From: an uncultured Planctomycetales bacterium
GTDB lineage: Bacteria; Omnitrophota; Gorgyraeia; Gygaellales; Profunditerraquicolaceae
NCBI GenBank assembly: GCA_964608955.1
Contig: CAZSQC010000001.1
Location: 6,959 to 64,371 of the forward strand
Direction of reading: 5' to 3'
Length of the DNA stretch: 57,413 nt
Shown here: piece by piece, positions 1-57,413 of the stretch
How the letters are laid out: each line of letters opens with the position of its first letter
Position numbering within the stretch: position 1 is the stretch's first letter
The notes under the pieces: model-generated
Database searches by the model: none
The model's input: the letters and a program-made list of their open reading frames with translations, nothing else
Told to the model about the DNA's origin: nothing
Program-made: the position numbers and the translations under genes

Positions 1-492
1 TATTTTCTTCCCCTGCTTAAGCGCAATACCGGCGATTAACGGCAAAAGCCCGCTTACATTGCAATGCGTAAGAATTGAATCTCCGTTTTTAAGCAGCTTG
101 GCTGCCTCTTCTGCCTGCTTAATACGCGCATATTTTAAGCCTTCTAAAAAACCGTATATGCATTTTTCAAGCGGGGCTTTGCCCTTTTGCCACCCTAAGA
201 CCATGTCCGTTAAAAACTTAAATGAAAGCGTGGGCCGTGTGGCATTAATAGCGTTGGCAACTACCCTTAAATCTTTTTTCTGCGCAATGGCCTGCAAGAA
301 AATATACATTACCAATAAAACCTGTCCTACTGCGCGCGTCTTCATTTCTTTTATCGCCTTATATGCTTCTTTATAATTACGCGCCTTTATACGGTTAAGC
401 TTAAAAGGAAGCTTAGTCTCATCTAAGATATAGATAAGATTGCCCTTTAACTGAACTGGCCAAAACAGCGGTGAAAATTTCATCATTCTCAT
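1..492 (-). CDS. eIF-2B alpha/beta/delta family protein, methylthioribose-1-phosphate isomerase-like (N-terminal part, gene runs off window start)
   Basis: Not in the ORF track. Hand translation of the minus strand from ATG at 492 gives MRMMKFSPLFWPVQLKGNLIYILDETKLPFKL...NGDSILTHCNVSGLLP, open in frame to position 1. The LDxTKLP start and THCN motif are typical of the MtnA/eIF-2B family. The plus-strand ORF 59..376 is its antisense shadow. Confidence 0.7.
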   Translation of the reverse strand, partial: MRMMKFSPLFWPVQLKGNLIYILDETKLPFKLNRIKARNYKEAYKAIKEMKTRAVGQVLLVMYIFLQAIAQKKDLRVVANAINATRPTLSFKFLTDMVLGWQKGKAPLEKCIYGFLEGLKYARIKQAEEAAKLLKNGDSILTHCNVSGLLPLIAGIALKQGKKI

Positions 493-520
493 TGTTTAAA
501 TAAAGAACTGTCTTTAGCTT

Positions 521-1270
521 TTATTTACCTTCTAGCTTTTTAACTGTTTCAAGCGCGATAGTAAGTAAATTTGCCTCAGCCATATAGTAAGAAGAATTCA
601 TAAAACCCATCTCTCCGGTGACGACATTATCGCTTACTGCCAAAATTGATCCGGCCTTAACATTGTAAGTTTGAGCGATTGTCAGAAGCGTTGAGGAAAC
701 CATATCTACGGCTCTTGCCCCCTCTTTGCGCTTTGCCTCAACAATCTCGCGCGTCTCGCGTAAAAGCGCATCAGTAGTCCAGGCCTTTCCGCGATGGATA
801 GATAAACCCATTTCTTTCCCGACTTCATAGAGCGTATCGGAAATTTTCTTATCGGCAACGGTTTTAAAATTGTTATCCACGTAATAAGGGGTAACGCCGT
901 CCCCGCGTATGACCTCATCTACCACAAATAAATCCCCTACTTTAATATTCTCATCCAATGACCCGGCAGTACCCACGCGGATAATATTCTGAATCTGCGC
1001 ATTACACATTACTTCGGTTGTAATGGAAGTGTCCGTTGAAAACCTACCCCCGTTAATAGCGGTAATCTTAATACCTTCAAAAACACCGGTAAACATGGAA
1101 TATTCCATAAAGGTAAAATTCTTTACCGGATTCTCGATTTTCTTTAATAGGGTCTCAAGCCTGTCCTTTGGCCCGGGGACAATAGCGTATTTTCCAACAT
1201 CCTGCGGCCTTAATTGCACCATATTCGTTAAATCCTTACCTGTTAAATGTACTTCTTTTTGCATCTGCAT
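521..1270 (-). CDS. nucleoside phosphorylase, PNP_UDP_1 family (purine/uridine/MTA-type)
   Basis: 249 aa. Contains GTAGSL-type phosphate-binding segment and overall DeoD/Udp-like layout. Lies 28 nt upstream of the MtnA-like gene. Confidence 0.8.
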   Translation of the reverse strand: MQMQKEVHLTGKDLTNMVQLRPQDVGKYAIVPGPKDRLETLLKKIENPVKNFTFMEYSMFTGVFEGIKITAINGGRFSTDTSITTEVMCNAQIQNIIRVGTAGSLDENIKVGDLFVVDEVIRGDGVTPYYVDNNFKTVADKKISDTLYEVGKEMGLSIHRGKAWTTDALLRETREIVEAKRKEGARAVDMVSSTLLTIAQTYNVKAGSILAVSDNVVTGEMGFMNSSYYMAEANLLTIALETVKKLEGK

Positions 1271-1281
1271 ATTAATTCTCC

Positions 1282-2193
1282 TTATACTTTATTGAACAAA
1301 CTCTGAAGATTCTCACCTAAAATATTATCCTCATCATTCTCGGATAGGCCCAGGCTCCTAATAGCATTAATACTGATTTGGGGTTCTTTTTTTGCCGGAT
1401 AATCCGAACCCCAGAGAATATGCTTTGGACCGAATAACTCCAGTGCCGCGCTAAAATTCGCCTTTGTAGTATCTCCGCTAGTATCAACATAAATATTCTT
1501 TAATAACTGTGTGGGGTCGTTTTTTAAATCCTTAACAAAATTAATTCCGCGCAGCATTTGATAAGTTGTATCAAAGCGGTTTGCGAGAAACGGGATAACT
1601 CCTCCGAAATATGCAAAAATAAACTTAACCCTGTAGTCTTTTAATATATCCGACATCAAAAGCTTCCCGATACAGATAGTGGTGTCAAAAACGTATTCTA
1701 TGACGGGTGTAAGAAGAGGATCCTCAACGCGTTCGGTACCTATGGGCTTAATAATCTGCGAGTGCACGAATACCGGGATATTCTTCTCCTGCGCCAGCTT
1801 GTAAACTCCTAAAAAACGCCTGTCATCTAAATAAACCTGATTGTAACTTGAGGCCAGCGAAATAGCCTTAAAACCCAACTCTTCTGTTGTACGCCTGAAC
1901 TCCTTAAGCATATCAAGTTCATGGTCAACGGGGAGTATCGCAGCCCCTACAAACCTCTCGGGGTATCTTTTCAAGACTTTGGAGACATTGTCATTAAAAA
2001 TACGTACAACTTCGGATATGCTCCCTAATTTTAAATGGGCATCGGAAGTCGGATAAGACAAAACAGCCTTATCTATCTTTGCCTCATCCATTATTTTAAG
2101 CTGAGCTTCAATATCACCCCAGCCTTTATGGTAAAAATGGGCGTTATTAATTATGCCTTCCGGCAGCCAATGGCTATGCGCGTCTATTATCAT
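1282..2193 (-). CDS. amidohydrolase_2 family metal-dependent hydrolase/decarboxylase (ACMSD/LigW-like)
   Basis: 303 aa. N-terminal IDAHSHWLP (HxH metal ligands) and C-terminal LWGSDYP aspartate motif. Its start ATG (2191-2193) shares base 2193 with the stop codon of the preceding ORF. Confidence 0.8.
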   Translation of the reverse strand: MIIDAHSHWLPEGIINNAHFYHKGWGDIEAQLKIMDEAKIDKAVLSYPTSDAHLKLGSISEVVRIFNDNVSKVLKRYPERFVGAAILPVDHELDMLKEFRRTTEELGFKAISLASSYNQVYLDDRRFLGVYKLAQEKNIPVFVHSQIIKPIGTERVEDPLLTPVIEYVFDTTICIGKLLMSDILKDYRVKFIFAYFGGVIPFLANRFDTTYQMLRGINFVKDLKNDPTQLLKNIYVDTSGDTTKANFSAALELFGPKHILWGSDYPAKKEPQISINAIRSLGLSENDEDNILGENLQSLFNKV

Positions 2194-2585
2194 TAATGCT
2201 CTGTGCTCCTTAAAATTCTGGCGGTCATTTCAGACTCATAAAACCTTTTTATATCCTTTAAGGTATTCTTCCCGAGCTCTTTTATTATCACTTTTTCAAC
2301 TGCCTTAAGCCTTAATAATAAAAACTCATAATCCGCAGATAGTTTTCTATCTTTAAACTTTAAACTAAGTCCTTCTTGCTCTTTCTTTACTATGTAATTC
2401 TCGAAGTCCTTTATGAAATTTGATATCGTACCTTTCTTATCCCGCGCCTTAAGCTCCCTTAAGATAATTCTGTCAATCTCGGCCTGCGTAAACTTACGCT
2501 CAACCTTATCAAAAGCTTCTTTTGCGCTCTTATAAAACCATACAAGGTAGCGCTTTTTCAGATTCTTGGTGTCATTTTTATCCAT
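2193..2585 (-). CDS. hypothetical highly charged helical protein
   Basis: ORF track gives 2193..2630. The first 15 codons are encoded by the GC-rich tandem repeat. The internal ATG at 2585 (MDKNDTKNLKK...) is preceded by AGGA, so the shorter start is preferred. No recognisable family. Confidence 0.45.
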   Translation of the reverse strand: MDKNDTKNLKKRYLVWFYKSAKEAFDKVERKFTQAEIDRIILRELKARDKKGTISNFIKDFENYIVKKEQEGLSLKFKDRKLSADYEFLLLRLKAVEKVIIKELGKNTLKDIKRFYESEMTARILRSTEH

Positions 2586-2600
2586 ATCTTTATTTATCCT

Positions 2601-2677
2601 GGTGCAGCTTAAGAGGCGCGCACCGGGCATTCCTTTTTATCCGGGTGCAGCTTAAGAGGCGCGCACCGGGCATTCCT
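2601..2677. repeat. tandem direct repeat, two exact 34-nt copies at 43-nt period, GC-rich
   Basis: GGTGCAGCTTAAGAGGCGCGCACCGGGCATTCCT occurs at 2601-2634 and 2644-2677. A degenerate related segment CCCGGGTGCGCCTGCTTAA at 2683-2701 forms the 3' end of the SDR gene. Each copy carries a GGTGC...GCACC short inverted repeat. Confidence 0.9.
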
Positions 2678-3452
2678 ATTTGCCCGGGTGCGCCTGCTTA
2701 AACGGTATTACCGGAGCAGTCCAAGGAGTCTGCTGGTTTATAACCGAGATCTCCAGAGGGCAGACATTTGCCGGAACAGTCAAGGCAAACTTTACCGCAT
2801 TCTCGATCGCCTCGGTGCTCATTAATCTAGAAGTATCCTGGGTTACCTCTTTTAATTTACCGGTAAGGTCAGTATCAGTTACCCCCGGTAGAAGAGAAGT
2901 AACTTTTATCCCGTAGTCCCTTAATTCCCAGAAGAGCCCTTTAAGAAACGCACGCAACCCTACCTTAAGAGAGCTGTAAACAATAAAATTCCTCGGTAAG
3001 GGATCGCATAGCGTAGATCCCGAAACCATATTTATTATCGCGCCGGACTTTTGTTTTATCATATCATTGATAACTAACCGGATTAAACGTACATAGCCCA
3101 GATAATTAGTGTGCGCCAGCCTTTCAAAATCTTCTATCGGCTGTTCCGGAAACGGATACTGACTGGAAACACCGGCGTTATTAACTAGAATATCAATTCT
3201 GCCGAATTTCTCCTTAGTTTTGTTAACCAAGTTCTCCAGATCCTCTAACTTTGTAACATCGCAGGCAACCGGTAAAACATCCACCTGGTATTTCTTTGCA
3301 ATCTCCTCTGCAGTCTCCTTTAAGGGCCCTTCCTGGCGCGCAGCAATAGTAATATTAATTCCCAGGCTGGCGCATGTTGAAGCAAGCGCCTTGCCTATCC
3401 CGCGGCTGGCTCCAGTAATAATTGCGACTTTTCCTTTTAGTTCCCGGCTCAT
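2676..3452 (-). CDS. SDR family oxidoreductase (candidate ketoreductase)
   Basis: 258 aa. Has TGASRGIG cofactor motif, NNAG, and the YSSLK (YxxxK) catalytic motif. Confidence 0.9.
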   Translation of the reverse strand: MSRELKGKVAIITGASRGIGKALASTCASLGINITIAARQEGPLKETAEEIAKKYQVDVLPVACDVTKLEDLENLVNKTKEKFGRIDILVNNAGVSSQYPFPEQPIEDFERLAHTNYLGYVRLIRLVINDMIKQKSGAIINMVSGSTLCDPLPRNFIVYSSLKVGLRAFLKGLFWELRDYGIKVTSLLPGVTDTDLTGKLKEVTQDTSRLMSTEAIENAVKFALTVPANVCPLEISVINQQTPWTAPVIPFKQAHPGK

Positions 3453-3465
3453 AATTATTCCTCCC

Positions 3466-4583
3466 TTATTTAATTTTAGTTAATTTACCTCTGGAGAGCA
3501 GAAAAAACAACCCGCACCCAAAGACTACAAATCCAAGGTTAAAACTTTTTGACATAATAAACCCGCCCAAACTCATTCCTAATCCCCCGGATATAAACCT
3601 TATGCTACTATTTAAGCTCGCTGCTTCATTTAACGCATCAGGAGGAAGATCTGTGAGCATAGGGGAAAGGCCAAAATGGTTAAAGGTCCTTCTTAGCCCC
3701 AGAATAACATTGGTTAATGCAAAAACCAAAGAGGCGGCTTTAAAACAAGAAAAATAATACTGAATATCATCAGCAAGATTCCCCAGTTAATTATCTTTTT
3801 TCTCCCTAATGAATCCGCAAGCAACCCTCCCCAAATCTCCCCGAAAATACCGCTTAGCGCGGTTAAGGTAATCAGCATGCTGATTTTAAATTGATCTAGG
3901 CCTATCTGGGTTGAGAAATAAACCCCCAGCCACTGCTGTATGGCGTGGTAAATCAGGCTTATTAAAAAGATATATGATAAAATCCTTACTATGCCCTTGT
4001 CTTTAAAAATACTGAAGTAATTAAATTCAAATACTCCCATATCTTCTTTAAAGCTCGGAAGACAAAAATACATAAGCGCCCATAATATAAAACCTAAAGT
4101 GCCGGGGATTAAGAATATGAACCTCCAGTAAATAACGCCGCTTAAAAACAGTCCCAAGAGCGAGGCAATAAAGGTAAGCCCGAAAAAAGTTCCTATATAT
4201 TTACCGCGCTCTTCTTGAGCCTTATGCCTGGCGATAAGAATTAACCCCAGAGGGATTACCGAGGCGCCAAAGAAACCCATCAATAATCTTCCTGACAGCA
4301 GTACTAAAAAACCTTTGGCAAAACCTACTATGAGGTTAGCGAAAGAAAATAAAATAATGCATATTAGTTCTACTGTGCGCGCGTCAAACTTGCGTACTAA
4401 AGGCCCGTAGAGAAGCGCGGCTAGTCCATAGGTAACCATGTAAGACCAGACTATTGCCCCTACGCTAAACTGAGAAAGAGCGAATTCTTTTGCTACCGAA
4501 GGGATTAAGGCTGCGGCTGCAGCAACATTAAAAGAAAGCAGCGCGCCCTCTAAACAAAGGATAATAAAAGTAAATTTCTTCAA
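3466..4583 (-). pseudogene. MFS transporter, reading frame interrupted (two ORFs 3714..4583 and 3466..3729)
   Basis: The 289 aa multi-TM ORF ends ...LKPPLWFLH*. An overlapping ORF in another frame continues with 87 aa of further TM helices. The frames switch at a T5 run (plus-strand A5 at 3721-3725). Joined length of about 370 aa fits a 12-TM MFS protein. Confidence 0.65.
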
Positions 4584-5020
4584 CTCTTTGCTTCTTTTTC
4601 TATTACCTGCTTAAAAATTAAAAGATTATCTTTAGAGTGCTTATTAATAAACCCTTCAACCTGCTCATCGGTAAACTTTGCCTTCTCATCCATCTCAAAG
4701 TGCTGTATCCAAGTTAGGTCTATTCCCTCTTTTTTAGGAGTATAAAGCCAGATTATCTTCATGTACTTAAAAGGAAACTTGGGCTCCTGCCTTTCGGCGT
4801 AAGCAAAATATTTATCCTTAACCAGGAATCTCCAAGAAATCCAAGACTTATCCTCATCGTCAGTCAGACGGAATGTTATCTTATCGCCTTCCTTACTGAC
4901 AATCTCTGCGGCTTTATACTCATGCCCAAAAAGTTCTGTCCAGCGCGGGATATCGTTGGAGATATCAAATACTTTATCATATGGCGCATTGATAACTATT
5001 GAATTACATGTATGGCCCAT
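4580..5020 (-). CDS. SRPBCC superfamily protein, polyketide cyclase/aromatase-like
   Basis: 146 aa. N-terminal ...SIVINAPYDKVFDISNDIPRWTELF... resembles the Polyketide_cyc2 / TcmN-type ARO/CYC helix-grip fold. A 4-nt ATGA overlap couples it to the MFS gene. Confidence 0.7.
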   Translation of the reverse strand: MGHTCNSIVINAPYDKVFDISNDIPRWTELFGHEYKAAEIVSKEGDKITFRLTDDEDKSWISWRFLVKDKYFAYAERQEPKFPFKYMKIIWLYTPKKEGIDLTWIQHFEMDEKAKFTDEQVEGFINKHSKDNLLIFKQVIEKEAKS

Positions 5021-5115
5021 TAAAACTCTCCTTTCTCGCGTATCCCATAACTCATTATTATTTTTTCTTGTAAAACTACCGCTTTTTGCAGACGATCTAA
5101 CAACGCTTAGATCTC

Positions 5116-5916
5116 CTAAGCTACCGCAACTACCCTGGACCAGGCAGCTCCTGTCCGGCGTATTCTTACCGGGAAACAGATAATCTTAAAACCTGTTGCG
5201 CCAGGCAAGTTTCCCAAATTACCTAATCTTTCTATATGGATAAACTCGCGTTTTCTGCCGTAAAAATGCGCGGGATAAAATTTCTCGGGGTTTCTTGTTT
5301 CCATAAATTCCTTTAGCATAAATTTATAAGGACGGTCAATACCCATGGTATCTACACCGAAAACTTTGATGCCGCGGTCCATAAGAAAATCTATTGCTGA
5401 TATTCCGACTCCGGGGTACTCTGAAAAATATTTAGGAGTGCCATAAAATTTATCCGCCCCTGTCCAGAAAAGAACGATATCAAGCGGCTTAAGGCTGTAA
5501 TTGATTTCTTTTAAAGCCGCTTCTAAGTCTTTAGCAGTTATCTCCTCCGTGGAATTCTTTTTCCTTAAATCCAGGCGCACCCCATTCTGAAAGCAATATT
5601 CCAGCGGGATTTCATCAGCGGTCTTAGATGCCTTACCTTCTGATTTAGTGCCGTAATGAAAGGTGTAATCCAAGTGCGTTCCCACGTGCACGGGAGAATG
5701 CACTGTTTCCAGGGAAAGGAATTCACCCTCCGGAACATCGGTTGCTTTAAGTATTCTTTTGCCTAAAAGGAAATTAATTCTTCCTTTAAGGGTCTTTCCC
5801 ATAATTACGCGGTTAAACTTCTCCACGCCGTCTTTATGGCTGATGCGCTCGATTTCGACCTTATGCACTTCAAAGGCCTCTTCATCAATCGGAAGGCTTA
5901 AATCAATTATCGTCAT
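5116..5916 (-). CDS. cyclase family protein (PF04199-type, kynurenine formamidase-like)
   Basis: 266 aa. HVGTHLDYTFH matches the HxGTHxDxxxH metal-binding signature of the putative-cyclase family. Its start directly abuts the ACP stop. Confidence 0.8.
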   Translation of the reverse strand: MTIIDLSLPIDEEAFEVHKVEIERISHKDGVEKFNRVIMGKTLKGRINFLLGKRILKATDVPEGEFLSLETVHSPVHVGTHLDYTFHYGTKSEGKASKTADEIPLEYCFQNGVRLDLRKKNSTEEITAKDLEAALKEINYSLKPLDIVLFWTGADKFYGTPKYFSEYPGVGISAIDFLMDRGIKVFGVDTMGIDRPYKFMLKEFMETRNPEKFYPAHFYGRKREFIHIERLGNLGNLPGATGFKIICFPVRIRRTGAAWSRVVAVA

Positions 5917-6153
5917 TTATTTTGTTTGCTTTGAAAGAATAACCTTTTCGATATCATCAATCGAAGAGGATTTAGTGATCTCTTTGGGGCTAAGCTTTAC
6001 TCCAAAGGCCTTCTCCAACGCAATCACTGATTCGACCATTTCAGTTGAATCCACCCCGATTGATTCCTGTAAAGTTACTGCATCTTTTAGTTCTTCGGGT
6101 TTTACTTTTAGCAAATCGACGAGAACTTCTTTAATCTTGAGCTTGATCTCCAT
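5917..6153 (-). CDS. acyl carrier protein
   Basis: 78 aa, acidic. GVDSTEMVE contains the phosphopantetheine-attachment DS motif. Confidence 0.85.
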   Translation of the reverse strand: MEIKLKIKEVLVDLLKVKPEELKDAVTLQESIGVDSTEMVESVIALEKAFGVKLSPKEITKSSSIDDIEKVILSKQTK

Positions 6154-6164
6154 TTGAATACCTC

Positions 6165-7628
6165 CTATATCTGCACTTCACCTTTAGTTGCGGCTGCTTC
6201 CCATTTATTAATGCCGTCCATGACATCTTTAAAACAAAGCTTGGCAAGCGGATCGAAATTACTCTCCATAATCCTGTTAATACGGCCGGGCTTGGAGAAA
6301 AACTCCCTCATGCACCAGGAGCCCAATCGGCCTAAGTCCTCGGTAGTTAAATGGTCCGTGGGAATAACGGGATGCAGAAAATCCCAAGTGCTAAAATCAA
6401 CTTTTTTAGGGTCCACCCAGCCTTTCTTTAAAGCAATCCTCCACATCGGAGAATTAGGGGCCGGGGTAACATAACCTACCCACATAATATCCGGGTCAAC
6501 CGCATCGGTAAATTCAAAACGCTGCTTGATAATCGCTTCGGTGTCATAATCAAAACCCATCATAATGTCAGCTACTATTGCAATATCGTTCTTGCGCAGT
6601 ATCTCGATTGTCTTCTGGATCTGGTCTATGGTAATCCCTTTGGCAATTTTCTTTAACTCTGACTGGGTAGTAACTTCTATCCCAAAAACGCCCATAAATA
6701 ACCCATTCTCCTTCATTAAGGGGACTACTGACTCACAGTTAACCCAGTCAATGGCGCGGCCTAAAGAAACCCATTTGATAGGGTTATTGGCTGCTTTTTT
6801 TAGCTCGCAGAACTTCTTTACGCGGTCAGGATCGACATTAAAATTATCATCCTGGATTACTACGACTTTCACTCCGTATTTTTTGTGCAGAAGATTGAGC
6901 TCCTCCATTACTCTCTCCGGAGATTTCGCACGCCACTTTAAGAAATCCGAAGGAGAACGCGGGTCAAACTGATCCCATTCGTAACAGAAGGTACAAGCCG
7001 AAGGACAACCCCTGGATGTTACCATATCGACAAAAGGCTTCCAGTATGTATGCCCTACATATTTATCCATAGGGAATAAATCATAAGCAGGCAGAGGAAG
7101 CTTATCTAAATCCTGCATTAAGGGCTTATGCGGCCCCATGACTATTTTTCCGTCAATGCGGGAAGTAACTCCCCCTACATCTTTTAAGGGCTTATTCTTA
7201 TCGAGCGCCTCGATTAGGTCTCCGAAAGACTCTTCTTCTCCCATTACCACAAAATCAATCTCGGGATTTTCTTCCAGGGTAGGGACGGGCATTGCAGAAT
7301 ACCATAATCCGCCTAATACTATTTTCGTTTTCGGCAAAACTTTTTTAATTCCTATAGCGGCATCCTTGAAATGGCGCAGGACCCCGTAACCTCCGTAACC
7401 ATGAAGCTGCTCTCCCATTACCACCACATCAGGATTCATATCTTTGACCCTCTGAATCAGCTGGTCCATGGGTATCTGGTCAGCTTTTCCGTCAATCACT
7501 GCGACATCAGAATAACCGCGGGTATCCCTGACATAAGCTGCCCAATGAGCATAAAGCTGGTTTGGAGAACGGTGTATACCATGGGTTGCCCATGCGCCCA
7601 CCTTCGGCATAACAAATAATATTTTCAT
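6165..7628 (-). CDS. B12-binding domain radical SAM protein (class B rSAM)
   Basis: 487 aa. N-terminal Rossmann-like cobalamin-binding-type region is followed by SRGCPSACTFC (CxxxCxxC). A strong AGGAGG Shine-Dalgarno sits upstream. Confidence 0.9.
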   Translation of the reverse strand: MKILFVMPKVGAWATHGIHRSPNQLYAHWAAYVRDTRGYSDVAVIDGKADQIPMDQLIQRVKDMNPDVVVMGEQLHGYGGYGVLRHFKDAAIGIKKVLPKTKIVLGGLWYSAMPVPTLEENPEIDFVVMGEEESFGDLIEALDKNKPLKDVGGVTSRIDGKIVMGPHKPLMQDLDKLPLPAYDLFPMDKYVGHTYWKPFVDMVTSRGCPSACTFCYEWDQFDPRSPSDFLKWRAKSPERVMEELNLLHKKYGVKVVVIQDDNFNVDPDRVKKFCELKKAANNPIKWVSLGRAIDWVNCESVVPLMKENGLFMGVFGIEVTTQSELKKIAKGITIDQIQKTIEILRKNDIAIVADIMMGFDYDTEAIIKQRFEFTDAVDPDIMWVGYVTPAPNSPMWRIALKKGWVDPKKVDFSTWDFLHPVIPTDHLTTEDLGRLGSWCMREFFSKPGRINRIMESNFDPLAKLCFKDVMDGINKWEAAATKGEVQI

Positions 7629-7645
7629 CTACTTCCTCCTCTTAT

Positions 7646-7704
7646 GGGGACACCCTGCCGATTAGGTCAAAGGATGTCCCTTGATTAGACTAAAGGGTGT
7701 CCCC
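7646..7704. repeat. 11-bp perfect inverted repeat (GGGGACACCCT / AGGGTGTCCCC) bridging the CLF stop and the rSAM ribosome-binding site, plus a degenerate third copy
   Basis: Arms lie at 7646-7656 and 7694-7704. A 9/11 related copy AGGATGTCCCT lies at 7671-7681. On the mRNA the 3' arm ends 5 nt before AGGAGG. Confidence 0.6.
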
Positions 7705-8928
7705 TTTTTCGATAACCAGGACTGAATTTATTCCGCCTCTTCCGCGGGAGATTATCAAAGCTTTATTTATCTTTTTTTCTTTTGGTTCTTTACCTATATA
7801 ATTAAGGCCTTCAATAGCAGGGTTATCAAGATTTACGGTAGGGGGAACTAAATTATTCTCCATGGCGAGGATTGTCGTAATCAAATCCACTGCTCCGGAT
7901 GCGCCGAGTAAATTACCGAACATGGATTTAGGGCAGCTTACCGGAATATTTCTCAGATTTTCCTTAAAAATTATTTTTAATGCTTTTATCTCTGAATCAT
8001 CCCACAGCGAGCTAGCAAGCCCGTCTAAGCTTATAAAATCTATATCTGCAGGCTGTATCTTAGCATCAGCAAGGGCATTACTTATCGCTCTTGCCAGTTC
8101 CACTCCATCAGGAGCGCAATCAATACGATCTACGCCGTCACAAGTAGCGGCATATCCTGAAATCAAAGCCTGGATATTAACCTTTCTTTCTTTAGCGCGC
8201 CTTATACTCTCCATCACTACAATTCCCGCACCTTCCCCTATTACGCAGCCATCCCTGCTTTTATCAAAAGGGCGATAGGCGGATTTTGGACTACTGTTAT
8301 TCTTAGAAAGCGCACCGTAAGTATTGCAGCATAAAAGCGCATACGGCGTTACCGGCGCTTCCATGCCTCCGGCTAAAATCATGTCCAATTTATTCTTTGC
8401 TAAAACTTTCCTGGCATAACCTAAAGCCATAAGCGAACTTGCACGGTCAGCAACAACGGTCTTAGAAAAACCCTTTATCCCGTAATAAATAGATACTTGT
8501 CCCTGCGGAGCAGCCGGAAACCATGCTGAAGCCATATAAGGAGAAACGCCCTCCCTGCCTTCGATATATAAATCGCGCAGCTCTGTTTCGGCATAAAGCC
8601 AGCCGCCTATTGCATTACCCAGAAAAATTCCGACTAAATTAGGGTCCTCTTTTTTTATATCAATGCCGGAGTCCTGCAGGGCCATTTCAGCGGCGATTAA
8701 AGCCATGTGCGAAAAGGCGTCTATTTTCTTAGCGAGCCTCTCTGAAATATGGCTGTACTTCTCAAGGTCATCAATCTGCCCCGCGATATGCGCAGGGTAT
8801 TTTGAAGCTTCAAATCTGGTAATCTCTTTTATGAATGACCTTGCGCTTTTAATATTTGCCCAAAACTGGCGCTTGCCTATTCCTGAAGGCGCAACTATAC
8901 CTATGCCGGTTACCGCTATTTTATCCAT
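7690..8928 (-). CDS. beta-ketoacyl synthase family protein lacking the catalytic triad (KS-beta / chain-length-factor-like)
   Basis: 412 aa and aligns along its length with the adjacent KS. Active-site STGCTAG corresponds to VADRASS (Cys to Arg). NAHGSST corresponds to SLDGLAS (His to Asp). MIGHPL corresponds to MFGNLL (His to Asn). An 8-nt overlap couples it to the KS-alpha gene. Confidence 0.85.
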   Translation of the reverse strand: MDKIAVTGIGIVAPSGIGKRQFWANIKSARSFIKEITRFEASKYPAHIAGQIDDLEKYSHISERLAKKIDAFSHMALIAAEMALQDSGIDIKKEDPNLVGIFLGNAIGGWLYAETELRDLYIEGREGVSPYMASAWFPAAPQGQVSIYYGIKGFSKTVVADRASSLMALGYARKVLAKNKLDMILAGGMEAPVTPYALLCCNTYGALSKNNSSPKSAYRPFDKSRDGCVIGEGAGIVVMESIRRAKERKVNIQALISGYAATCDGVDRIDCAPDGVELARAISNALADAKIQPADIDFISLDGLASSLWDDSEIKALKIIFKENLRNIPVSCPKSMFGNLLGASGAVDLITTILAMENNLVPPTVNLDNPAIEGLNYIGKEPKEKKINKALIISRGRGGINSVLVIEKGDTL

Positions 8929-10183
8929 TATATCTCCTTAAAACCAACGATGAATGAATCCCAGAAAAACCGCTGCTTGTTTTTAATATCACATCTACCT
9001 TTTTTTTAATCGCTTCATTGGGTATATAGTATAAATCGCACTGCGGATCTTTTTCTTCCTGGTTAATCGTAGGGGGGAGGATATTTTTCTCAAATATCAA
9101 AGCTGCGACTGTAAGCTCGATTGCGTTTGCCGCGGCCAAAGGATGCCCGATCATGGACTTAAAGGAACTTATCGGAAGTTTATATGCGTACTCCCCGAAG
9201 ATTGCTTTATAGGCGCTGGTTTCGAATATGTCATTCATGCGGGTAGAAGAGCCATGGGCATTGATATAGTCCACATCTTTAGGATTGACATCGGAGTCTT
9301 TTAACGCTAAATCTATACACATCTCCATTGCCCTGCCATCGGAAGGAAGATCTGTCATATGGAAGGCATTGCAACTTGTCCCGAACCCTAAAACTTCGCA
9401 ATATATTTTTGCGTTTCTTCTTAAAGCATGGTTTAACTCCTCTAACACAAGAATCCCCGCCCCTTCGGAAAGGACAAAGCCGTCCCTTTTGTTATCAAAA
9501 GGCCGGGAGGCTTTTTCAGGCTCGCTGTTATGCACAGATAAAACATTAACGACGTCGAATGCGCCAAAAGTAATCGGAGTAATCGGAGCTTCTGCTGCGC
9601 CGCAAATCATGATATCCTGCTCTCCGTCCTGGATAGACTCTAAACCAAATCCCAAAGAATCCGTCCCAGCAGTACAGCCTGTAGAAAGAGTATTGCATAT
9701 TCCTTTTAACCCATATTTGGAGGAAATTTCTATGGAAGGCGTATTAAACATCGCCGCGTCGTAAAGGTCCTGGCGCACCAGAGAAGGGTCAATAGGTTTC
9801 TTGCCATCTTCAGTTACCAGGGCAAATTCCTCTTCCATATATTTTGTCCCGCAAATGGCGTTTGCCAGGCATACCCCTGCCCTGCGTGGATCTTCTTTCT
9901 TAAAATCAATGCCGCTGTCTTTTATCGCCATATTTCCTGCCACTACGCCGAACTGCACATACCTATCCATGCGCATCGCCTCTTCATGGGTCAGGCCGAG
10001 TTTAAAAGGGTCAAAATCACGCACTTCCGCCGCTATTTTTGTATTAAAAACTGACACATCAAAACCATCAACCAGCTTTACGCCGGACTTGCCCGAAGAC
10101 ATTCCCCTCCATACAGCTTCTTTTCCTATTCCATTAGGGGAAACTGTTCCTACTCCAGTAATAACCACTCTGCGTTTTTCCAT
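8921..10183 (-). CDS. beta-ketoacyl-ACP synthase, type II PKS KS-alpha-like
   Basis: Has STGCTAG active-site Cys, NAHGSSTRMND and SMIGHPLAAA His motifs. Start set at MEKRRVVITGVG (ATG 10183, AGGAGA upstream) rather than the extended ORF start at 10216. Confidence 0.9.
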   Translation of the reverse strand: MEKRRVVITGVGTVSPNGIGKEAVWRGMSSGKSGVKLVDGFDVSVFNTKIAAEVRDFDPFKLGLTHEEAMRMDRYVQFGVVAGNMAIKDSGIDFKKEDPRRAGVCLANAICGTKYMEEEFALVTEDGKKPIDPSLVRQDLYDAAMFNTPSIEISSKYGLKGICNTLSTGCTAGTDSLGFGLESIQDGEQDIMICGAAEAPITPITFGAFDVVNVLSVHNSEPEKASRPFDNKRDGFVLSEGAGILVLEELNHALRRNAKIYCEVLGFGTSCNAFHMTDLPSDGRAMEMCIDLALKDSDVNPKDVDYINAHGSSTRMNDIFETSAYKAIFGEYAYKLPISSFKSMIGHPLAAANAIELTVAALIFEKNILPPTINQEEKDPQCDLYYIPNEAIKKKVDVILKTSSGFSGIHSSLVLRRYNG

Positions 10184-10230
10184 AAAATTATTCTTTCTCC
10201 TGGCCCGCAAGGGCAAACCCGCGCAATTCC

Positions 10231-10833
10231 TTATACACGCGGGGTATCTTCTACTCTTGTTACTTTAAATATTATATTCCCGCCGTCAGGGCAGGTAACC
10301 GTATCAATAGAATTGGGATCCTGCATAAAGAAAAATTTTGCCCCGAAATTTAACGCGAATAAAGCAGGAAAGGCGGTGTGAAACGCCGCCCCGCAAAATC
10401 CGGGGATGCACTTTAAACCCTGCGTCTCCCATTTATCACCCACCTTGTAACCGAAAGTACATTTACCCTTAGCCTTAACTACCTCAATAATCATCTTCTT
10501 GGGATTAGGGCCTTTATGGTTAGGATCCTTAGGAAGTACCTCGACATTTCCGTTCTTATCCAGTATTTCGGCTTTAAATTCAAGCTTTCCTCCGTCAGGA
10601 CAGGTAACTAAAAGAGACCTCTGGTTGTCGCGGAAACCAAACTTTGCACCGAAGCTTAAGGCATAAATAACCGGAAAAAGGGCGTGCGCTAAACCCAGAC
10701 AAAAATGCTTTGGGGGATGGGTGAAATCCTCCAGGATAATTTCATCCCCTGCCTTATAACCATGATAACACTCTCCGTAAACACCTGTTACTGTAAGTTT
10801 TAACTTCGGAAAAGGCGTATTGACTTCACTCAT
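10231..10833 (-). CDS. tandem-duplicated TIGR04076 family protein (function unknown)
   Basis: 200 aa with two homologous halves. Each has G(E/K)C..GYK.GD ... FC ... FP..(Y/F)AL.FGAKF ... V(T)CPDGG ... F(K). This resembles the roughly 90 aa Cys-rich TIGR04076 module. Confidence 0.65.
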   Translation of the reverse strand: MSEVNTPFPKLKLTVTGVYGECYHGYKAGDEIILEDFTHPPKHFCLGLAHALFPVIYALSFGAKFGFRDNQRSLLVTCPDGGKLEFKAEILDKNGNVEVLPKDPNHKGPNPKKMIIEVVKAKGKCTFGYKVGDKWETQGLKCIPGFCGAAFHTAFPALFALNFGAKFFFMQDPNSIDTVTCPDGGNIIFKVTRVEDTPRV

Positions 10834-10837
10834 ATTC

Positions 10838-11845
10838 TTAATTTAATAAATGCTTTAAGCTACTGTTTAATTCCTCTTTTGTTAAAAATTTATTATCTTT
10901 TTCTACCCTATGTACCAACTCCACCAAGGCTTTATTAAGAGGAGCGGCAAGCCCGTTCTTCTCTGCAAGCGATACAAATTCGCCGTTAATATAATCGATC
11001 TCCGAAGCCTTGCCTCTCCTTATGCTCTGTAATATTGAACCATACAAAGGATCCTTGCTTAACTTAGTCATGATCCCAGAAAATATTTTTGCAGCCTCTT
11101 CTTTAGGGATCGCTATAAGCTTAGTTACATTCTCTATAGGGAAACCCGGCAGAGACTCCATTTTGATATTAAGCCTTGATAGCAGATTGAATCCTTCTTC
11201 CCAGATTTTGATACTTACCATGCTTATATTATGGTCCGCGAATGCCTCCTGCATGCTTAATCCCAGTATCGCGGGGATACAGTTATTGGCGTTTACAAAA
11301 ATCTTCAGATATTTCATGCCTAATATATTTTGGCTTACTACCGCCGGAAAAGCCTTATCCAGAATCATGCTTACATCAAGGATACCGGGATTAGGCACTT
11401 CTTTAAAAACGCTCCCTACTACCCAGTCTCCTTCGAAATTATGCACAACCCTCCCGGGTTCAATGAGAGTAGAGCCAAACATCACAATACTTGAAAGGAT
11501 ATTTTCTTTTGGCAGAAGCCTTGCGATTATATTCTCGGACTGCACGCCGTTCTGCGTAGTAAGTATTATTGTTTTCTTAAGAAGGGGGAGATTATCTCTT
11601 ATCGCTTTTTCTACATCCTGGGTTTTAGTCGCAACTATCAAAATCTTTGGCTCCGACACTAAAAACTCATAAACATGAACGGGGACTTTAAAATCTCCCC
11701 TGACCCCGGAAATTACTACTCCGTTTTTGTGTATCGCGTCTACTGAATCGGGCTTTGCGACTAAATATACGTCTTCACCTTTTAATTTAAGATACCCTGC
11801 CGCTAAGGCACCGATTGCTCCCGCGCCTATTATTGCTACGCTCAA
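10838..11845 (-). CDS. 2-dehydropantoate 2-reductase (PanE/ApbA) family oxidoreductase
   Basis: 335 aa. N-terminal IIGAGAIGALAAGYL Rossmann motif, and C-terminal SILQSIRRGKASEIDYINGEFV typical of the ApbA_C domain. Confidence 0.85.
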   Translation of the reverse strand: MSVAIIGAGAIGALAAGYLKLKGEDVYLVAKPDSVDAIHKNGVVISGVRGDFKVPVHVYEFLVSEPKILIVATKTQDVEKAIRDNLPLLKKTIILTTQNGVQSENIIARLLPKENILSSIVMFGSTLIEPGRVVHNFEGDWVVGSVFKEVPNPGILDVSMILDKAFPAVVSQNILGMKYLKIFVNANNCIPAILGLSMQEAFADHNISMVSIKIWEEGFNLLSRLNIKMESLPGFPIENVTKLIAIPKEEAAKIFSGIMTKLSKDPLYGSILQSIRRGKASEIDYINGEFVSLAEKNGLAAPLNKALVELVHRVEKDNKFLTKEELNSSLKHLLN

Positions 11846-11857
11846 AATGAACCTTCC

Positions 11858-12127
11858 TTATTTACTATTTGACCTAGGGAAACCGTACTTCTTATAATCA
11901 AATCCGGTTTGCTCCAAAAGCCTTACCATCATGCTGTAAAAAGGAGACGGTACATCGGAGAAAAAGGCACAAACAACATCCTCCTCCTGCACCATCGGAC
12001 TGTTCCTCCTTAGGGCATTCTCTCTCGCCTTCTTGGTTACAGCTTCCTCGGTAATATGCCGGTGGAATACCGGGATTTTTGATATAAAAAGCCTGAACTT
12101 TGCCTGGGTCTTATTTTCCCATTCCAT
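11858..12127 (-). CDS. small PCP_red-like protein (protochlorophyllide reductase subunit B C-terminal domain family)
   Basis: 89 aa. W..K.QAKF...ISKIPVFHRHITEEAVTKKARENAL...V.EEDV resembles the W..eA...l.kIPfFvR pattern of PF08369. It is the first gene after the promoter. Confidence 0.45.
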   Translation of the reverse strand: MEWENKTQAKFRLFISKIPVFHRHITEEAVTKKARENALRRNSPMVQEEDVVCAFFSDVPSPFYSMMVRLLEQTGFDYKKYGFPRSNSK

Positions 12128-12139
12128 ATGTCTTAAAAT

Positions 12140-12157
12140 ATAGTAAAATTTTACTAT
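12140..12157. promoter_or_regulatory. 18-bp perfect palindrome ATAGTAAAATTTTACTAT, candidate operator
   Basis: Lies between the predicted -10 (12171-12176) and the first start codon (12127). An extra AGTAAA half-site is at 12163-12168. Confidence 0.5.
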
Positions 12158-12170
12158 TTATCAGTAAACT

Positions 12171-12199
12171 ATTTTATAATTTCAGTAGTCTTGTGTCAA
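12171..12199 (-). promoter_or_regulatory. sigma70-like promoter of the PKS-like operon
   Basis: Minus strand reads TTGACA (12199-12194), a 17-nt spacer, then TAAAAT (12176-12171). Confidence 0.55.
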
Positions 12200-12264
12200 G
12201 TATTTTTAATTAGCATGATTTCTGGCAGGATTAAAACTACCTACGGTTTATACAGATACGATTA

Positions 12265-12555
12265 TTAAGTACATTCATCCAAAGGCAATACAAAGGCTTT
12301 TATTCCTTCTTGTCCGGCTTTATTCCTGAGATCTTTGATTCCCTGAATCAATCTTTTTGAATCCGGTTCCTGGCAGGCGACATAAAGAATATTATTTAAT
12401 CCCGGCCAGATATCAGTACCCAAATGCGCACCGCTCGTTATTCCTTTACCGAATACCTTGGGAATTTTGGTATAACCCTGTATCTTAAAGTCACCCAAAA
12501 CCTCCATTAGCTCATTATCTAACGCCTCATTATATACGATCATAAGCATTCTCAT
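12265..12555 (-). CDS. small P-II-fold-like RND transporter-associated protein (PG0541/DUF3240-like)
   Basis: 96 aa. VYNEALDNELMEVL....GYTKIP.V.GKG..SGAHLGTDIWPG.N resembles the small proteins encoded 3' of RND pumps. An ATGA overlap couples it to the RND gene. Confidence 0.55.
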   Translation of the reverse strand: MRMLMIVYNEALDNELMEVLGDFKIQGYTKIPKVFGKGITSGAHLGTDIWPGLNNILYVACQEPDSKRLIQGIKDLRNKAGQEGIKAFVLPLDECT

Positions 12556-15500
12556 CTTTTCTTTGCCTCCTTTAATAACGTGCCTCTATGGAATACCGCA
12601 TAAAGCGTAGGGACAAAAAGCATGGTAATAAAAGTTGAAACGGATAAGCCGCTTATCATCGTTATGCCAAGTGGCTGCCATGTTTCTGACCCTGTGCCGC
12701 GCGATAGAGCAAGCGGAAGAAGGCCGACGAGCGTAGTTATGGTTGTCATTAAAACAGGCCTGAGCCTGTCTTTTCCTGCATGGGTAACTGCCTCATGCAT
12801 TGAAAAACCCCTGGCCCTTAATATATTGATATAGCTTATTAAAACAATGGCGTTATTTACGACTATACCCATAAGCATGACTATTCCGAGAAAAGTATTA
12901 ATGCTTAAATTTGTCCTGGTTATGACAAAACCCAATATGACGCCTACAAAGGTAAACGGTATGGAAAACATTATAATAAAAGGATCCAGGAGCGACTCAA
13001 ACTGCCCGGCCATTACCATATATACTAAAGCTATACCTAAAATCAGCAGAAGAGTTAAATCCTTAAAGGCCTTTTTCTGCTCCTCTGCTTCTCCTCCAAA
13101 GCTCACAACAATATCAGAAGGTATAGCTATCTTTTTAAGTTCTTTCTTTAAGTCTTCTACTATTTTCCCGGACGACCTTTTGTAAGCATTGCACTCTACG
13201 CTTACTACTCTTTCGCGGTTCAGGCGATCAATTGTCTCCGGGCCGCTTGTTTCATAAATCCTTGCAATATTACTTAATCTTATAAGTTTCCTAGAAAAAC
13301 CTTTAGTGCTTGCCGCTGCCTCAAGGGTCTCAAACGGCACATTGTCTTCTGGTAGGGGAGCGACAATAGAAAGGTTATTAATGTCTTCTATTTTAGAGCG
13401 CGATGCATCCTCAAGCCTTACATATATATCGTAAGTTTTTCCCTTTTCCCTGTATTTTGTTGCGGTAGAACCCTGAATAAATGTTTTCAGGGTTTCCGAT
13501 ATCGTATACATATCAAGCCCCAGGCTTGCGGCTTTTTCTCTATCTACTTCAATCCTTAATTCGGGCCGGTTCGGCTCCCTGGAAACGCTTACATCCACTG
13601 CCCCGGGTATTTTCTCAAGAACACCTTTTATCTTTTCTGCTAAAACATCGGTCGTCTCGAATGAATTTCCGATAACATCAAGCTGTACTGCCTTGCCTCC
13701 GGTGCCCGCGATTAACCTGCCCAAAGGATTCCCGGTAGTAATATTAGTCTTTAAAACCCCCGGAATATCCTTAATCTTCTTTCTTACTGCCTGGCCTACT
13801 TCTTTCACTGAACGCTTCCTATTTTCTTTAGGGATAAGCTTAGCGCCGGCTGAAATTATATGCGTCCCCGCATCTCCACCCATTAATCTTCCCACCCCCG
13901 TTATTGAGCCGCTGCGGGAATAGTAGAATTTTGCCTCCGGGATATCAGCCTTTAATATCTCTTCTATTCTCAAGGCTACCCTATCAGTCTCTTCCACCCT
14001 TGTGCCAATTGGAAGATATACCGTTAGCCTTAGGTCTCCGGAGTCTTCTTCCGGAATAAATTCATTTCCTACCAAAGGAAGCAACATCAAACTTAAGAAG
14101 AAAGCCCCTAAGAATCCTATTAAAACGGTTTTTTTATGCCCAAGACAAAAACTTAAAGCCTTGCTATATTTATCCTCCCATCCCGTAAACCATTTCTCTG
14201 ATATTTGATATAAATTAGCCAGAAATCCTTCTTTCCTCTGCTTTATCCTCAACCACTTTGAACAAAGCATAGGAGTAAAGGTAAGCGCAGTAAATAAAGA
14301 AGCGGTTAAGGTTACCGAAACAACCATAGCTAAAACCCCAAACATTATACCTATAACTCCGGGCAGAAAGAGCATCGGCAAAAAGACTACCAGAGTAGTA
14401 AGTGTTGAGGCGGCTATTGCCAGGAAAAGCTCTGATGAACCGAATATGGCTGCTTCTGATGGGCGGTTCCCCCTTTCAAGCCGGCGGTAAACATTGTCTA
14501 CCACCACTATCGCATTGTCAACTATCATCCCCGATGCGATAGCTAAAGATGATAGGCTTATTACATTGATAGTCCCCTGGCTTAAGAAAAGGTAGATGAA
14601 AGCTGCGAGAAGCGAAAATGGAAGCGTCAGTGCAATAATCAAGCTCGGAGTAAATGCCCGCAAAAAAAACCAGACAACAAATACGACAAGGAAAATACCT
14701 AACCAAACCGAAGATTTAAGAGAATTAAGTGAGTCGATTATGTCCTTTGAAGTATCAAATATAATATTTAATTTTACATCAGAAGGCAGGGTTTTCTCTA
14801 TCTCTTTGAGTTTTTCCTTAACGCGGCTAGCAACTTCTACCGTATTAGTGCCGTTCTGCTTCTGAACCATAAGCATAATACCGCGTTTTCCGCTAATACG
14901 CACATAACCTGTTTCCTCCTCAAAACCATCTTCTACCCTCGCAACATCTTTCAGGTAAATAGGTTTTCCTTTACGTTTACCCAAGATAACCAAGTTTATT
15001 TCTTCCGGCGTTGCAAATTCACCGGGGAGCCTTATAAGGTAATCTGTCAAGCCTGTCTTCAAACTGCCAACCGGCTGGGTTACATTCTCCTGCTTTAATT
15101 TATTCTTAATATCCAAAATAGAGAAACCGTAACCCTCTAACCTTTGCCTGTCAATCCATATGTTGATTTGTCTTTTTAAACCTCCACCCTGCATCTGAAC
15201 AGTGCCAACTCCGGGGAGCTGCTTTAACATATCTCCTATTCTTTTTTCTACAATATCATAAAGATCCGGATAACTCTGGTCGGCAGTTATCCCAATATAT
15301 ATAATAGGCATATTAGCGGTGTTGAATTTAAAGATTATTGGATTGTCCATCTCATCCGGGATATCCGGCAAAAACCTCTTGGCCCGTTCTATTCTATCGC
15401 GTACATCATTAGAGGCTTCGTCAAGATTGGTCCCCCAGATAAACTTGAGCCTTATTACGGATGAGCCTTCCGAAGAAGAAGAAGTCATCTTTTCTAGGCC

Positions 15501-15725
15501 GGGAGTAGTGCCTAGCTGGTTTTCTAACTCCTCCGTAACTTTAATTTCAACGTCTGCCGGGCTTGCTCCGGGATAAGTTGATATGACGCTTATGGAAGGA
15601 GGCTCTATCTCAGGCATCATGTCAACACCAAGACGGCTTAAAGAATACGCAGCCAGAATGATGATAGCGGTAAATATCATCAAGTTAGTAACTGGTTTTC
15701 TTACTCCGAATTGCGGTAAATTCAT
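12552..15725 (-). CDS. RND efflux transporter permease (AcrB/HAE family)
   Basis: 1057 aa with 12-TM plus two large periplasmic loops. The N-terminus ...RKPVTNLMIFTAIIILAAYS and overall composition are typical of the ACR_tran family. Confidence 0.95.
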   Translation of the reverse strand: MNLPQFGVRKPVTNLMIFTAIIILAAYSLSRLGVDMMPEIEPPSISVISTYPGASPADVEIKVTEELENQLGTTPGLEKMTSSSSEGSSVIRLKFIWGTNLDEASNDVRDRIERAKRFLPDIPDEMDNPIIFKFNTANMPIIYIGITADQSYPDLYDIVEKRIGDMLKQLPGVGTVQMQGGGLKRQINIWIDRQRLEGYGFSILDIKNKLKQENVTQPVGSLKTGLTDYLIRLPGEFATPEEINLVILGKRKGKPIYLKDVARVEDGFEEETGYVRISGKRGIMLMVQKQNGTNTVEVASRVKEKLKEIEKTLPSDVKLNIIFDTSKDIIDSLNSLKSSVWLGIFLVVFVVWFFLRAFTPSLIIALTLPFSLLAAFIYLFLSQGTINVISLSSLAIASGMIVDNAIVVVDNVYRRLERGNRPSEAAIFGSSELFLAIAASTLTTLVVFLPMLFLPGVIGIMFGVLAMVVSVTLTASLFTALTFTPMLCSKWLRIKQRKEGFLANLYQISEKWFTGWEDKYSKALSFCLGHKKTVLIGFLGAFFLSLMLLPLVGNEFIPEEDSGDLRLTVYLPIGTRVEETDRVALRIEEILKADIPEAKFYYSRSGSITGVGRLMGGDAGTHIISAGAKLIPKENRKRSVKEVGQAVRKKIKDIPGVLKTNITTGNPLGRLIAGTGGKAVQLDVIGNSFETTDVLAEKIKGVLEKIPGAVDVSVSREPNRPELRIEVDREKAASLGLDMYTISETLKTFIQGSTATKYREKGKTYDIYVRLEDASRSKIEDINNLSIVAPLPEDNVPFETLEAAASTKGFSRKLIRLSNIARIYETSGPETIDRLNRERVVSVECNAYKRSSGKIVEDLKKELKKIAIPSDIVVSFGGEAEEQKKAFKDLTLLLILGIALVYMVMAGQFESLLDPFIIMFSIPFTFVGVILGFVITRTNLSINTFLGIVMLMGIVVNNAIVLISYINILRARGFSMHEAVTHAGKDRLRPVLMTTITTLVGLLPLALSRGTGSETWQPLGITMISGLSVSTFITMLFVPTLYAVFHRGTLLKEAKKR

Positions 15726-16597
15726 TTTTTTTCTACCTCAAAGGCTACCGGAGCGCCCGCATAAAGCTTCTGCTGCCCCATGATAACAACCAAATCCCCT
15801 TCCTTAAGCCCGCTTTTAACTTCATAATAAAAACCTTCTCTTATCCCGAGTGAAACCTTTTTAAGCAAGGCTTTCTTATCCTCAATAACAAAGACATAAG
15901 TAGCTGAATCTCTGCCTATCACAGCCTCCTTAATGATGGCAGGTACAGAAGTTATTTTATCCAAAATAATGCTCACCTTGGCAAACATCCCGGATTTCAA
16001 TTTGCCCTGCGGGTTTTCTATTGTTATTTCAACGGGAACAGAACGCGTTGAAAGATCAATCACAGGGCTTATTTTTGTAACGGAACCGGTAAATTCTTCA
16101 TAAGGGTAAGAATCCACTTTAGCACTGGCTTCCTGCGATAATGAAAGCCTGGGTATGTACTTTTCTGGAATATCCAGAACTATCTTAACCTTACTATCAT
16201 TTACAACAAAAGCTACCGGGGTCTGCGTATTGACATTTTCGCCTATATCTACAAAGACTCTTCCTACTATTCCGGTCAAAGTACTTTGAACCGGCGCTTT
16301 CTCAAATTTAAGCCCGACTTCATCGCGATCGATATAACATATAGTATCCCCCTTTTCAACCGCACTACCGTCTTCTTTTATCTTCTCGATTATTTTACCG
16401 CTTACCTTAGGATAGATATAGGCCTCATCCATGGCCTTGACGTCTCCGGCATACTCTAGCAATGAATTTAAATCCCTTAATTTTACTTCCATAACCTTTA
16501 CAGGGATAACTTCTTCCTTCTTTCCCCTTGCCTCTTTGGATTGACATCCTAAAACCGCCAATAATATAAAAAACAATATTAGTTTATATCTAAACAT
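15722..16597 (-). CDS. RND efflux periplasmic adaptor (MFP/HlyD family) lipoprotein
   Basis: 291 aa. Has a lipobox LAVLGC and a barrel-sandwich hybrid pattern. A 4-nt overlap couples it to the RND gene. Confidence 0.9.
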   Translation of the reverse strand: MFRYKLILFFILLAVLGCQSKEARGKKEEVIPVKVMEVKLRDLNSLLEYAGDVKAMDEAYIYPKVSGKIIEKIKEDGSAVEKGDTICYIDRDEVGLKFEKAPVQSTLTGIVGRVFVDIGENVNTQTPVAFVVNDSKVKIVLDIPEKYIPRLSLSQEASAKVDSYPYEEFTGSVTKISPVIDLSTRSVPVEITIENPQGKLKSGMFAKVSIILDKITSVPAIIKEAVIGRDSATYVFVIEDKKALLKKVSLGIREGFYYEVKSGLKEGDLVVIMGQQKLYAGAPVAFEVEKK

Positions 16598-16599
16598 AA

Positions 16600-17877
16600 T
16601 TAAAGACCTCCGGTTGCCTTATCAAATCTAGCCTTGGCGACATTATAATCATAAGCGGCTTGCAATTGATTAAAACTTGAGACAAGGTATTTTACTTTCG
16701 CATCGCTTTTAGCCAGAAAGCTTACTTCCCCGCTCTTATATTTCTCGTTAACCACCCTTAGGTTGTCACTATAAAGCTTTTCTTCGGAATTGCTGGAATT
16801 AATCTTGGCAATCGCATCCTTTAATCCTAAATAAGCATCCTTTAATTCAAGGGTAATATCTCTGATCGCCTTATCCCTTAAAATCTGACTTTTCTTCAAA
16901 TCGACTACTGCCTGTTCTACTTTAGACTTTGTTTTCCATCCGTCAAAAACCGGCCAGGATACTGTCGCTCCGAGTATATTATAATCATGCCAGTCTTTAG
17001 TATTTACCGTTGTAGTAACCGCGTGCGACCTGCTGTAATAATCCCAGGAGGCATAAACAGAGGGCCTGCCTGCGGCCTTGGCTATCTCAATAGCGCTTTT
17101 ATCCGCGTTAATCTGCGCCGCATATTGTTTTATTTCGGGCCTCTCTTCTAAAGCCTTTAATAAGCTCTGATCGAGGGCTATTTCTGATTCTTTATATTCA
17201 ATACCGCCCGTCGCCACTATATTAACATCTTTCTCAAGGTACAACAAGTTGATTAAAGACTCTTTTGCAGAACTTACCTGGTTCAAAGAAGTCTCGTAAA
17301 TTTCCTCCAAATCACTTAAAGAAGCCTTGGATTTTAATACCTCTGAATCCGAAACCTCTCCGAATTTCTGCCTTTCAAGCATGTATTTAAGGTGTTCCCT
17401 GCCGTTATCCAGCAAAGCCTTGTTTAGTTCAGCAAAATGTTGGGCAAGCAACAGTGTATAAAAGGATTCTTTTATATTTAAGGCGGTTTCTATCTTCTCT
17501 TTATCCAGCAAAGCCTTGGCAACTTCAAAGTTGTATCCGTTATATTTTATGGTATTAAATATTCTCCCGCCGGTATAAAAATACTGCTTTAAAGTAGCCT
17601 GGCTATTTGTCTGACTCAAATCCTTGGAGTAATAATTTCTTGTGTAAGCCCACTCCCCCGTTAAAGTCAGGGAAGGGAAAAGCTCCGCATGGCTCTCTGC
17701 TATCTTAAATTTAGCTTTTTTTAATTCTTCCTCTTTCAATAATATATTTCTGTTGTCTCTTAACCCGATAAAAACAGCTTCGTCAAGAGATAAGGGCAGG
17801 CCTTCCGCAGCAGCCGGAGAAAGAAGGAACACCGGCAATAAGAATGCGAATATCGATATTATATATCCTCTGAGCAT
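16600..17877 (-). CDS. TolC family outer membrane efflux protein
   Basis: 425 aa with a signal peptide and two OEP-type repeat halves. Confidence 0.9.
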   Translation of the reverse strand: MLRGYIISIFAFLLPVFLLSPAAAEGLPLSLDEAVFIGLRDNRNILLKEEELKKAKFKIAESHAELFPSLTLTGEWAYTRNYYSKDLSQTNSQATLKQYFYTGGRIFNTIKYNGYNFEVAKALLDKEKIETALNIKESFYTLLLAQHFAELNKALLDNGREHLKYMLERQKFGEVSDSEVLKSKASLSDLEEIYETSLNQVSSAKESLINLLYLEKDVNIVATGGIEYKESEIALDQSLLKALEERPEIKQYAAQINADKSAIEIAKAAGRPSVYASWDYYSRSHAVTTTVNTKDWHDYNILGATVSWPVFDGWKTKSKVEQAVVDLKKSQILRDKAIRDITLELKDAYLGLKDAIAKINSSNSEEKLYSDNLRVVNEKYKSGEVSFLAKSDAKVKYLVSSFNQLQAAYDYNVAKARFDKATGGL

Positions 17878-18302
17878 AATACGTCCCTTACCCGCGAGAG
17901 TATGCGCAGATAATTCTCGCGGTCCTCCTGCGGTATTTTATCAAAAATCTTTATAGTAAGATTACGCCTGTCCTGGCTTATTTTCTTTACTAAAGCTTCT
18001 CCCTTAGAAGTAATCTGCACCTTAATTATTCTGCGGTCGGAATTATCGAATATCCTTAAGGCATAACCGGAATTAACCAGCCTGTTAACAATTCCGGTAA
18101 TGGCTGGCATGCTGACCTTCATAAATGAAGCGACATCCTTCATTTTCACCGGTCCGTTTGAATTTAAAAAATCCAATATAAGAACCTGCGGGAGGGTAAC
18201 TTTGCCTTTATAGATTACATCGGGTTGCTTACGCGAAAACTCCCTCATAAGCACGGGCATAATTTCATTAAGGCTATCTGCGAACTCTGATATTGTGCGC
18301 AT
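17859..18302 (-). CDS. MarR family transcriptional regulator
   Basis: Winged-helix MarR pattern (LTLPQVLILDFL...MKVSMPAITGIVNRLV..GY). ATG at 18302 is preferred over the TTG at 18308. The 3' end overlaps the TolC start by 19 nt. Confidence 0.9.
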   Translation of the reverse strand: MRTISEFADSLNEIMPVLMREFSRKQPDVIYKGKVTLPQVLILDFLNSNGPVKMKDVASFMKVSMPAITGIVNRLVNSGYALRIFDNSDRRIIKVQITSKGEALVKKISQDRRNLTIKIFDKIPQEDRENYLRILSRVRDVLCSEDI

Positions 18303-18317
18303 ATTCAACTAATATGG

Positions 18318-18340
18318 TTAACTATATTAACTATTAACTA
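18318..18340. promoter_or_regulatory. three TTAACTA heptads, candidate MarR operator
   Basis: TTAACTA occurs at 18318-18324, 18327-18333 and 18334-18340, between the predicted -10 and the marR start. The first copy lies inside the palindrome GTTAAC. Confidence 0.4.
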
Positions 18341-18347
18341 CATTAAG

Positions 18348-18376
18348 AATATGCCATATCAAAAAGGGTTTGTCAA
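18348..18376 (-). promoter_or_regulatory. sigma70-like promoter of the marR-tolC-mfp-rnd operon
   Basis: Minus strand reads TTGACA (18376-18371), a 17-nt spacer, then CATATT (18353-18348). Confidence 0.4.
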
Positions 18377-18399
18377 GAAAATTAGTTGGGCTTTAAAAA

Positions 18400-18912
18400 C
18401 TAAAGAGATTTGATGAGACTAGAGAGAAAGTCCGACTCAGCCTGGAGCATCTTAAGATTGTGCTCCAGTATACACAAAGGAGGATAATTTTTCTTGCCCT
18501 TAGACTTAAATATCTTATTAAGCCCCTGGGTTACCTTATTTAAAATACGCAGGCGTGCCCGTAGCCTCCTTTTGGCTGAAACAGGCTTAAGGTAACGTAG
18601 AAAATAAAGACTGAGGTCTAGATTAAATTGAGGACGCTTTAGCTCCAGGAAACTTTTATTTAAAAGCTCTTCAAAACGCTTATGCCCTTTTTTAGTCAGG
18701 TTGTAAACAATGCGTTTAGGCCTTCTGCCGACTTTGCTTATCTTCTTGGCTATCAAGCCTTTTCGTTCCAACACCTGAAGCGGATAATATATGGAGCTTA
18801 GTTTTACACCGGTAAACAATGAAAGGATTTGCCTTACTCTTACTTTTATGTCGTAACCATGCTTAGGGCCCTGGCGCAAGAGCCCTAACAGAAGGAACTC
18901 TTGTTCAATCAT
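18400..18912 (-). CDS. PadR family transcriptional regulator
   Basis: 170 aa. LLGLLRQGPKHGYDI...YYPLQVLERKGLI is the PadR winged-helix signature. An ATGA overlap couples it to accA. Confidence 0.85.
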   Translation of the reverse strand: MIEQEFLLLGLLRQGPKHGYDIKVRVRQILSLFTGVKLSSIYYPLQVLERKGLIAKKISKVGRRPKRIVYNLTKKGHKRFEELLNKSFLELKRPQFNLDLSLYFLRYLKPVSAKRRLRARLRILNKVTQGLNKIFKSKGKKNYPPLCILEHNLKMLQAESDFLSSLIKSL

Positions 18913-19856
18913 GCCACTATTCCCATTGAACGGAATTTATTGTAACGCGACTCCAAAAGCGCATCTTTCTTAAACCCTTTTAATTCTTTAATGTCTTTAA
19001 CAAGCAGGTCTTTTATATTGTGAGCGGTTTTCTCGGGATTGCGGTGTGCGCCTCCTAAAGGCTCCGGTATAACAGCATCGATAACTTTAAGCTTAAGCAA
19101 ATCTTCTCCGGTTAATTTCAAAACTTCCGCTGCCATAGGCGCCTTCGAACCGTCTTTCCAGAGGATAGCCGCGCAGCCTTCGGGTGATATAACCGAATAA
19201 TATGAATTCTCTAAGACATAGACGCGGTCAGCTACTCCCACCCCAAGAGCGCCTCCGGAACCTCCTTCTCCTATACCTATAGAAATTATCGGAGTGGCGA
19301 TAAGCATCATATCCCTCAAATTAGTTGCGATTGCCTGGGATTGTCCTCTTTCTTCTGCACCTATACCGGGATATGCTCCGGGGGTATCAATAAATATTAC
19401 AACAGGAAGAGAAAAACTTTCGGCTATTTGCATAACCCTTAATGCTTTGCGGTAGCCTTCAGGATGGGCGCAACCGAAATTCCTCTTAAGGTTTTCTTTT
19501 GTGTCTCTACCCTTCTGATGGCCTATTACAACAACCTTTTGCTTATCAAGTTTGGCAAACCCGCAGATAAGCGCCTTGTCATCCGCAAAAAGCCTGTCTC
19601 CGTGCAACTCCACAAAATCCGTCATAAGCATATTAATGTAATCTAGGGTATACGGCCTTTGCGGATGCCGCGCAAGTTGGACTCTATGCCACGGATTCAA
19701 GTTAGCATAGGTGTCTTTCTTAAGGTGTTCTAGTTTATCTTCAAGCCTCTTTACTTCGGAAGAAAGATCTATCTTGCGCTCGGCAATGAAATTCTTAAGC
19801 TCCTGAATCTTTTTTTCAAGCTCTACAATAGGTTTTTCAAAATCGAGTCCGGCCAT
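18909..19856 (-). CDS. accA: acetyl-CoA carboxylase carboxyltransferase subunit alpha
   Basis: 315 aa. Contains WHRVQLARHPQRPYTLDYI, VIGHQKGRDTKENLKRNFG and FIDTPGAYPGIGAEERGQ. Confidence 0.95.
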   Translation of the reverse strand: MAGLDFEKPIVELEKKIQELKNFIAERKIDLSSEVKRLEDKLEHLKKDTYANLNPWHRVQLARHPQRPYTLDYINMLMTDFVELHGDRLFADDKALICGFAKLDKQKVVVIGHQKGRDTKENLKRNFGCAHPEGYRKALRVMQIAESFSLPVVIFIDTPGAYPGIGAEERGQSQAIATNLRDMMLIATPIISIGIGEGGSGGALGVGVADRVYVLENSYYSVISPEGCAAILWKDGSKAPMAAEVLKLTGEDLLKLKVIDAVIPEPLGGAHRNPEKTAHNIKDLLVKDIKELKGFKKDALLESRYNKFRSMGIVA

Positions 19857-19863
19857 TTTACAT

Positions 19864-20682
19864 TTAATCCGTTATAACTACCTCTGTTCCCAACGGCACA
19901 ATAGTATAAAGCTCTTCTACATCTTGGTTACTTAAACGAACGCAACCTTGAGTAACCTGCTTACCCAGATCCTGAGGCTCAGTTGTGCCATGCAGACCGT
20001 AGCTAGGGACATCAATCCCCATCCAGCGCGTCCCGAGTATATTCTCCGGGCTACCCGGAGGAACGACTGCCCCCGCCTTAAACCACGTAGGATTAACCAA
20101 TTTAGACGTAATCTTAAAATTTCCTGTCGGAGTAGAGTTATTTTTCCCGGTAGAAACTACATATGTCTTGATAATCTCCTCATCGCTCTTAAGCAGAAGT
20201 ATATTCTGCGATTTCTTCACCAGGATACTAAATGGAACGGTCCAAACCTTTATCTTTCTACCCGGGATAATTACATCGCTTGTTAAATTATTACTCTTCT
20301 TTATTAAGTCCGGGGTTGTCTTATACTCACGGGCAATCCTTGTAAGCGTATCCCCGGGCTTTATCTCGTAAGAAATGCTTTTGGGAGTTAGAACCGGAGA
20401 GAAAAGAAGTTTTATATTTATCTCCTCTGACTTCTTAATCCAGTTCATGACTTCATTGGAATTCGGAAAGTTATTTACCAGTTCATCGTATATCTTCTTC
20501 TGGCCGGAAAAATCCCCTTTGGACTGCATTTCTTTTGCCTTGCTTAGTAACGACGAAAGAGAAACCGAACCGCCTTGACCGGAACTTTTACTTTCAAAAA
20601 AGTTCTTTATAAAGACACCGAAGAAAATAACAAAAGAAATGGCCGCCAATAGAATCAAAACTGTTAAAAGCTTCTTTTTCAC
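19864..20682 (-). CDS. LysM domain-containing L,D-transpeptidase (YkuD family)
   Basis: N-terminal TM segment, LysM (YEIKPGDTLTRIAREYKTT) and the YkuD catalytic motif HGT...SQGCVRLSNQDV. Confidence 0.9.
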   Translation of the reverse strand: MKKKLLTVLILLAAISFVIFFGVFIKNFFESKSSGQGGSVSLSSLLSKAKEMQSKGDFSGQKKIYDELVNNFPNSNEVMNWIKKSEEINIKLLFSPVLTPKSISYEIKPGDTLTRIAREYKTTPDLIKKSNNLTSDVIIPGRKIKVWTVPFSILVKKSQNILLLKSDEEIIKTYVVSTGKNNSTPTGNFKITSKLVNPTWFKAGAVVPPGSPENILGTRWMGIDVPSYGLHGTTEPQDLGKQVTQGCVRLSNQDVEELYTIVPLGTEVVITD

Positions 20683-20696
20683 CTGAAGTCCTCCGA

Positions 20697-21143
20697 TTAT
20701 TTGAATATAACGGCTACTAATATCCCTAATATAAGCCCGGCAATAACCTCAATAGGGGTATGCCCGATTAGTTCCATGAGCCGGCCTTCCGGAACCTTAC
20801 CCTTCCAGTATATATCTTCAGTTATCTTATTTAAGATTCTGGCCTGCCTGCCAGTTGCCCTACGCACACCCTGGGCATCAAACATAACCACAATGGCAAA
20901 TGCAGCTGCTAGAGCAAAATAAGGGCTATTAAAACCGTATTCCATTCCCATAGCTGCCGCCAAACATGATGCTCCAGCGGCATGCGACGAAGGCATACCG
21001 CCTGTTCCTATAAACCAGCGAAAATCAAACCTTTTCTGGCTGATTACCCCGATAACCACCTTTATCGCTTGAGCTATGAACCAGGCAGAAATAGTAGCTA
21101 GAAAAATCTTATTTTGAGAAAGCTGCGTTAATATATCCTTCAT
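20697..21143 (-). CDS. divergent PAP2 family membrane protein (DUF212)
   Basis: 148 aa. GGMPSSHAA and FDAQGVRR motifs are typical of the acid phosphatase/vanadium haloperoxidase-related family. Confidence 0.8.
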   Translation of the reverse strand: MKDILTQLSQNKIFLATISAWFIAQAIKVVIGVISQKRFDFRWFIGTGGMPSSHAAGASCLAAAMGMEYGFNSPYFALAAAFAIVVMFDAQGVRRATGRQARILNKITEDIYWKGKVPEGRLMELIGHTPIEVIAGLILGILVAVIFK

Positions 21144-21286
21144 GATATTTTTTCTTTCTTCAGTTACCGCAAAGGGTTTCGTTCCTGTTTTAGCTAAAGT
21201 TTTATTATATTACCTTGATTATAAATTGCAAGGCTTTTCTTCGTTAGATTAGGCGTTTTCTGGCGTCTATTATGGGGGAGGATAAA

Positions 21287-22819
21287 ATGATAGCAAAAAC
21301 ATTAAGCTTTGGTTTAGAGGGCATGGAAATCTACCCGGTTGAAATAGAAACAGACGTCAGTAACGGGCTTCCGGCAATAAACATAGTAGGCCTACCGGAT
21401 TCAGCTATCAAAGAAAGCAAAGAAAGGGTAAAATCGGCTATAAAAAACTCCGGTTTTAACTGGCCGGCGCAAAGGATAACAATTAGCCTGGCTCCTTCTG
21501 AGATACGCAAGGAGGGCTCTTGTTTTGACCTGGGGATTGCTGTGAGTATATTACAGGCAACCGGACAGATAAAAAATCCCGATCTTTCAGACTACTATAT
21601 TCTCGGCGAGCTCTCTCTTAACGGCTCCCTAAAACCCTGCCGCGGAGTATTGCCGATTGCCATAGATGCTGGAACGTTAATTAAAAAAAATTTTATACTG
21701 CCACTTGAAAATGCTTATGAAGCAGCGGCAGTGACTAAATTGAATGTTTTTGCCTTTAAAGATTTAAAAGAAACAGTGGAATTTCTTAATAGCGCTTCGG
21801 GAGAGCCTTTCACAGTAAATACTGCGGAGGTCTTCCGGGATAACAACTCCTATGACACTGATTTTTCAGAAGTAAAAGGACAGGTCGCGGCAAAAAGGGC
21901 GATTGAGGTTGCGGTTGCGGGTAACCATAATATTGCCATGATCGGCCCTCCCGGCAGCGGAAAAACAATGCTAGCCAGAAGAATACCTACGATCATGCCC
22001 CGACTAACATTTGAAGAAGCGCTTGAAATAACAAAAATCTACTCTGTAGCTGGAAATTTTGGTGAGCGAGAGAAAATAATAATGCACCGGCCTTTCAGGT
22101 CACCGCATCATACCATTACGGATGCCGCATTAGTCGGCGGAGGAAATACCCCGCTTCCCGGAGAAATAAGCCTTGCGCACAAAGGCGTTTTGTTTCTGGA
22201 CGAATTGCCTGAATTCCAGCGTAGTAACCTGGAAAACTTAAGGCAACCTCTTGAAGAAGGAAGAATAAATATTTCCAGGTCCAGAAAAAAACTTTGTTTT
22301 CCTGCGTCATTCATGCTGATTACTGCACTTAACCCGTGCCCCTGCGGATACGCGGGAGACCCTTTAAGAATTTGTTGCTGCAGTACTACAAAAATAAACA
22401 CCTACCTGGGGAAGATATCGGGGCCGCTTTTAGATAGAATAGACATACACATAGAACTTCCGAGAGTAAAATATAGCTACCTTTCCGGAAAAGAAGAAAC
22501 AGAGCCTTCTATCAAAATACGCGAAAGGATTGAGAAGGCCCGCAAAATTCAAACCCAGCGTTTTAAATGCAGCGGCGGACAAATTTCTTGTAACGCCTCT
22601 ATGGGGATTAAAGCTCTCAAGAAATACTGCGGGATGGATAAGGAAGCAGAAGAACTTTTACGCCTGGCTCTGAATGAACTGGGGTTATCCGCAAGAGCAT
22701 ACGACAAAATTATCAAAGTCTCCAGAACTATTGCGGACCTAGAAGAGGAGGAGGTTATACAGACAAAACACATTTCAGAAGCGGTGCAATACCGCGTATT
22801 AGATAGGAGGATATTTTGA
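21287..22819 (+). CDS. YifB/ComM family Mg-chelatase-like AAA ATPase
   Basis: This is the only plus-strand gene. It has a Lon-protease-like N domain, Walker A GPPGSGKTM and FLDELPEF. Start set at ATG 21287, behind GGGGAGGA. Confidence 0.9.
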   Translation: MIAKTLSFGLEGMEIYPVEIETDVSNGLPAINIVGLPDSAIKESKERVKSAIKNSGFNWPAQRITISLAPSEIRKEGSCFDLGIAVSILQATGQIKNPDLSDYYILGELSLNGSLKPCRGVLPIAIDAGTLIKKNFILPLENAYEAAAVTKLNVFAFKDLKETVEFLNSASGEPFTVNTAEVFRDNNSYDTDFSEVKGQVAAKRAIEVAVAGNHNIAMIGPPGSGKTMLARRIPTIMPRLTFEEALEITKIYSVAGNFGEREKIIMHRPFRSPHHTITDAALVGGGNTPLPGEISLAHKGVLFLDELPEFQRSNLENLRQPLEEGRINISRSRKKLCFPASFMLITALNPCPCGYAGDPLRICCCSTTKINTYLGKISGPLLDRIDIHIELPRVKYSYLSGKEETEPSIKIRERIEKARKIQTQRFKCSGGQISCNASMGIKALKKYCGMDKEAEELLRLALNELGLSARAYDKIIKVSRTIADLEEEEVIQTKHISEAVQYRVLDRRIF

Positions 22820-22837
22820 ACGAAATCCGAAATAAAA

Positions 22838-23809
22838 CTAATCGTTTACAACCTTTATCGCGACTGAAGAAGAGGAAGAATTACCGTTGCTATCAGTGAC
22901 GGTAAGCGTAGCAGTATACTCCCTTGTGCCATAAGTAGTGCTCCAATAAGTGTTGGAAGCACTTTTTTTATTTGATTTATCTCCGTCACCAAAATCCCAA
23001 AGATAGGATGTTATTCTAGCCGATGAAGAGAATGACTTGCCGGCAGAGAAATTAACCTTTAAAGGAGAAGAGCCGCTCTGAGGTTTGGCAATAATTACTG
23101 CGGCTATGTCCCCTTGTGTTTTTAGAATAGGGGGTTGCGCTTTTTTAACAGGGCCCTGAACAGGTTGCTCTCTGGGTTTTAACGATTCTTCTTTTGATGT
23201 TTGCGGAGTAATAGAAAGGGCGTCTGGTTTTACTTCAGCCTTAACAGGCGCATCCATGATTTCCTCTTTCTTAACCGGAACATTTTTAACCTCTGCAACT
23301 TCTGCCTTTGATGGTGTTCTTGCCTCTTGCGGACCCTCGCTATTTAAGTCTTCTTTTATATATTCCTTAAGCTCATCCTTTAATCTGTTAATCTTTTCCC
23401 GTTCGGCATTGTATTCCTCATCTTCGAGCTTATCTATCTTCTCTTTGTACTTTGGGTCATTGTTATATTTGTAATCCGAGAATGCTATAAAAGGTATACG
23501 GAAAATCCCGGTAACAAACTGAAAAAGGACGGTAGGCGGTTCGACAAAAAACTGCTTAAAGCGGCTATCCATAAATCCCATCTGTTTGTAATAACTTTCA
23601 ACCCTCACCCTGCGCCGCTTAAAACGCTCCTTTGCAAGAACCTGGTCGGGATAAGTATTATTAACCCCTATAGTATACTCGGGAATTATCTTATTGTGCC
23701 GCGAAACTACAAAACCTCCGGGTTGGGCAGAAGATACCTGCTGCACCTTATAGGTAGCACAGCCGGACAAGAATATAACGAATAAGAAAACTACGGAAAG
23801 CTTCTTCAA
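22838..23809 (-). CDS. lipoprotein with Lys/Glu/Pro-rich linker and C-terminal PKD domain
   Basis: TTG start behind GGAGAAGG and a lipobox LSGC. C-terminal ITSYLWDFGDGDKS...YTATLTVTDSNG is a PKD signature. Confidence 0.75.
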   Translation of the reverse strand: MKKLSVVFLFVIFLSGCATYKVQQVSSAQPGGFVVSRHNKIIPEYTIGVNNTYPDQVLAKERFKRRRVRVESYYKQMGFMDSRFKQFFVEPPTVLFQFVTGIFRIPFIAFSDYKYNNDPKYKEKIDKLEDEEYNAEREKINRLKDELKEYIKEDLNSEGPQEARTPSKAEVAEVKNVPVKKEEIMDAPVKAEVKPDALSITPQTSKEESLKPREQPVQGPVKKAQPPILKTQGDIAAVIIAKPQSGSSPLKVNFSAGKSFSSSARITSYLWDFGDGDKSNKKSASNTYWSTTYGTREYTATLTVTDSNGNSSSSSVAIKVVND

Positions 23810-23847
23810 CTTAAACCTTCTCCTTTTACTAAAAAAGCAATATTGAC

Positions 23848-23876
23848 ATAATACTACTTAAGAACTTGTATGTCAA
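23848..23876 (-). promoter_or_regulatory. sigma70-like promoter
   Basis: Minus strand reads TTGACA (23876-23871), a 17-nt spacer, then TATTAT (23853-23848). Confidence 0.5.
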
Positions 23877-23901
23877 TTTCTAAATTGTAAAGATTATCAT
23901 T

Positions 23902-24246
23902 TTAAAACCTGGAGTTTATGGTCCGCAAGACCAGCGGAATGGGTTTAATCTGGCGGTTTTTTATTTTAAGGCCTGAACAGAATTTACTTGTCCCGCTTTC
24001 GCTCCTAGACCAGACTACTTCGGTTTCAAGCGGGATTTCTTCTCCATTATCAGCCATAGCTAAACAGATATTTAACGAACTATTTACCGGTAATTCTTCT
24101 GCAGTAATAAGGCCTAATCCTTGGGCGCTTATATCCTTGGTCATAGCTGAAATGTGCGGCTTAATGCTTAGCCTTGCATATTTAAGCGGGATAGAAACCA
24201 GGAAACGCACAAACTTCCTTTTCTCAGAAAAACCTTCCTTAGGCAT
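23902..24246 (-). CDS. PilZ domain protein
   Basis: 114 aa with RKFVR (RxxxR) and DISAQGLG (D/NxSxxG) c-di-GMP-binding motifs. Confidence 0.8.
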   Translation of the reverse strand: MPKEGFSEKRKFVRFLVSIPLKYARLSIKPHISAMTKDISAQGLGLITAEELPVNSSLNICLAMADNGEEIPLETEVVWSRSESGTSKFCSGLKIKNRQIKPIPLVLRTINSRF

Positions 24247-24349
24247 CTCTTAGGTTCTCCTTATATATTCCTAAATTAGTATGCCATATAACAATACGGC
24301 ATTACAAGGTTATTTTTATGCCCCGGGAAAACGTTTTCTTAGCCAGGTC

Positions 24350-24688
24350 TTAAGAATTCTTATCCGCTATATCAGAAGCAACCGGAATCCTGAAATATTC
24401 ACCCTGGTAAGACTTTACCATAAGTAAAACCCACAGGATTATACTTAAAATCCCAAGAATATTTGATAATAGAAACCCTATACCGGGTATAAGACCGAAC
24501 ACAGTCATTGATACGAAAAGCGCCCCAAAAACCACAATAGATTGCATGGCGTGAAAACGTACGAATTTATTTTCTTTTTCAAGAACGTAGAAAACTATTC
24601 CGGTAATAAACCCCAAAAGATAGCTAAGAAGCCCGGCTACGTTCGCCTCCATACCTAGTGAAGTCTTGCCTAAGTCTTTTTGTTCCAT
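24350..24688 (-). CDS. DUF4870 family membrane protein
   Basis: 112 aa with 3 TM helices. Contains YLLGFITGIVFYVLEKENKFVRFHAMQSI. Confidence 0.75.
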   Translation of the reverse strand: MEQKDLGKTSLGMEANVAGLLSYLLGFITGIVFYVLEKENKFVRFHAMQSIVVFGALFVSMTVFGLIPGIGFLLSNILGILSIILWVLLMVKSYQGEYFRIPVASDIADKNS

Positions 24689-24706
24689 CTTACCTCCTTT
24701 TTTAAG

Positions 24707-25264
24707 TTAGGATCTCATGAGTGCCAAAGCCTCGGAGCGCGTCTTTTCATTTTCCTTAAATATGCCGCGCACCGCAGAAGTAACCGTCATTGTGCCGGGC
24801 TTTTTTACCCCCCTCATAGACATACAGAGATGCTCGGCTTCAATGACCACCATAACACCCAATGGTCTTAATTTCTCCATTATTATATCCGCGGTTTGAG
24901 TAGTTAAACGCTCCTGGACCTGCGGCCTTCGCGATAAAATATCCACTACCCTGGATAATTTACTCAATCCGGTTACTCTCCCGTTTTTAGGTATATAAGC
25001 AATATTAGCCCTGCCTATAAAGGGAAGCAGATGATGTTCGCAGACGCTATAAAGAGGAATTCCTTTTAACAATATTATCTCGTGATGTTTTTGGTCCAGT
25101 ACGACCTCGAGCTCCTCCTGAGGAGAACGCCCGATGCCGGCAAAAATCTCTTCGTACATCTCAGCTACGCGCCGTGGCGTATCGAGCAAATCCTTTCTTT
25201 TAGGATTCTCGCCTATCGCCTCTAAAATATCGCGTACCGCTTTTTCTATCTTTTTCTTATTCAT
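24707..25264 (-). CDS. folE: GTP cyclohydrolase I
   Basis: 185 aa with the CEHHLLPF zinc-site motif and overall FolE pattern. Confidence 0.95.
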
Positions 25265-25265
25265 T

Positions 25266-26657
25266 TTATTTTCCTATACAGAATTCGCCGAAGATCTTAT
25301 CCAATAGATCCACCGAGAAACTCTTTCCAAGTAATTCATCCAAAAGCTCTAAAGCCAACCTTATATCCTCCGCTATTAATTCGGGAGATAAGCTATTATC
25401 TATTGAATTGACCGCCTGCGCAATGTTTTTTTGCGCCTTTCTAATCAGTTCCGCGTGCCTTAAGTTCACGATAACCGCGCTTTCCAGCTCATAATCAATT
25501 CCCTTAACAGCCAACTCGGCTATCTTATCTTCGAGAATCCCGATGTTTTTAGCTTTCTTCGCCGATATCTCAACGCAGTCCTTAAAAATCTTAAGAATTT
25601 TAGCCCTATCTGCCTTCTGCCCTAAATCAATCTTATTTATAATTCCGATGGATTTCTTACGCTTTATCTTCCCCGCTAATAACAGATCCCTCCTGCTAAT
25701 CTTCTTGCTACCGTCAAATATAAATAATACAATATCCGCTTTCTCTATTTCTTTCCTGGAGCGTTCAACTGCTTTCCTCTCTATAACATCCCTAGGGTAA
25801 AGAATTCCGGCGGTATCAATTAATCTCACCGGTATCCCTTTGATGTCTACAATTTCCTCTATTGTATCGCGTGTAGTCCCGGCTATCGGAGTAACAATGG
25901 AACGCTCTTCCTTAAGCAAGGCATTAAGCAACGAAGATTTACCGACGTTAGGGCTACCGCAGATGGCCAGGCGTAACCCTTCGCGCAACAATTTTCCGAA
26001 CTTCGCGCTCTGCGATAATTCAGCTAATATAAGCCCTGCTTCTTCGTTCTTTTTCTTAACCTGTTTGAGCCCCGGAAGAATATTTACGTCTTCCGGAAAA
26101 TCAATCGCTGCCTCTAAAGCACTCAAAGCATCCAGCAATAATTGCCTGCAGGAATTGATCCTGTTTGATAAATTTCCTTTTAATTGTTCTACCCCGACGC
26201 GTAAAGCGGAATCATTCTTTGCGCTTATAATATCCATAACCGCCTGCGCCTGAGTTAAGTCGATCCTCCCGCTTAAAAAAGCGCGCTTCGTAAACTCTCC
26301 GGGCTCTGCCAATCTTGCCCCGGAATTCAAAACTAAAGAGAGTATATCGCGTAAGACAATAAGGCCTGCATGGCAGTTTATCTCCACGATATCCTCTTTT
26401 GTATAAGTCTTAGGGCTGCGCATTACGGTAAGCAAAACTTCATCAATCACCTTGCCGCCCTCCATAATCGTACCGTAATGTATCGTATGAGTTTTAAAGC
26501 TGGATGGTTTTAAACCCGAAGATGAATTAAATATCCTGTTCGCTATCTTAAGCGCATCTCTGCCGCTTATACGAACAATGCCTATCCCTCCTCTTCCTAA
26601 AGGAGTAGATATCGCCGCTATAGTATCTTCTGTTACTGCTTTACAACCTAACCCCAT
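25266..26657 (-). CDS. mnmE: tRNA modification GTPase MnmE
   Basis: 463 aa. Has G-domain [10 protein letters not shown] and DTAG, and the C-terminal CIGK motif. Confidence 0.95.
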
Positions 26658-27329
26658 CTATAATCTTTCATTAAGCCATTGCGCTGCCCGGAGATATACG
26701 CTCTCCGGAGCTATGGTATGCCCGCCTTCGAATTCAATCCATTCTGTCTGCCAGCCGTTATTCTTTAGAAAACTATTGTCCCTCCTCATCTCCTGGTAGC
26801 GGAAATCAGAAGGGCTGGCTAAGAATACTGCCAGTTTATTCTTCGGATAATAGTAAGATTTTCCTGTGGCGTAATGTTCGCTTATCATACCGGTATTTAT
26901 TACCACCGCCCTTATTAACTTCGGATAAGCCATCGAAAGATAGTGGCTAGACATCCCGCCTCCGGAGAATCCGGTTGCCACCACTTTTCTTTCATCAACA
27001 GGATAAGATAATATTACATTCCTTATGGTATTTGAAAATATATTCCCGATTTCTTTAAAATCCATTCCGTTTTTGTGCTGCCTGGAGGAAAGTATTATCC
27101 ACTTGTATTTATCCGCTACTGCCTGCCATGGCCTTAGCATAGACTCTGCGTTGGCGCTCGGCGATAAAGCCACAACCAAAGGGTATTTGGCTGACTCATT
27201 AATCCCTTCGGGTAAATAAATGATATAGGAACCGTTATCTATCTTTCTTGCCTCCTCTGACCCTTCACAAACATTTACCGTAGTAAGTAAAGCGCAAAAA
27301 ATGCAAAAACTAATTACGTAATTCTTCAT
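26658..27329 (-). CDS. secreted alpha/beta hydrolase (esterase family)
   Basis: Signal peptide and nucleophile elbow GFSGGG. Its start overlaps the upstream gene by 4 nt. Confidence 0.7.
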   Translation of the reverse strand: MKNYVISFCIFCALLTTVNVCEGSEEARKIDNGSYIIYLPEGINESAKYPLVVALSPSANAESMLRPWQAVADKYKWIILSSRQHKNGMDFKEIGNIFSNTIRNVILSYPVDERKVVATGFSGGGMSSHYLSMAYPKLIRAVVINTGMISEHYATGKSYYYPKNKLAVFLASPSDFRYQEMRRDNSFLKNNGWQTEWIEFEGGHTIAPESVYLRAAQWLNERL

Positions 27330-28249
27330 TTTATTCTCTCCAAAGCCTTATTATCAGGGTAAATTTCTTTTATCCTCCTGCCCTTTTCGAAGATTATTCT
27401 TTTCTTAACCGTTCCGTCCGGATTATAAAGAATAAAAGTGCCATGCTCCTTACCGTCTTCATAAGGCCCTTCTTCTTTTAAAGACCCCTGCGGATAATAG
27501 AAATAATGCATTCCGTTGATTTTACCTTTCTTAAATACTGCTTTTTCCTGAAGAGCGCCGCTTTCATAATACCAGCTGCTATCTCCTTCTTCCATTCCGT
27601 TAATATAAATCGTCTTTTCCTTTAAGTTTCCGTTTTCGTAATACCACAGGCATTCGCCGTTACGCTTGCCATTAAGATAAAGCAGTTCGGATTTCACGCG
27701 GCCAGAACCGGGGTAATAATACACCCATTTACCGTCGTATGCGTCATTCTTAAAAAACCCTTTTTTTTCTATCTTATTTGTATCTTGGTGGTAGTATATT
27801 GCTTCTCCTTCTTTCTTGCCGTTTACGAAATCTACCTCCGCCTTTATGTTTCCTTGAGGGTAATACCACTTAAATCTCCCGTCTTCTTTTCCGTTAAGGT
27901 AAACGCCTTCGGCTTTTAAATTACCGTTTTCGTAATACCAAGAGCGCTTTTTGGTTTCTTCATCTTCCCTGTAAGTAATAGCCTTTCCTGCGCCTGTTCC
28001 AAAATTACCTCCCGCACCAAAACTTTTAACTCCGGAAAGATTACTCTTCTTGTAAAGAGAATTTGTTTTTCTGTCAAAACTATATTTTTTTAACCTTTCA
28101 ATGAAAGCAACAGCCTTAACGCGCACAAAGGCATTGGCCAGAAAGAGAGCCATGCCAAATATAAGAATCTTTACCCCAAGCCTTGCGAATAAAGGAGGCC
28201 TTGATGGATCGTTAATATTCATAGGGTATTTAGCCGATTTTTTCTCCAT
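27326..28249 (-). CDS. membrane-anchored MORN-repeat-variant protein (YwqK-like)
   Basis: N-terminal TM helix followed by about 7 repeats of the form W.YYY.nG.lK.E..Y.NGK..G. Confidence 0.75.
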   Translation of the reverse strand: MEKKSAKYPMNINDPSRPPLFARLGVKILIFGMALFLANAFVRVKAVAFIERLKKYSFDRKTNSLYKKSNLSGVKSFGAGGNFGTGAGKAITYREDEETKKRSWYYENGNLKAEGVYLNGKEDGRFKWYYPQGNIKAEVDFVNGKKEGEAIYYHQDTNKIEKKGFFKNDAYDGKWVYYYPGSGRVKSELLYLNGKRNGECLWYYENGNLKEKTIYINGMEEGDSSWYYESGALQEKAVFKKGKINGMHYFYYPQGSLKEEGPYEDGKEHGTFILYNPDGTVKKRIIFEKGRRIKEIYPDNKALERIK

Positions 28250-28254
28250 TAAGC

Positions 28255-29502
28255 TTAGATTCCTCTGAATTCTCCCACAACGAACAAAGAACCCGTAACG
28301 AGAATTAAATCATTCTTACCTGCTAAGCGCATTGCTTTTTCTTTGGCTTCTCTTACGCTCTCGGTAATGCAATAATTTTTATCCCGCAGATACCCCGCTA
28401 TAATACGCGTGTCCATCGCCCTCTTGCTTTTTGCTTTAGTAATTATAAAGTTGTCCGCAAAACCCCTGATGATCCTGCTTATACCTGCAATATCCTTATC
28501 GGAAGATAAACCGATTATCAAAATTATTTTATCGTAATTAAAATTGTCCCTGATTGCCTTTATCAGCGCCTTAATTGAGGCAACGTTTTGAGCGCCGTCA
28601 ATGACGACAAAAGGCTTTTTTTTAAGGATCTCGCACCTTCCGGGCCAAGAAGTATTATAAAGCCCTTTTTTGATTACTTCAATACCCGGATTTATTTTAA
28701 GGGAAAGCACCGCCTTAACGGCTACTGCCGCGTTTACCAATTGATGCTCTCCGATAAGCCTGATTTTAAATTTTTGTATTTTCTTGACCTCAAAAAGCTT
28801 TGCGTTAAATTTACCGCACCGTAAGCGTAAGGCGCTTAAGGCTTCTTCTTCCTGCGGCGCGATAACCACTATTGCTCCATTTTTTTTAATAATACCGGCT
28901 TTCTCATAAGCTATTCTTTTTAAGGTTTTCCCTAACTTATCAGTGTGCTCGTAACTTATCGGGGTAATTACGCAAAGTTCAGAATCAACTGCATTGGTTG
29001 CGTCCAACCTTCCCCCTAAACCGGTTTCTAATACCGCAAAATCTATGCTGTTGTTCTTAAAATAGAGGAAGGCTAAAGCAGTATAAACTTCAAAGAATGT
29101 CAGCGGCCGTAGTTTGGATTTACGGTTATATTCCTTTATCAGCGGTTTTAAAAAAACTACCAGCCTTGTTAATTCTTCTTTAGTTATCATCCCCTCAAAT
29201 CCGCCTTCTTTTCTACCGGGGAGTATTCTAATCCTCTCCCTGAAATCCGTAAGATGCGGAGAGGTATAAAGACCCACCTTAAAACCGGCCTCTTTTAATA
29301 TATAAGATATGAAGGCACAAGTAGACCCCTTACCCTTAGTACCAGCTACATGTATACTCTTAAAAGAATCCTGCGGGTTACCGAGCAGGCAGAGAAAAGA
29401 CTTGATACGGGAAAGCTTACAAGATTTATTATACCTGTAGGATCTTATGTTTTCGTAATTTATAAACGAAGCTAAATAGCGCGCTGCCTGCTGGTAGGTC
29501 AT
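28255..29502 (-). CDS. folC: bifunctional folylpolyglutamate synthase/dihydrofolate synthase
   Basis: 415 aa with Mur-ligase P-loop HVAGTKGKGST. Confidence 0.9.
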   Translation of the reverse strand: MTYQQAARYLASFINYENIRSYRYNKSCKLSRIKSFLCLLGNPQDSFKSIHVAGTKGKGSTCAFISYILKEAGFKVGLYTSPHLTDFRERIRILPGRKEGGFEGMITKEELTRLVVFLKPLIKEYNRKSKLRPLTFFEVYTALAFLYFKNNSIDFAVLETGLGGRLDATNAVDSELCVITPISYEHTDKLGKTLKRIAYEKAGIIKKNGAIVVIAPQEEEALSALRLRCGKFNAKLFEVKKIQKFKIRLIGEHQLVNAAVAVKAVLSLKINPGIEVIKKGLYNTSWPGRCEILKKKPFVVIDGAQNVASIKALIKAIRDNFNYDKIILIIGLSSDKDIAGISRIIRGFADNFIITKAKSKRAMDTRIIAGYLRDKNYCITESVREAKEKAMRLAGKNDLILVTGSLFVVGEFRGI

Positions 29503-29514
29503 ACAATGGCAAGA

Positions 29515-31074
29515 TTAATGCTTAAAGTGTCTTATCCCGGTTGTTACCATGGATATCCCGCTCCTATCGCAAGCTTTGATAATTTCATTGTCCGCTATGG
29601 AGCCCCCGGGCTGGATTATGGACTTTATTCCTGCCTTGGCACAGCAAACGATAGAATCCGGTTTGGGAAAGAAAGCATCGGAAGCAAGGCATGAATTCCT
29701 GGAATTTTTTCCGGCTTTTCTTATTGCTATAATAACGGATTCGACCCTGGACATCTGCCCGGCGCCGATTCCAACTGTCCTTGTCCCCTTAGTCAAAACA
29801 ATTGCATTAGACTTAACATGTTTTGCAACTTTCCATCCCAAAATAAGACTATCTATCTGACTTTTTGTAGGAGTCTTTTTTGTAACCGACCTCAGGCACT
29901 TCGGGTTAAGTCCCGCTAAATCTTTGTCCTGCAACAAAAGTCCCTGGCCGATTCTCTTAAAATCAACCTCATTAATAACGTTTAAATTGTTAAGCTCTAG
30001 TATGCGCAAATTCTTTTTATCCTTAAATAACCCTAATGCCTTTTTATCGTATTCCGGTGCTACTATGCACTCTAAAAACCCGCTCTTTAATATAATCCTT
30101 GCGGTATCAATATCCAGCTTTTTACTCAAAGCAACAATACCGCCGAAAGCGGAAAGCTTATCGCAAGACCAGGCATCCGAATATGCCTTACTTAAATTAG
30201 GGCCCTGGGCAACCCCGCAGGGATTATTATGCTTTACGATTACTGCCGCTGCATTAGGAACAAACTCTTTTATTAGCTCAACTGCGGCGTTAAGATCCAG
30301 TATATTGTTGAAAGAAAGCTCTTTACCCTGGAGCTGTTTCAAATCAACCAATTGCCCGCTTTTGCCCTTTTCTCTATAAAGAGACGCCTTTTGGTGCGGA
30401 TTCTCACCGTAACGCAGGTCCTGAATCTTCTCAAAATAAAGGCTGAGATTGTCGGGAAACTGCACGCTATCAACCTGGGCGTTAAACTGCCGGCTTAGAT
30501 AATCGTAGATCTGCGCATCATAGGAAGAGGTATGCTTAAAGACTTCAACCCCAAGTTTTCTTAGAAACCCCTCCGGCAGAGCGCCGTTATTTTCCCTTAA
30601 CTCTTTTATTACCTCAGGGTAGCTCCCAGGCTCACACACCACTGCTACAGAACGGTAATTCTTTGCTGCGGAGCGCAACATTGAAGGCCCGCCTATATCA
30701 ATATTCTCTATAACTTCTTCTATCCCTACCCCGGGCCTGCAGACCGTCTGGGCAAAAGGATATAGGTTAACTACTACCATATCAATAAGTTCAAAATTAT
30801 TCTTTTTTATTGCTTCCATATGCTCCCGGTTTTCGCGTAAAGCAAGAAGCCCGGCATGGACTTTAGGATGAAGGGTTTTTACGCGGCCGTTGAGCATCTC
30901 GGGGAATCCCGTATACTCCGAGATATCCTTCACCGGTATTTTATTCTCTTTTAGTAGCTTGGCCGTACCGCCGGTGGAGATAATCTCAACCCCAAAAGAA
31001 TTCAATTCCCGTGCTAAATCAATTACTCCTGTTTTATCTGAAACGCTTATGAGCGCACGTTTAATCTTAGGCAT
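29515..31074 (-). CDS. purH: bifunctional AICAR formyltransferase/IMP cyclohydrolase
   Basis: 519 aa. N-terminal ALISVSDKTG MGS-like domain, and the end ...GIRHFKH is typical of PurH. Confidence 0.95.
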   Translation of the reverse strand: MPKIKRALISVSDKTGVIDLARELNSFGVEIISTGGTAKLLKENKIPVKDISEYTGFPEMLNGRVKTLHPKVHAGLLALRENREHMEAIKKNNFELIDMVVVNLYPFAQTVCRPGVGIEEVIENIDIGGPSMLRSAAKNYRSVAVVCEPGSYPEVIKELRENNGALPEGFLRKLGVEVFKHTSSYDAQIYDYLSRQFNAQVDSVQFPDNLSLYFEKIQDLRYGENPHQKASLYREKGKSGQLVDLKQLQGKELSFNNILDLNAAVELIKEFVPNAAAVIVKHNNPCGVAQGPNLSKAYSDAWSCDKLSAFGGIVALSKKLDIDTARIILKSGFLECIVAPEYDKKALGLFKDKKNLRILELNNLNVINEVDFKRIGQGLLLQDKDLAGLNPKCLRSVTKKTPTKSQIDSLILGWKVAKHVKSNAIVLTKGTRTVGIGAGQMSRVESVIIAIRKAGKNSRNSCLASDAFFPKPDSIVCCAKAGIKSIIQPGGSIADNEIIKACDRSGISMVTTGIRHFKH

Positions 31075-31095
31075 AACAAAAACACCTCCCGAAAT

Positions 31096-31797
31096 TTACT
31101 TATTGAATCTGAAATTAACCAGGTCGCAATCCTGCATAATATAATTTTTTTGTTCCAGGCGCAGCTTTCCTGCCTGTTTAGCGCCGGTCTCCCCGCCGCA
31201 TTTTATAAAATCATCGAAGCTTATTATTTCCGCTCTTATAAAACCCTTTTGTATATCGGAATGAATGGCGCCCGAGGCCTCCCAGGCAGTCGCCCCGTTT
31301 CTTATAAGCCAGGCCCTGCTTTCTTTCTCGCCGGTTGTAAAAAAGCTTATAAAACCGCTTTTCTTAAATACATCGAAAATTAACTGCTCGGGAGAATTTA
31401 AATCCTCCTGTCCGGCGGTTATCACGGGTTTTAAGGTTATCAGACCATACCCCGAAATAATTTTCTTTTCCTCTTCGTTTAATGAAAGGCTGGAGATAAA
31501 CTCTTCCTTTTCAAGAACCTCTCTAAACCTGTTAAGAAGCGATTTTTCTTCCTCCGAAGAAGTTTTAGAAAGCCTGTTTTCGACAAAATCTAGATCCGCA
31601 AGAATAAGATCTGCGCGCGAATCAGGAGCAACCAGAACAACATCCGCATCAAGAAACTTATCTGCTCCGATTAAATCCGCCTGGATATAGACTTTTTTCT
31701 TGGATTTAGTGATTTTGTCAACCTGATCCAGCCTTTCGTCTTTAATGTTGCACTTACCCAAAGAAATACCGGGCATCGAAAATAATGCGATTTTCAT
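31096..31797 (-). CDS. YchF-related protein with degenerate, shortened G domain (DUF933/TGS C-terminal part retained)
   Basis: 233 aa. C-terminal FFTTGEKESRAW...AIHSDIQKGFIRAEIISFDDF...GKLRLEQKNYIMQDCDLVNFRFN matches YchF closely. The N-terminus reads FSMPGISLGKCN where YchF has GLPNVGKST, and about 130 aa of G domain are absent. Confidence 0.75.
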   Translation of the reverse strand: MKIALFSMPGISLGKCNIKDERLDQVDKITKSKKKVYIQADLIGADKFLDADVVLVAPDSRADLILADLDFVENRLSKTSSEEEKSLLNRFREVLEKEEFISSLSLNEEEKKIISGYGLITLKPVITAGQEDLNSPEQLIFDVFKKSGFISFFTTGEKESRAWLIRNGATAWEASGAIHSDIQKGFIRAEIISFDDFIKCGGETGAKQAGKLRLEQKNYIMQDCDLVNFRFNK

Positions 31798-31800
31798 AAA

Positions 31801-33753
31801 TTATTCTTCCTGTTTTTTTGTAGATTGGTAATGCGCGATTATTGGCGAGGATACCTTGTGCGGCACCTCTTCGTAATGCGAAAAATGCATGGTATAAACA
31901 CCCCTGCCGCCGGTAATCGACTTTAAATCGTTAGCATACTTGAACATTTCAGAGAGAGGCACCTGAGCCTTAACTATCTGTTGCTTCCCCTTAATTTCCA
32001 TCCCCATAATCCTTCCCCTTCTGGAGTTGATGTCCCCGGAGATAGCTCCGAGGAATTCTTCGGGGATCGCTACTTCTACATCCATAATCGGTTCTAACAA
32101 CACCGGCCCGGCATCCATAACGGCTTTTCTTAAAGCCATTGCGCCGGCAATTTGAAAGGCCATATCAGAAGAGTCAACTTCATGATATGAACCGTCTACC
32201 AAAGTTACCTTGATATCTTCTATAGGATAACCTGCCACCGCTCCCTCTAAAGCCGCCTGCCTGACGCCTTTTTCAACCGAAGGTATATAATTGCGCGGTA
32301 TGGCCCCTCCGAAAATCTTGTCTACAAATTCAAGCCCCTTACCTCTGGGCAAAGGAGAAACCTCAATCCAACAATCTCCGTATTGGCCGCGGCCTCCTGA
32401 TTGCCTCTTAAATTTACCCTGAACTTTTATACTCTTTGTTATTGTCTCCTTGTAAGAAACCTTAGGAGTCCCGAGCTCTACAGATACATTAAAACGTTTC
32501 TTTAACCTCCCGACCATTACCGAAAGATGCAAATCTCCTAAGCCGGATATAATAAGCTCCTTTGTTTGCGGGTCGTGGGTTACCTTAAAAGTAGAGTCTT
32601 CCGCAGCGAGCTTATGCAAGGCATCCGAAATCTTTTCTTCATCCTCCCTGGACTTAGGCTTTACTGAAGCGGATATTGCCGCCTCGGGGAAAATTAACGG
32701 ATCAAATAAGAACTGTTCTTTCTCTCCGGAAACCGAATCGGAAACCTGTGTATCTTTTAATTTGGCTAAAGCGATAATATCCCCGCAGCCGGCGGTATCG
32801 ATATTCCTCTGTTCTTTGCCCTGCAGAATATGTATCTGGCCTATTCTTTCTTTTACTTTTTTATTCACATTGTAAAAATTTGTATTCGAAGCAAGCGAGC
32901 CTGAAAAGACCCTTAAAAGGCTTAACTGCCCGACATAAGGATCCGAAATATTCTTAAATACAAAAGCCGAAAAAGGCGCATCCTCCTTTAACGCGACATC
33001 TTTTTTCTCCTGCGAGTTAAGAGGGTTAACGGCTGAGACTGCGGGCCTTTGTGTCGGATCAGGCAAATACTGTATAATATCCTCCAAAAGGTCTTTTACC
33101 CCCTTATCATTTAAAGCAGAGCCTACGATTACCGGAAAGAGTTTGCGCTTTAAAACCGCCTGGGCAAGCCCGCCCTTAATTTCATCGACAGAAAGCCTTA
33201 AAACCGCCAGGTATTTTTCCAGCAAGCTGTCGTCACTCTCGGCGATTGCCTCCATCAAAAGAGGATCCTCCAATGATTCGATAATAATGCAATTCTTGGA
33301 AAGTCCGGATTTTAAGTCTGCCAGGACGCCGTTAACATCAATCCCTTCTTTATCGGACTTATTAATAAATATCATACACGGCAGATTAGCCTCTTGCGTC
33401 ATCTCCCATGCTTTTTCAGTCCCTACCTGCACGCCGCTTGCAGCATCAACTACTATAATGGCGCTGTCAACTGCGCGTATCCCGCAGGTAACTTCCCCGG
33501 AAAAATCTGTATAACCCGGTGTATCTATAATTTGCATCCTGTTACCTTGATATTCACAGTAAAGAAGACTTAAGTTTATAGAGTTCTTTTTCTCTATTTC
33601 GTCAAAACTATAATCGCTTACGGTAGTACCGTCTTCTATTTTTCCTTTGCGGTTGGTGGCTTTGCAGTAATAAAGCAGACTTTCAGCAAGGGTAGTCTTT
33701 CCTGACTGGGCATGCCCTAAAAGGATAAAATTACGCTTGGATTTAGGATCCAT
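31801..33753 (-). CDS. EF-G family translational GTPase paralog
   Basis: 650 aa. Motifs G1 GHAQSGKTT, G3 DTPGYTDF and G4 NKSD, with domains II-V recognisable. It diverges from the second EF-G in the window and is shorter than canonical EF-G. Confidence 0.85.
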   Translation of the reverse strand: MDPKSKRNFILLGHAQSGKTTLAESLLYYCKATNRKGKIEDGTTVSDYSFDEIEKKNSINLSLLYCEYQGNRMQIIDTPGYTDFSGEVTCGIRAVDSAIIVVDAASGVQVGTEKAWEMTQEANLPCMIFINKSDKEGIDVNGVLADLKSGLSKNCIIIESLEDPLLMEAIAESDDSLLEKYLAVLRLSVDEIKGGLAQAVLKRKLFPVIVGSALNDKGVKDLLEDIIQYLPDPTQRPAVSAVNPLNSQEKKDVALKEDAPFSAFVFKNISDPYVGQLSLLRVFSGSLASNTNFYNVNKKVKERIGQIHILQGKEQRNIDTAGCGDIIALAKLKDTQVSDSVSGEKEQFLFDPLIFPEAAISASVKPKSREDEEKISDALHKLAAEDSTFKVTHDPQTKELIISGLGDLHLSVMVGRLKKRFNVSVELGTPKVSYKETITKSIKVQGKFKRQSGGRGQYGDCWIEVSPLPRGKGLEFVDKIFGGAIPRNYIPSVEKGVRQAALEGAVAGYPIEDIKVTLVDGSYHEVDSSDMAFQIAGAMALRKAVMDAGPVLLEPIMDVEVAIPEEFLGAISGDINSRRGRIMGMEIKGKQQIVKAQVPLSEMFKYANDLKSITGGRGVYTMHFSHYEEVPHKVSSPIIAHYQSTKKQEE

Positions 33754-33771
33754 AAAAATGAGTTCCTAAAA

Positions 33772-34959
33772 TTATTCCAGGTAAGTATAAATCTTGCCTT
33801 TGTAATTACGCAGGACATATTTTCCTTTGGCCTGCGATAATATATAATTGGGTCCTACGGGAATTTTTCCTCCCCCACCCGGTCCGTCTATAACATAGGT
33901 AGGCACTGCGTAACCCGAAGTGTGCCCGCGCAGTTTCTCCATTATATTTATTCCCGCTGCAACAGGAGTCCTGAAATGTTGCGTACCTCTAACCGGGTCA
34001 CACTGGTATATGTAATAAGGCCTTACTCTTATCTGCAGCAACTCATGGACGAGCTTTTTCATTATGTAGGGACGGTCATTAATCCCTTTAAGCAGCACTG
34101 TCTGGGACCCTAACGGAACACCCGCCTCGGAGAGCATATCACAGGCTATTTTACAGCGCTTTGTAATCTCTTTCGGGTGATTAAAATGTATACTCATCCA
34201 TATCGGAGCATATTTTTTAAAGATGTTTACAAGCTTATCCGTGATGCGCTGCGGAAGTGTCACCGGAATTCTGGTGCCTAACCTTAAAAGCTCCACATGC
34301 GATATTGAACGGATCTTCTGAATTAAATCCTCTAATGCTTCATCTTCCAGAGTTAATGGATCGCCTCCGGAGATAAGCACATCGCGTATTTTACGGTTAC
34401 TCTTTATGTATTCTATTGCTGCATCAAACCTGCCGGAAGCGCCGGATTCTTTCTCTTGATGATCGCCTACCAGCCTGCGGCGGGTGCAATGCCTGCAGTA
34501 CATTGCGCAATGGTCGGTAGAAAGCAAAAGTACCCTATCCGGATAACGATGGACTAAATTCGGAGCGGGAGAATCTCTGTCTTCGGCGCAAGGATCAGTC
34601 ATTTCATGGGGAGAAACTATAAATTCCTGCGCTACCGGAACAGCCTGCCTACGGATAGGACAATTCGGATCCTCCGGGTCAAGCAATGTCCCCCAGTAAG
34701 GGGTTATTGCCATAGATAACCTCCCTTTTGCCTTATCTATGCCCTTCTCCTCTTCCGGTGTCAATTGAATAACCTGGCTTAAAGCCTCTTTCGTGCAAAT
34801 CCTATTTTTTATCTGCCAATGCCAATCTTCCCAGTCAAGCGGATTAACATCTTTATAAATCGAGATCTGCTGGTAATCCCGTAATTTACGTACCGGCTTA
34901 GAAAGAATTACGGCATCGGATTGAGTTTTCTGGGTCTCGGATAATTGTATATTGCTCAA
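33772..34959 (-). CDS. kamA: KamA family radical SAM aminomutase (lysine 2,3-aminomutase-like)
   Basis: 395 aa with CAMYCRHCTRRR cluster motif and typical W.WQ..NRI N-terminal region. Confidence 0.9.
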   Translation of the reverse strand: MSNIQLSETQKTQSDAVILSKPVRKLRDYQQISIYKDVNPLDWEDWHWQIKNRICTKEALSQVIQLTPEEEKGIDKAKGRLSMAITPYWGTLLDPEDPNCPIRRQAVPVAQEFIVSPHEMTDPCAEDRDSPAPNLVHRYPDRVLLLSTDHCAMYCRHCTRRRLVGDHQEKESGASGRFDAAIEYIKSNRKIRDVLISGGDPLTLEDEALEDLIQKIRSISHVELLRLGTRIPVTLPQRITDKLVNIFKKYAPIWMSIHFNHPKEITKRCKIACDMLSEAGVPLGSQTVLLKGINDRPYIMKKLVHELLQIRVRPYYIYQCDPVRGTQHFRTPVAAGINIMEKLRGHTSGYAVPTYVIDGPGGGGKIPVGPNYILSQAKGKYVLRNYKGKIYTYLE

Positions 34960-35957
34960 TTTAGTCTTTTCCTTTCTGAGGCGCTTAAAAGTATAGCCTC
35001 AATGAGATCTTCGTATTTCATCCCTGCGGCATAAGCCATAATAGGAAAATTTGACTCTTTGGGATCAAGCCCCGGCAAAGGGTTTATCTCCAAAACATAA
35101 GGCACATTATCTTTATCAAGCCTTATATCAGTCCTGGATATATCCAGGCAGCCGACTGCGCGGTGCGTTTTAAGCGCGGCTTCCTTTACTAGATTCTCCG
35201 TTTCTCTATCTAGCCTGGCAGGACAGTAAAATTTCGGCGTAAGGCCAAGGTTCTTGTCCCCCTGAAATTCTTTCATCCTCCAGGAATAAAAATATTCTCC
35301 GCTACTATTACACTCTGAAAAATCTATCTCTAAAATAGGCAGAATCTGGGTCTTGCCATTCTCCAGGATTCCTACGGTAAGCTCTTTACCTTCAATAAAC
35401 TCCTCTACTAAAGCTTCCTGACGGTAAATATTGATCGTATCTCTGACCCTGCTTAAAAGATCCTCTTTGTTGTTCACCACATTCGCCTTATTTATCCCCT
35501 TTGCAGAGCCTTCGCAATTAGGCTTTACAATCAAAGGGAAGCGCAATGAAGAATCCAATTCATCGGTGACTCTGGAAAAAACCTGAAAGTTCGGAGTAGG
35601 GATATTTTCGGCTTTTAATATCTTCTTGGTTAGGGCCTTGTTTAAAGCAAGGGCGAGGGAAAAAGTACCGGATCCTGTATAGGGTATATTTAAATAATCT
35701 AGTATGGCTGGAACTTCTGACTCGCGGAACTTTCCGTGTTTTCCTTCCGCGATATTAAAAACCATGTCAACGTTGTTTTTTGAAAAATAAGAAAAAAGTT
35801 TAGGGTATTCTACATCTATTGTTTCAACTTTATGCCCTTTGCTTTCTAAGGCTAAGACAATCGAATTTATAGTCTCTTCGGAATCGCATTCTGAGAAATA
35901 ATCTGCCGGCTTTGATTCATCCTTCTTCTTTAAATTATAAGTCAGGGCGACTTTCAT
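34956..35957 (-). CDS. D-alanine--D-alanine ligase family ATP-grasp enzyme (paralog B)
   Basis: 333 aa. PLIVKPNCEGSAKGI, EEFIEGKELTVGIL and VLEINPLPGL are ATP-grasp motifs. A 4-nt overlap couples it to kamA. Confidence 0.85.
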   Translation of the reverse strand: MKVALTYNLKKKDESKPADYFSECDSEETINSIVLALESKGHKVETIDVEYPKLFSYFSKNNVDMVFNIAEGKHGKFRESEVPAILDYLNIPYTGSGTFSLALALNKALTKKILKAENIPTPNFQVFSRVTDELDSSLRFPLIVKPNCEGSAKGINKANVVNNKEDLLSRVRDTINIYRQEALVEEFIEGKELTVGILENGKTQILPILEIDFSECNSSGEYFYSWRMKEFQGDKNLGLTPKFYCPARLDRETENLVKEAALKTHRAVGCLDISRTDIRLDKDNVPYVLEINPLPGLDPKESNFPIMAYAAGMKYEDLIEAILLSASERKRLN

Positions 35958-36947
35958 TTAATTTAAATTATTTCTCTCTAAAGCATAATTTAAGATTCTG
36001 CCGATTATTTTTTCGTACGTGATACCGATATTCTCCGCAACAAGCTTAAAGACATCTTCCGTGGACAAAGAAGGAAGAGGATTGATCTCCAGCACATAAG
36101 GCCTGCCTTCCTGGTCCACGCGGAAATCCACCCTGCCGAAATCACGGCACTCAACCGCGTGATAGGTCTTGAGCGCAAGATCCTCGAGGCTCTTCTTTAA
36201 ATCCTGCGGTATTTTTGCCGGACAAATATATTCAAGCCTGTCCGAAGTAATCCTCGCAAAAGTATAAAATTTATCGTTTAGTTTTAGCTTTCCGTCGATC
36301 TTTATCTGGACTATAGGCAGTATTTCAGGGCTCTCATTGCCTATGATAGCCACCGTAAACTCCTGGCCGGATATAAACTCTTCCACCAAAGCTGGCTGCT
36401 TGTATGTATCTATGATGTAACCGACCTGCTGGGTTAAGTCTTCTTTTGAAGTAACGCGCGAACTTTCGCTTAAGCCTTTGGAAGAGCCTTCAAAGCGAGG
36501 CTTTACAATAAGAGGAAAATTAAAATGGTTTGCATTAACCAGCTGATCTTTGGTGTGAACTTCAAAAAATTTAGGAGTGGGTATTTTGTCGGCTATAAAG
36601 ATCTTCTTTGCCATGACTTTATCCAGAGTAATGCCGAGTGTCAGAGCATCCGCGCCCACAAAAGGGATACCTGCCATCTCCAAAATAACGGGAACCTGGG
36701 ATTCCCTGTTTCTGCCGAACATCCCCTCCGATATATTAAAAACTATATCAACCTTAAGCGAACCTAATCTTTCTAGAAGGTTACCGGCATTCCCGATTTT
36801 TTCAACCTTAAAACCGTTAGATTCGATTGCTTTCGCAATAACATCGATGGTAGAAGGATGGTCAAATTCCGCATTAGCATCTAACGGATCGCCGTCTTTA
36901 AACTTGTAATCGGTCTTTAAATCGTATGTTAAGCCTACCGTTTTCAT
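35958..36947 (-). CDS. D-alanine--D-alanine ligase family ATP-grasp enzyme (paralog A)
   Basis: 329 aa and collinear with paralog B (PLIVKPRFEGSSKGL, EEFISGQEFTVAII, VLEINPLPSL). It abuts paralog B with no gap. Confidence 0.85.
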   Translation of the reverse strand: MKTVGLTYDLKTDYKFKDGDPLDANAEFDHPSTIDVIAKAIESNGFKVEKIGNAGNLLERLGSLKVDIVFNISEGMFGRNRESQVPVILEMAGIPFVGADALTLGITLDKVMAKKIFIADKIPTPKFFEVHTKDQLVNANHFNFPLIVKPRFEGSSKGLSESSRVTSKEDLTQQVGYIIDTYKQPALVEEFISGQEFTVAIIGNESPEILPIVQIKIDGKLKLNDKFYTFARITSDRLEYICPAKIPQDLKKSLEDLALKTYHAVECRDFGRVDFRVDQEGRPYVLEINPLPSLSTEDVFKLVAENIGITYEKIIGRILNYALERNNLN

Positions 36948-36958
36948 ATTCTACAAAA

Positions 36959-36984
36959 AAGGCTCTTTCTGTTTCAAGAGCCTT
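36959..36984 (-). terminator. terminator-like hairpin in the 5' leader, ending 11 nt before the ATP-grasp start codon
   Basis: AAGGCTCTT (36959-36967) and AAGAGCCTT (36976-36984) form a 9-bp perfect stem with an 8-nt loop. On the minus strand it is followed by TTTTGTAGAAT then ATG. No Shine-Dalgarno is visible. Confidence 0.45.
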
Positions 36985-37060
36985 AAGAAAATTCGTTTAT
37001 TGTCCAATTTTAGATTATTTCTCCTAAAAAATATGCCCTAAATATTGTATTTATATTATT

Positions 37061-37089
37061 TTTTTATCACAATATGTTGGTTTTGTCAA
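37061..37089 (-). promoter_or_regulatory. sigma70-like promoter upstream of the ATP-grasp/kamA string
   Basis: Minus strand reads TTGACA (37089-37084), a 17-nt spacer, then TAAAAA (37066-37061). The -10 is imperfect. Confidence 0.4.
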
Positions 37090-37143
37090 GAAAATTTTGA
37101 ATTTCCGGGATGTTTTATTGTCTGAAATTACCGACGAGAAAGG

Positions 37144-37881
37144 CTATTTATCAAATTCGATTTTTCCCCAGCTTGCAAGATTATTCTTAAAAATTATAAC
37201 AACTCCTAAAACACCTTTTATGCTACGGGCAAAATCCAGCGCACCTTTAATATCTTCTTTAGACTTTATGCGGTTACAGGTGGCGGTAGCTACGGCATCC
37301 GCAAGGCTGGTGCTTTTTGAGGTTATGACTACGCTGTCAGCACACCCGAAGTTCAACGAGTGCCCTACTGTCCCGGAAGAAGTACAGATCCCCAAAGGCA
37401 TATCTTTAGGTTTTACCTTTAAACAAAGTTTATTCCAGGATTTAGACCTCCCGGAATATATGCCGATTAATTTGGTTTTCCTGGATTTTAAGAAAATATC
37501 ACCGCCGTTCTCCACAATAACATCTTTATAACCATCTTTAATAAGATCTCTGCCTAACAGCTCAGCGATTGCTCCGGCCACCGTTGCCATCGGGCCGACA
37601 TTGGCCTTTTGGGCTTCCTGAGCCATATGGCGAACTATCAGAGGAGCGTTTAATTCGACGGGTATAGGCCGCAACGCCGACAAGAAGCGCGGATCCTTAT
37701 TAATGTATCTTTCTATCTGATAGCGGTAAAGCCTTATTTTATCTTCCGCAATACTTCTTTCCAGTTTTTTATTTGTAGTTATTCTTATATCGGTTTGATG
37801 CGCGATGATCTGCGTTACGTAAAGGTCCCTATCCCTGATCCAATCTCTGTAAAATCTTCTCTGATATTTGCTGGTTTTCAT
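37144..37881 (-). CDS. UPF0280 family protein (ApbE-related)
   Basis: 245 aa. RRFYRDW...VGPMATVAGAIAE...VIVENGGDIFL...GICTSSGTVGHSLNFGCADSVV matches the UPF0280 pattern. Confidence 0.75.
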   Translation of the reverse strand: MKTSKYQRRFYRDWIRDRDLYVTQIIAHQTDIRITTNKKLERSIAEDKIRLYRYQIERYINKDPRFLSALRPIPVELNAPLIVRHMAQEAQKANVGPMATVAGAIAELLGRDLIKDGYKDVIVENGGDIFLKSRKTKLIGIYSGRSKSWNKLCLKVKPKDMPLGICTSSGTVGHSLNFGCADSVVITSKSTSLADAVATATCNRIKSKEDIKGALDFARSIKGVLGVVIIFKNNLASWGKIEFDK

Positions 37882-37887
37882 AGAGTC

Positions 37888-38511
37888 CTAACTTAATAAT
37901 ACCCCTACATTAATTAAATCCTGCCTCAACTTATCAACGCCCTTGAAAACAAAACCGTTTATCCCTAAATTGTTAGCGCTTTCCACAAGCTCTTCCCTGT
38001 CATCAGTATAAAATATTTCATCCGGCAGAGCATTGAGTTCTTTTATAGCCTCATTATAAATAGATGCCTTAGGCTTAATTGCTCCCATTTTAAAAGAAGC
38101 AAAAACATTATCAAATATGCCGAATAAAGGAAAATTATAGTTTATGTAATCGTAGTGCAGTTTATTAATGTTGGAGAGTATCGCTATTCTATAATTTCTT
38201 TTCAAGCTATTTGCAATGGAAAAGGTAAAACGGTTTTTTGCGCTCAGGAAAAATACTTCGTTCCAGATAGAAACAAATGCTTCATACGAAATATTTAAAC
38301 CCAGTAGTTTCTGGATTCTTGAAAAAAACTCTTCCGGGGTAAGCTTGCCCTCTTCAAAAAGAGCGGTGATATCGGAACGCATAAGAATACTCACGATATC
38401 CTTTTCTTTTACTTGGCAAAAGTGGCTTATTCTTTTAACGGCAAAAGCATAATCCAAGTCTATAAGCACATTGCCTAGATCAAATAATACTACCTTTATT
38501 CCTTGAGACAT
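37888..38511 (-). CDS. HAD superfamily hydrolase (subfamily IA-like)
   Basis: 207 aa with motif I VLFDLGNVL and C-terminal ...YTDDREE. Confidence 0.75.
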   Translation of the reverse strand: MSQGIKVVLFDLGNVLIDLDYAFAVKRISHFCQVKEKDIVSILMRSDITALFEEGKLTPEEFFSRIQKLLGLNISYEAFVSIWNEVFFLSAKNRFTFSIANSLKRNYRIAILSNINKLHYDYINYNFPLFGIFDNVFASFKMGAIKPKASIYNEAIKELNALPDEIFYTDDREELVESANNLGINGFVFKGVDKLRQDLINVGVLLS

Positions 38512-39485
38512 TAATTATTTTTCTCGTCTGTTTTCTTAAAGAGATCAAGAAACCTGTCTTCATAATCTTTATAGACATTCCACTTATCTAGTTCTTTTTT
38601 TAATTCCGCCGCTTTGGAAATGTCTTTTTTTGACAAATTAAACAGCTCCTCAATCTTGCCCTTTACCGACAAGGGGAGTTTGGTAAGCTGGTTGAGCGAA
38701 CTTTTGATTTTTTCGATATCTTCTTCTCCTATCGGACCGGCCACCTGCGTTCCGATCTTAAGGTAATCAAGCAGCTTGTTGATTTCGCTTTCCATGCCGC
38801 GCGACTGTTCGGTCAACCCCGCCACGTCTATCTTTAATCCGATGATCCGCGAAAGTGCCCTTATTATTGCACAGGATGCCTTGGGATTTTCAATCTGTAT
38901 CGTATAAAGAGGTATTTCTCCCAAGAGGCAGAATCCTTCTAGCCCTTCTCTTTTTGCGATCCCCAAAAACAAGCCGTTCATCCCGCTTATGGCTCCTTCT
39001 GCCAACACATTGAAGTTAAATTTCTTAAGTCCCGCTATGATCCGCTGCGAAGTAGCAACACACCATACGGAGGGTTCCTGCGTATGATCTATCGCTTGTG
39101 GCATAGAGGCAAAACTTATTACGGTATCTACTTTAAATTGTTTCGCTACTTTTATAATCCTGCGCGAATATACATCCGCCCGCACCAAGTCCGGCTGTGC
39201 ATTACTTAAGAATATTATAATATCGTTTTTGGCTGTTTTATTCTTATAGTAATAAAACTTGCTTTGCGGTAATTCCGGGACGCTTAAAATACCCTGGTTA
39301 ACCAGGCCGCTAGTTAGATAAAAAAACTCCTCGGGGGGGATAGACGCAAACTCTTCGCATTTAAGCTGTTCTATTAAATAACTGGCGGTTTTAAAAGCAA
39401 CCTCTCCCATCCCCGGCCAGGCAACTATCATATAAGGTTTTCTTAATCTTGGTTTCTTGGTGAAAATTACATCTTCCATAAACAC
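38511..39485 (-). CDS. PAC2 (proteasome assembly chaperone 2-like) family protein
   Basis: 324 aa. LRKPYMIVAWPGMGEVAFKTASYL matches the family N-terminus. Has a coiled C-terminal tail. Confidence 0.6.
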   Translation of the reverse strand: MFMEDVIFTKKPRLRKPYMIVAWPGMGEVAFKTASYLIEQLKCEEFASIPPEEFFYLTSGLVNQGILSVPELPQSKFYYYKNKTAKNDIIIFLSNAQPDLVRADVYSRRIIKVAKQFKVDTVISFASMPQAIDHTQEPSVWCVATSQRIIAGLKKFNFNVLAEGAISGMNGLFLGIAKREGLEGFCLLGEIPLYTIQIENPKASCAIIRALSRIIGLKIDVAGLTEQSRGMESEINKLLDYLKIGTQVAGPIGEEDIEKIKSSLNQLTKLPLSVKGKIEELFNLSKKDISKAAELKKELDKWNVYKDYEDRFLDLFKKTDEKNN

Positions 39486-39486
39486 C

Positions 39487-40608
39487 TCAATTTTTATAAG
39501 TTAACAGAAACTGTTCCAGGGCTTTTGCCCCTTTGCAAATATTATCTATCTTTACATATTCATCGGCGGTATGCGCGCATTCGGATACTCCAAACCCGGT
39601 GGCAATAGCAGGTACGCCGTACTTCTTAAAAAAAGTCAGAACAGTTGCGCCCTCTGAACCTTTAATAAGAGGTTTAATACCTGCCTTTATAAAAGCTTCT
39701 TTTAAAATCAAAACCAGGTGCTCTTTTTGAGATACTAAGTAAGGTTCCTGCAACTCCTCGATTTCAACTTTGAATTTTCTTGTATATTTGCGAAGGTTTT
39801 TCTTTATTATATTTAATATTTCGCCGTGTTTTGTACCTGGCAAAAACCTGAAATCCGCCTCGCAGACACACCAGTCAGCTACTACATTAACCTTATCCCC
39901 TCCCCTGACGGTTCCGATATTAACGGTAGGCCCACTTAAATAAGAACTTCTCTTGCGATGAAAACTGAATCGTTCTGTGTCATTTATAAACTTTGCCATT
40001 ATGTTTATCGCATTTTCTCCGAGGTGCGGATAAGCCCCGTGCGCCTTCTTCCCCTTTATAGAAACTTTAACGTGTAAGAGGCCCTTCTGCGTAATTATAA
40101 TATGGAAATCATCGGCATCCAACACCAATGCCGCATCAGGATTAATTATTTTCTTTTCTAAAAGAGGCAGCAGCCCGAACCGCGATCCGCTTTCTTCGTC
40201 TGCCGTAGCGGCAAAGATTAGATTATATGACAAAGTTGCGCCTTTTTCAAGAATGCTGTTCAATGCTTCAAGAAAACAGGCGATATTGCACTTGCAATCC
40301 GTAGCCCCCAGGCCATAGATCCTGTTATTTATGACCTCCGCAGAAAAAGGGTCTATCTTCCAGCTCTTACCGGCAGGGACAGTATCCAGATGCGGCGTAA
40401 CGAGAAGAGTATGCCTGCCCTTGCCTTCTACATAAGCTAAAAGGTTAGAACGCCCTTTACTAAACTCGATAATTTCAGTTTCTACTCTTAATTTCTTAAG
40501 ATAACTACCAATAAATTCCGCAATCTGTTTTTCGCGGCCGGGAGGGTTTTCGGAATTAATTCTGATTAACTCCCGCATAAGATTAACTAATCTAGTACGT
40601 TTTATCAT
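39487..40608 (-). CDS. M20 family metallopeptidase (ArgE/DapE/ACY1-like)
   Basis: 373 aa. HLDTVP, GATDCK and ADEESG metal and catalytic motifs. Confidence 0.85.
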   Translation of the reverse strand: MIKRTRLVNLMRELIRINSENPPGREKQIAEFIGSYLKKLRVETEIIEFSKGRSNLLAYVEGKGRHTLLVTPHLDTVPAGKSWKIDPFSAEVINNRIYGLGATDCKCNIACFLEALNSILEKGATLSYNLIFAATADEESGSRFGLLPLLEKKIINPDAALVLDADDFHIIITQKGLLHVKVSIKGKKAHGAYPHLGENAINIMAKFINDTERFSFHRKRSSYLSGPTVNIGTVRGGDKVNVVADWCVCEADFRFLPGTKHGEILNIIKKNLRKYTRKFKVEIEELQEPYLVSQKEHLVLILKEAFIKAGIKPLIKGSEGATVLTFFKKYGVPAIATGFGVSECAHTADEYVKIDNICKGAKALEQFLLTYKN

Positions 40609-41240
40609 CTCGGGCTAAGCGGACAAATTGAACACTTTGGTTTATTTTTAAGACAAAATTCTTTTCCTATCTTAACCAGAAGCGCATGGTATTCGTTAAA
40701 TATCCTGAAATCCTTTTTCAAGGACTTATTAAATAATTCCTGGGCTTCATCGTAAGTTGCGTTGTTTTTAATCATGTTATGGCGCGAAAATATTCGCTTA
40801 GTATAAGCATCAACCACAAAAATCGGTTTATTCAAAGCATAAAGCAATATTGAATCGGCGGTCTCGGGGCCGATACCGTTTACCGCCAATAAATCCCTGC
40901 GTAAATCGCCGGTTTTAACGCAAGACATCTTCCTGATATTGCCCTGATATTTACTGATAAAAAAATCCAGAAAGTTTTTTAAGCGTTTTGCTTTGATATT
41001 GTAATAACCCGCCGGCCTTATTATTTCCGCGAGCTTTCTTTGGGATAAGGCATGCATCTTAAGCGGCCTTAAAAGACTCTTTCTTCTTAAATTTTCGATT
41101 GCCTTTTCTACATTTTTCCAGCTGGTATTTTGAGTCAAAACAGCCCCTACCATAACCTCAAAAGGAGTTCTTGCAGGCCACCAGTTTTGAGGACCAAGCA
41201 ACCTTTTTGATTTTTGATAAAAAAATTTTACTCTGTTCAC
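40605..41240 (-). CDS. endonuclease III-related HhH-GPD domain protein
   Basis: 211 aa. HhH region LLAVNGIGPETADSILLYA followed by catalytic Asp. C-terminus C-x6-C-x2-C-x5 ends at the TGA stop. Confidence 0.8.
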   Translation of the reverse strand: MNRVKFFYQKSKRLLGPQNWWPARTPFEVMVGAVLTQNTSWKNVEKAIENLRRKSLLRPLKMHALSQRKLAEIIRPAGYYNIKAKRLKNFLDFFISKYQGNIRKMSCVKTGDLRRDLLAVNGIGPETADSILLYALNKPIFVVDAYTKRIFSRHNMIKNNATYDEAQELFNKSLKKDFRIFNEYHALLVKIGKEFCLKNKPKCSICPLSPR

Positions 41241-43180
41241 TATTTCAATTCCAGAGGGTTATAGTTAGAATAAGCAAAAAAAGTATAAGCGGTACCGGCA
41301 AGCGAACCGGTTGAATTCCCCTTAGGGGTAAACCACCCGTGACCTGTATCTACAAAATCTCCGGTAGCATAAGGCAGGCAACTCTCTCCCTGACCGGAAG
41401 GCGAAGGGCTTGAAATAATCATTTTTCCTAGAGAAGCAAGGTACTCTTCGGCTTTAACCCGGTACCCATGCGCCTTAGAAGACATTCCTTTTCTGGAATA
41501 AAAACTCTCCATAATCTTAAAAGATATAACCATCTGTGCCGTCCACTCGGAAGAAACAATCCCTCCTCTTCCAAGATGTCTCTTGGAAGCAAAATCAAAG
41601 CCTTTTATTTTTACAGTTTTTCCTTCCGGGCGCAAATAATCAACCTCAACCGAACAATTAGCTTCGGCAAATTCCATTATCCTGTCAGGATTCATGCCAA
41701 TCCTCTCGAGCTTCTCGGGTCCTATTGCCGCTATAGACCAGGCATAAGTATCGGTGGCGATAGTGGAATCGCCCTTACCCCTCTTAATGGGAATATCGGT
41801 TTCATCATAGGTATGCTCCTTAAGCCATTCTAGCACTTTATCGGCTGCTTCGGCATATTTTGCCTTACCGGTTATCTTATGCAACATATTAAAGAAAGCA
41901 TAAGCATCGAGATTATGTTCGGTAGAATACCAAGCTACATCCAAGCCTCCGCGTATCCCTCCTTCTTTGTCCTGTAAAGCAATTACTCCTGCGGCTATCT
42001 CTTCTGCTAAGCTCAAATATATCCTGTTTTGCGTCTTATGGGTATACTGGGCAATTGCTATGCCTAACCAAATATTCGGCCCGCTATGCACAATATATTC
42101 GGCAGGCTCTCCATCATTCACATAGTAGGCATTAAAAAATAACCCCTCTTTTCTTTTTGCCTTACCCTTAAAGAAATCAAAAAGCTTATGCGTATTCTCA
42201 AAATCCGAAGAATTAGTAAAGGCCTGGCCGGCAAGCGACTGATCGTATATAAAAGCCCAGCTTCTTAACGAATTATCACCCTCGAAACTCATTACCAGGC
42301 CGGTCCGGGGATTCTGGTGAGCTTTCAACCATAAGTACATTTTATCCACATTTGCTTTTTCAAGGACGGCTTTCTTTTTATCAATGACCGCTGCCTCCTC
42401 TATGGCAAAACTTTCCTGGCGCTTAGCCATAAGAAGCTGCTCTTTCAAGCGTTCCAACTCTGAAGCAAGATTCTGTATAACAACATTCGACTCATTCAGC
42501 TTTTTGCCGTAATCAGTTAACTTTTCATCCTGCTGTTCAGAAAGGCTTCTTTTTAACTTCTCCTGTGCGATAAGCAGGTTTAATTCCTGCACTTTTATCT
42601 CTAAATCCTGCCTCTCCCTTGCGACGGAAGAAATCTTTTCTTTTGCAATCCTGGAATCCTGAATAACTCCTACAAGCTGCTGGACCAGCGCTTTATTACC
42701 GCTCATCAAGCGCATATTCAATATGCCGTTAGCCACCATGCCTAAGCTTAATAAAACTATAAATAAAAGGCTAACCGGAACAAGATTCTTTCTTACCCAG
42801 ACATAACGCATAATTTTTTGGTTCTGCTTTTCGTTTATCTTGTAATAAGAAAGCCCGACAAGGTATTTATTCGGCGTGTCAAAAACATTTCTCACCCAAC
42901 TAACATGGGCCTGTGCTATAACGGGCTTTTTGAATATAGGCAAGTCTATTTCAAGGCGGACTAGAAGCTGGCGCTTTTCAATAACCTTAACCAGAGAGAC
43001 ATCTAAATTATTAATGCTCAGGCAGATTCCGCCCCGGCTTATATTATTAGTAAAACCCTGCAGCCATCCCGAGAGAAAATGAACACCGTCTAAGCTTTCA
43101 AGACGAATCATTACCGGAAAAACGGTGTCTAAACGAACGTATCTTCTTTTATCTTGAAAAGCAGTATCTGTTGTCTGCAT
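41240..43180 (-). CDS. PilZ domain - TM - coiled coil - alpha/alpha-barrel-like C-terminal domain protein
   Basis: 646 aa. N-terminal RRYVR and NISRGG PilZ motifs, one TM helix, a roughly 120 aa coiled coil, and a C-terminal helical-repeat domain of uncertain family. Confidence 0.7.
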   Translation of the reverse strand: MQTTDTAFQDKRRYVRLDTVFPVMIRLESLDGVHFLSGWLQGFTNNISRGGICLSINNLDVSLVKVIEKRQLLVRLEIDLPIFKKPVIAQAHVSWVRNVFDTPNKYLVGLSYYKINEKQNQKIMRYVWVRKNLVPVSLLFIVLLSLGMVANGILNMRLMSGNKALVQQLVGVIQDSRIAKEKISSVARERQDLEIKVQELNLLIAQEKLKRSLSEQQDEKLTDYGKKLNESNVVIQNLASELERLKEQLLMAKRQESFAIEEAAVIDKKKAVLEKANVDKMYLWLKAHQNPRTGLVMSFEGDNSLRSWAFIYDQSLAGQAFTNSSDFENTHKLFDFFKGKAKRKEGLFFNAYYVNDGEPAEYIVHSGPNIWLGIAIAQYTHKTQNRIYLSLAEEIAAGVIALQDKEGGIRGGLDVAWYSTEHNLDAYAFFNMLHKITGKAKYAEAADKVLEWLKEHTYDETDIPIKRGKGDSTIATDTYAWSIAAIGPEKLERIGMNPDRIMEFAEANCSVEVDYLRPEGKTVKIKGFDFASKRHLGRGGIVSSEWTAQMVISFKIMESFYSRKGMSSKAHGYRVKAEEYLASLGKMIISSPSPSGQGESCLPYATGDFVDTGHGWFTPKGNSTGSLAGTAYTFFAYSNYNPLELK

Positions 43181-43181
43181 T

Positions 43182-45539
43182 TTAATCTCTTCTCTCCAGC
43201 ACTATCCTCTGTTTAATAGAACGAGCGAGATCCTCGGAAAATCTCTTAAAGCTATCATACTCCTGCCTTGAGATTACATTCTTTTTTGTTATGATCTTCT
43301 GACTGAAATAAATCTTGTTCTTAACCGCCGAATAACTTAAATCAAAAGAAAGCCAGGGGCTGTCAAATTTCATGCTTTCAGGTAAATATTTTACCACAAA
43401 GTTATCGGGAAATGCTATTTCAAAAACAAATTCCTTTGTATCCGAGAGCCCTAAATCAATCGGATACCTGCGCTTTTCTTTTATGTTGGCAGATATATCA
43501 AACCCCGAGAGCTGTGGCAAAATCCTCAAAAGCCCGGCCTTTGTGAAATATTCAGGGCCAATAAATTTATAACGCAAAATAACACTGCTGTTTAAATCAT
43601 GCAAATTGGATATACTATAATCTTTTATTCTGGCTCCTATTGAAATCCCTTGAGCCGTGGCCTGCAGCATATCTTTTATAATCTCGGGTTGCGTGTAAAG
43701 AAGCCAGAAGCGCTGTTTCTGGTCGTAGACTCCATAGGTAAAGTTATTCTTTTCTCCGGAAACAGACCCATCCTCATTTACCGAAATTTTTAACTCCTGG
43801 CGTACGGTATTATGCTCCGCTGGATAAAAAGAGGTGTTCTCTATTCTGAAATTATCGTCTTCAAAAACCAAAACCCCCCTCCCCTGGTCTCCGGAGGGAA
43901 GGTCTCCGAAAGAACAGGTTTCTGCAGTAGGATCAAGAAATATTTTTTTATTCCCTAAATATAACACCGCGATACAATGGTTAAATAACCCTGAAGGCAG
44001 CTGCGTATTCAGGTTGTAGTATTGTTTGGTCGGTATAAGTACAGGATAAGCCTTAAGCCCCGCCTCTCTTAGCATGGTTACCAAAAGGATTGCCTGGTCT
44101 TTGCAATCTCCGTACTTATTCCTTAATATCTCTGCTGCCGCATGCGGCTCATAACCTGCCTGCCCGTATTCCACTGCCACATAGCGTATCTCTTTTGCGC
44201 AAAAGTTATAGATCGCCCTTGCCTTTTCATAATCCGATTTATTTTTAGAAACAATTCTTTTTACGGTATCCTTGATTGCTTTATCGGATTTAATTTTGTC
44301 AAAGGAGAGCTTTTGCCACCATTTAAAAACCTCATTCCAATCTTTAAAAGTAGAAAATAAAAGCGTAGGATTAATTTCCGGATCCGGAGGCATACTCGGC
44401 TCAGGTATAATCTGCGGAATATTCTTAAACTCCCATTTGTAATTAACGTTTTCTTTATCTTCCTGCCTTAACGCGTCTAAGTTGGCGCCGAAATCATTGT
44501 ACTCTTCATTAAGAACGCTTACTTTTAGTTCTTGGTCCTTCGGGAAGGTAAGGGTAAACTTCGCTGACAAAACTGGTTCATAGGACTGTACCGGGTAACC
44601 TAGAAAGAAATCATCGGAATTTACTAACTGATTGCGTTTAATTCTCACTTTATACTCCAGGACAGATCCGTTAGCCACTTCCGGGAATGAGATTATAAAA
44701 ACGCGGGCATTACTATAGAGAGGAAAGTTAAGATACTTTGATACATCCCTAAGGTGCCGTGACCCGACGTAGACTACTTTTCCGTCGGGCTTTATAGTCC
44801 TCGCGTAAACGAGTTCGACTCTTTCAAATGTAGAATCATACTCTATGGCAGTCTCCGCAAAATTTTCCTTTCCGCGCTCATTTAATACTTTTATCAAATA
44901 ATGAAAGTCCGATTCCTGGGTGCGCTCAACGGTTATCTTAATTTTCTCGTCTGATAATAATACCAGGGCGCCTGCTTGGGGATAAAGCTTAGCATCCGGT
45001 GCGCTAAAAATTATTTCGGCTACTTTAGGATCCTCTTTTCTAATGTCTATTTCTTCCGAGATCCTTTGGATTTCTTCGATTTTCAAGGCGGCCTTATTCT
45101 TAAAATCCGTACTCTTGATTTTCTCATACGCCTTAACAGCCTGGGTGAAAAGATTTAATCTTTCGCAGGTCTCCCCGAGGTAATAAAGGGTCTCTTCATC
45201 GGGTTTAGATATTTTATTAAAGATATCCAGTGCCTCTCTGAAGTCCCCCGAACGGTAAGAAGAGAGTGCTAACAACTTCATTGCCTGTTCTTCTGTGGAA
45301 CCTTTAAGCACTTCAGTAACAAGGCCATAATTGCCTCTTTCAAAATAAAGACTTCCTAGCTCCAGACGGGCTTTTATATTACCGGGTTCTTTAGCTAACG
45401 TATCTTTATAGATGCTAATTGCCTTATTGTAATAATCACTGGCAGCCGTAAGATACTTCTGGGGTGTATTTTGATTATCTCCGGATGAACAGCCGAAAAT
45501 AAACAAAACGATCAGAATCTTTAAATATTTTATTGTCAT
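43182..45539 (-). CDS. lipoprotein with TPR region, DUF3857, transglutaminase-like core and DUF3858
   Basis: 785 aa. Lipobox LFIFGC, and YGDCKDQA is the transglutaminase-core Cys motif. Confidence 0.75.
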   Translation of the reverse strand: MTIKYLKILIVLFIFGCSSGDNQNTPQKYLTAASDYYNKAISIYKDTLAKEPGNIKARLELGSLYFERGNYGLVTEVLKGSTEEQAMKLLALSSYRSGDFREALDIFNKISKPDEETLYYLGETCERLNLFTQAVKAYEKIKSTDFKNKAALKIEEIQRISEEIDIRKEDPKVAEIIFSAPDAKLYPQAGALVLLSDEKIKITVERTQESDFHYLIKVLNERGKENFAETAIEYDSTFERVELVYARTIKPDGKVVYVGSRHLRDVSKYLNFPLYSNARVFIISFPEVANGSVLEYKVRIKRNQLVNSDDFFLGYPVQSYEPVLSAKFTLTFPKDQELKVSVLNEEYNDFGANLDALRQEDKENVNYKWEFKNIPQIIPEPSMPPDPEINPTLLFSTFKDWNEVFKWWQKLSFDKIKSDKAIKDTVKRIVSKNKSDYEKARAIYNFCAKEIRYVAVEYGQAGYEPHAAAEILRNKYGDCKDQAILLVTMLREAGLKAYPVLIPTKQYYNLNTQLPSGLFNHCIAVLYLGNKKIFLDPTAETCSFGDLPSGDQGRGVLVFEDDNFRIENTSFYPAEHNTVRQELKISVNEDGSVSGEKNNFTYGVYDQKQRFWLLYTQPEIIKDMLQATAQGISIGARIKDYSISNLHDLNSSVILRYKFIGPEYFTKAGLLRILPQLSGFDISANIKEKRRYPIDLGLSDTKEFVFEIAFPDNFVVKYLPESMKFDSPWLSFDLSYSAVKNKIYFSQKIITKKNVISRQEYDSFKRFSEDLARSIKQRIVLERRD

Positions 45540-45541
45540 GG

Positions 45542-46159
45542 CTAAACCCTGCTATCCGCTTGAAAGAGACTTAAGAATTCTCCGAAGGCTTTTATCCCGC
45601 TTACCTTTGCCATCTCTTTTAGTTTCAGGAATACGTCTACCGCCATTTTAACATCCGCCAATGCACGGTGCTGCTGAGGATATGTGATTTTAAGGTTCTG
45701 CGCTACAGAATATAAGGAATATTTATTAAGACCGGGCAGAATCTTTCTTGATATCTTCAAAATGTCAATAACCGAAGACTTACTTATTACTTCACTACCT
45801 ATAAGCTTTAGTTCATTATTTAAAAAATCTACATCGAAAGCAGCATTATAAGAGCAGAGGCAGCTCTGACCTACAAAATTCATAAATTCCGGGAAAACTT
45901 TGCGCGGGGAAGGCGAAAAATTTAATTCCTCCTGCTTTATTCCGTTAACCTTAAAAGCCCCCGGAGAGATATTTCTACCTGGATTAACCAGACTCTCGAA
46001 TATAGAGAGCTGCTTATCGCCTTTTATCCTTATCCCGGCTATTTCTACCACTCTATCTCCGGAAAAAACATCCAAACCGGTTGTTTCCGTATCAAATATC
46101 ACTAATTCTGTTTCATCAATAGAATTACCCATTCTTAATTCTTGCGCTGTAAGAAGCAA
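45542..46159 (-). CDS. DnaQ-like 3'-5' exonuclease
   Basis: 205 aa. Exo I VIFDTETTGL and Exo III HRALADV. The start may be the internal Met at 46132. Confidence 0.85.
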   Translation of the reverse strand: MLLTAQELRMGNSIDETELVIFDTETTGLDVFSGDRVVEIAGIRIKGDKQLSIFESLVNPGRNISPGAFKVNGIKQEELNFSPSPRKVFPEFMNFVGQSCLCSYNAAFDVDFLNNELKLIGSEVISKSSVIDILKISRKILPGLNKYSLYSVAQNLKITYPQQHRALADVKMAVDVFLKLKEMAKVSGIKAFGEFLSLFQADSRV

Positions 46160-47024
46160 CCATTAATTCCGGATGATAAGACAATTTTACTTTCCTTAAC
46201 CCTTCGATTCCGGAATCATCCATAGTGTTTATATATTTGTAACCCTGAAGCTTTTTCGAGAATTCACGAAAAATAAACTGCGCCAAGCCCTTAATTTCAA
46301 GATCGGCTACTTCATAGAACACACAGAAAATTTCTTTGTCGAGCGAGTATCCGAAGGTAAAAGCCTTTAGCTTTTTATCGATAAAAACCGCCCCTCCCTT
46401 AAACCCAAAATTAGCGTAATTTCTAAAGGAGTTTTTTAACACCAAAAGTCCGTCATCAAGCATCCCTTGATATACCGGGTCGGTATTTCCTTTTTTTCTC
46501 TGACCTGCCCAAGATTTGTAAAGCTTAATGCACTCCTGCGCATAATCTCTACTTAACGGCTTGTAAGCATGATTATAGTGTTTAGAGAAATAGTTATAAT
46601 TTGCCCTTTTGGATTTAAAATCATTTCCCTTAAGTCCTGTTAAATCCTCCCTGAGACAGATATAATCATGCGAATTCAAGATACACTCGCATCCTAATTT
46701 ACGGTAGGACGCAACGTCTTTTTCTTCTATATTATCTATATGGGCAAATAGAGGATTGTTATTAGCCTCTTTTAATATTTTAAGGGCGCCTCTTGTCGCA
46801 TCCGGGTTAAATTCATCTGATAGAGGCGGCAGATAAAGAAAAGTTCCTATTTTATCCCTGAAGAAAATACATAGGCACGCGTCGATGACCGCCCATTTTA
46901 TTTCAAAAAGCTCTCTCCAGGAGAAGATATTCGAGAAGGAATAAGTACAAAGCCAGTGCTTTTTGAGTTTTAAATACCTTTCGAATATTGCCTTGTCCTT
47001 TAAGGAGATTGCTTTCAAATTCAT
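46125..47024 (-). CDS. DUF2156 domain protein (MprF C-terminal, aminoacyl-tRNA-dependent transferase-like fold)
   Basis: 299 aa. Pattern ...YSFSNIFSWRELF...F(K)SKRANYNYF...F.EV.D...KGLAQFI is typical of stand-alone DUF2156 proteins. Confidence 0.65.
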   Translation of the reverse strand: MNLKAISLKDKAIFERYLKLKKHWLCTYSFSNIFSWRELFEIKWAVIDACLCIFFRDKIGTFLYLPPLSDEFNPDATRGALKILKEANNNPLFAHIDNIEEKDVASYRKLGCECILNSHDYICLREDLTGLKGNDFKSKRANYNYFSKHYNHAYKPLSRDYAQECIKLYKSWAGQRKKGNTDPVYQGMLDDGLLVLKNSFRNYANFGFKGGAVFIDKKLKAFTFGYSLDKEIFCVFYEVADLEIKGLAQFIFREFSKKLQGYKYINTMDDSGIEGLRKVKLSYHPELMVASYSARIKNG

Positions 47025-47521
47025 TAATCGCCCTCAAGCTCGACTATGTTTAAAACATCTTCGTAGGCCTGGAGTACTTGAGGATTATCCTTGAGCATAG
47101 TAAGGACTTTCTTTGAATTAAGAAGCTTTGTCAAACATAAGGCGTACTCCCTGAATTCGGGAGAATCTAACCTGTCTTTCACATACGGACAATTTATATC
47201 AACCGTAAGGAATATCTTTCCGTGTCGCATATTCAAAAGAAAAGGATAAAGTTGGCATTCGAACGGACGTATTTTATAAATCTGACAGTTATTGTCTGCG
47301 GGATTTAAAAAGGGGCATAAAAACAATTCTCCTCCCTTTTCCGGCACCAAAAGCAGTTTACGGCCTGCCGATATTGAAGCAGCCGGAATACCCGGCTTAT
47401 CTATCAAATCTAATACTTCTTCGTCAAGAAGACAGGGGGACCAGACAGATTCTTTCTCTTTGAACCTGCAGCATCCTTTACACTTAAGACAAAAATCCTG
47501 CGGGACAAATTGGCCTATCAC
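47024..47521 (-). CDS. YkgJ family cysteine-cluster protein (CxxCxxCC)
   Basis: 165 aa with CLKCKGCC near the N-terminus and a second Cys group, CPF...C. Confidence 0.75.
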   Translation of the reverse strand: MIGQFVPQDFCLKCKGCCRFKEKESVWSPCLLDEEVLDLIDKPGIPAASISAGRKLLLVPEKGGELFLCPFLNPADNNCQIYKIRPFECQLYPFLLNMRHGKIFLTVDINCPYVKDRLDSPEFREYALCLTKLLNSKKVLTMLKDNPQVLQAYEDVLNIVELEGD

Positions 47522-47838
47522 TTGACTATGCTCCCTAATTTCATGGCTCTATCAGGACTTACAATAGACACTCCGGAATCATCGCTTCCTGCCAATATCA
47601 TCCCCTGGCTTTCCACTCCTCTTAATACTGCGGGCTCTAAATTATCCACCAAAACCACAAACTTGCCTAATAAAGCCTCTTTTGAATATGAACTTTTTAT
47701 TCCGGCAACCACCTGTTTCGTCTTATCCCCTACATCCAGGGTAATCACCAGCAGCTTATCCGCATTAGGATGTTCGCTAACCTCTTTAATCTGAGCTACT
47801 TTTAACTCTAATTTCCTGAAATCTTCTATGGTCGCCAT
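47518..47838 (-). CDS. stand-alone tRNA-binding (EMAP/CsaA-type OB-fold) domain protein
   Basis: 106 aa. F.KLELKVAQIKEVSEHPNADKLLVITLDVGD...VAGI...LEPA.LRGVESQGMIL matches the tRNA_bind domain. Confidence 0.85.
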   Translation of the reverse strand: MATIEDFRKLELKVAQIKEVSEHPNADKLLVITLDVGDKTKQVVAGIKSSYSKEALLGKFVVLVDNLEPAVLRGVESQGMILAGSDDSGVSIVSPDRAMKLGSIVK

Positions 47839-47859
47839 CTTTCATCCCCCTGTTGTATT

Positions 47860-47868
47860 ATTATACCA
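47860..47868 (-). promoter_or_regulatory. extended -10 promoter element (TGGTATAAT)
   Basis: Minus strand reads TGGTATAAT, 21 nt upstream of the start codon of the tRNA-binding protein gene. GGGGGA Shine-Dalgarno follows. Confidence 0.4.
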
Positions 47869-47904
47869 CTAAAATTAAGTTAAAAAAGACTTATCGAAAA
47901 AGAA

Positions 47905-47931
47905 AATCCCCGCAGAGTAACTGCGGGGATT
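47905..47931 (-). terminator. rho-independent terminator downstream of tRNA-Asp
   Basis: 11-bp perfect stem AATCCCCGCAG / CTGCGGGGATT with a 5-nt loop. It is followed on the minus strand by TTCTTTTTCG. Confidence 0.75.
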
Positions 47932-47945
47932 AAGTTTATATTTTA

Positions 47946-48021
47946 CGGGCCCAACGAGATTTGAACTCGCGATCTTCAGATCGACAATCTGACGTGCTGA
48001 ACCAGGCTGCACCATGGGCCC
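47946..48021 (-). tRNA. tRNA-Asp: tRNA-Asp (anticodon GTC)
   Basis: Hand-folded 76-nt cloverleaf. Acceptor GGGCCCA/TGGGCCC, D stem GTGC/GCAC, anticodon stem TCAGA/TCTGA with loop TTGTCGA, T stem GCGAG/CTCGT with loop TTCAAAT. No encoded CCA. Confidence 0.9.
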
Positions 48022-48033
48022 TAAAGTGGACTA

Positions 48034-48062
48034 ATTATACGCATTTTTACCCCCAGCGTCAA
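48034..48062 (-). promoter_or_regulatory. sigma70-like promoter of tRNA-Asp
   Basis: Minus strand reads TTGACG (48062-48057), a 17-nt spacer, then TATAAT (48039-48034). The -10 ends 12 nt before the mature tRNA 5' end. Confidence 0.65.
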
Positions 48063-48078
48063 GGGGTTTATCAATAAA

Positions 48079-50112
48079 TTAATAATCCTCCTGGTCCCTA
48101 AAATACTCTTTCATAACCCGAAGAAATTCTTCATCGCTTTTGCCGCTACGGTTGTAATTTTTAAAGTTTTCTTCTGCCAATTCGTATTCATTTGTGATAT
48201 TTTCAACCCTAATCAAATTATCAAGGATATCCGGAGCGTCGATAAAACGTGACGCCTGCGTAAATACAGAGCCCCCCATATCCATAAAGGCTCTGGCAGA
48301 TCTGTCAATGTGCGGCTTTAAAAGGAACAGATTCTCTTTTGCGCGTGTAGAAGCGACATAAAAAAGCCGGCGCTCTTCTTCCAGCGATTCTTCGTCTTCA
48401 AGGGAAAGGTAGGAAGGTAAATGTCCCTCTGCGACATAAATCATAAATACCGTGTGCCACTCAAGCCCCTTGGCAGAATGAATGGTAGAAAGCGTAAGAG
48501 AAGAATCATCTCTGTCTTTAAGGCCGCTTTCAACTATGCCCCTTTCAGGAGGCTCTAAGGCCATATCTGTAAGGAAGCCCTCCAGCGACGCATACCTGGA
48601 AGCAATGCGCAGAAGAGACTCGATATCATTCAGTCTCCTATGATAATCATCGTATTTATTCTTAAGTAGCGGCTGATAATATTTAACAAACTTTTCTATA
48701 GCTTCTTCTGGCCTTAGGTCCGCTTTGTCGAATTTTGCCAGAATCCCAAACAGCTCCCTGACTTCCTCGTTCTTTAGGAGCTTACTGTCTTTATCCTTTT
48801 GGCTGTTTAAGTTTTCAATTATTCTTTGAGCGCTCTTAGGACCTATACCTGGAATAAGCAAAAGCGCACGAAGCCAACTTACCTGGTCATGAAAATTGTG
48901 TATAATGCGCAGGTAAGAAATAATATCTTTGATGTGCGCGGCTTCTACAAACTTCTGGCCTCCGTATTTGACAAACGGGATGTTGCGGCTGGAAAGCTCC
49001 ACCTCTAAATCATTGGAATGCCACCCGGAACGGAATAAAACAGCCATATCTTTTAGTTCCAGTCCTTCTTCTCTTAACTCAAGTATCTTTTCGGCAATAT
49101 ACCTGGATTGTGCATTTTCGTTTCTAAGATCAACGAATACCGGGAGCTTGTTTCCTTTTTTTCTGGTGAAAAGGTTTTTTTCAAAACCTTCTTTTGCCTG
49201 ACTGATTACCTTATTTGTAAGGTTTAGTATGGGCTGGGTGGTACGGTAATTTTCTTCAAGCGTAATTACTGCCGCATCTTTGAATATACGGGGAAAGTCC
49301 ATTATATTCCTGAAATCCGCCCCCCTGAACGAATATATACTCTGGGCATCGTCGCCGACCACCATAATATTCTTGTGTACGCTGGCGAGCAAACACGCGA
49401 TATGAGCCTGTAGTTTATTGGTATCCTGGTATTCATCCACCATAATATATTTGTACTTACCCGCCAACAGGCTAAGAATATCTTCATCGCTGCTTAATAA
49501 ATTTTTTAAGTACACTAGGAGATCGTCATAATCTACCAGGGATTTACCGCATTTATATTTCTGGTATTCTTCACGGATTCTTCTTATGTCAGAGCTAAAT
49601 TCCATGAATTGGGGATACTCTTCATAAAGGACATCTTCAAGCTTCTTGGATTTATTAACGCTTTTTGATATTACCTCCAGTATTGCCTTTTTTCTGGGAA
49701 ACCTTTTTTCCGTCTTGTTAAACCCTAACTGGGTACGTATCAGATTAACGGTATCCTGCGCATCAGACTCATCTAGAATGGTAAAGTTCGCAGATAGGCC
49801 GAGCCTTTTCGCATATCTCCTTAAGATACTATTGGCAAACGAATGGAAAGTCCCCCCTGAAACCCTTGAACACCGGTTATCAAGTAACAAAGAAGCCCTT
49901 CTTAACATCTCTTCTGCAGCTCTCCTGGTAAAAGTAAGAAGAAGTATCTCTCCCGGGTCAACCCCTTTTTCTACTAGATAAGCAACCCGATGCACTAAGA
50001 CACGCGTCTTACCGCTACCTGCGCCGGCAATAACAAGATACGCTCCAGAAATAGATTCTACTGCTTTTAGCTGAGCCAAATTAAGCTCTTTTTTATAATC
50101 TATCTTTGCCAT
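48079..50112 (-). CDS. UvrD/PcrA/Rep family ATP-dependent DNA helicase
   Basis: 677 aa. Walker A AGAGSGKT, DEYQDT, and further SF1 helicase motifs. Confidence 0.9.
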   Translation of the reverse strand: MAKIDYKKELNLAQLKAVESISGAYLVIAGAGSGKTRVLVHRVAYLVEKGVDPGEILLLTFTRRAAEEMLRRASLLLDNRCSRVSGGTFHSFANSILRRYAKRLGLSANFTILDESDAQDTVNLIRTQLGFNKTEKRFPRKKAILEVISKSVNKSKKLEDVLYEEYPQFMEFSSDIRRIREEYQKYKCGKSLVDYDDLLVYLKNLLSSDEDILSLLAGKYKYIMVDEYQDTNKLQAHIACLLASVHKNIMVVGDDAQSIYSFRGADFRNIMDFPRIFKDAAVITLEENYRTTQPILNLTNKVISQAKEGFEKNLFTRKKGNKLPVFVDLRNENAQSRYIAEKILELREEGLELKDMAVLFRSGWHSNDLEVELSSRNIPFVKYGGQKFVEAAHIKDIISYLRIIHNFHDQVSWLRALLLIPGIGPKSAQRIIENLNSQKDKDSKLLKNEEVRELFGILAKFDKADLRPEEAIEKFVKYYQPLLKNKYDDYHRRLNDIESLLRIASRYASLEGFLTDMALEPPERGIVESGLKDRDDSSLTLSTIHSAKGLEWHTVFMIYVAEGHLPSYLSLEDEESLEEERRLFYVASTRAKENLFLLKPHIDRSARAFMDMGGSVFTQASRFIDAPDILDNLIRVENITNEYELAEENFKNYNRSGKSDEEFLRVMKEYFRDQEDY

Positions 50113-50115
50113 AAA

Positions 50116-53100
50116 TTATTCTTTTTCTTTCTGGCTTTGTTTTTCTTCGATAAGCTTCTGGGTTATTTCCTGGGGGACCTGAAGGTACTTAGAGAATTCC
50201 ATGGTGGCATTTGCGCGGCCCGAAGATAAAGAACGAAAGGCTGTGGCATAACCGAACATCTCCGACAAAGGAACTTCTGCGGAGATTATCTTCTGTTTTC
50301 CCTTAGCATCCATATTAAGTATTTTACCCCTGCGAGAGCATATATACCCTACACACGCATTTACGTGCTCTTCCGGCGTAGCTACCTCCAAAGACATATA
50401 AGGCTCCAGGAGAATAGGCTTAGCTTTCATAAAAGCATCTTTGAATCCGAAAATACCGGCCATCTTAAAAGCTATTTCCGAAGAATCGACTTCGTGAAAA
50501 GAACCGTCGTAAAGTTCGACTTTTAAGTCCACCACCGGATACCCCACAAAAACACCTTTTTGCATTGCGTCAATAACCCCTTTCTCAACCGCGGGGATAA
50601 ATGAACGTGGAATCGCCCCTCCTTTTATGGAATCAATAAATTCAAAACCCTTTCCTGCTTCAGAGGGAATTAATTTCATTAAGGCATGCCCGTATTGCCC
50701 CCTTCCCCCGGACTGCTTGATATATTTACCCTCTCCCTGTGCTTCCTGGGTTATGGTTTCACGGTAAGCTACCTTGGGCTTACCTACTATTGCTTCTACC
50801 CCGAACTCCTCCTTCAACCTGTCTACTATAATCTCCAAATGCAATTCCCCCATTCCGGTCAAGACAACTTCTTTGGTTTCTTCGTCGGTATGTACAAGAA
50901 AAGTAGGGTCTTCCTCGGTCAACTTTGCTAACCCCTTGCCGAGCTTCTCCTGGTCTGAACGGCTTTTAGGCGCGATACTCAATGAAACAACAGGCGTAGG
51001 AAACTGAATCGCTTCCAATAAAACCGGAGACTTAGGATCGCAAAGAGTATCTCCAGTTATTGTATTGCTTAATCCTACTACCGCTACAATATCTCCCGCA
51101 AATGCGCAATCAATGTTCTCGCGCTGGTTAGCATGCATTTGCACGATGCGGGCCACTCTCTCTTTTTTATTCTTAGTAGAATTCAAAACATAGGTGCCTG
51201 TCTGAAGGCACCCGGAATAGACCCTGACATATACGAGTTTTCCCATGTGCAAGTCTGCCTGCACCTTAAAGGCTAACCCCGAAAAAGCTTCATCGGAATC
51301 TGCCTTGCGTAAAATAATATTTTCTTTATCCTCGATATCATGCCCTTCGACTGCCGGTAAATCCAAAGGAGAAGGCAAAAACATAGTAATGGCGTCCAGC
51401 AGCTTTTGGATGCCTTTGTTCTTAAATGCAGAACCGCACATAACCGGAACAGCCTTATTTGCCACCGTTCCTTTTCTAAGCGCCGAAATAATTTCCTGGG
51501 CAGAGATAGCGCCTTCCCCTTGTTCCAGATACCTCTTCATCATCTCCTCATCAAAAGCAGCAGACTTTTCTAACATAATATGCCGGAATTCTTTTGCTTT
51601 CTCCAGATAATCTTGCGGTATCTCTTCGATGCGGAATTCTTTACCCTGGGACTCTTCTTCATACAAATAGGCTTTCATCTCTATCAGGTCAATTACCCCT
51701 TTAAAGTTTTCTTCGCTCCCCAGCGGTATTTCTATCGGAACAGGGTTTCCTCCCAGGTCATCACTAATGCCTTTTAACACCGCGAAGAAATCCGCTCCGG
51801 TACGGTCCATTTTATTTACAAACCCGATTTTAGGAACATTATATTTATTAGACTGGTGCCAGACTGTCTCAGACTGCGGCTCAATACCTCCTACTGCGCA
51901 AAAAACAGCTACTGCCCCGTCAAGAACCCGCAAAGACCTTTCAACTTCAACGGTAAAATCAACGTGGCCCGGGGTATCAATAATATTAATACGATGGTCT
52001 TTCCAAAAACAGGTGGTGGCTGCAGCCGTAATAGTAATACCTCTTTCCTGCTCCTGTTTCATCCAGTCCATAGTCGCCGCTCCCTCATGCACTTCTCCTA
52101 GTTTATGGGAACGCCCGGTGTAAAATAATATTCTTTCGGTAGTAGTGGTCTTACCCGCGTCTATATGTGCCATGATTCCGATATTGCGCGTCTTATCAAG
52201 CTCGTATTTAGGCTTTGGATGCCCCTCTTGAGCCGTAATCTCTACACCAGTATCTTCTTCTACAGCCTCTTTTTCCTCCTGTAATAAGGTCTCCTTTTCC
52301 TCCCCGGGCTCTTGATCTTCAAGCTCTTTTTCTACAGGGCCTTCTTCAAGAGGCGCGGTTTTTTCTACCGGCTGCGCTTTAATCTCCTCTATATTAACCA
52401 CAGTAGAAGCTAAATCTACCCCGGGCTTATTACTCTCTTGCGACTTAACCCCTGCTTCTAATTCCTTCTTTAATCTTGAAATTTCAAGAACAAGTTCCTG
52501 ATATTGGGAGTCCTTTACTTCCAGCTCCTTTTCGAGTTCCGTATATTCTTCGTTCAATCTGTTAAACTCTGCCTTAGGAACCCACTCGCTTATTTTTTCT
52601 TTATTCTTAAGCTCTTCGATTGTTTTAAGGTATAACTTAATATCCTGTTCGTTTTTCTCAATCCGGTGCCTCTGTATCTCAATCTGCTCTCCCTGTTCTT
52701 TTATCTTATTATTAAGCTCCCCTATCTTAATATTAAGCTCCCTGCTTTCTTTCTGTAAGTTAACATTTTTAGTGAATTCTTCCTGGGATTCTTTTTCCTT
52801 TTCAAGAAACCTGTTCTTAAATTCCAGGCTTTCGGCTTTGGCTTTGTTTAACATCTCCTCCGAAGCTGCTACCCAATTCTGCCTGCGCAATAACTCCTGT
52901 TTTACCTCTTCATACTTACCTACTGCCTCCTGAAACTTCATCCTCTCTGACTCATCAACATTCTTTTGTTTTTCGAGCTCTTCTTCAAGCAGCTTAAGTT
53001 GGGATTCAAGTTTTATTATTTTTTGTTCGCGGAAATCGGAGAATGAATCAAGGGTAAGTGTCTGATTCTTTTTTTTACGTTTATTTTGGGTTTGGCTTGA

Positions 53101-53181
53101 ATTCGGAGAAAACACGATGAAAAGTGCGTAGAGAATGAGCCCTGCCGCAGGAATAAGTATTATAAAACCGAGATTGTCCAT
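50116..53181 (-). CDS. fusA: elongation factor G with roughly 325 aa N-terminal TM helix + coiled-coil + acidic linker extension
   Basis: Single 1021 aa ORF. Residues about 326-1021 are a complete EF-G ([36 protein letters not shown]). Residues 5-24 are hydrophobic ([20 protein letters not shown]). Residues about 50-250 are heptad-like and E/K/L/Q-rich. No in-frame ATG/GTG/TTG is seen near the junction (about 52209). Confidence 0.8.
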
Positions 53182-53184
53182 AAA

Positions 53185-54489
53185 TTAAACAGCTTTGCCC
53201 CGCAACTTCTCCATGCGCTCTTTAATCTTAGCCTCAAAACCCAAACCGGCAGGCTCATAATAACGCACTTTTTTGCGGGTATATTTCTGCTTTACATAAT
53301 GCCCTTCGTAGTCATGGGCGTATTTATATTCTTTGCCGTGCCCCAGCCTTTCTCCGTCCACTGAAGAATCCTTTAAATGGTCGGGGACTTCCTGAACTTT
53401 ATTATTCTCTATATCTTTCATTGCTTTGTCAATAGCAAGATAACTGGCATTTGATTTGGGCGCACAGGATACATAAATTACCGCCTGCGCCAAAGGTATG
53501 CGGGCCTCCGGCATGCCTACAAATTCGCAAACACCCAAAGCGGAGTTTGCCAAAACCAAAGCTAACGGGTCTGCGTTTCCGACATCCTCTGCCGCTAATA
53601 TACAGACCCTGCGCGCGATAAACCTTATATCTTCTCCCGCATAAAGCATTTTAGCCATCCAGTAAAGTGCGGCATCCGGATCGCTTCCGCGCATAGATTT
53701 TATAAAAGCTGAAGCACTGTCATAATGGCCGTCTTCATCTTTATCATATACCACCGGCTTCTTCTGAATAGAATCTGCGGCAACCTCCAGGCTAAAGTTA
53801 ATAACATCGCCCTTTGTTTTAGGGGTAGTTAGAATTCCCACTTCAAGAGCGTTAAGCGCCCTCCTGGCATCCCCTTCGCATACCCGGGATAAAAACTCCA
53901 GAGCCTTCTTATCTGTTTTTATCTTCATTTCCTTTAGGATAACGTCATTTTCTACGGCGCGGTTTAGTATAGTTATAATTTCTTCCTGCTTTAAGGGTTT
54001 TAATTCGCAGACTAGAGAGCGCGACAGAAGGGGAGAAACTAAAGAAAAAAACGGATTATGCACCGTTGCTCCGATTAGGATTGGATTTCCATCTTCTATA
54101 TCCGGAAGAAGGACATCCTGCTGAGACTTGTTAAAACGGTGGATTTCATCAATGAACAAAACGCTTTTGTTATTTGAAGTTGCCTTCCTCTGCTTAGCAA
54201 TACCGATCATCTTGCGTAATTCATCGACGCTGGAAGAGGTGGCATTTATCTGCATAAAATAAGACTTGGTTTTACTTGCGATGCATTGCGCCAGTGATGT
54301 CTTTCCTATACCGGGAGGGCCAAATAATATAAGAGAGCTTAAGCGGTCTGCCTCAACAGACCGTCTTAACAGTTTACCCTTACCCAAAATATGCGCCTGG
54401 CCGACAAAAGAATCCAGATCCTTAGGGCGCATCCTTACCGAAAGAGGCAAACTGTTTGAATCCGTCTTGTTTTCTTCAAAAAAATCCAT
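53185..54489 (-). CDS. rarA: replication-associated recombination protein A (RarA/MgsA AAA ATPase)
   Basis: 434 aa. GPPGIGKTS, FIDEIHRFNK and C-terminal MgsA domain motifs. Confidence 0.95.
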   Translation of the reverse strand: MDFFEENKTDSNSLPLSVRMRPKDLDSFVGQAHILGKGKLLRRSVEADRLSSLILFGPPGIGKTSLAQCIASKTKSYFMQINATSSSVDELRKMIGIAKQRKATSNNKSVLFIDEIHRFNKSQQDVLLPDIEDGNPILIGATVHNPFFSLVSPLLSRSLVCELKPLKQEEIITILNRAVENDVILKEMKIKTDKKALEFLSRVCEGDARRALNALEVGILTTPKTKGDVINFSLEVAADSIQKKPVVYDKDEDGHYDSASAFIKSMRGSDPDAALYWMAKMLYAGEDIRFIARRVCILAAEDVGNADPLALVLANSALGVCEFVGMPEARIPLAQAVIYVSCAPKSNASYLAIDKAMKDIENNKVQEVPDHLKDSSVDGERLGHGKEYKYAHDYEGHYVKQKYTRKKVRYYEPAGLGFEAKIKERMEKLRGKAV

Positions 54490-54506
54490 CTTCCTGCCTT
54501 GTGGTT

Positions 54507-54690
54507 AAAAAAAATCCCCGCTCTTGTGCCGTTGGACTGAATAGCTTGAACCAGATTGGTTAAGGTGGGTGCCCTCTCTTTAAGAGCCAAAACTCTTAAA
54601 AGAATATAGGCTCCCTTGATATTTTTGTTGGTTCAAAAATTATCAAAATTCCAACGCGCACAGCAGGGATTTAAAAGAACAATTATTTCT
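54507..54690 (-). ncRNA. candidate roughly 184 nt structured sRNA, long imperfect rod (6S RNA-like architecture)
   Basis: Own promoter just upstream. Closing helix AAAUCCCUGCU-GUGC-GUUGGA (54675-54651) pairs with UCCAAC-GCAC-AGCGGGGAUUU (54536-54512), giving 21 bp with small bulges. Inner 8-bp helix UUGAACCA/UGGUUCAA, terminal hairpin UUUAAGAG/CUCUUAAA, and a U8 tract at the 3' end. Confidence 0.45.
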
Positions 54691-54696
54691 AAGGAA

Positions 54697-54724
54697 AGTA
54701 TAGCACATATTTCTGAAAAGTCAA
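54697..54724 (-). promoter_or_regulatory. sigma70-like promoter of the candidate sRNA
   Basis: Minus strand reads TTGACT (54724-54719), a 16-nt spacer, then TATACT (54702-54697). It lies immediately after the pheT stop codon. Confidence 0.55.
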
Positions 54725-54726
54725 CC

Positions 54727-56748
54727 TTACCTGATTTTCGCCCCAAATGTGTTTATTAATGTTTCGCGGATTAAAGAATCTAACGGAGCGATTTCCTCTT
54801 CTACCAACGTACGCTCACTTGAACCGTAAATACATGAAACGGTAAGCCCGCGGTAACCCTCGGGAATCTGCTTACCCTGGTAGTAATCTTTTACTTTGAG
54901 ATCCTTCAACAGCGGCAGGCCTTTTTCTTTTAAAAGCGCGGTTACCTTTTCGAGAGAATTCTCTTTCTTTATTACAAAGCTTATATCGCGCACAATATTA
55001 GGATATTTCGGAATCGGAATATATATACTATCTAAAGAAATCTTGCGGAGAAGTTTCTCGAGGTTTATCTCCGCCGCAAAAACGGCATTGTTCTTTATCC
55101 CAAACTTCCCGGCTTGAGCCGAATTAAAAATATAAACTTTACCTAACGGCTCGGATGATACTAATAAAGATATTGTACCATCTTTCTCCTGCGTAAAACC
55201 ATAATCTTTAATACCTATTCTAAGGAAAAGTTTCTCTATTACTCCTTTTAAATGACAGATACTCAATTCATCATTTACCGTATTTTCTTTAAGCAGAATT
55301 TTCCTTTCTCCGCTTAAAACAATACCGAGATTGAGATTCTCATCGACAGCTTCCTTTTTCCCGGCAAAAATATTCCCGATCTCAAAGAAACAAACGCAAT
55401 CCTGTTTTTGATTAAGGTTGTACGCTACCAAACGCATAAGCCCGGGAATAAGAGTAGTTCTTAATATGCTCTGCTCCTGGCTAAGAGGATTTAAAACTTC
55501 AACCATGCTACTTTCCTGGCCATATTCAAATAGAACTCTGCGGTCAGTAAGGCTGTAAGTTACTGCTTCATCTAAGCCTAAACCTAAGAGTATATTTTTT
55601 ATAACAGAGCTTAAATCTCTTCTGTCCCTTAGCGTTACAGATGCGCACACCTTCGGAAGGCTCACCGGAATTTTATCATACCCGTAGATACGTGCAATCT
55701 CTTCTATCAAATCCTCCTCAATCTTAATATCCTGTCTAAAAGAAGGCGTTTTTACAAGTAACGAATTTTTTTTAACCGCTGACACCTTAAGGCCCAGCCC
55801 CGACAAAATACTCCGTATCTTTAAGGGGCTGATTGAAACGCCCAATATTCTTTCTAGGTCTGAAAAGATTAACGGAACATTTATTTCTTTTTCTTTCCCC
55901 GCGCCTTTCTTAATAAAGCATGTCTTTGTGGCTCCGGAAGTACTCTTTATCAGCTCTACTGCGCGCAAAGATACTTTATCAACCTGCGCTAAATCTACTC
56001 CCCTCTCAAACCTGTAACTCGATTCGCTCTGCAAACCCTGTGCCTGTCTTGCCCGACGTACCAGAATAGGATCAAACGAAGCGGACTCAAGAAGTATGTT
56101 TCTTGTCCCGAAAGTAACCTCGCTTTCTTTACCCCCCATTATTCCTGCCAAGGCAAGCGGTTTTTTATCATCAGCGATTACCAGTATATTTTGATTTAGC
56201 ATCCTTTCCGCATCATCAATAGTTATTATCTTTTCCCCTGCCCTGGCCCTCCTCACAATAATCCTATTCCCGGAAATTTTATCTAAGTCAAAGGCATGCA
56301 TAGGTTGCCCGAACTCAAAAAGAAGATAATTTGTTATATCTACGACATTGTTAACGCTGCGACAACCTAAAAGCTCCAGTCTGTCTTTTATCCATTGAGG
56401 AGAAGGACCAATCTTAACGTCTCTTAATATTCTTGCTACATATAACGGACAGTCTTTTTTATCCTGGATTTCCAGGTTTACCGTTTTTTCAATAGACTCA
56501 TCGGCCTTCTTGAATCTTCCCGTTTCTTTTAATTTTTTACCCGTAATAACGGCTACTTCGCGCGCAATACCGAATATGCTTAACCAATCGGGTCGATTCG
56601 AGGTAATTTCAATTTCAAAGACAAAATCTCCGCGCTTCTCCTCTAAAGAAACCACTTCAATCCCGGCCATAGTAAGCTTTTCAGCCAACGCCTCGGGAGA
56701 AAGTTTTATATCAACAAAATCTTTTAACCAGCTATAGGTTACCTTCAT
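54727..56748 (-). CDS. pheT: phenylalanine--tRNA ligase beta subunit (short form lacking the N-terminal tRNA_bind/B2 domain)
   Basis: 673 aa. MKVTYSWLKDFV start, B3/4, B5 and FDX-ACB regions are recognisable. The OB-fold insert that follows roughly the first 40 residues in E. coli PheT is absent. Confidence 0.9.
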   Translation of the reverse strand: MKVTYSWLKDFVDIKLSPEALAEKLTMAGIEVVSLEEKRGDFVFEIEITSNRPDWLSIFGIAREVAVITGKKLKETGRFKKADESIEKTVNLEIQDKKDCPLYVARILRDVKIGPSPQWIKDRLELLGCRSVNNVVDITNYLLFEFGQPMHAFDLDKISGNRIIVRRARAGEKIITIDDAERMLNQNILVIADDKKPLALAGIMGGKESEVTFGTRNILLESASFDPILVRRARQAQGLQSESSYRFERGVDLAQVDKVSLRAVELIKSTSGATKTCFIKKGAGKEKEINVPLIFSDLERILGVSISPLKIRSILSGLGLKVSAVKKNSLLVKTPSFRQDIKIEEDLIEEIARIYGYDKIPVSLPKVCASVTLRDRRDLSSVIKNILLGLGLDEAVTYSLTDRRVLFEYGQESSMVEVLNPLSQEQSILRTTLIPGLMRLVAYNLNQKQDCVCFFEIGNIFAGKKEAVDENLNLGIVLSGERKILLKENTVNDELSICHLKGVIEKLFLRIGIKDYGFTQEKDGTISLLVSSEPLGKVYIFNSAQAGKFGIKNNAVFAAEINLEKLLRKISLDSIYIPIPKYPNIVRDISFVIKKENSLEKVTALLKEKGLPLLKDLKVKDYYQGKQIPEGYRGLTVSCIYGSSERTLVEEEIAPLDSLIRETLINTFGAKIR

Positions 56749-56749
56749 C

Positions 56750-57413
<664 letters not shown>

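Follow-up and report, generated by a model that had tools for sequence, protein, structure and literature searches.

A conserved Omnitrophota operon with the probable core of an "ancestral-type" aromatic type II polyketide synthase and an embedded B12 radical SAM enzyme

The window analyzed here, a stretch of 57,413 nucleotides from a Candidatus Omnitrophota genome, carries a tightly ordered gene string on its minus strand. Profile searches with Pfam and TIGRFAM models confirmed all 13 operon genes listed in a first-pass annotation, whose coordinates hold throughout and whose domain assignments hold for every gene except the first small one. The string begins with a gene for an 89-aa protein (11858-12127), a PanE/ApbA-family NAD(P)H-dependent reductase (10838-11845; PF02558 and PF08546, TIGR00745 at 174 bits, above its cut-off of 141), and a tandem TIGR04076 protein (10231-10833; two repeats scoring 102 bits, above the cut-off of 33). 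These are followed by KS-alpha (8921-10216), whose true start is probably the ATG at 10183 judging from its orthologues, a KS-beta of the chain-length-factor (CLF) lineage (7690-8928), whose reading frame overlaps the KS-alpha stop by 8 nt, a class B radical SAM enzyme (6165-7628), an acyl carrier protein (ACP) with a GVDS motif (5917-6153), a PF04199 (OxyN-type) cyclase-family metalloenzyme with an intact HVGTHLDYTFH motif (5116-5916), and an SRPBCC protein of the mono-domain TcmN/WhiE aromatase/cyclase type (4580-5020). The remaining genes encode an MFS efflux transporter split over two frames (3466-4583), a classical SDR with TGxxxGIG and YxxxK motifs that is a putative ketoreductase (2676-3452), a helical protein of about 130 aa without a family match (2193-2630), which is the least conserved cluster member and whose 145-aa ORF probably starts at 2585 by orthologue comparison, and an Amidohydrolase_2 enzyme (1282-2193), whose nearest solved relatives are the nonoxidative decarboxylases ACMSD, LigW, and gamma-resorcylate decarboxylase. 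The frameshift already noted in the MFS gene comes from the loss of 1 nt in a T run near 3728-3735, as judged against intact 372-aa orthologues, and may be an assembly error; the gene itself is optional, being present in 45 of 67 loci.

The operon had been thought to end at 2193, and while the gene string stands, that end does not, as a PNP_UDP_1 nucleoside phosphorylase/nucleosidase gene (521-1270, minus strand) opens a salvage module that continues with the N-terminal part of an IF-2B/MtnA-like sugar-1-phosphate isomerase (1-483, minus strand; ILTHCN motif) leaving the window at its start. In 38 of the 39 loci with room, the MtnA-like isomerase and a class II aldolase follow the phosphorylase, and an aldehyde dehydrogenase (ALDH) is part of the module in 32 loci, its place being taken by AFOR in variant C; locus L001 has a full-length isomerase orthologue, then an aldolase_II-SCP2 fusion and ALDH. 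This phosphorylase/isomerase/aldolase module is part of the operon. It resembles the 5'-deoxyadenosine DHAP shunt, a label that applies by gene content only, since the phosphorylase has just weak uridine/DeoD phosphorylase matches outside any specific family and the module aldolase bears an extra SCP2 domain.

Upstream of the small gene lies a sigma-70-like promoter, TTGACA-17-TAAAAT (12171-12199, minus strand), which with 11 of 12 positions is the best match within 18.5 kb; promoter-like matches overall are not enriched. Most orthologous loci have CTTGACA and a -10 box in this position ahead of the small gene. The operator-like palindrome reported beside it proved to be a perfect 18-mer, ATAGTAAAATTTTACTAT (12140-12157), with the 4-N8-4 layout of PadR-type sites, making it a putative repressor operator. 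All variant-A loci have it behind the promoter, usually with a PadR gene alongside, and it is absent from variants B to D. Its exact 16-mer occurs once per locus in 53 loci, always just 5' of the small gene, with flanks that diverge between loci, and chance would give 0.11 matches at ≤3 mismatches in the window. A PadR-family regulator (18400-18912, minus strand), the candidate repressor for this site, adjoins the cluster in 24 loci and stands directly upstream of it in genomes without the RND insertion. The RND efflux operon MarR-TolC-HlyD-AcrB-PG0541 (12265-18308, minus strand) is indeed present directly upstream, as the first-pass annotation had it, but it is optional and not a fixed neighbor, with 14 of 47 loci having it inserted between PadR and the cluster.

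A relative of the radical SAM enzyme is encoded in 317 species genomes, and its homologues at 72 to 95% identity are nearly all from Omnitrophota. The recurrence of the gene order, which had been proposed as a check, was examined in the 80 species genomes with the best radical SAM matches, and the order is identical in every sufficiently long locus. Median identities to the window in the same 25 genomes are 91 for the radical SAM enzyme, a value inflated relative to the other genes because the 80 loci were picked by that enzyme, 88 for TIGR04076, 88 for the SDR, 83 for KS-alpha, 79 for KS-beta, and 78 for AccA, so that this housekeeping protein is less conserved than the radical SAM, TIGR04076, SDR, and KS-alpha proteins. 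In deeper Omnitrophota lineages the cluster occurs in two or three rearranged forms that retain the B12 radical SAM gene, placing it either upstream beside the salvage genes or between cyclase and aromatase. Throughout this uncultivated phylum the cluster is thus kept in several gene orders, with its class B radical SAM gene and its phosphorylase/isomerase/aldolase module. Doubt had been tied to a KS pair nested within FabF/FabB in a nonconserved neighborhood; the neighborhood is conserved, and that combination does not apply.

The two ketosynthase-like proteins are, on sequence grounds, members of the type II PKS lineage and not FabF. Motif inspection confirmed an intact, conserved Cys/His/His triad in KS-alpha (STGCTAG, AHGSST, and GHPL) and Arg/Asp/Asn at these positions in KS-beta, which thus lacks the entire catalytic triad. 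KS-alpha scores 378 bits with the actinorhodin KS and 376 with AntD, compared with 348 for the best FabF, and shares with the former two a 5-residue insertion that FabF lacks. In a neighbor-joining tree with only five reference sequences, the groups KS-alpha plus AntD and actinorhodin KS-alpha, KS-beta plus actinorhodin CLF, and FabF each received 100% bootstrap support, which places the pair outside FabF and with aromatic PKS subunits; the raw KS-beta score is higher with FabF (284 bits) than with the actinorhodin CLF (240 bits). Where the canonical CLF has a Gln for acetate priming, the Omnitrophota CLF has an invariant Arg, and priming may therefore differ from that of a textbook type II PKS. 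Catalytic motifs are intact across the KS-alpha/CLF-lineage pair, ACP, TcmN-type aromatase/cyclase, and OxyN-type cyclase. The SRPBCC protein matches TcmN aromatase/cyclase with an E value of 4e-23 and keeps W28, F32, E34, Y35, W65, S67, R69, R82, M91, W95, W108, Q110, and N136, the aromatase/cyclase residues reported for the TcmN structure.

The reading of the locus as a type II PKS-like operon with an embedded class B radical SAM enzyme and unusual accessory genes was not only upheld but strengthened by our analysis. The radical SAM protein carries PF02310 (B12 binding), PF04055 (Radical_SAM), and a CxxxCxxC motif (CPSACTFC), and it falls under the cut-off of every named family, the nearest being BchE (201 bits) and HpnJ (159 bits), of neither of which it is an equivalog. 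Its fold neighbors are AprD4, TokK, CysS, TsrM, MgmA, and OxsB, and the structures of TokK and CysS were solved with pantetheinylated ligands. Among its possible partners, each TIGR04076 repeat has invariant Cys3+His residues (C...C-x4-H...CPDGG), suggesting a putative metal or redox protein, and an AF2 model (pLDDT 68) gave no fold match in the PDB. The 89-aa protein had been called PCP_red-like, a label that is weak: in Pfam searches, DUF2621 was sub-threshold in 5 of 5 tested orthologues and PCP_red matched only 2 of 5 (E values of 0.02 to 0.1). Its gene occurs in variants A and B, in the latter directly after the radical SAM gene.

We propose, with a probability of roughly 0.6, that the locus is a repressor-controlled chromosomal Omnitrophota operon for an "ancestral-type" aromatic type II polyketide synthase, with every chemical step drawn from homology. 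Malonyl units would be condensed on the ACP by KS-alpha/KS-beta, and the TcmN-like and PF04199 cyclases would fold and aromatize the poly-beta-keto chain into a phenolic compound with two or more rings, which the SDR, the PanE-like reductase, and the amidohydrolase (a likely decarboxylase) may trim. Type II PKS clusters often lack an acyltransferase or PPTase gene of their own, and the oddity earlier seen in this absence was overstated; MCAT and PPTase would be supplied by primary metabolism. The B12 radical SAM enzyme may carry out an oxygen-independent radical step on a pantetheine- or ACP-bound intermediate, either a BchE-like oxidation or C-C bond formation or a C-methylation, with the TIGR04076 and 89-aa proteins as possible redox or auxiliary partners, and the 5'-deoxyadenosine by-product would be removed by the downstream module through a DHAP-shunt-like route. 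Export of the hydrophobic product might fall to MFS, RND, MMPL, or LolA-like systems, and the PadR-type repressor would control transcription at the palindrome, a candidate pairing.

Foremost among the alternatives, although unlikely, is that the radical SAM enzyme, 89-aa protein, PanE-like reductase, and TIGR04076 protein form a starter-unit module, supplying an unusual 2-hydroxy or branched acid that the Arg-type CLF/KS pair extends, while the aromatic core is not tailored by the radical SAM enzyme. PanE enzymes reduce 2-oxo acids, the invariant Arg could bind a carboxylate, and variant B has the four genes contiguous (radical SAM, 89-aa, PanE, and TIGR04076, then KS-alpha). However, variants A to C lack a CoA ligase, acyltransferase, or KSIII for loading a nonacetate starter, and the Arg is not specific to such a module, as it recurs in KS-beta of the more distant variant D, which carries an AMP-ligase, and, by a rough motif scan, seems common among related KS-beta proteins.

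Ranked next, and improbable in our view, is the specialized ACP-dependent lipid pathway raised in the first-pass annotation, in which the KS pair would build an acyl chain that the radical SAM enzyme methylates, cyclizes, or cross-links into a ladderane-like or other radical-modified fatty acid for the membrane or outer membrane, with the SRPBCC and SCP2 proteins as lipid binders. In its favor are the FabF-leaning raw scores of KS-beta, the repeated association with RND, MMPL, and LolA-like lipid exporters, and the SCP2 fusion; the housekeeping-level conservation would suit a membrane component, antiSMASH "ladderane" clusters have been reported from Omnitrophota MAGs (PMC9902471), and a preprint describes in anammox bacteria a KS with an inactive-KS heterodimer partner and radical SAM genes. 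The anammox KS-beta, however, has Val or Thr, not Arg, where the Cys would stand (preprint), the ladderane-type TIGR04072 model gives our radical SAM enzyme 68 bits, below its cut-off of 360, no variant contains a dehydratase or enoyl reductase, in agreement with what was first noted for this locus, the SRPBCC protein retains aromatase catalytic residues beyond the fold alone, and both KS proteins cluster with aromatic PKS subunits.

Very unlikely is a PadR-induced catabolic operon for the anoxic breakdown of phenolic or phloroglucinol-type compounds, in which the SDR reduces the ring, the PF04199 enzyme hydrolyzes it, the amidohydrolase decarboxylates, and the MFS protein imports the substrate. 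Phenolic acids are the typical signals of PadR regulators, the amidohydrolase has aromatic-acid decarboxylases as its nearest solved relatives, and the MFS protein matches aromatic-acid symporters weakly; yet the intact KS-alpha triad, dedicated ACP, CLF, and TcmN-type aromatase are biosynthetic hallmarks, the MFS gene is optional, and CoA-transferase or thiolase-type catabolic genes are absent. That the two KS proteins are simply housekeeping FabF/FabB beside unrelated neighbors is practically untenable. Although KS-alpha passes the NCBIfam subfamily model PRK07314 (beta-ketoacyl-ACP synthase II; 448 bits, cut-off 387), this reading is contradicted by scores below the FabF equivalog cut-off of 493.75 for both KS-alpha (459) and KS-beta (364), the triad loss in KS-beta, the tree, and the strictly conserved neighborhood.

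For the polyketide synthase that we favor, the degree to which its core enzymes are conserved points to a core physiological metabolite rather than a variable, strain-specific antibiotic. Published surveys list Omnitrophica KS-CLF pairs without characterizing them, and no characterized equivalent of the cluster was found in the literature searched. The type II PKS reading of the first-pass annotation stands, but in part it was overstated: with PF04199 and SRPBCC genes beside KS, CLF, and ACP, the operon core matches the published "ancestral" non-actinomycete architecture KS-CLF-ACP-TcmN-OxyN, the source of the OxyN naming used here (PMC7693217).

Every long open reading frame between 12199 and the start of the window lies on the minus strand (ORF calling), and Pfam and NCBIfam profile searches, on which our gene assignments are based, recover the gene string and the domains described in the first-pass annotation. 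All on the minus strand, these genes encode an 89-aa protein (11858-12127), a PanE/ApbA-family reductase (10838-11845), a protein of two TIGR04076 repeats (10231-10833), the ketosynthase KS-alpha with its Cys/His/His triad (8921-10216), its partner KS-beta with Arg/Asp/Asn at the triad positions (7690-8928), a B12-binding radical SAM protein (6165-7628), an ACP (5917-6153; PF00550, E 8e-10), a PF04199 cyclase-family protein (5116-5916), an SRPBCC protein (4580-5020), an MFS transporter split over two frames (3466-4583), an SDR (2676-3452), an ORF without a family match (2193-2630), and an amidohydrolase_2 enzyme (1282-2193). The operon had been taken to end at 2193 but continues via a PNP_UDP_1 gene (521-1270) and an IF-2B/MtnA-like isomerase gene (1-483), of which only the N-terminal part is present before it leaves the window. 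Three neighboring pairs overlap, namely, KS-alpha/KS-beta (8 nt), SRPBCC/MFS (4 nt), and the no-family ORF/amidohydrolase (1 nt); the other genes are close-packed, and no convincing terminator was found within the operon, where counts were the same as in shuffled sequence. In two genes the start of the longest ORF, a TTG at 10216 (KS-alpha) and an ATG at 2630 (no-family ORF), overshoots the conserved N termini of the orthologues, and the true starts are likely 10183 and 2585, respectively.

The small protein had been called PCP_red-like, a label that is weak: the family gives sub-threshold matches to DUF2621 only, and PCP_red appears faintly in two orthologues. Compared with intact 372-aa orthologues, the frameshift in the MFS gene comes down to a 1-nt deletion in a T run at 3728-3735, reflecting either a genuine pseudogene or an assembly error. 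In the ACP, the GVDS motif is invariant and includes the phosphopantetheine-attachment Ser, and the PF04199 protein keeps the metal motif HxGTHxDxxxH. As noted previously, there is no FabZ/FabA-type dehydratase; this domain, expected of highly reducing type II PKS and aryl-polyene clusters, was found in no gene of the cluster or of its variants.

That the two ketosynthases are simply housekeeping FabF is the reading that fares worst, as they score 459 bits (KS-alpha) and 364 bits (KS-beta) against the TIGR03150 equivalog cut-off of 493.75. The best matches of KS-alpha among solved structures are the actinorhodin KS-alpha (378 bits) and Photorhabdus AntD (376 bits), with every FabF at 348 bits or less, and a five-residue insertion is common to these three proteins and missing from FabF and KS-beta. 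The raw scores of KS-beta are higher against FabF (284 bits) than against the actinorhodin CLF (240 bits). In neighbor-joining trees built on a small reference set, with reference sequences taken from alignments, the groups of KS-alpha with AntD and act KS-alpha, of KS-beta with act CLF, and of FabF were each split off in 100% of bootstraps.

The triad motifs of KS-alpha are conserved among orthologues, and the Arg/Asp/Asn set that replaces them is invariant in 74 KS-beta sequences. The KS-beta Arg aligns with Gln161 of the act CLF, so the canonical residue of decarboxylative priming is absent. Arg occupies this position in 9 of the 12 nearest single-domain KS-beta representatives (37-67% identity) and also in the KS-beta of L087, a more distant locus that we refer to as variant D, and this recurrence points to a clade of Arg-type CLFs wider than the present cluster. 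The gate positions of KS-beta (F109/T112/F116 in the act CLF) read W/A/L, a weak hint to chain length that we left out of our conclusion.

The SRPBCC protein resembles the aromatase/cyclases TcmN and WhiE-ORFVI (E 1e-22 to 4e-23), and its alignment to TcmN keeps W28, F32, E34, Y35, W65, S67, R69, R82, M91, W95, W108, Q110, and N136, which we take to be the catalytic and pocket residues of TcmN. A KS-CLF-ACP-TcmN-OxyN set has been described as the core architecture of "ancestral" type II PKSs of nonactinomycetes (PMC7693217), and these parts of the cluster are thus standard rather than unusual. The proposal of a type II PKS with unusual accessory genes therefore stands as to the PKS and has to be narrowed as to what is unusual. 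On sequence evidence, the type II PKS reading is supported, and the cluster would be an orphan among the ancestral aromatic type II PKSs, in a variant that is spread across Omnitrophota.

The radical SAM enzyme, rightly recognized at first sight as B12-binding, has an N-terminal B12-binding domain (PF02310, 39.9 bits with a cut-off of 32.1), a radical SAM domain (PF04055, 74 bits), and CPSACTFC as its CxxxCxxC motif, a layout that would place it in class B, the cobalamin-dependent enzymes. Its best named families are BchE (201 bits) and HpnJ (159 bits), with methyltransferase families lower, and membership in either was rejected since both scores lie far under the equivalog cut-offs of 481 and 578. 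Fold neighbors of a model with a poor core (pLDDT 64) are AprD4, TokK, CysS, TsrM, MgmA, and OxsB, which confirms the class B architecture without pointing to one reaction. The reaction could be a BchE-like, O2-independent oxidation or C-C bond formation, or a C-methylation. The structure entries of TokK and CysS contain pantetheinylated ligands, making it plausible that the radical SAM enzyme acts on an ACP-bound intermediate; in variant A, the gene order of the window and its best-matching loci, its gene lies between those of the CLF and the ACP. Alternatively, the radical SAM, small, PanE, and TIGR04076 genes would fit a starter-unit module, and these four genes are contiguous in the rearranged order that we call variant B. 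Three Cys and one His are invariant in each TIGR04076 repeat (C...C-x4-H...CPDGG), which suggests a metal site. An AF2 model of the protein (pLDDT only 68) gave no Foldseek match in the PDB below E 0.3, nor was there a sequence match in the PDB. In Bilophila, a TIGR04076 gene adjoins a radical-enzyme activase, and the authors guessed at a redox or Fe-S role (PMC8667426).

Whichever step it takes, the radical SAM enzyme travels with the PKS. Its family comprises more than 120 cluster representatives at 72-95% identity, those with an organism name being nearly all Candidatus Omnitrophota, and a scan of one genome per species found relatives in 317 genomes, the best 80 of which are all Omnitrophota or unclassified MAGs. 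Among those best 80, the gene order is identical in every locus that is long enough: small gene, PanE, TIGR04076, KS-alpha, KS-beta, radical SAM, ACP, cyclase, SRPBCC, an optional MFS (45 of 67 loci), SDR, at times a CBM11-like secreted gene, the no-family ORF, amidohydrolase, and PNP. The CBM11-like gene, for a secreted protein of 202 aa (14998-15606 in the homologous locus L001), lies between the SDR gene and the no-family ORF in 41 loci; the window is without it. The same order was also seen in one "Pseudomonadota" MAG and on a 1.6-Mb contig whose radical SAM protein is labeled Thermodesulfobacteriota by NCBI, the same protein being found on contigs of up to 3.3 Mb; a homologue search seeded with this protein retrieved that family again, without any cultured organism.

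Rearranged versions came to light when metagenomes were scanned with distant KS-beta relatives as seeds. Variant B starts with the salvage genes and ALDH, followed by the radical SAM, small, PanE, TIGR04076, KS-alpha, KS-beta, ACP, and cyclase genes and, after an intervening stretch, by SRPBCC, an optional MFS, SDR, and amidohydrolase; one variant B contig of 917 kb is Omnitrophota by its NCBI protein names. One further locus has the radical SAM gene between the cyclase and SRPBCC genes, and variant C (locus L085, 1-17236) includes a LolA-like gene, an FMN reductase, two aldehyde:ferredoxin oxidoreductases (AFOR), and an FAD amine-oxidase-like gene. The radical SAM gene thus accompanies the PKS in several different gene orders, an argument for a functional link between the two. 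Variant D, at 2644-16078 of L087, is an additional type II PKS locus, more distant and ant/aurachin-like, with two O-methyltransferases, KS-alpha, the Arg-type KS-beta, ACP, PPTase, an AMP-ligase, a CMD-family protein, a PF04199 cyclase, SRPBCC, a chorismate-binding enzyme, an alpha/beta hydrolase, and SQS_PSY. L087 and the Omnitrophota locus L005 come from contigs of equal length (46,462), so that both clusters may lie on one contig; their fetched parts have no overlap.

In the same 25 genomes, median identities to the window were 91% for the radical SAM enzyme, 88% for both TIGR04076 and the SDR, 84% for PNP, 83% for KS-alpha, and 79% for KS-beta, compared with 78% for the housekeeping neighbor AccA; the loci were picked by radical SAM similarity, a bias that touches the radical SAM figure only. 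Conservation at this level suggests that the cluster makes a core metabolite.

At the 3' end of the operon, 38 of the 39 loci with room for them have genes for the MtnA-like isomerase and a class II aldolase after PNP, and an ALDH is present in 32 loci; in variant B the salvage genes are directly upstream of the radical SAM gene, and in variant C AFOR takes the place of ALDH. The isomerase passes TIGR00524 (192 bits versus 186), the aldolase matches Aldolase_II (E 6e-35), and PNP matches at the Pfam level only. The DHAP shunt removes 5'-deoxyadenosine, a by-product of radical SAM enzymes, and by gene content this module would be such a shunt. The AFOR of variant C could pass the electrons of shunt acetaldehyde to ferredoxin. 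At 18587-19588 of L001, the orthologue of the gene past the window start is a class II aldolase fused to SCP2 (PF02036, 23.6 bits with a cut-off of 21.3), a domain that is odd for a sugar-phosphate aldolase.

Upstream of the operon, the promoter-like site proposed at 12199-12171 proved to be the best match in 18.5 kb, and the accompanying palindrome, ATAGTAAAATTTTACTAT, is perfect and sits at 12140-12157, right after the -10 box. Its exact 16-mer occurs once per locus and in a constant place in 53 loci, while the intergenic flanks diverge; it is absent from variants B to D. A riboswitch or RNA leader was rejected, as an Rfam search found no RNA element in the cluster and the palindrome is too AT-rich and loop-less for a convincing RNA hairpin. 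The palindrome is of the form TAGT-N8-ACTA, and this 4-N8-4 layout resembles that of the PadR operator, whose consensus is presumably ATGT-N8-ACAT; we regard it as a putative operator. In 24 loci the cluster is preceded by a PadR gene at a distance of 139 nt. In the window, the RND/TolC export operon reported upstream is indeed there (MarR-TolC-HlyD-AcrB-PG0541, 12265-18308), inserted between the PKS operon and PadR (18400-18912). Most loci lack it: 14 of the 47 Omnitrophota loci with enough upstream sequence share it, and the rest have PadR directly upstream, in a conserved DUF212-YkuD/LysM-AccA-PadR synteny. Other versions have MarR and MMPL, MMPL and DUF1329, or a LolA-like gene, and predicted exporters of hydrophobic molecules are thus a recurrent association of the cluster.

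Housekeeping genes such as accA, mnmE, purH, and those for GTP cyclohydrolase I and EF-G make up the remainder of the window. The composition is even, and Pfam scans found no typical mobile-element genes. At 33772-36947, a lysine-2,3-aminomutase-like radical SAM gene followed by two D-Ala-D-Ala-ligase-like ATP-grasp genes may be a system for a beta-lysine-derived peptide or modification. The window also holds a 6S RNA (54511-54672, 77.9 bits) and a tRNA (47946-48021), both on the minus strand, and PilZ-domain proteins at 23902-24246 and 41240-43180, one of which has 646 aa and no other recognized domain.

Our findings lead us to speculate that the operon makes a core, O2-independent aromatic polyketide of Omnitrophota, such as a redox carrier resembling a quinone or a phenolic lipid anchored in the outer membrane. 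A BchE-like B12 radical SAM enzyme would then stand in for the oxygenases that aerobic pathways use, and the operon would recycle its own 5'-deoxyadenosine, possibly returning reducing power via aldehyde oxidation. We give this full reading about one chance in five. If it is true, a type II PKS would belong to the primary metabolism of a whole phylum of ultra-small bacteria. Type II PKSs count as variable secondary metabolism, found mainly in actinomycetes, whereas here one is fixed in a mostly anaerobic, uncultivated phylum over hundreds of species, with its core enzymes more conserved than acetyl-CoA carboxylase (AccA). If the radical SAM enzyme is integral to the PKS, the cluster would open a route to O2-free tailoring chemistry on ACP-bound aromatic intermediates, and the Arg-type CLF clade departs from the Gln-priming model. 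The putative operator, the PadR gene, and the by-product salvage module offer testable handles, and the product could be useful as a chemical biomarker of Omnitrophota or account for part of their physiology.

The literature that we searched holds no description of this cluster: Omnitrophica KS-CLF pairs are listed in a catalogue (PMC10132072), and Omnitrophota clusters have been called "ladderane" generically (PMC9902471), both without characterization. The literature searched also describes no type II PKS in which a cobalamin radical SAM enzyme is integral, and the present one may be the first. The predicted parts that it combines are the class B radical SAM enzyme as an integral member, a CLF of the Arg type, a conserved putative operator, and a co-encoded salvage module.

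Among known systems, the anammox "ladderane" cluster (amxFabF2/amxFabFmut, radical SAM genes, and a dedicated ACP; preprint 10.64898/2026.05.19.726425) likewise has an active KS, a triad-less KS homologue, a radical SAM enzyme, and an ACP, and this likeness is possibly the reason why mining tools tag Omnitrophota clusters as ladderane. However, the KS pair scores lower against the anammox pair (281 and 158-207 bits) than against act KS or FabF, the Omnitrophota cluster has aromatase and cyclase genes and no FabZ gene, and its radical SAM enzyme fails the curated TIGR04072 model (68 bits versus a cut-off of 360), so that we rejected both a ladderane-type enzyme and membership in the ladderane clusters. 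With BchE, HpnJ, TokK, and CysS, the radical SAM enzyme has the domain layout and CxxxCxxC motif in common, but its scores are far under every curated cut-off, and the tight family that it belongs to is a separate one, found almost exclusively in Omnitrophota. The salvage module has the three enzyme families of the DHAP shunt in the same order, often followed by an aldehyde-oxidizing enzyme; it differs in being placed inside a PKS operon, in a phosphorylase of no specific family, and in the aldolase-SCP2 fusion. The actinobacterial tcm and whiE systems share the mono-domain ARO/CYC with its catalytic residues kept, and in the act PKS the KS-alpha is 43-45% identical and the CLF groups with KS-beta. 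In contrast to tcm and whiE, the Omnitrophota cluster has Arg for the CLF Gln161, no TcmI/TcmJ-type cyclases, and no oxygenases, and its host, unlike theirs, is probably anaerobic.

The "ancestral" clusters (Photorhabdus ant/AQ-256, den for dendrubins, and pcy for pyxidicyclines) have the whole core of KS-alpha, CLF, ACP, TcmN, and OxyN/PF04199 in common with it (PMC7693217). AntD is 45-47% identical to KS-alpha, the two branching together in 77% of bootstraps, and the hosts are Gram-negative or anaerobic in both cases. TcmN is duplicated (TcmN-TcmN) in the ancestral clusters and single-domain here, and the Omnitrophota cluster is without the PPTase and CoA ligase genes that the ant cluster, as we understand it, both has. 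Only the Omnitrophota cluster adds B12 radical SAM, TIGR04076, PanE-like, 89-aa, amidohydrolase_2, and nucleoside-salvage genes, and it differs from all of the ancestral clusters in being conserved phylum-wide at the level of a housekeeping gene.

What the first reader, a model, noticed from the sequence alone, without database searches (positions are those of the whole stretch)
6165..7628. Class B (cobalamin-type) radical SAM enzyme placed between the ACP and the KS pair
The 487 aa protein has an N-terminal B12-binding-type domain and a CPSACTFC cluster motif. Its gene sits inside the minimal-PKS core, with ACP 11 nt downstream and CLF 61 nt upstream, and has a strong AGGAGG site. Enzymes of this class typically perform methylation or other radical chemistry at unactivated carbons. 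The position suggests it acts on an ACP-tethered intermediate, which would be unusual for a type II system.
Basis: partly seen in the sequence, partly recalled or inferred. Interest (0 to 1): 0.65.

Follow-up and report, generated by a model that had tools for sequence, protein, structure and literature searches.

The report
Radical SAM enzyme inside anaerobe polyketide operon
A vitamin-B12-type radical SAM enzyme of unknown function is the best-conserved gene of an aromatic polyketide operon found in many uncultured anaerobic Omnitrophota, and it probably replaces an oxygen-requiring tailoring step, although its reaction could not be determined here.

Summary
Window 6165-7628 (-) encodes a 487-aa protein with a B12-binding-type domain, a radical SAM core and a CPSACTFC motif. 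It lies 61 nt after a catalytically dead KS-beta/CLF gene and 11 nt before an ACP gene, with an AGGAGG site.

The surrounding operon is a real aromatic type II PKS: an Act/Ant-like KS-alpha, a TcmN-like cyclase and an OxyN-type cyclase.

The rSAM belongs to neither BchE nor HpnJ (201 and 159 bits against cut-offs of 481 and 578). None of its 100 nearest 50%-identity cluster representatives reaches those families' thresholds either.

In 80 Omnitrophota species genomes the operon order is invariant, and the rSAM is the most conserved gene (mean 89.8% identity). In deeper relatives the rSAM sits elsewhere: after the KR, or at the head or tail of the operon. Its slot between CLF and ACP is therefore lineage-specific and says nothing about an ACP-bound substrate. 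Some paralogous clades have no PKS nearby.

A more constant partner is a nucleoside phosphorylase, MtnA-like isomerase, aldolase-SCP2 and aldehyde dehydrogenase module.

Best guess, at moderate confidence: a non-methylating, oxygen-independent radical tailoring step. Methylation and adenosyl-adduct chemistry remain open. I found no paper describing this system.

The parts
6165..7628 (-). Class-B-fold radical SAM protein (487 aa): N-terminal B12-binding-type Rossmann domain, CX3CX2C core, helical C-terminal region
   Evidence: most conserved gene of the operon
7629..7689 (-). 61-nt CLF-rSAM spacer with AGGAGG ribosome-binding site and a 10-bp-arm hairpin (arms at 7695-7704 and 7646-7655). The hairpin is not conserved in relatives; the RBS is.
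7690..8928 (-). KS-beta / chain-length-factor-like subunit, catalytic triad lost (C->R, H->D, H->N)
8921..10216 (-). KS-alpha with intact Cys-His-His; best solved relatives are actinorhodin KS (378 bits) and Photorhabdus AntD (376 bits), ahead of FabF (348 bits); 8-nt overlap with the CLF gene
5917..6153 (-). Dedicated acyl carrier protein (78 aa, 'GVDST' phosphopantetheine site)
5116..5916 (-). PF04199 'putative cyclase' (OxyN/DpsY-type later-ring cyclase family)
   Evidence: architecture comparison with PMC7693217
4580..5020 (-). Single-domain SRPBCC aromatase/cyclase, TcmN/WhiE-ORFVI-like (85 bits, E 4e-23 to TcmN ARO/CYC)
3466..4583 (-). MFS transporter gene, split into two ORFs here (3714-4583 and 3466-3729); intact (363-374 aa) in L001 and L004; not detected in about a third of Omnitrophota loci
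2676..3452 (-). SDR-family ketoreductase (86% mean identity across species)
2193..2630 (-). 145-aa protein with no family match; least conserved operon member (52%)
1282..2193 (-). Amidohydro_2 family protein. The role as aromatic-acid decarboxylase is inferred from my knowledge of the family, not tested.
521..1270 (-). PNP_UDP_1 nucleoside phosphorylase (Udp/DeoD-like; weak hits to MTA/SAH nucleosidase, HpnG and futalosine hydrolase, all below cut-offs)
1..492 (-). 5' part of an MtnA-like (IF-2B family) sugar-1-phosphate isomerase gene, cut by the window edge. In the 94%-identical locus L006 the operon continues with aldolase_II-SCP2 and aldehyde dehydrogenase genes, with 4-nt overlaps from the phosphorylase gene onwards.
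10231..10833 (-). Tandem-duplicated TIGR04076-family protein (200 aa), second most conserved gene (87%), function unknown
10838..11845 (-). ApbA/PanE-family NAD(P)H ketoreductase
11858..12127 (-). 89-aa DUF2621-like protein, first gene of the operon. It is directly downstream of the rSAM in the lineages where the rSAM heads the operon.
12171..12199 (-). Best sigma-70-like site of the region (TTGACA-17-TAAAAT, 11 of 12), in the gap before the first operon gene. This is a consensus match only.

Best explanation
The gene encodes a pathway-dedicated radical SAM tailoring enzyme with the class B (B12-binding-type) fold. It belongs to an 'ancestral-type' aromatic type II polyketide operon that is conserved across the uncultured anaerobic phylum Omnitrophota.

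Shown:
- the domain architecture;
- the real KS-alpha, dead KS-beta, ACP, TcmN-type cyclase and OxyN-type cyclase set;
- invariant synteny in 80 species;
- the rSAM as the most conserved operon gene;
- non-membership of BchE and HpnJ;
- a recurrent link to a nucleoside phosphorylase, MtnA-like isomerase, class II aldolase-SCP2 and aldehyde dehydrogenase module.

Inferred: the enzyme reductively cleaves SAM. The 5'-deoxyadenosyl radical abstracts a hydrogen from the polyketide, either free or still on the carrier. The outcome is an oxygen-independent, non-methylating transformation of the BchE/HpnJ type. The most attractive candidate is oxidation of a benzylic methylene to a carbonyl (anthrone to quinone) or a C-C ring closure. 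Aerobes achieve such steps with oxygenases, which this operon lacks. The co-transcribed phosphorylase, isomerase, aldolase and dehydrogenase genes would then remove the inhibitory 5'-deoxyadenosine as DHAP plus acetaldehyde/acetate. Export would be through the adjacent RND or MMPL/DUF1329 systems.
For: Architecture and fold.

PKS identity: the KS is closest to Act KS-alpha and AntD; the CLF triad is lost; the cyclase is TcmN-like; a PF04199 cyclase is present. The KS-CLF-ACP-TcmN-OxyN pattern is called ancestral in PMC7693217.

Co-conservation: the same gene order occurs in all 80 species-representative Omnitrophota loci, as far as each contig extends. The same holds in L001-L003 from a Thermodesulfobacteriota-labelled contig. 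Every clade-1a locus with flanks carries the PKS.

Conservation rank: rSAM 89.8%, above T4076 (87%), KR (86%), PNP (84%), CLF (78%) and KS (77%).

Nearest characterised families: BchE 201 bits and HpnJ 159 bits, against 71-111 bits for the methylases ApyD, PhpK, HpnR and KedN5. According to PMC13598231, BchE oxidises a methylene to a ketone and forms a C-C bond without O2. The same paper groups BchE, HpnJ, OxsB and PbsB as ring-forming or rearranging, non-methylating enzymes.

No oxygenase or class I methyltransferase was found among the operon genes scanned.

5'-Deoxynucleoside module: it is co-transcribed in L006 with overlapping stop/start codons. The DHAP-shunt logic comes from PMC6079011.

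Transcripts detected in two metatranscriptome runs.
Against: The BchE score is less than half the family cut-off, and the 100 nearest cluster representatives are all uncharacterised. Similarity therefore gives only a weak functional lead.

Most characterised class B enzymes are methylases.

The best structural match is AprD4, a dehydratase that binds no cobalamin.

Paralogous or sister clades occur without any PKS within 10 kb: six loci have neither the PKS nor the salvage module, and three have the salvage module only. The family's substrate class is therefore not necessarily a polyketide.

The aldolase carries an SCP2 lipid-binding domain, which simple 5-deoxyribulose-1-phosphate cleavage does not explain.

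No product is known and no chemistry was tested.
Confidence: 0.4

Rival explanations
1. Cobalamin-dependent C-methyltransferase. Methylcobalamin donates a methyl group to a radical generated at an unactivated carbon of the polyketide or its starter unit, possibly while it is attached to the ACP phosphopantetheine arm, as CysS and TokK do with pantetheinyl substrates.
For: Most characterised class B rSAMs are methylases (general knowledge; PMC13598231). The fold matches MgmA, TsrM, TokK and CysS at TM 0.63-0.68; the CysS and TokK structures listed contain pantetheinylated ligands. The Omnitrophota operon has no class I methyltransferase. The gene lies next to the ACP in this lineage.
Against: Profile scores to methylase families (71-111 bits) are well below those to BchE and HpnJ (201 and 159 bits). 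The nucleophilic carbons of aromatic polyketides are normally methylated by ordinary SAM methyltransferases, so a radical methylase would be needed only for an unactivated carbon. The sister clade has a UbiE-like methyltransferase beside the rSAM. The linked salvage module handles 5'-deoxynucleosides, not SAH. Adjacency to the ACP is not conserved.
Confidence: 0.25
2. Adenosyl-adduct pathway. The rSAM adds the 5'-deoxyadenosyl radical to a C=C or aromatic carbon of a hydrophobic substrate, as HpnH and MqnE do. The phosphorylase removes adenine (as HpnG and MqnB do). The MtnA-like isomerase and the aldolase-SCP2 cleave the 5-substituted ribulose-1-phosphate to DHAP plus R-CH2-CHO. The aldehyde dehydrogenase then gives R-CH2-COOH, and an AMP-ligase activates it. 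The net result is a two-carbon homologation that feeds or decorates the PKS product.
For: The phosphorylase-isomerase-aldolase-dehydrogenase set is linked specifically to this rSAM family in several unrelated gene orders. In clade 2 it follows the rSAM immediately, with overlapping genes, and no PKS is in view. In those loci every gene fits one linear pathway: MMPL/DUF1329 transport, rSAM, four processing enzymes, acyl-CoA ligases. The aldolase is fused to an SCP2 lipid-binding domain. The same four-enzyme logic converts 5'-fluorodeoxyadenosine to fluoroacetaldehyde (cited in PMC6079011). The phosphorylase gives weak hits to HpnG (47.7 bits) and futalosine hydrolase (28.6 bits).
Against: As far as I know, no class B-fold rSAM performs adenosylation; HpnH and MqnE have other architectures (my own knowledge, not tested). 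The phosphorylase is closer to Udp/DeoD (103 and 91 bits) than to HpnG. The ordinary DHAP-shunt reading explains the enzyme set without new chemistry. One SAM per product is costly for an anaerobe.
Confidence: 0.15
3. AprD4-like cobalamin-independent radical dehydratase paired with a reductase. The rSAM dehydrates a vicinal diol or hydroxy-ketone of a partly reduced polyketide to a ketone, which the ApbA-family reductase then reduces. The net result is deoxygenation.
For: AprD4 is the best match by both sequence (69 bits) and structure (TM 0.70-0.71) among solved proteins. The order rSAM-h89-ApbA is a conserved sub-operon where the rSAM heads the cluster (L086, L093, L109, L124).
Against: Identity to AprD4 is only 19-20%, and the NCBIfam AprD4 score (81 bits) is far below that for BchE (201 bits). 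The TcmN-type cyclase indicates an unreduced aromatic chain. In the window the ApbA gene is four genes away from the rSAM.
Confidence: 0.1
4. The rSAM is functionally unrelated to the PKS and is only a neighbour, for example a lipid or cell-envelope modifying enzyme.
For: Clade 1b (60-63% identity) sits beside a TetR regulator and, in L155, a lipid A acyltransferase-family gene and an outer-membrane barrel, with no PKS within 10 kb.
Against: The gene is retained inside the PKS operon in at least four different positions across deep Omnitrophota lineages, which is hard to explain without a shared function. Within this operon it has tight spacing and its own RBS.
Confidence: 0.05

Closest known systems
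BchE (anaerobic Mg-protoporphyrin IX monomethyl ester cyclase, TIGR02026)
   Same: It is the best-scoring characterised family (201 bits over residues 3-432). It shares the B12-binding domain plus rSAM core and is an anaerobe enzyme that replaces an O2-dependent step. The proposed chemistry (methylene to carbonyl, C-C closure) is modelled on it.
   Different: The score is far below the 481-bit cut-off. Profile positions 417-497 are unmatched. No tetrapyrrole or bch genes are nearby, and the context is a PKS. None of the 100 nearest cluster representatives reaches BchE at E<=1e-100.
HpnJ (hopanoid side-chain rSAM, TIGR03471)
   Same: It is the second-best family (159 bits) and a non-methylating class B enzyme. 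Hopanoid loci also pair rSAM enzymes with a PNP_UDP_1 phosphorylase (HpnG) and an MMPL-type exporter; that comparison is from my own knowledge.
   Different: The score is below the 578-bit cut-off. Only 2 of the 100 nearest representatives hit HpnJ at E<=1e-100 (best 9e-114), which I estimate is still below that cut-off. No hopanoid biosynthesis genes turned up among the window genes scanned.
AprD4 (rSAM 1,2-diol dehydratase, PDB 6FD2)
   Same: It is the best solved match by sequence and fold (TM 0.70-0.71). Both have a reductase partner in the cluster (AprD3 there, from my own knowledge; ApbA here).
   Different: Identity is 19-20%. AprD4 has an aminoglycoside substrate, and its B12-like domain binds no cobalamin.
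CysS and TokK (class B rSAM methylases with pantetheine-linked substrates)
   Same: They share the fold (TM 0.66-0.68) and show that class B enzymes can take carrier- or pantetheine-tethered substrates.
   Different: Sequence scores are only 28-30 bits. They have larger C-terminal domains and perform iterative methylation in non-ribosomal or carbapenem pathways, not in a type II PKS.
Anammox ladderane gene cluster (FabF heterodimer, amxACP and B12-rSAM)
   Same: It has the same kinds of parts: an active KS paired with a dead KS, a dedicated ACP and a B12-type rSAM, all in an anaerobe (10.64898/2026.05.19.726425). Genome-mining tools label Omnitrophota clusters as 'ladderane' (PMC9902471).
   Different: The ladderane rSAM family TIGR04072 scores 68 bits against a 360-bit cut-off. 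The KS here is closer to Act/Ant KS-alpha than to the entry I take to be the anammox pair (9S5H, 281 bits). TcmN- and OxyN-type cyclases are present, which indicates an aromatic product.
'Ancestral' non-actinomycete aromatic type II PKSs (dendrubin den, AQ-256 ant, clostrubin)
   Same: They share the KS-CLF-ACP plus TcmN-type and OxyN-type cyclase architecture. The dendrubin and clostrubin producers are anaerobes. The dendrubin paper notes that its cluster has no oxygenase gene for anthrone oxidation (PMC7693217).
   Different: From the dendrubin paper's description and my own knowledge of the others, none of them carries a class B rSAM, the TIGR04076 protein, the DUF2621-like protein, the ApbA reductase or the 5'-deoxynucleoside module.
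DHAP shunt / 5-deoxyribose salvage (phosphorylase or kinase, MtnA-like isomerase, class II aldolase)
   Same: The same three enzyme families are present, plus an aldehyde dehydrogenase.
   Different: Here the module is embedded in a biosynthetic operon and tied to one rSAM family. The aldolase is fused to SCP2. The phosphorylase is Udp/DeoD-like rather than MtnP-like.

Membership tests
Class B (cobalamin-dependent) radical SAM enzymes | N-terminal Rossmann-type B12-binding domain followed by a CX3CX2C radical SAM core | tested here: met
   Pfam PF02310 scores 39.9 bits (cut-off 32.1) and PF04055 scores 74.1 bits. The motif is invariant. The fold matches OxsB, TsrM, TokK, CysS and MgmA.
Class B (cobalamin-dependent) radical SAM enzymes | Actually binds and uses cobalamin | not testable with these tools
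   There is no sequence motif for base-off cobalamin binding. The best structural match, AprD4, has the same domain but no cobalamin.
BchE (TIGR02026) | Score at or above the curated equivalog cut-off (481 bits) | tested here: not met
   201.1 bits
BchE (TIGR02026) | Genomic context of bacteriochlorophyll biosynthesis | tested here: not met
   The window and 170 related loci show PKS, salvage or transporter genes. No bch genes turned up among the genes scanned.
HpnJ (TIGR03471) | Score at or above the cut-off (578 bits) and hopanoid gene context | tested here: not met
   159.3 bits. No squalene-hopene cyclase or other hpn genes turned up among the window genes scanned.
Ladderane-associated B12 rSAM (TIGR04072) | Score at or above the cut-off (360 bits) | tested here: not met
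   68.2 bits
Hopanoid and other class B methylases (HpnR, KedN5, PhpK, ApyD) | Score at or above the family cut-offs | tested here: not met
   71-111 bits against cut-offs of 600-750
Aromatic type II PKS (minimal PKS) | KS-alpha with a Cys-His-His triad, closest to known aromatic KS-alpha | tested here: met
   The triad is present. The best solved relatives are 1TQY_A (378 bits) and 6SMO_B (376 bits), ahead of FabF at 348 bits.
Aromatic type II PKS (minimal PKS) | KS-beta/CLF partner lacking the active-site Cys (canonically Gln), translationally coupled to the KS | tested here: met
   Cys is replaced by Arg, not Gln, and both His residues are lost. There is an 8-nt overlap with the KS gene. 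Heterodimer formation was not tested.
Aromatic type II PKS (minimal PKS) | Dedicated ACP and aromatase/cyclase genes | tested here: met
   PP-binding domain at 39.3 bits. TcmN ARO/CYC homologue at E 4e-23. PF04199 cyclase at 106 bits.
DHAP shunt (5'-deoxyadenosine/MTA salvage) | Nucleoside phosphorylase, MtnA-type isomerase and class II aldolase in one operon | tested here: inconclusive
   All three families are present and co-transcribed. The isomerase passes only the eIF-2B_rel subfamily cut-off (194 bits against 186). The phosphorylase and aldolase fall below all equivalog cut-offs, and the aldolase carries an extra SCP2 domain. Substrates are untested.

The most novel reading that the evidence does not exclude
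The rSAM does not abstract a hydrogen. Instead it transfers its 5'-deoxyadenosyl radical onto a hydrophobic polyketide or lipid substrate. The tightly linked phosphorylase, MtnA-like isomerase, aldolase-SCP2 and aldehyde dehydrogenase then trim the adenosyl adduct to a -CH2-COOH group. This would be a previously unknown SAM-driven two-carbon homologation route. In Omnitrophota it would be coupled to a type II PKS. In sister clades it would be coupled to MMPL/DUF1329 transport and acyl-CoA ligases.
Probability: 0.15. Interest if true: 0.9.

Novelty: new variant of a known kind. Interest (0 to 1): 0.62.

Why it matters
Aromatic type II polyketides are almost always tailored by oxygen-dependent enzymes. 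How strict anaerobes oxidise, cyclise or decorate them is largely unknown. The dendrubin study explicitly found no oxygenase gene in the cluster for anthrone oxidation (PMC7693217).

Here a BchE-like radical SAM enzyme is the most strongly conserved gene of a type II PKS operon shared by at least 80 species-level Omnitrophota genomes in the same gene order. Conservation at 84-95% identity suggests a core physiological product, such as a membrane pigment, a quinone or a lipid, rather than a sporadic antibiotic.

Working out the reaction would add a new function to the large uncharacterised part of the class B rSAM family. It could reveal an anaerobic counterpart of anthrone oxygenases. It would also give a first biochemical handle on a phylum that has no pure cultures.

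The specific coupling to a 5'-deoxynucleoside-processing module is of interest either way. It is either an unusual case of by-product salvage built into a biosynthetic operon, or a sign of adenosyl-adduct chemistry.

Tried and rejected
- Sequence search of the rSAM against solved structures gave only weak hits: AprD4 69 bits, TokK 30, CysS 28. No close structure exists.
- I considered filing it as BchE or HpnJ and rejected this on the curated cut-offs and the context.
- I considered filing it as the ladderane rSAM and rejected this: 68 bits against a cut-off of 360, and an Act-like KS.
- Seven literature searches on rSAM plus type II PKS, Omnitrophota polyketides, TIGR04076/DUF2621/DUF1329 and the DHAP shunt found no description of this operon. 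The only trace is a catalogue listing of Omnitrophica KS-CLFs.
- The DUF1329 'nanopod' benzene paper proved unrelated.
- TIGR04076 protein: there is no Pfam or PDB hit. Single-sequence AlphaFold failed (pLDDT 39.6), so no fold search was run.
- The 89-aa protein has no PDB hit and only a sub-threshold DUF2621 match.
- No riboswitch or other Rfam family was found in positions 1-20000.
- The hairpin in the CLF-rSAM spacer is not conserved in relatives and its arm sequence occurs nowhere else in the window, so I dropped it as a regulatory element.
- A second homologue search aimed at finding a cultured carrier returned only Omnitrophota MAGs.
- My first guess at the frame of the gene at the window's start was wrong; this was corrected.
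- An alignment of 130 representatives exceeded the residue limit for the NCBIfam scan, so I repeated it with 100.
Full report
OBSERVATION

The ORF at 6165-7628 on the minus strand (ATG start, 487 aa) exists as described.
- Pfam places a B12-binding domain at residues 30-134 (39.9 bits, above the 32.1 cut-off) and a Radical_SAM core at 202-370 (74.1 bits).
- The cluster motif is C208-x3-C212-x2-C215, within 'GCPSACTFC'. These are the only cysteines conserved in the family, so no auxiliary Fe-S cluster is indicated.
- The stop codon lies 11 nt before the ATG of a 78-aa ACP gene. The start lies 61 nt after the stop of the upstream KS-like gene, with AGGAGG 7 nt before the ATG.
- An AlphaFold model built from 33 homologues is confident (mean pLDDT 92.4, pTM 0.91).

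THE NEIGHBOURHOOD IS A REAL AROMATIC TYPE II PKS

The minus-strand operon reads as follows:

| Order | Product | Coordinates |
|---|---|---|
| 1 | 89-aa DUF2621-like protein ('h89') | 11858-12127 |
| 2 | ApbA/PanE-type reductase | 10838-11845 |
| 3 | Tandem TIGR04076 protein ('T4076') | 10231-10833 |
| 4 | KS | 8921-10216 |
| 5 | KS-beta/CLF | 7690-8928 |
| 6 | rSAM | 6165-7628 |
| 7 | ACP | 5917-6153 |
| 8 | PF04199 cyclase | 5116-5916 |
| 9 | SRPBCC cyclase | 4580-5020 |
| 10 | MFS transporter (split) | 3466-4583 |
| 11 | SDR ketoreductase (KR) | 2676-3452 |
| 12 | 145-aa unknown protein | 2193-2630 |
| 13 | Amidohydro_2 | 1282-2193 |
| 14 | PNP_UDP_1 phosphorylase | 521-1270 |
| 15 | MtnA-like isomerase, start only, cut by the window edge | 1-492 |

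- The KS keeps Cys-His-His. Its best solved relatives are actinorhodin KS-alpha (378 bits) and Photorhabdus AntD (376 bits), ahead of FabF (348 bits).
- The partner has lost the whole triad (Cys->Arg, His->Asp, His->Asn) and overlaps the KS gene by 8 nt.
- The SRPBCC protein is a clear homologue of TcmN ARO/CYC and WhiE-ORFVI (85 bits, E 4e-23).
- KS-CLF-ACP plus TcmN-type and OxyN-type cyclases is the pattern described as 'ancestral' for non-actinomycete aromatic PKSs, including the anaerobe that makes dendrubins (PMC7693217).
- The best sigma-70-like site of the region lies just upstream of the first gene. No Rfam element was found.
- The rest of the 57-kb window is housekeeping: AccA, FolE, MnmE, PurH, two EF-G genes, UvrD and PheT. 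The operon therefore sits in the core chromosome.

WHO CARRIES IT, AND HOW CONSERVED IT IS

The top 120 of 821 hits (E <= 1e-10) in the 5.8-billion-protein collection are 72-95% identical. Where they carry a name, they come from Candidatus Omnitrophota MAGs, plus one Thermodesulfobacteriota and one Pseudomonadota label.

A scan of one genome per GTDB species found relatives in 183 stretches. The best 80 are Omnitrophota by record title, or carry titles such as 'uncultured Planctomycetales' that I take to be mislabels, with one labelled only 'bacterium'. The phylum assignment of the window itself is my inference from these labels. In every one of these 80 loci, as far as the contig extends, the order is h89-ApbA-T4076-KS-CLF-rSAM-ACP-cyclase-SRPBCC-(MFS)-KR-h145-Amido2-PNP.

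Mean amino-acid identity to the window across these species:

| Gene | Mean identity (%) |
|---|---|
| rSAM | 89.8 |
| T4076 | 87 |
| KR | 86 |
| PNP | 84 |
| SRPBCC | 79 |
| CLF | 78 |
| KS | 77 |
| ACP | 75 |
| Cyclase | 71 |
| h145 | 52 |

DNA nearly identical to the window occurs in wastewater, biogas-fermenter and anaerobic-digester metagenomes. Contigs at least 99% identical from two 'RNA-Seq cDNA' wastewater runs cover parts of the operon, including the rSAM. This is only weak evidence of expression, because DNA carry-over cannot be excluded.

WHERE THE PROTEIN SITS AMONG RADICAL SAM ENZYMES

Against NCBIfam the best families are BchE (201 bits, cut-off 481) and HpnJ (159 bits, cut-off 578). 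The methylases ApyD, Sden_1168, PhpK, HpnR and KedN5 score 71-111 bits. AprD4 scores 81 bits and the ladderane-associated family 68 bits. All are far below their thresholds.

An exhaustive HMMER search of 1.84 billion 50%-cluster representatives shows an isolated family. The next clusters are 48, 46, 38, 37 and 34% identical, followed by a broad sea at about 30%. Of the 100 nearest representatives, none reaches BchE at E<=1e-100. Only two reach HpnJ (best 9e-114), which I estimate is still below that family's cut-off.

By fold, the best solved match is AprD4 (TM 0.70-0.71). AprD4 is a radical diol dehydratase whose B12-like domain binds no cobalamin. Next come MgmA, OxsB, TsrM, TokK and CysS.

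Equally, cobalamin use cannot be taken for granted.

POSITION VERSUS CO-CONSERVATION

Contexts of more distant relatives, a metagenome scan yielding 79 further loci, a context script and a neighbour-joining tree reveal two paralogous clades.

| Clade | Identity to window protein | Context |
|---|---|---|
| 1a | 71-93% | Always inside the PKS operon, in three different slots: CLF-rSAM-ACP, KR-rSAM-Amido2, and once cyclase-rSAM-SRPBCC |
| 1c/1d | 48-56% | Heads the operon (rSAM-h89-ApbA-T4076-KS-CLF-ACP...) |
| 2a | 40-43% | Ends the operon, after Amido2 |
| 1b | 60-63% | Beside a TetR regulator; in L155 also a lipid A acyltransferase-family gene and an AlgE-like barrel; no PKS within 10 kb |
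| 2b/2c | 35-45% | (AMP-ligase, UbiE-like methyltransferase, or MMPL)-rSAM-PNP-MtnA-aldolase/SCP2-aldehyde dehydrogenase-DUF1329; no PKS in view |

One Omnitrophota contig (L093) has both paralogues in a single PKS operon.

Of 21 diverse loci with at least 5 kb on both sides, 12 carry the PKS (8 of them with the salvage-type module as well), 3 carry only that module, and 6 carry neither.

Co-conservation with the PKS is therefore robust for the window's own clade and recurs in both paralogues. The slot between CLF and ACP, however, is a lineage-specific arrangement. It cannot be used to argue for an ACP-tethered substrate.

THE SECOND PARTNER

In the 94%-identical locus L006 the operon continues past the window edge: PNP, MtnA-like isomerase, class II aldolase fused to an SCP2 domain, and aldehyde dehydrogenase. 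Each gene overlaps the next by 4 nt. The same four genes follow the clade 2 rSAM directly, with the rSAM and PNP genes overlapping in L091. They also flank the PKS genes in other arrangements.

Family assignments:
- The isomerase scores 232 bits to MtnA models and passes the eIF-2B_rel subfamily cut-off.
- The aldolase resembles archaeal fuculose-1-phosphate aldolases.
- The phosphorylase is Udp/DeoD-like, with weak hits to MTA/SAH nucleosidase, HpnG and futalosine hydrolase.

This is the enzyme set of the DHAP shunt, which disposes of 5'-deoxyadenosine as DHAP plus acetaldehyde (PMC6079011). The same logic turns 5'-fluorodeoxyadenosine into fluoroacetaldehyde.

MECHANISM: WHAT IS SHOWN AND WHAT IS INFERRED

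Shown:
- a radical SAM core in a class B fold;
- dedication to a type II PKS operon within its clade;
- very strong purifying selection;
- specific linkage to a 5'-deoxynucleoside-processing module;
- no oxygenase or class I methyltransferase among the operon genes scanned.

Inferred, and my best estimate at confidence about 0.4: the enzyme uses 5'-dAdo radical hydrogen abstraction to carry out an oxygen-independent, non-methylating step of the BchE/HpnJ kind on the aromatic polyketide. The most economical proposal is oxidation of a benzylic methylene to a carbonyl (anthrone to quinone) or a C-C closure. This parallels BchE, which oxidises a methylene to a ketone and closes a ring without O2 (PMC13598231). 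The linked module would then clear the 5'-deoxyadenosine produced. Whether the substrate is free or ACP-bound is open. The CysS and TokK structures show that class B enzymes can accept pantetheine-linked substrates.

Rivals:
- (a) A cobalamin-dependent C-methylase (0.25). The class majority favours it. The profile ranking disfavours it, as does the chemistry of aromatic polyketides.
- (b) An adenosyl-adduct pathway (0.15). The 5'-dAdo radical is added to the substrate and trimmed to -CH2-COOH by the phosphorylase, isomerase, aldolase and dehydrogenase. This would explain the specific linkage, the SCP2 fusion and the PKS-less clade 2 loci in a single linear scheme. It has no precedent in this fold.
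- (c) An AprD4-like dehydratase working with the ApbA reductase (0.1).
- (d) A functionally unrelated neighbour (0.05).

COMPARISON AND NOVELTY

The protein is a member of the class B fold group, with cobalamin use untested. It is not a member of BchE, HpnJ, the ladderane rSAM family or any named methylase family.

The system is closest in parts list to two known kinds. One is the 'ancestral' anaerobe aromatic PKSs (dendrubin, AQ-256, clostrubin), which lack any rSAM by the dendrubin paper's description and my own knowledge. The other is the anammox ladderane cluster, which pairs a KS/dead-KS heterodimer and a special ACP with B12-rSAMs but has FabF-type synthases and no aromatic cyclases.

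Omnitrophica KS-CLF pairs appear in a catalogue (PMC10132072). Omnitrophota 'ladderane-like' clusters are mentioned in a metagenome survey (PMC9902471). I found no paper that describes this operon or its rSAM.

I rate it a new variant of a known kind: a type II PKS with an integrated, uncharacterised class B rSAM family and a 5'-deoxynucleoside module, widely conserved among Omnitrophota. Interest is 0.62. It is solid and surprising in its conservation, but its chemistry is unresolved and no cultured host was identified.

Noticed in passing
L006 18587-19588; L004 14626-15630; L091 5932-6915 (the gene lies just beyond the window's left edge): The class II aldolase of the operon's 5'-deoxynucleoside module is fused to a C-terminal SCP2 (sterol-carrier/lipid-binding) domain. 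An ordinary DHAP-shunt role does not explain this.
   Followed up: partly
window 10231-10833 (-): A tandem duplication of the uncharacterised TIGR04076 domain forms the second most conserved gene of the operon (87% across 61 species loci). It has no Pfam or PDB match, and single-sequence AlphaFold failed.
   Followed up: partly
window 3466-4583 (-): The operon's MFS transporter gene is split into two ORFs (289 and 87 aa) here, but is intact (363-374 aa) in L001 and L004. It was not detected in about a third of the 80 Omnitrophota loci. This suggests a decaying accessory gene or a frameshift error.
   Followed up: partly
window 7646-7704: A perfect 10-bp inverted repeat (GGGGACACCC ... GGGTGTCCCC; predicted -31 kcal/mol for the 84-nt stretch folded) spans the end of the CLF gene and the spacer before the rSAM. 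It is absent from most relatives, where the spacer varies from 0 to about 70 nt. L008 and L041 share the GGGTGTCCCC arm.
   Followed up: yes
window 12265-17877 (-) and 18400-19856 (-): Directly upstream of the PKS operon lie a P-II-like 96-aa protein, an AcrB-type RND pump, a membrane-fusion protein and a TolC-like channel (pump, fusion protein and channel assigned by eye from the translations, not scanned). These are followed by a PadR regulator and AccA, the acetyl-CoA carboxylase subunit that supplies malonyl-CoA. Other lineages have MMPL plus DUF1329/DUF1302 here instead.
   Followed up: partly
L093 1-1288 and 10001-11446: One Omnitrophota contig carries both rSAM paralogues (56% and 38% identical to the window protein), at the head and the tail of the same PKS operon. 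Genes for a xanthine-dehydrogenase-family molybdoenzyme and for molybdenum cofactor synthesis follow.
   Followed up: partly
L133, L137, L150, L155 (around position 10001): A sister clade of the rSAM (60-63% identity) is always preceded by a TetR regulator. In L155 it is flanked by an AlgE-like outer-membrane barrel and a lipid A acyltransferase-family gene. No PKS lies within 10 kb.
   Followed up: partly
proteins P0128, P0129, P0132: Among the distant homologues are giant proteins of 2096-2331 aa that contain four or five class B rSAM units in tandem.
   Followed up: no
window 33772-36947 (-): A lysine-2,3-aminomutase-like radical SAM gene is followed by two D-Ala-D-Ala-ligase-type ATP-grasp genes. 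This may be a small beta-amino-acid ligation module unrelated to the PKS.
   Followed up: no
window 50116-53181 (-) and 31801-33753 (-): The window holds two EF-G-family genes. One is 1021 aa long, with an N-terminal extension of about 320 residues that has no Pfam match.
   Followed up: no

Follow-up and report, generated by a model that had tools for sequence, protein, structure and literature searches.

A conserved Omnitrophota gene joins a predicted membrane anchor and coiled-coil stalk to a complete elongation factor G

Elongation factor G (EF-G) is a universal, abundant and freely diffusing translation factor. The locus described here, part of a window of 57,413 nucleotides (the whole stretch of DNA that was analysed), raises the question of whether an EF-G preceded by a hydrophobic helix and a long coiled coil is a genuine gene product and, if so, what a translocase held at the membrane would do. 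The gene, called F-type below, is a single open reading frame of 1021 codons, as had been noted in a preliminary description of this DNA, and its parts are listed here with the residues of the encoded protein.

50116..53181, minus strand: whole gene of the predicted membrane-anchored EF-G (single ORF with ATG start, 1021 aa plus stop)
53104..53172, minus strand: predicted N-terminal transmembrane (TM) helix, residues 4-26 (hydropathy, charge bias, AlphaFold2 helix at residues 2-24)
53035..53103, minus strand: basic disordered juxtamembrane segment, residues 27-49 (AlphaFold2 pLDDT <50 at residues 25-49)
52591..53034, minus strand: coiled-coil helix 1, residues 50-197 (continuous AlphaFold2 helix with pLDDT ~80-88; heptad periodicity)
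52576..52590, minus strand: helix break with the signature S-E-W-V-P, residues 198-202 (AlphaFold2 helix interrupted there)
52453..52575, minus strand: coiled-coil helix 2, residues 203-243, starting with [17 protein letters not shown] (AlphaFold2 helix)
52219..52452, minus strand: disordered acidic, proline-rich linker, residues 244-321 (AlphaFold2 pLDDT <50 at residues 243-319)
50116..52218, minus strand: complete EF-G, residues 322-1021, comprising the G domain with G' and domains II-V (TIGR00484, five Pfam domains)

The same architecture was found in more than 110 homologous clusters of ~1000 aa (985-1048 aa), which cover 97-100 % of the fused protein and have identities of 61-79 %. The preliminary description had envisaged that a stop codon, a frameshift or two separate genes might be seen in orthologous loci; however, the frame was uninterrupted in all 34 complete Omnitrophota loci that were parsed from independent genomes among the matches listed. 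These loci stem from separate assemblies, differing in technology and sample, and one of them (L078) is from a single-cell genome. On the closed 1.82 Mb chromosome CP070807.1, which was read separately, the fused gene is likewise unbroken. Another closed genome with the fused gene is the 1.19 Mb contig_50884 of ERZ25039512. The long start, which is an ATG in 32 of the 34 loci, lies right beside the end of the upstream gene or overlaps with it. The gene encodes an undescribed EF-G design that is kept across many Omnitrophota, a group of ultra-small bacteria. That a membrane-tethered translocase could not be recognised as described agrees with our literature search, as no description of an Omnitrophota EF-G, or of an N-terminally extended, TM, coiled-coil or membrane-anchored EF-G, was found in open-access text, and the supplements of two Omnitrophota papers contain nothing on EF-G. 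NCBI start calls often shorten the gene to a plain EF-G of ~714 aa, a systematic annotation error because of which the extension is invisible in many database entries.

The C-terminal part, taken earlier to be an apparently complete EF-G with canonical motifs from about residue 325, proved to be just that. Its core begins at K325/Y326 (DNA 52209), is well folded in the AlphaFold2 prediction and scores 1050.9 bits with the EF-G model TIGR00484 (cutoff 659.4), residues 326-1015 covering model positions 5-690 of 691. The Pfam domains are GTP_EFTU (330-604), EF-G_D2 (633-715), EFG_III (727-801), EFG_IV (802-921) and EFG_C (924-1009). The G1 (AHIDAGKTT) and G3 (DTPGH) motifs are present in 120 of 120 family members and the G4 motif (NKMD) in 119; both domain IV tip loops are intact, the catalytic and domain IV motifs being kept in 119-120 of the 120. 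The residues of all these motifs and loops are invariant in an alignment of 105 sequences. The models for EF-G2 or EF-G-like proteins all remained below their cutoffs (NF009377, 514.9 against 890; NF058620, 498.1 against 1000; NF009892, 192.4 against 640), as did that for tetracycline ribosomal protection proteins (NF012153, 387.3 against 775). Residues 322-1021 align end to end with Thermus thermophilus EF-G (PDB 1DAR/4V5F; 882 bits, residues 4-689 of 691). From this similarity and the motif conservation we infer a ribosome-dependent GTPase capable of translocation.

All the elements reported earlier for the N-terminal part, a hydrophobic helix, a KRKKK patch, a heptad-like coiled coil and an acidic linker with prolines, were recovered. 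The Kyte-Doolittle maximum over 19 residues is 2.76, the family median being 2.46, and residues 4-26 are devoid of charge. Family-wide, the N-terminal flank of the TM helix has a median length of 2 aa with a mean of 0.02 K/R, and the C-terminal flank has a mean of 5.3 K/R in 20 aa; both the hydropathy and this positive-inside bias hold across the 105 sequences, and Y18 within the helix is nearly invariant. The charge distribution predicts an N-out/C-in topology. In the window protein the basic patch lies within NKRKKKN (residues 32-38), and the excess of K/R on the C-terminal side of the helix is conserved throughout the family.

Two helices, spanning 194 residues in total (50-243), form the coiled coil. 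In helix 1 hydrophobic residues recur with a period of 3.50 residues, without loss of phase across all 148 residues; the power is 16-fold the mean at 3.5 but 0.3-fold at 3.6. This helix carries the conserved blocks RRQ-WV..SEEML.K.K.E...K.F..KE and EQIE.Q.H.IEK, including the invariant W103 and H172. The break has three invariant residues, E199, W200 and V201, followed by P202 with a conservation of at least 90 %. Helix 2 has the same periodicity of 3.5 residues, and K203, F206, L209, E212, E217, E233 and L237 are invariant. The mean majority frequency is 0.73-0.77 in the blocks of the N-terminal module (N-module), which has 12 invariant residues, and 0.84 in the EF-G part, as opposed to 0.28 in the linker. 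As judged from the monomer prediction and the periodicity, the stalk would most likely be a parallel dimer or trimer of ~28 nm in length.

No known domain was detected in the N-module using Pfam and NCBIfam, two chance-level Pfam matches being the only result for residues 1-245 at E values up to 1. Similarly, a sequence profile search of the PDB with the N-module returned generic coiled coils at chance level, all with E >0.05. Homologues were found among free-standing membrane coiled-coil proteins of ~215-236 aa (alignment A3; P0220, P0236) that have no Pfam family. The A3 family aligns with residues 1-225 in one collinear stretch of 223 columns (hhalign 99.9 %, E = 3.7e-31). It shares the TM helix, the basic patch, the heptads, the E-W-V-x-K-x-E-[FY] motif and both invariant tryptophans, W103 and W200 of the fused family corresponding to W101 and W198 in A3. 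The fused N-module also shows the feature of the A2/A3 family, namely a TM helix at the N-terminus that is followed on its C-terminal side by a Lys/Arg cluster. In contrast, the A3 proteins end soon after the E-W-V motif and have neither linker nor EF-G, and their genes lie in a sensor kinase / Hpt / TPR / aminotransferase neighbourhood, where the signalling and TPR genes give no functional hint towards translation genes. This homology indicates that the fused gene arose by gene fusion. The N-module, together with its free-standing relatives, represents a conserved membrane coiled-coil module that is new. The preliminary description had missed that the N-terminal part is such a module and not a generic coiled coil.

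The position of the gene between a rarA gene and a UvrD-family helicase gene, outside a ribosomal str-type context, was also confirmed, with gaps of 3 nucleotides on each side.

53185..54489, minus strand: upstream rarA/mgsA-like AAA+ gene (stop codon 3 nt before the EF-G ATG)
48079..50112, minus strand: UvrD-family helicase gene, following downstream in the same closely spaced gene string (begins 3 nt past the EF-G stop)

The rarA-like gene and the fused gene are probably co-transcribed and translationally coupled, and in one relative (L001) they overlap as ATGA. Of 24 fused loci that were scanned, 11 have a rarA motif immediately upstream, and in several relatives a UvrD-family gene follows downstream, at times with genes inserted in between. 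The window's own rarA-like and UvrD-like proteins have no match in the public gene collection. Among the window ORFs scanned with Pfam or recognised by translation (~9 ORFs of at least 150 aa lie outside the scan), none encodes S12, S7 or EF-Tu, and the surroundings of the 24 fused loci likewise gave no motif of these three proteins.

The reading that we favour, with rather more confidence than doubt, is that of a single bitopic inner-membrane protein acting as a membrane-tethered, functional translocase. The 23-residue N-terminal helix would span the membrane, with 2-3 residues outside and the Lys/Arg cluster inside; given the N-out/C-in anchor, the remainder of the protein would therefore be cytoplasmic. 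It would comprise the heptad stalk of ~190 residues, a flexible acidic and proline-rich tether of ~80 residues and a complete, catalytically competent EF-G, which anchor, stalk and tether would thus keep leashed at the cytoplasmic face of the membrane. The leashed EF-G may retain its binding to the factor site of the ribosome and its GTP hydrolysis, and it may drive both translocation and, together with RRF, ribosome recycling. The leash is estimated to reach ~30-40 nm typically and ~65 nm at most. Omnitrophota cells are ~0.2 µm across (PMC10066038), and in a cell of this size it would cover most of the cytoplasm. The likely effect would be to confine and concentrate the factor in a cortical, ribosome-rich shell without starving bulk translation. 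Invariant residues on the stalk surface (W103, H172, SEWVPK.EF) may point to an additional partner.

Other Omnitrophota and Auribacterota contain an unfused EF-G of ~698 aa, called U-type (e.g. L094:5244-7340), which forms the sister clade to the fused EF-G in a neighbour-joining tree. It is 63-71 % identical to the fused protein over the EF-G part and belongs to the same TIGR00484 class (1068.7 bits), but it lacks the N-module, having just 16 residues ahead of the G1 motif, and its gene is found in other surroundings (Moco genes in L094). The two types are not cleanly separated, because the EF-G part of one fused protein (P0333) is closer to the U-type group. These orthologue-like unfused EF-Gs had gone unnoticed in the preliminary description, as had a second EF-G-family gene in the window, of the E2-type and separate from the fusion.

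31801..33753, minus strand: E2-type EF-G-family gene, 650 aa (five EF-G Pfam domains)

The E2-type protein scores 631.6 with NF009891 (cutoff 597) and 654.1 with TIGR00484 (cutoff 659.4). Its G1 motif is GHAQSGKTT and its G3 motif reads DTPGY; the catalytic His is therefore replaced by Tyr, a change shared by 98 of 120 relatives. The only other EF-G-family gene of the window thus lacks the catalytic His.

The strongest alternative to the tethered translocase is that the fused protein is an accessory paralogue. An ordinary soluble FusA encoded elsewhere, by rpsL/rpsG or not, would carry out bulk elongation, and the tethered EF-G would have a special task at the membrane, for example on translocon-docked ribosomes making very long secreted proteins or in the recycling or rescue of membrane-bound ribosomes. 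As possible roles, the preliminary description had suggested that the protein could localise some of the ribosomes or help to rescue or recycle them at the membrane. EF-G paralogues with divided labour occur in other bacteria, and Omnitrophota encode giant proteins. S12-S7-EF-G-EF-Tu-S10-L3 operons have been reported on several complete Omnitrophota chromosomes (preprint 10.64898/2026.06.07.730766), and because of these canonical str operons the tethered protein may be an extra copy and not the working translocase. In addition, two bins, JAHJCI01 and JAIWAR01, hold both fused and unfused EF-Gs of the TIGR00484 class; however, the latter is a mixed bin, since it is labelled Methanosarcinales. 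The distribution in GTDB speaks against a division of labour. Among the matches listed in a scan with query-specific 8-mers, which could miss a divergent copy, 17 of 19 unfused copies are in genomes without a detected fused copy, and only 2 of ~37 fused-bearing genomes have an unfused one. Since co-occurrence is this rare among the matches listed, orthologous replacement fits better than universal paralogy. Moreover, none of the 19 unfused copies scanned adjoins S12, S7 or tuf any more than the 24 fused ones do, the fused protein scores as high as the unfused one on the EF-G equivalog model, and it retains every catalytic motif. We consider the accessory role unlikely on balance, while giving it real weight.

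An S7-linked fusA of the fused-gene genomes was sought in IMG/VR, where only unrelated EF-Gs were found; the best-matching locus inspected (L006, 54 % identical) has an S12-S7-EF-G operon of the ordinary kind, apparently without relation to Omnitrophota. No contig was shared among the match lists of the fused, unfused and 650 aa genes when the longest contigs were compared. The DNA pattern of an S7 stop followed directly by tuf was present in 106 metagenome loci of any host, most of them of 59-70 % GC.

A stronger form of the tethered-translocase reading is that the fused protein is the sole catalytically competent EF-G of the lineages that carry it, the 650 aa paralogue lacking the catalytic His and fusA having left the str operon, so that all translocation and recycling would be membrane-bound. 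We put this forward tentatively, the balance leaning somewhat against it. All active ribosomes would then work within ~30-60 nm of the membrane, an arrangement feasible only because the cells are ~0.2 µm wide, and there may be a tie to the production of giant secreted proteins.

Distinctly less probable is a second alternative, according to which the membrane form serves for storage or regulation, or as a precursor, and free EF-G is released by proteolysis of the linker or made in parallel from an internal start. IF2 isoforms are a case of a parallel product from an internal start. Its length, disorder and low conservation make the linker a typical protease-accessible region; family-wide it is composed of 24 % E, 13 % K and 11 % P, and the stretch separating the SEW motif from RNIG can be as short as 102 aa or as long as 167 aa. 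P322 and P324, directly N-terminal to the EF-G core, are nearly invariant, but apart from this P.P the linker shows no conserved cleavage motif. In some species the linker contains an in-frame ATG, and NCBI annotation takes it as the start. In the window gene, however, no in-frame ATG, GTG or TTG was found in the 60 codons preceding the core, which extends the earlier remark that none lies near the junction; the nearest candidates are a GTG at codon 261 upstream and the ATG of M337, which lies within the first G-domain strand. Among the 34 loci, 16 have no ATG, GTG or TTG within 60 codons of the core, only three have an ATG within 40 codons, and a Shine-Dalgarno-like motif precedes only one candidate start. 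An internal start was accordingly rejected as a conserved feature. Furthermore, 12 invariant residues and a strongly constrained stalk of 190 residues would be superfluous in a mere pro-sequence.

Finally, the idea that an indel in the assembly, or the calling of ORFs, merged a membrane coiled-coil gene with an adjacent fusA is already effectively refuted and has a negligible probability: N-module homologues do occur free-standing, the same phylum has unfused EF-Gs and the window's own fused protein has no match in the public gene collection, but the continuous frame is conserved in the 34 loci and the more than 110 clusters, it is kept in the linker although linker length varies widely, the window offers no start codon for a separate EF-G, and a homopolymer error at one common site is implausible given the diversity of the linker sequences.

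A predicted integral-membrane EF-G in many species of one phylum is unexpected. Such a tethered translocase raises the question of whether an anchored core factor can organise elongation spatially and whether this effect scales with cell size, and it amounts to a natural test of the range over which ribosomes can be served by a factor on a tether.

Compared with known systems, the fused protein resembles canonical FusA in all five domains, in G1, G3 and G4, in the catalytic His of DTPGH and in both domain IV loops. It differs by 321 extra N-terminal residues (TM helix, coiled coil and linker) and by the location of its gene after rarA instead of rpsG; canonical EF-G is, moreover, soluble. Another N-terminal fusion to EF-G is represented in the PDB by chimeras with ribosomal protein L9 (4WPO, 4WQF, 5HAU and others). 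Unlike the Omnitrophota protein, these are artificial crystallography constructs without a membrane anchor. As they were presumably solved bound to ribosomes, an N-terminal fusion appears sterically compatible with ribosome binding. In RNase Y and similar bacterial enzymes, an N-terminal TM helix and coiled coil confine a normally diffusible activity to the membrane, and RNase Y likewise consists of a TM helix, a coiled coil and a cytoplasmic enzyme of the RNA machinery. Its sequence, however, is unrelated (RNase_Y_N, PF12072, matched neither the whole protein at E up to 0.01 nor residues 1-245 at E up to 1), its catalytic part is another one and it is not known to have a long disordered tether. 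EF4/LepA, which is stored at the membrane, and FtsY are also translation-related GTPases positioned at the cytoplasmic membrane. Both attach reversibly through amphipathic or lipid-binding segments, whereas the fused protein has a predicted integral TM anchor and the factor so held is the core translocase itself.

The two EF-G-family genes of the window are as follows:

50116..53181, minus strand: fused EF-G ORF, 1021 aa, ATG start (ORF listing)
31801..33753, minus strand: second EF-G-family gene, 650 aa (EF-G family match)

The preliminary description had proposed that the former is a single ORF encoding a transmembrane helix and a coiled coil fused to a full-length EF-G. One ATG-started minus-strand ORF is present there, and all features described were found where they had been placed. 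A Pfam scan located the five EF-G domains at residues 330-1009 and no domain ahead of residue 330. The NCBIfam EF-G equivalog TIGR00484 scored 1050.9 bits (cutoff 659.4) and aligned nearly end to end (model 5-690 of 691 on residues 326-1015), in agreement with the claim of a complete EF-G. Across the junction, the sequence runs cat cca aag cct aaa tac gag ctt gat aag acg cgc aat atc gga atc atg and, as had been noted, no in-frame ATG, GTG or TTG is found within 60 codons upstream of the EF-G core in the window sequence. The closest in-frame starts, read from the sequence by eye, are GTG codon 261 and the ATG of M337, which already falls in the first G-domain strand. The neighbours are those previously named, a rarA-like gene ending 3 nt upstream of the ATG and a UvrD-like gene beginning 3 nt past the stop. 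A 6S RNA gene (54511-54672, minus strand; Rfam RF00013, 77.9 bits) lies directly upstream of this string, between pheT and the rarA-like gene. Insertions are tolerated in the string: a 1663 aa Metallophos-domain protein separates the EF-G gene from uvrD in locus L001 (12282-17273), and two small genes, one encoding a Gly-zipper protein, separate rarA from the EF-G gene in locus L004 (9080-9987).

By all sequence criteria tested, the C-terminal 700 residues are those of an EF-G family member, and they belong to neither the EF-G2-like nor the Tet-like models with which they were compared. The EF-G part aligned to residues 4-689 of the 691 of T. thermophilus EF-G with 882 bits. Among the fused members listed, AHIDAGKTT and DTPGH occur in 120 of 120 and NKMD in 119 of 120, and the domain IV tip loops (Q)[ST]GGRGQYGH and DGS[FY]H.VDSS are both intact. 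Judged from its sequence, the EF-G part of the fused protein is intact. Structures of L9-EF-G chimeras have reportedly been solved on ribosomes, so that, by analogy, an N-terminal appendage need not prevent ribosome binding. Such engineered chimeras, with ribosomal protein L9 on the EF-G N-terminus, are found in the PDB (4WPO and related entries).

The hydrophobic helix, coiled coil and linker previously proposed for the N-terminal 321 residues were all recovered. In 105 homologues, residues 1-60 include a hydrophobic window (median Kyte-Doolittle value 2.46; 2.76 for the window protein) and an uncharged stretch of 25 aa (median), and no second hydrophobic segment is seen by hydropathy. Ahead of the helix stand a median of 2 residues, practically free of K/R, whereas the 20 residues behind it contain 5.3 K/R on average; the positive-inside rule would place the N-terminus outside and the remainder in the cytoplasm. 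An AlphaFold2 model built with the 105-sequence alignment contains helices at residues 2-24, 50-197 (unbroken, pLDDT ~80-88) and 203-243, a break at 198-202, disorder at 25-49 and 243-319, and a confident EF-G afterwards. Hydrophobic positions in the alignment follow a 3.50-residue period, in phase along the whole of the 148-residue helix, with a periodicity power of 16 times the mean at 3.5 residues and 0.3 times the mean at 3.6, which reads as the heptad signature of a true left-handed coiled coil. The mean majority frequency is 0.73 in block 96-145 and 0.77 in block 193-240, compared to 0.84 in EF-G and 0.28 in the linker. W103, H172, E199, W200, V201, K203, F206, L209, E212, E217, E233 and L237 are invariant in 28 sequences with a pairwise identity of only ~42 %, and the N-terminal module is thus more than a featureless spacer. 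The linker is rich in E, K and P and varies in length (102-167 aa between the SEW motif and RNIG).

Searching 1.84 billion cluster representatives with a profile built on residues 1-245 gave 337 proteins at E up to 1e-3. These form three groups, namely fused-gene fragments, fused forms that are more divergent and have longer acidic linkers (P0167, P0194 and P0201), and free-standing proteins of 214-236 aa. The latter comprise a transmembrane helix, a KRKK patch, a coiled coil and a C-terminal E-T-A-W-V-A-K-A-E-Y motif, and exactly two residues are invariant in 29 aligned members, W101 and W198, which correspond to W103 and W200 of the fused module. The two families were matched by hhalign in one collinear alignment of 223 columns (probability 99.9 %, E = 3.7e-31); no Pfam model matched and no PDB relative was found for either. 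The free-standing genes have their own neighbourhood of sensor kinase, Hpt, TPR and aminotransferase genes. The hhalign match indicates that the Omnitrophota protein is a pre-existing membrane coiled-coil protein fused to EF-G. At loci L045-L050 (proteins P0213-P0270), the arrangement of hybrid sensor kinase, Hpt, TPR protein(s), free-standing gene and aminotransferase is conserved and operon-like. Two proteins of ~720 aa, P0218 and P0246, with a transmembrane helix, a very long coiled coil and C-terminal MshEN and PilZ domains, match the first ~185 positions of the module profile (E ~1e-14 to 1e-18); they may carry a related module joined to a c-di-GMP receptor, or the match may reflect no more than coiled-coil similarity.

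In a neighbour-joining tree of EF-G parts, three groups were obtained: the fused genes form one clade, its sister clade consists of unfused EF-Gs of ~698 aa from genomes of other Omnitrophota and of Auribacterota, and betaproteobacterial EF-Gs fall outside both. The unfused type is likewise abundant (TIGR00484, 1068.7 bits). The EF-G part of the fused protein P0333 is 77 % identical to an unfused EF-G, so the fusion may have been gained or lost more than once.

The tethered EF-G could be an accessory paralogue, which we consider rather unlikely. Several complete Omnitrophota chromosomes carry S12-S7-EF-G-EF-Tu-S10-L3 in canonical order (2026 preprint 10.64898/2026.06.07.730766), and no S12, S7 or EF-Tu motifs were found near the 24 fused and 19 unfused loci scanned. 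Among the matches listed of a GTDB scan with exact 8-mers, both types occur in two bins, JAHJCI01 and JAIWAR01, the latter a mixed bin labelled Methanosarcinales, and for 17 of the 19 unfused copies the genome has no detected fused copy. With this pattern, orthology of the fused and unfused genes fits better than universal paralogy, which is not proof. Omnitrophota-type EF-G loci lie not only in JAIWAR01 (L084 and L095, labelled Methanosarcinales archaeon) but also in bins labelled Planctomycetales or Planctomycetia (L051, L063, L074, L080 and others), which points to mis-binning or mislabelling; in the Methanosarcinales case, an Omnitrophota epibiont may have been physically associated with its methanogen host. 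Str operons lacking fusA are no rarity, as 106 metagenome contigs (L134-L239) carry rpsG (S7 ending HYRW-stop) and then tuf with no fusA between; their GC content is mostly 59-70 %, with smaller groups at 43-56 %.

The 650 aa protein passed NF009891 (631.6, cutoff 597) and narrowly missed TIGR00484 (654.1, cutoff 659.4). Its G1 is GHAQSGKTT and its G3 DTPGY, in which the catalytic His is replaced by Tyr. This replacement occurs in 98 of 120 relatives among the matches listed, none of which has DTPGH, and the protein is unlikely to be the working translocase. The type is kept in Omnitrophota at 75-89 % identity (at least 120 clusters, the named ones all Omnitrophota); it is annotated just as 'elongation factor G', and its domain IV loop ends in GD, not GH. 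The surrounding gene string (31096-36947, minus strand), in the same order in L131-L133, comprises upstream two D-Ala-D-Ala-ligase-like ATP-grasp genes and a KamA-type lysine-2,3-aminomutase-like radical SAM gene (TIGR03820, 519.8, narrowly below the cutoff of 525.4), and downstream a 233 aa protein with the YchF C-terminal domain only (model 265-367), then purH. This string may form a module related to translation factors that has so far gone unrecognised.

A cleaved precursor or two isoforms are improbable in our view. The GTDB scan gave at least 80 loci, which were then parsed, and 32 of them together with the window and L004 make up 34 complete fused loci. In 32 of these 34 the long start is an ATG, and in L001 it forms an ATGA overlap with the stop of rarA. 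Near the EF-G core, internal starts occur only sporadically: an ATG lies within 40 codons of the core in only 3 of the 34 loci, and only one internal candidate has a Shine-Dalgarno-like motif. Internal Met codons were nevertheless chosen as start by the NCBI pipeline, as in GCA_028718225.1 (L001 9077-12145), where a 714 aa EF-G is called and 920 nt are left as 'intergenic', and in P0028, P0030 and P0084, where the Met is within the coiled coil; P0064 and P0108 are truncated as well. The products measure 712-714 aa if the start is in the linker and 891-925 aa if it is in the coiled coil, with up to 920 nt of coding sequence missing from the annotation. These calls probably explain why the fusion has escaped notice.

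The whole fused protein was also searched against ~5.8 billion proteins, yielding at least 120 homologous clusters, the named ones being 'elongation factor G [Candidatus Omnitrophica/Omnitrophota]'; among the matches listed, more than 110 clusters are 985-1048 aa long, with 97-100 % query coverage and 61-79 % identity. The extension ahead of EF-G measures 313-413 aa in the complete loci. A single-cell genome (L078) is among the loci with an unbroken frame, and the closed 1.82 Mb chromosome CP070807.1 (L082), read separately, carries an unbroken fused gene of 1055 aa, whose G1, AHIDSGKTT, was not matched by the motif search used on the other loci. An artefact of assembly or gene calling can be dismissed almost entirely and the fused gene is genuine, since these clusters exist and the frame is open from the hydrophobic N-terminus through the EF-G stop in 34 of 34 complete loci, none of them split into two genes.

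One conserved polypeptide combines a membrane anchor, a constrained coiled-coil stalk, a disordered tether and an EF-G with intact catalytic motifs. The stalk would measure ~28 nm (148 + 41 helical residues at ~0.15 nm each), to which the 78-residue linker would add ~5-8 nm on average and ~28 nm at most when stretched, and the juxtamembrane segment a few nm. Summed, these lengths would let EF-G patrol a shell ~30-40 nm below the membrane, and ~65 nm at most. As Omnitrophota cells are mostly ~0.2 µm in diameter (PMC10066038), this shell would take up most of the cytoplasm. Tethering would concentrate EF-G at cortical and membrane-docked ribosomes, away from the cell centre, and would not abolish general translation. 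In the stalk, the invariant residues, some of them aromatic, suggest that a further partner is bound; a tie to the phylum's very long, probably secreted proteins is speculation. A full-text search of the open-access literature found no report of an integral-membrane EF-G. A universal soluble factor would here have turned into a bitopic membrane protein, by predicted topology, and been kept across many Omnitrophota species. The RNase_Y_N Pfam model had no match in the fused protein, and it is by analogy only that its design resembles RNase Y, with its transmembrane helix, coiled coil and enzyme.
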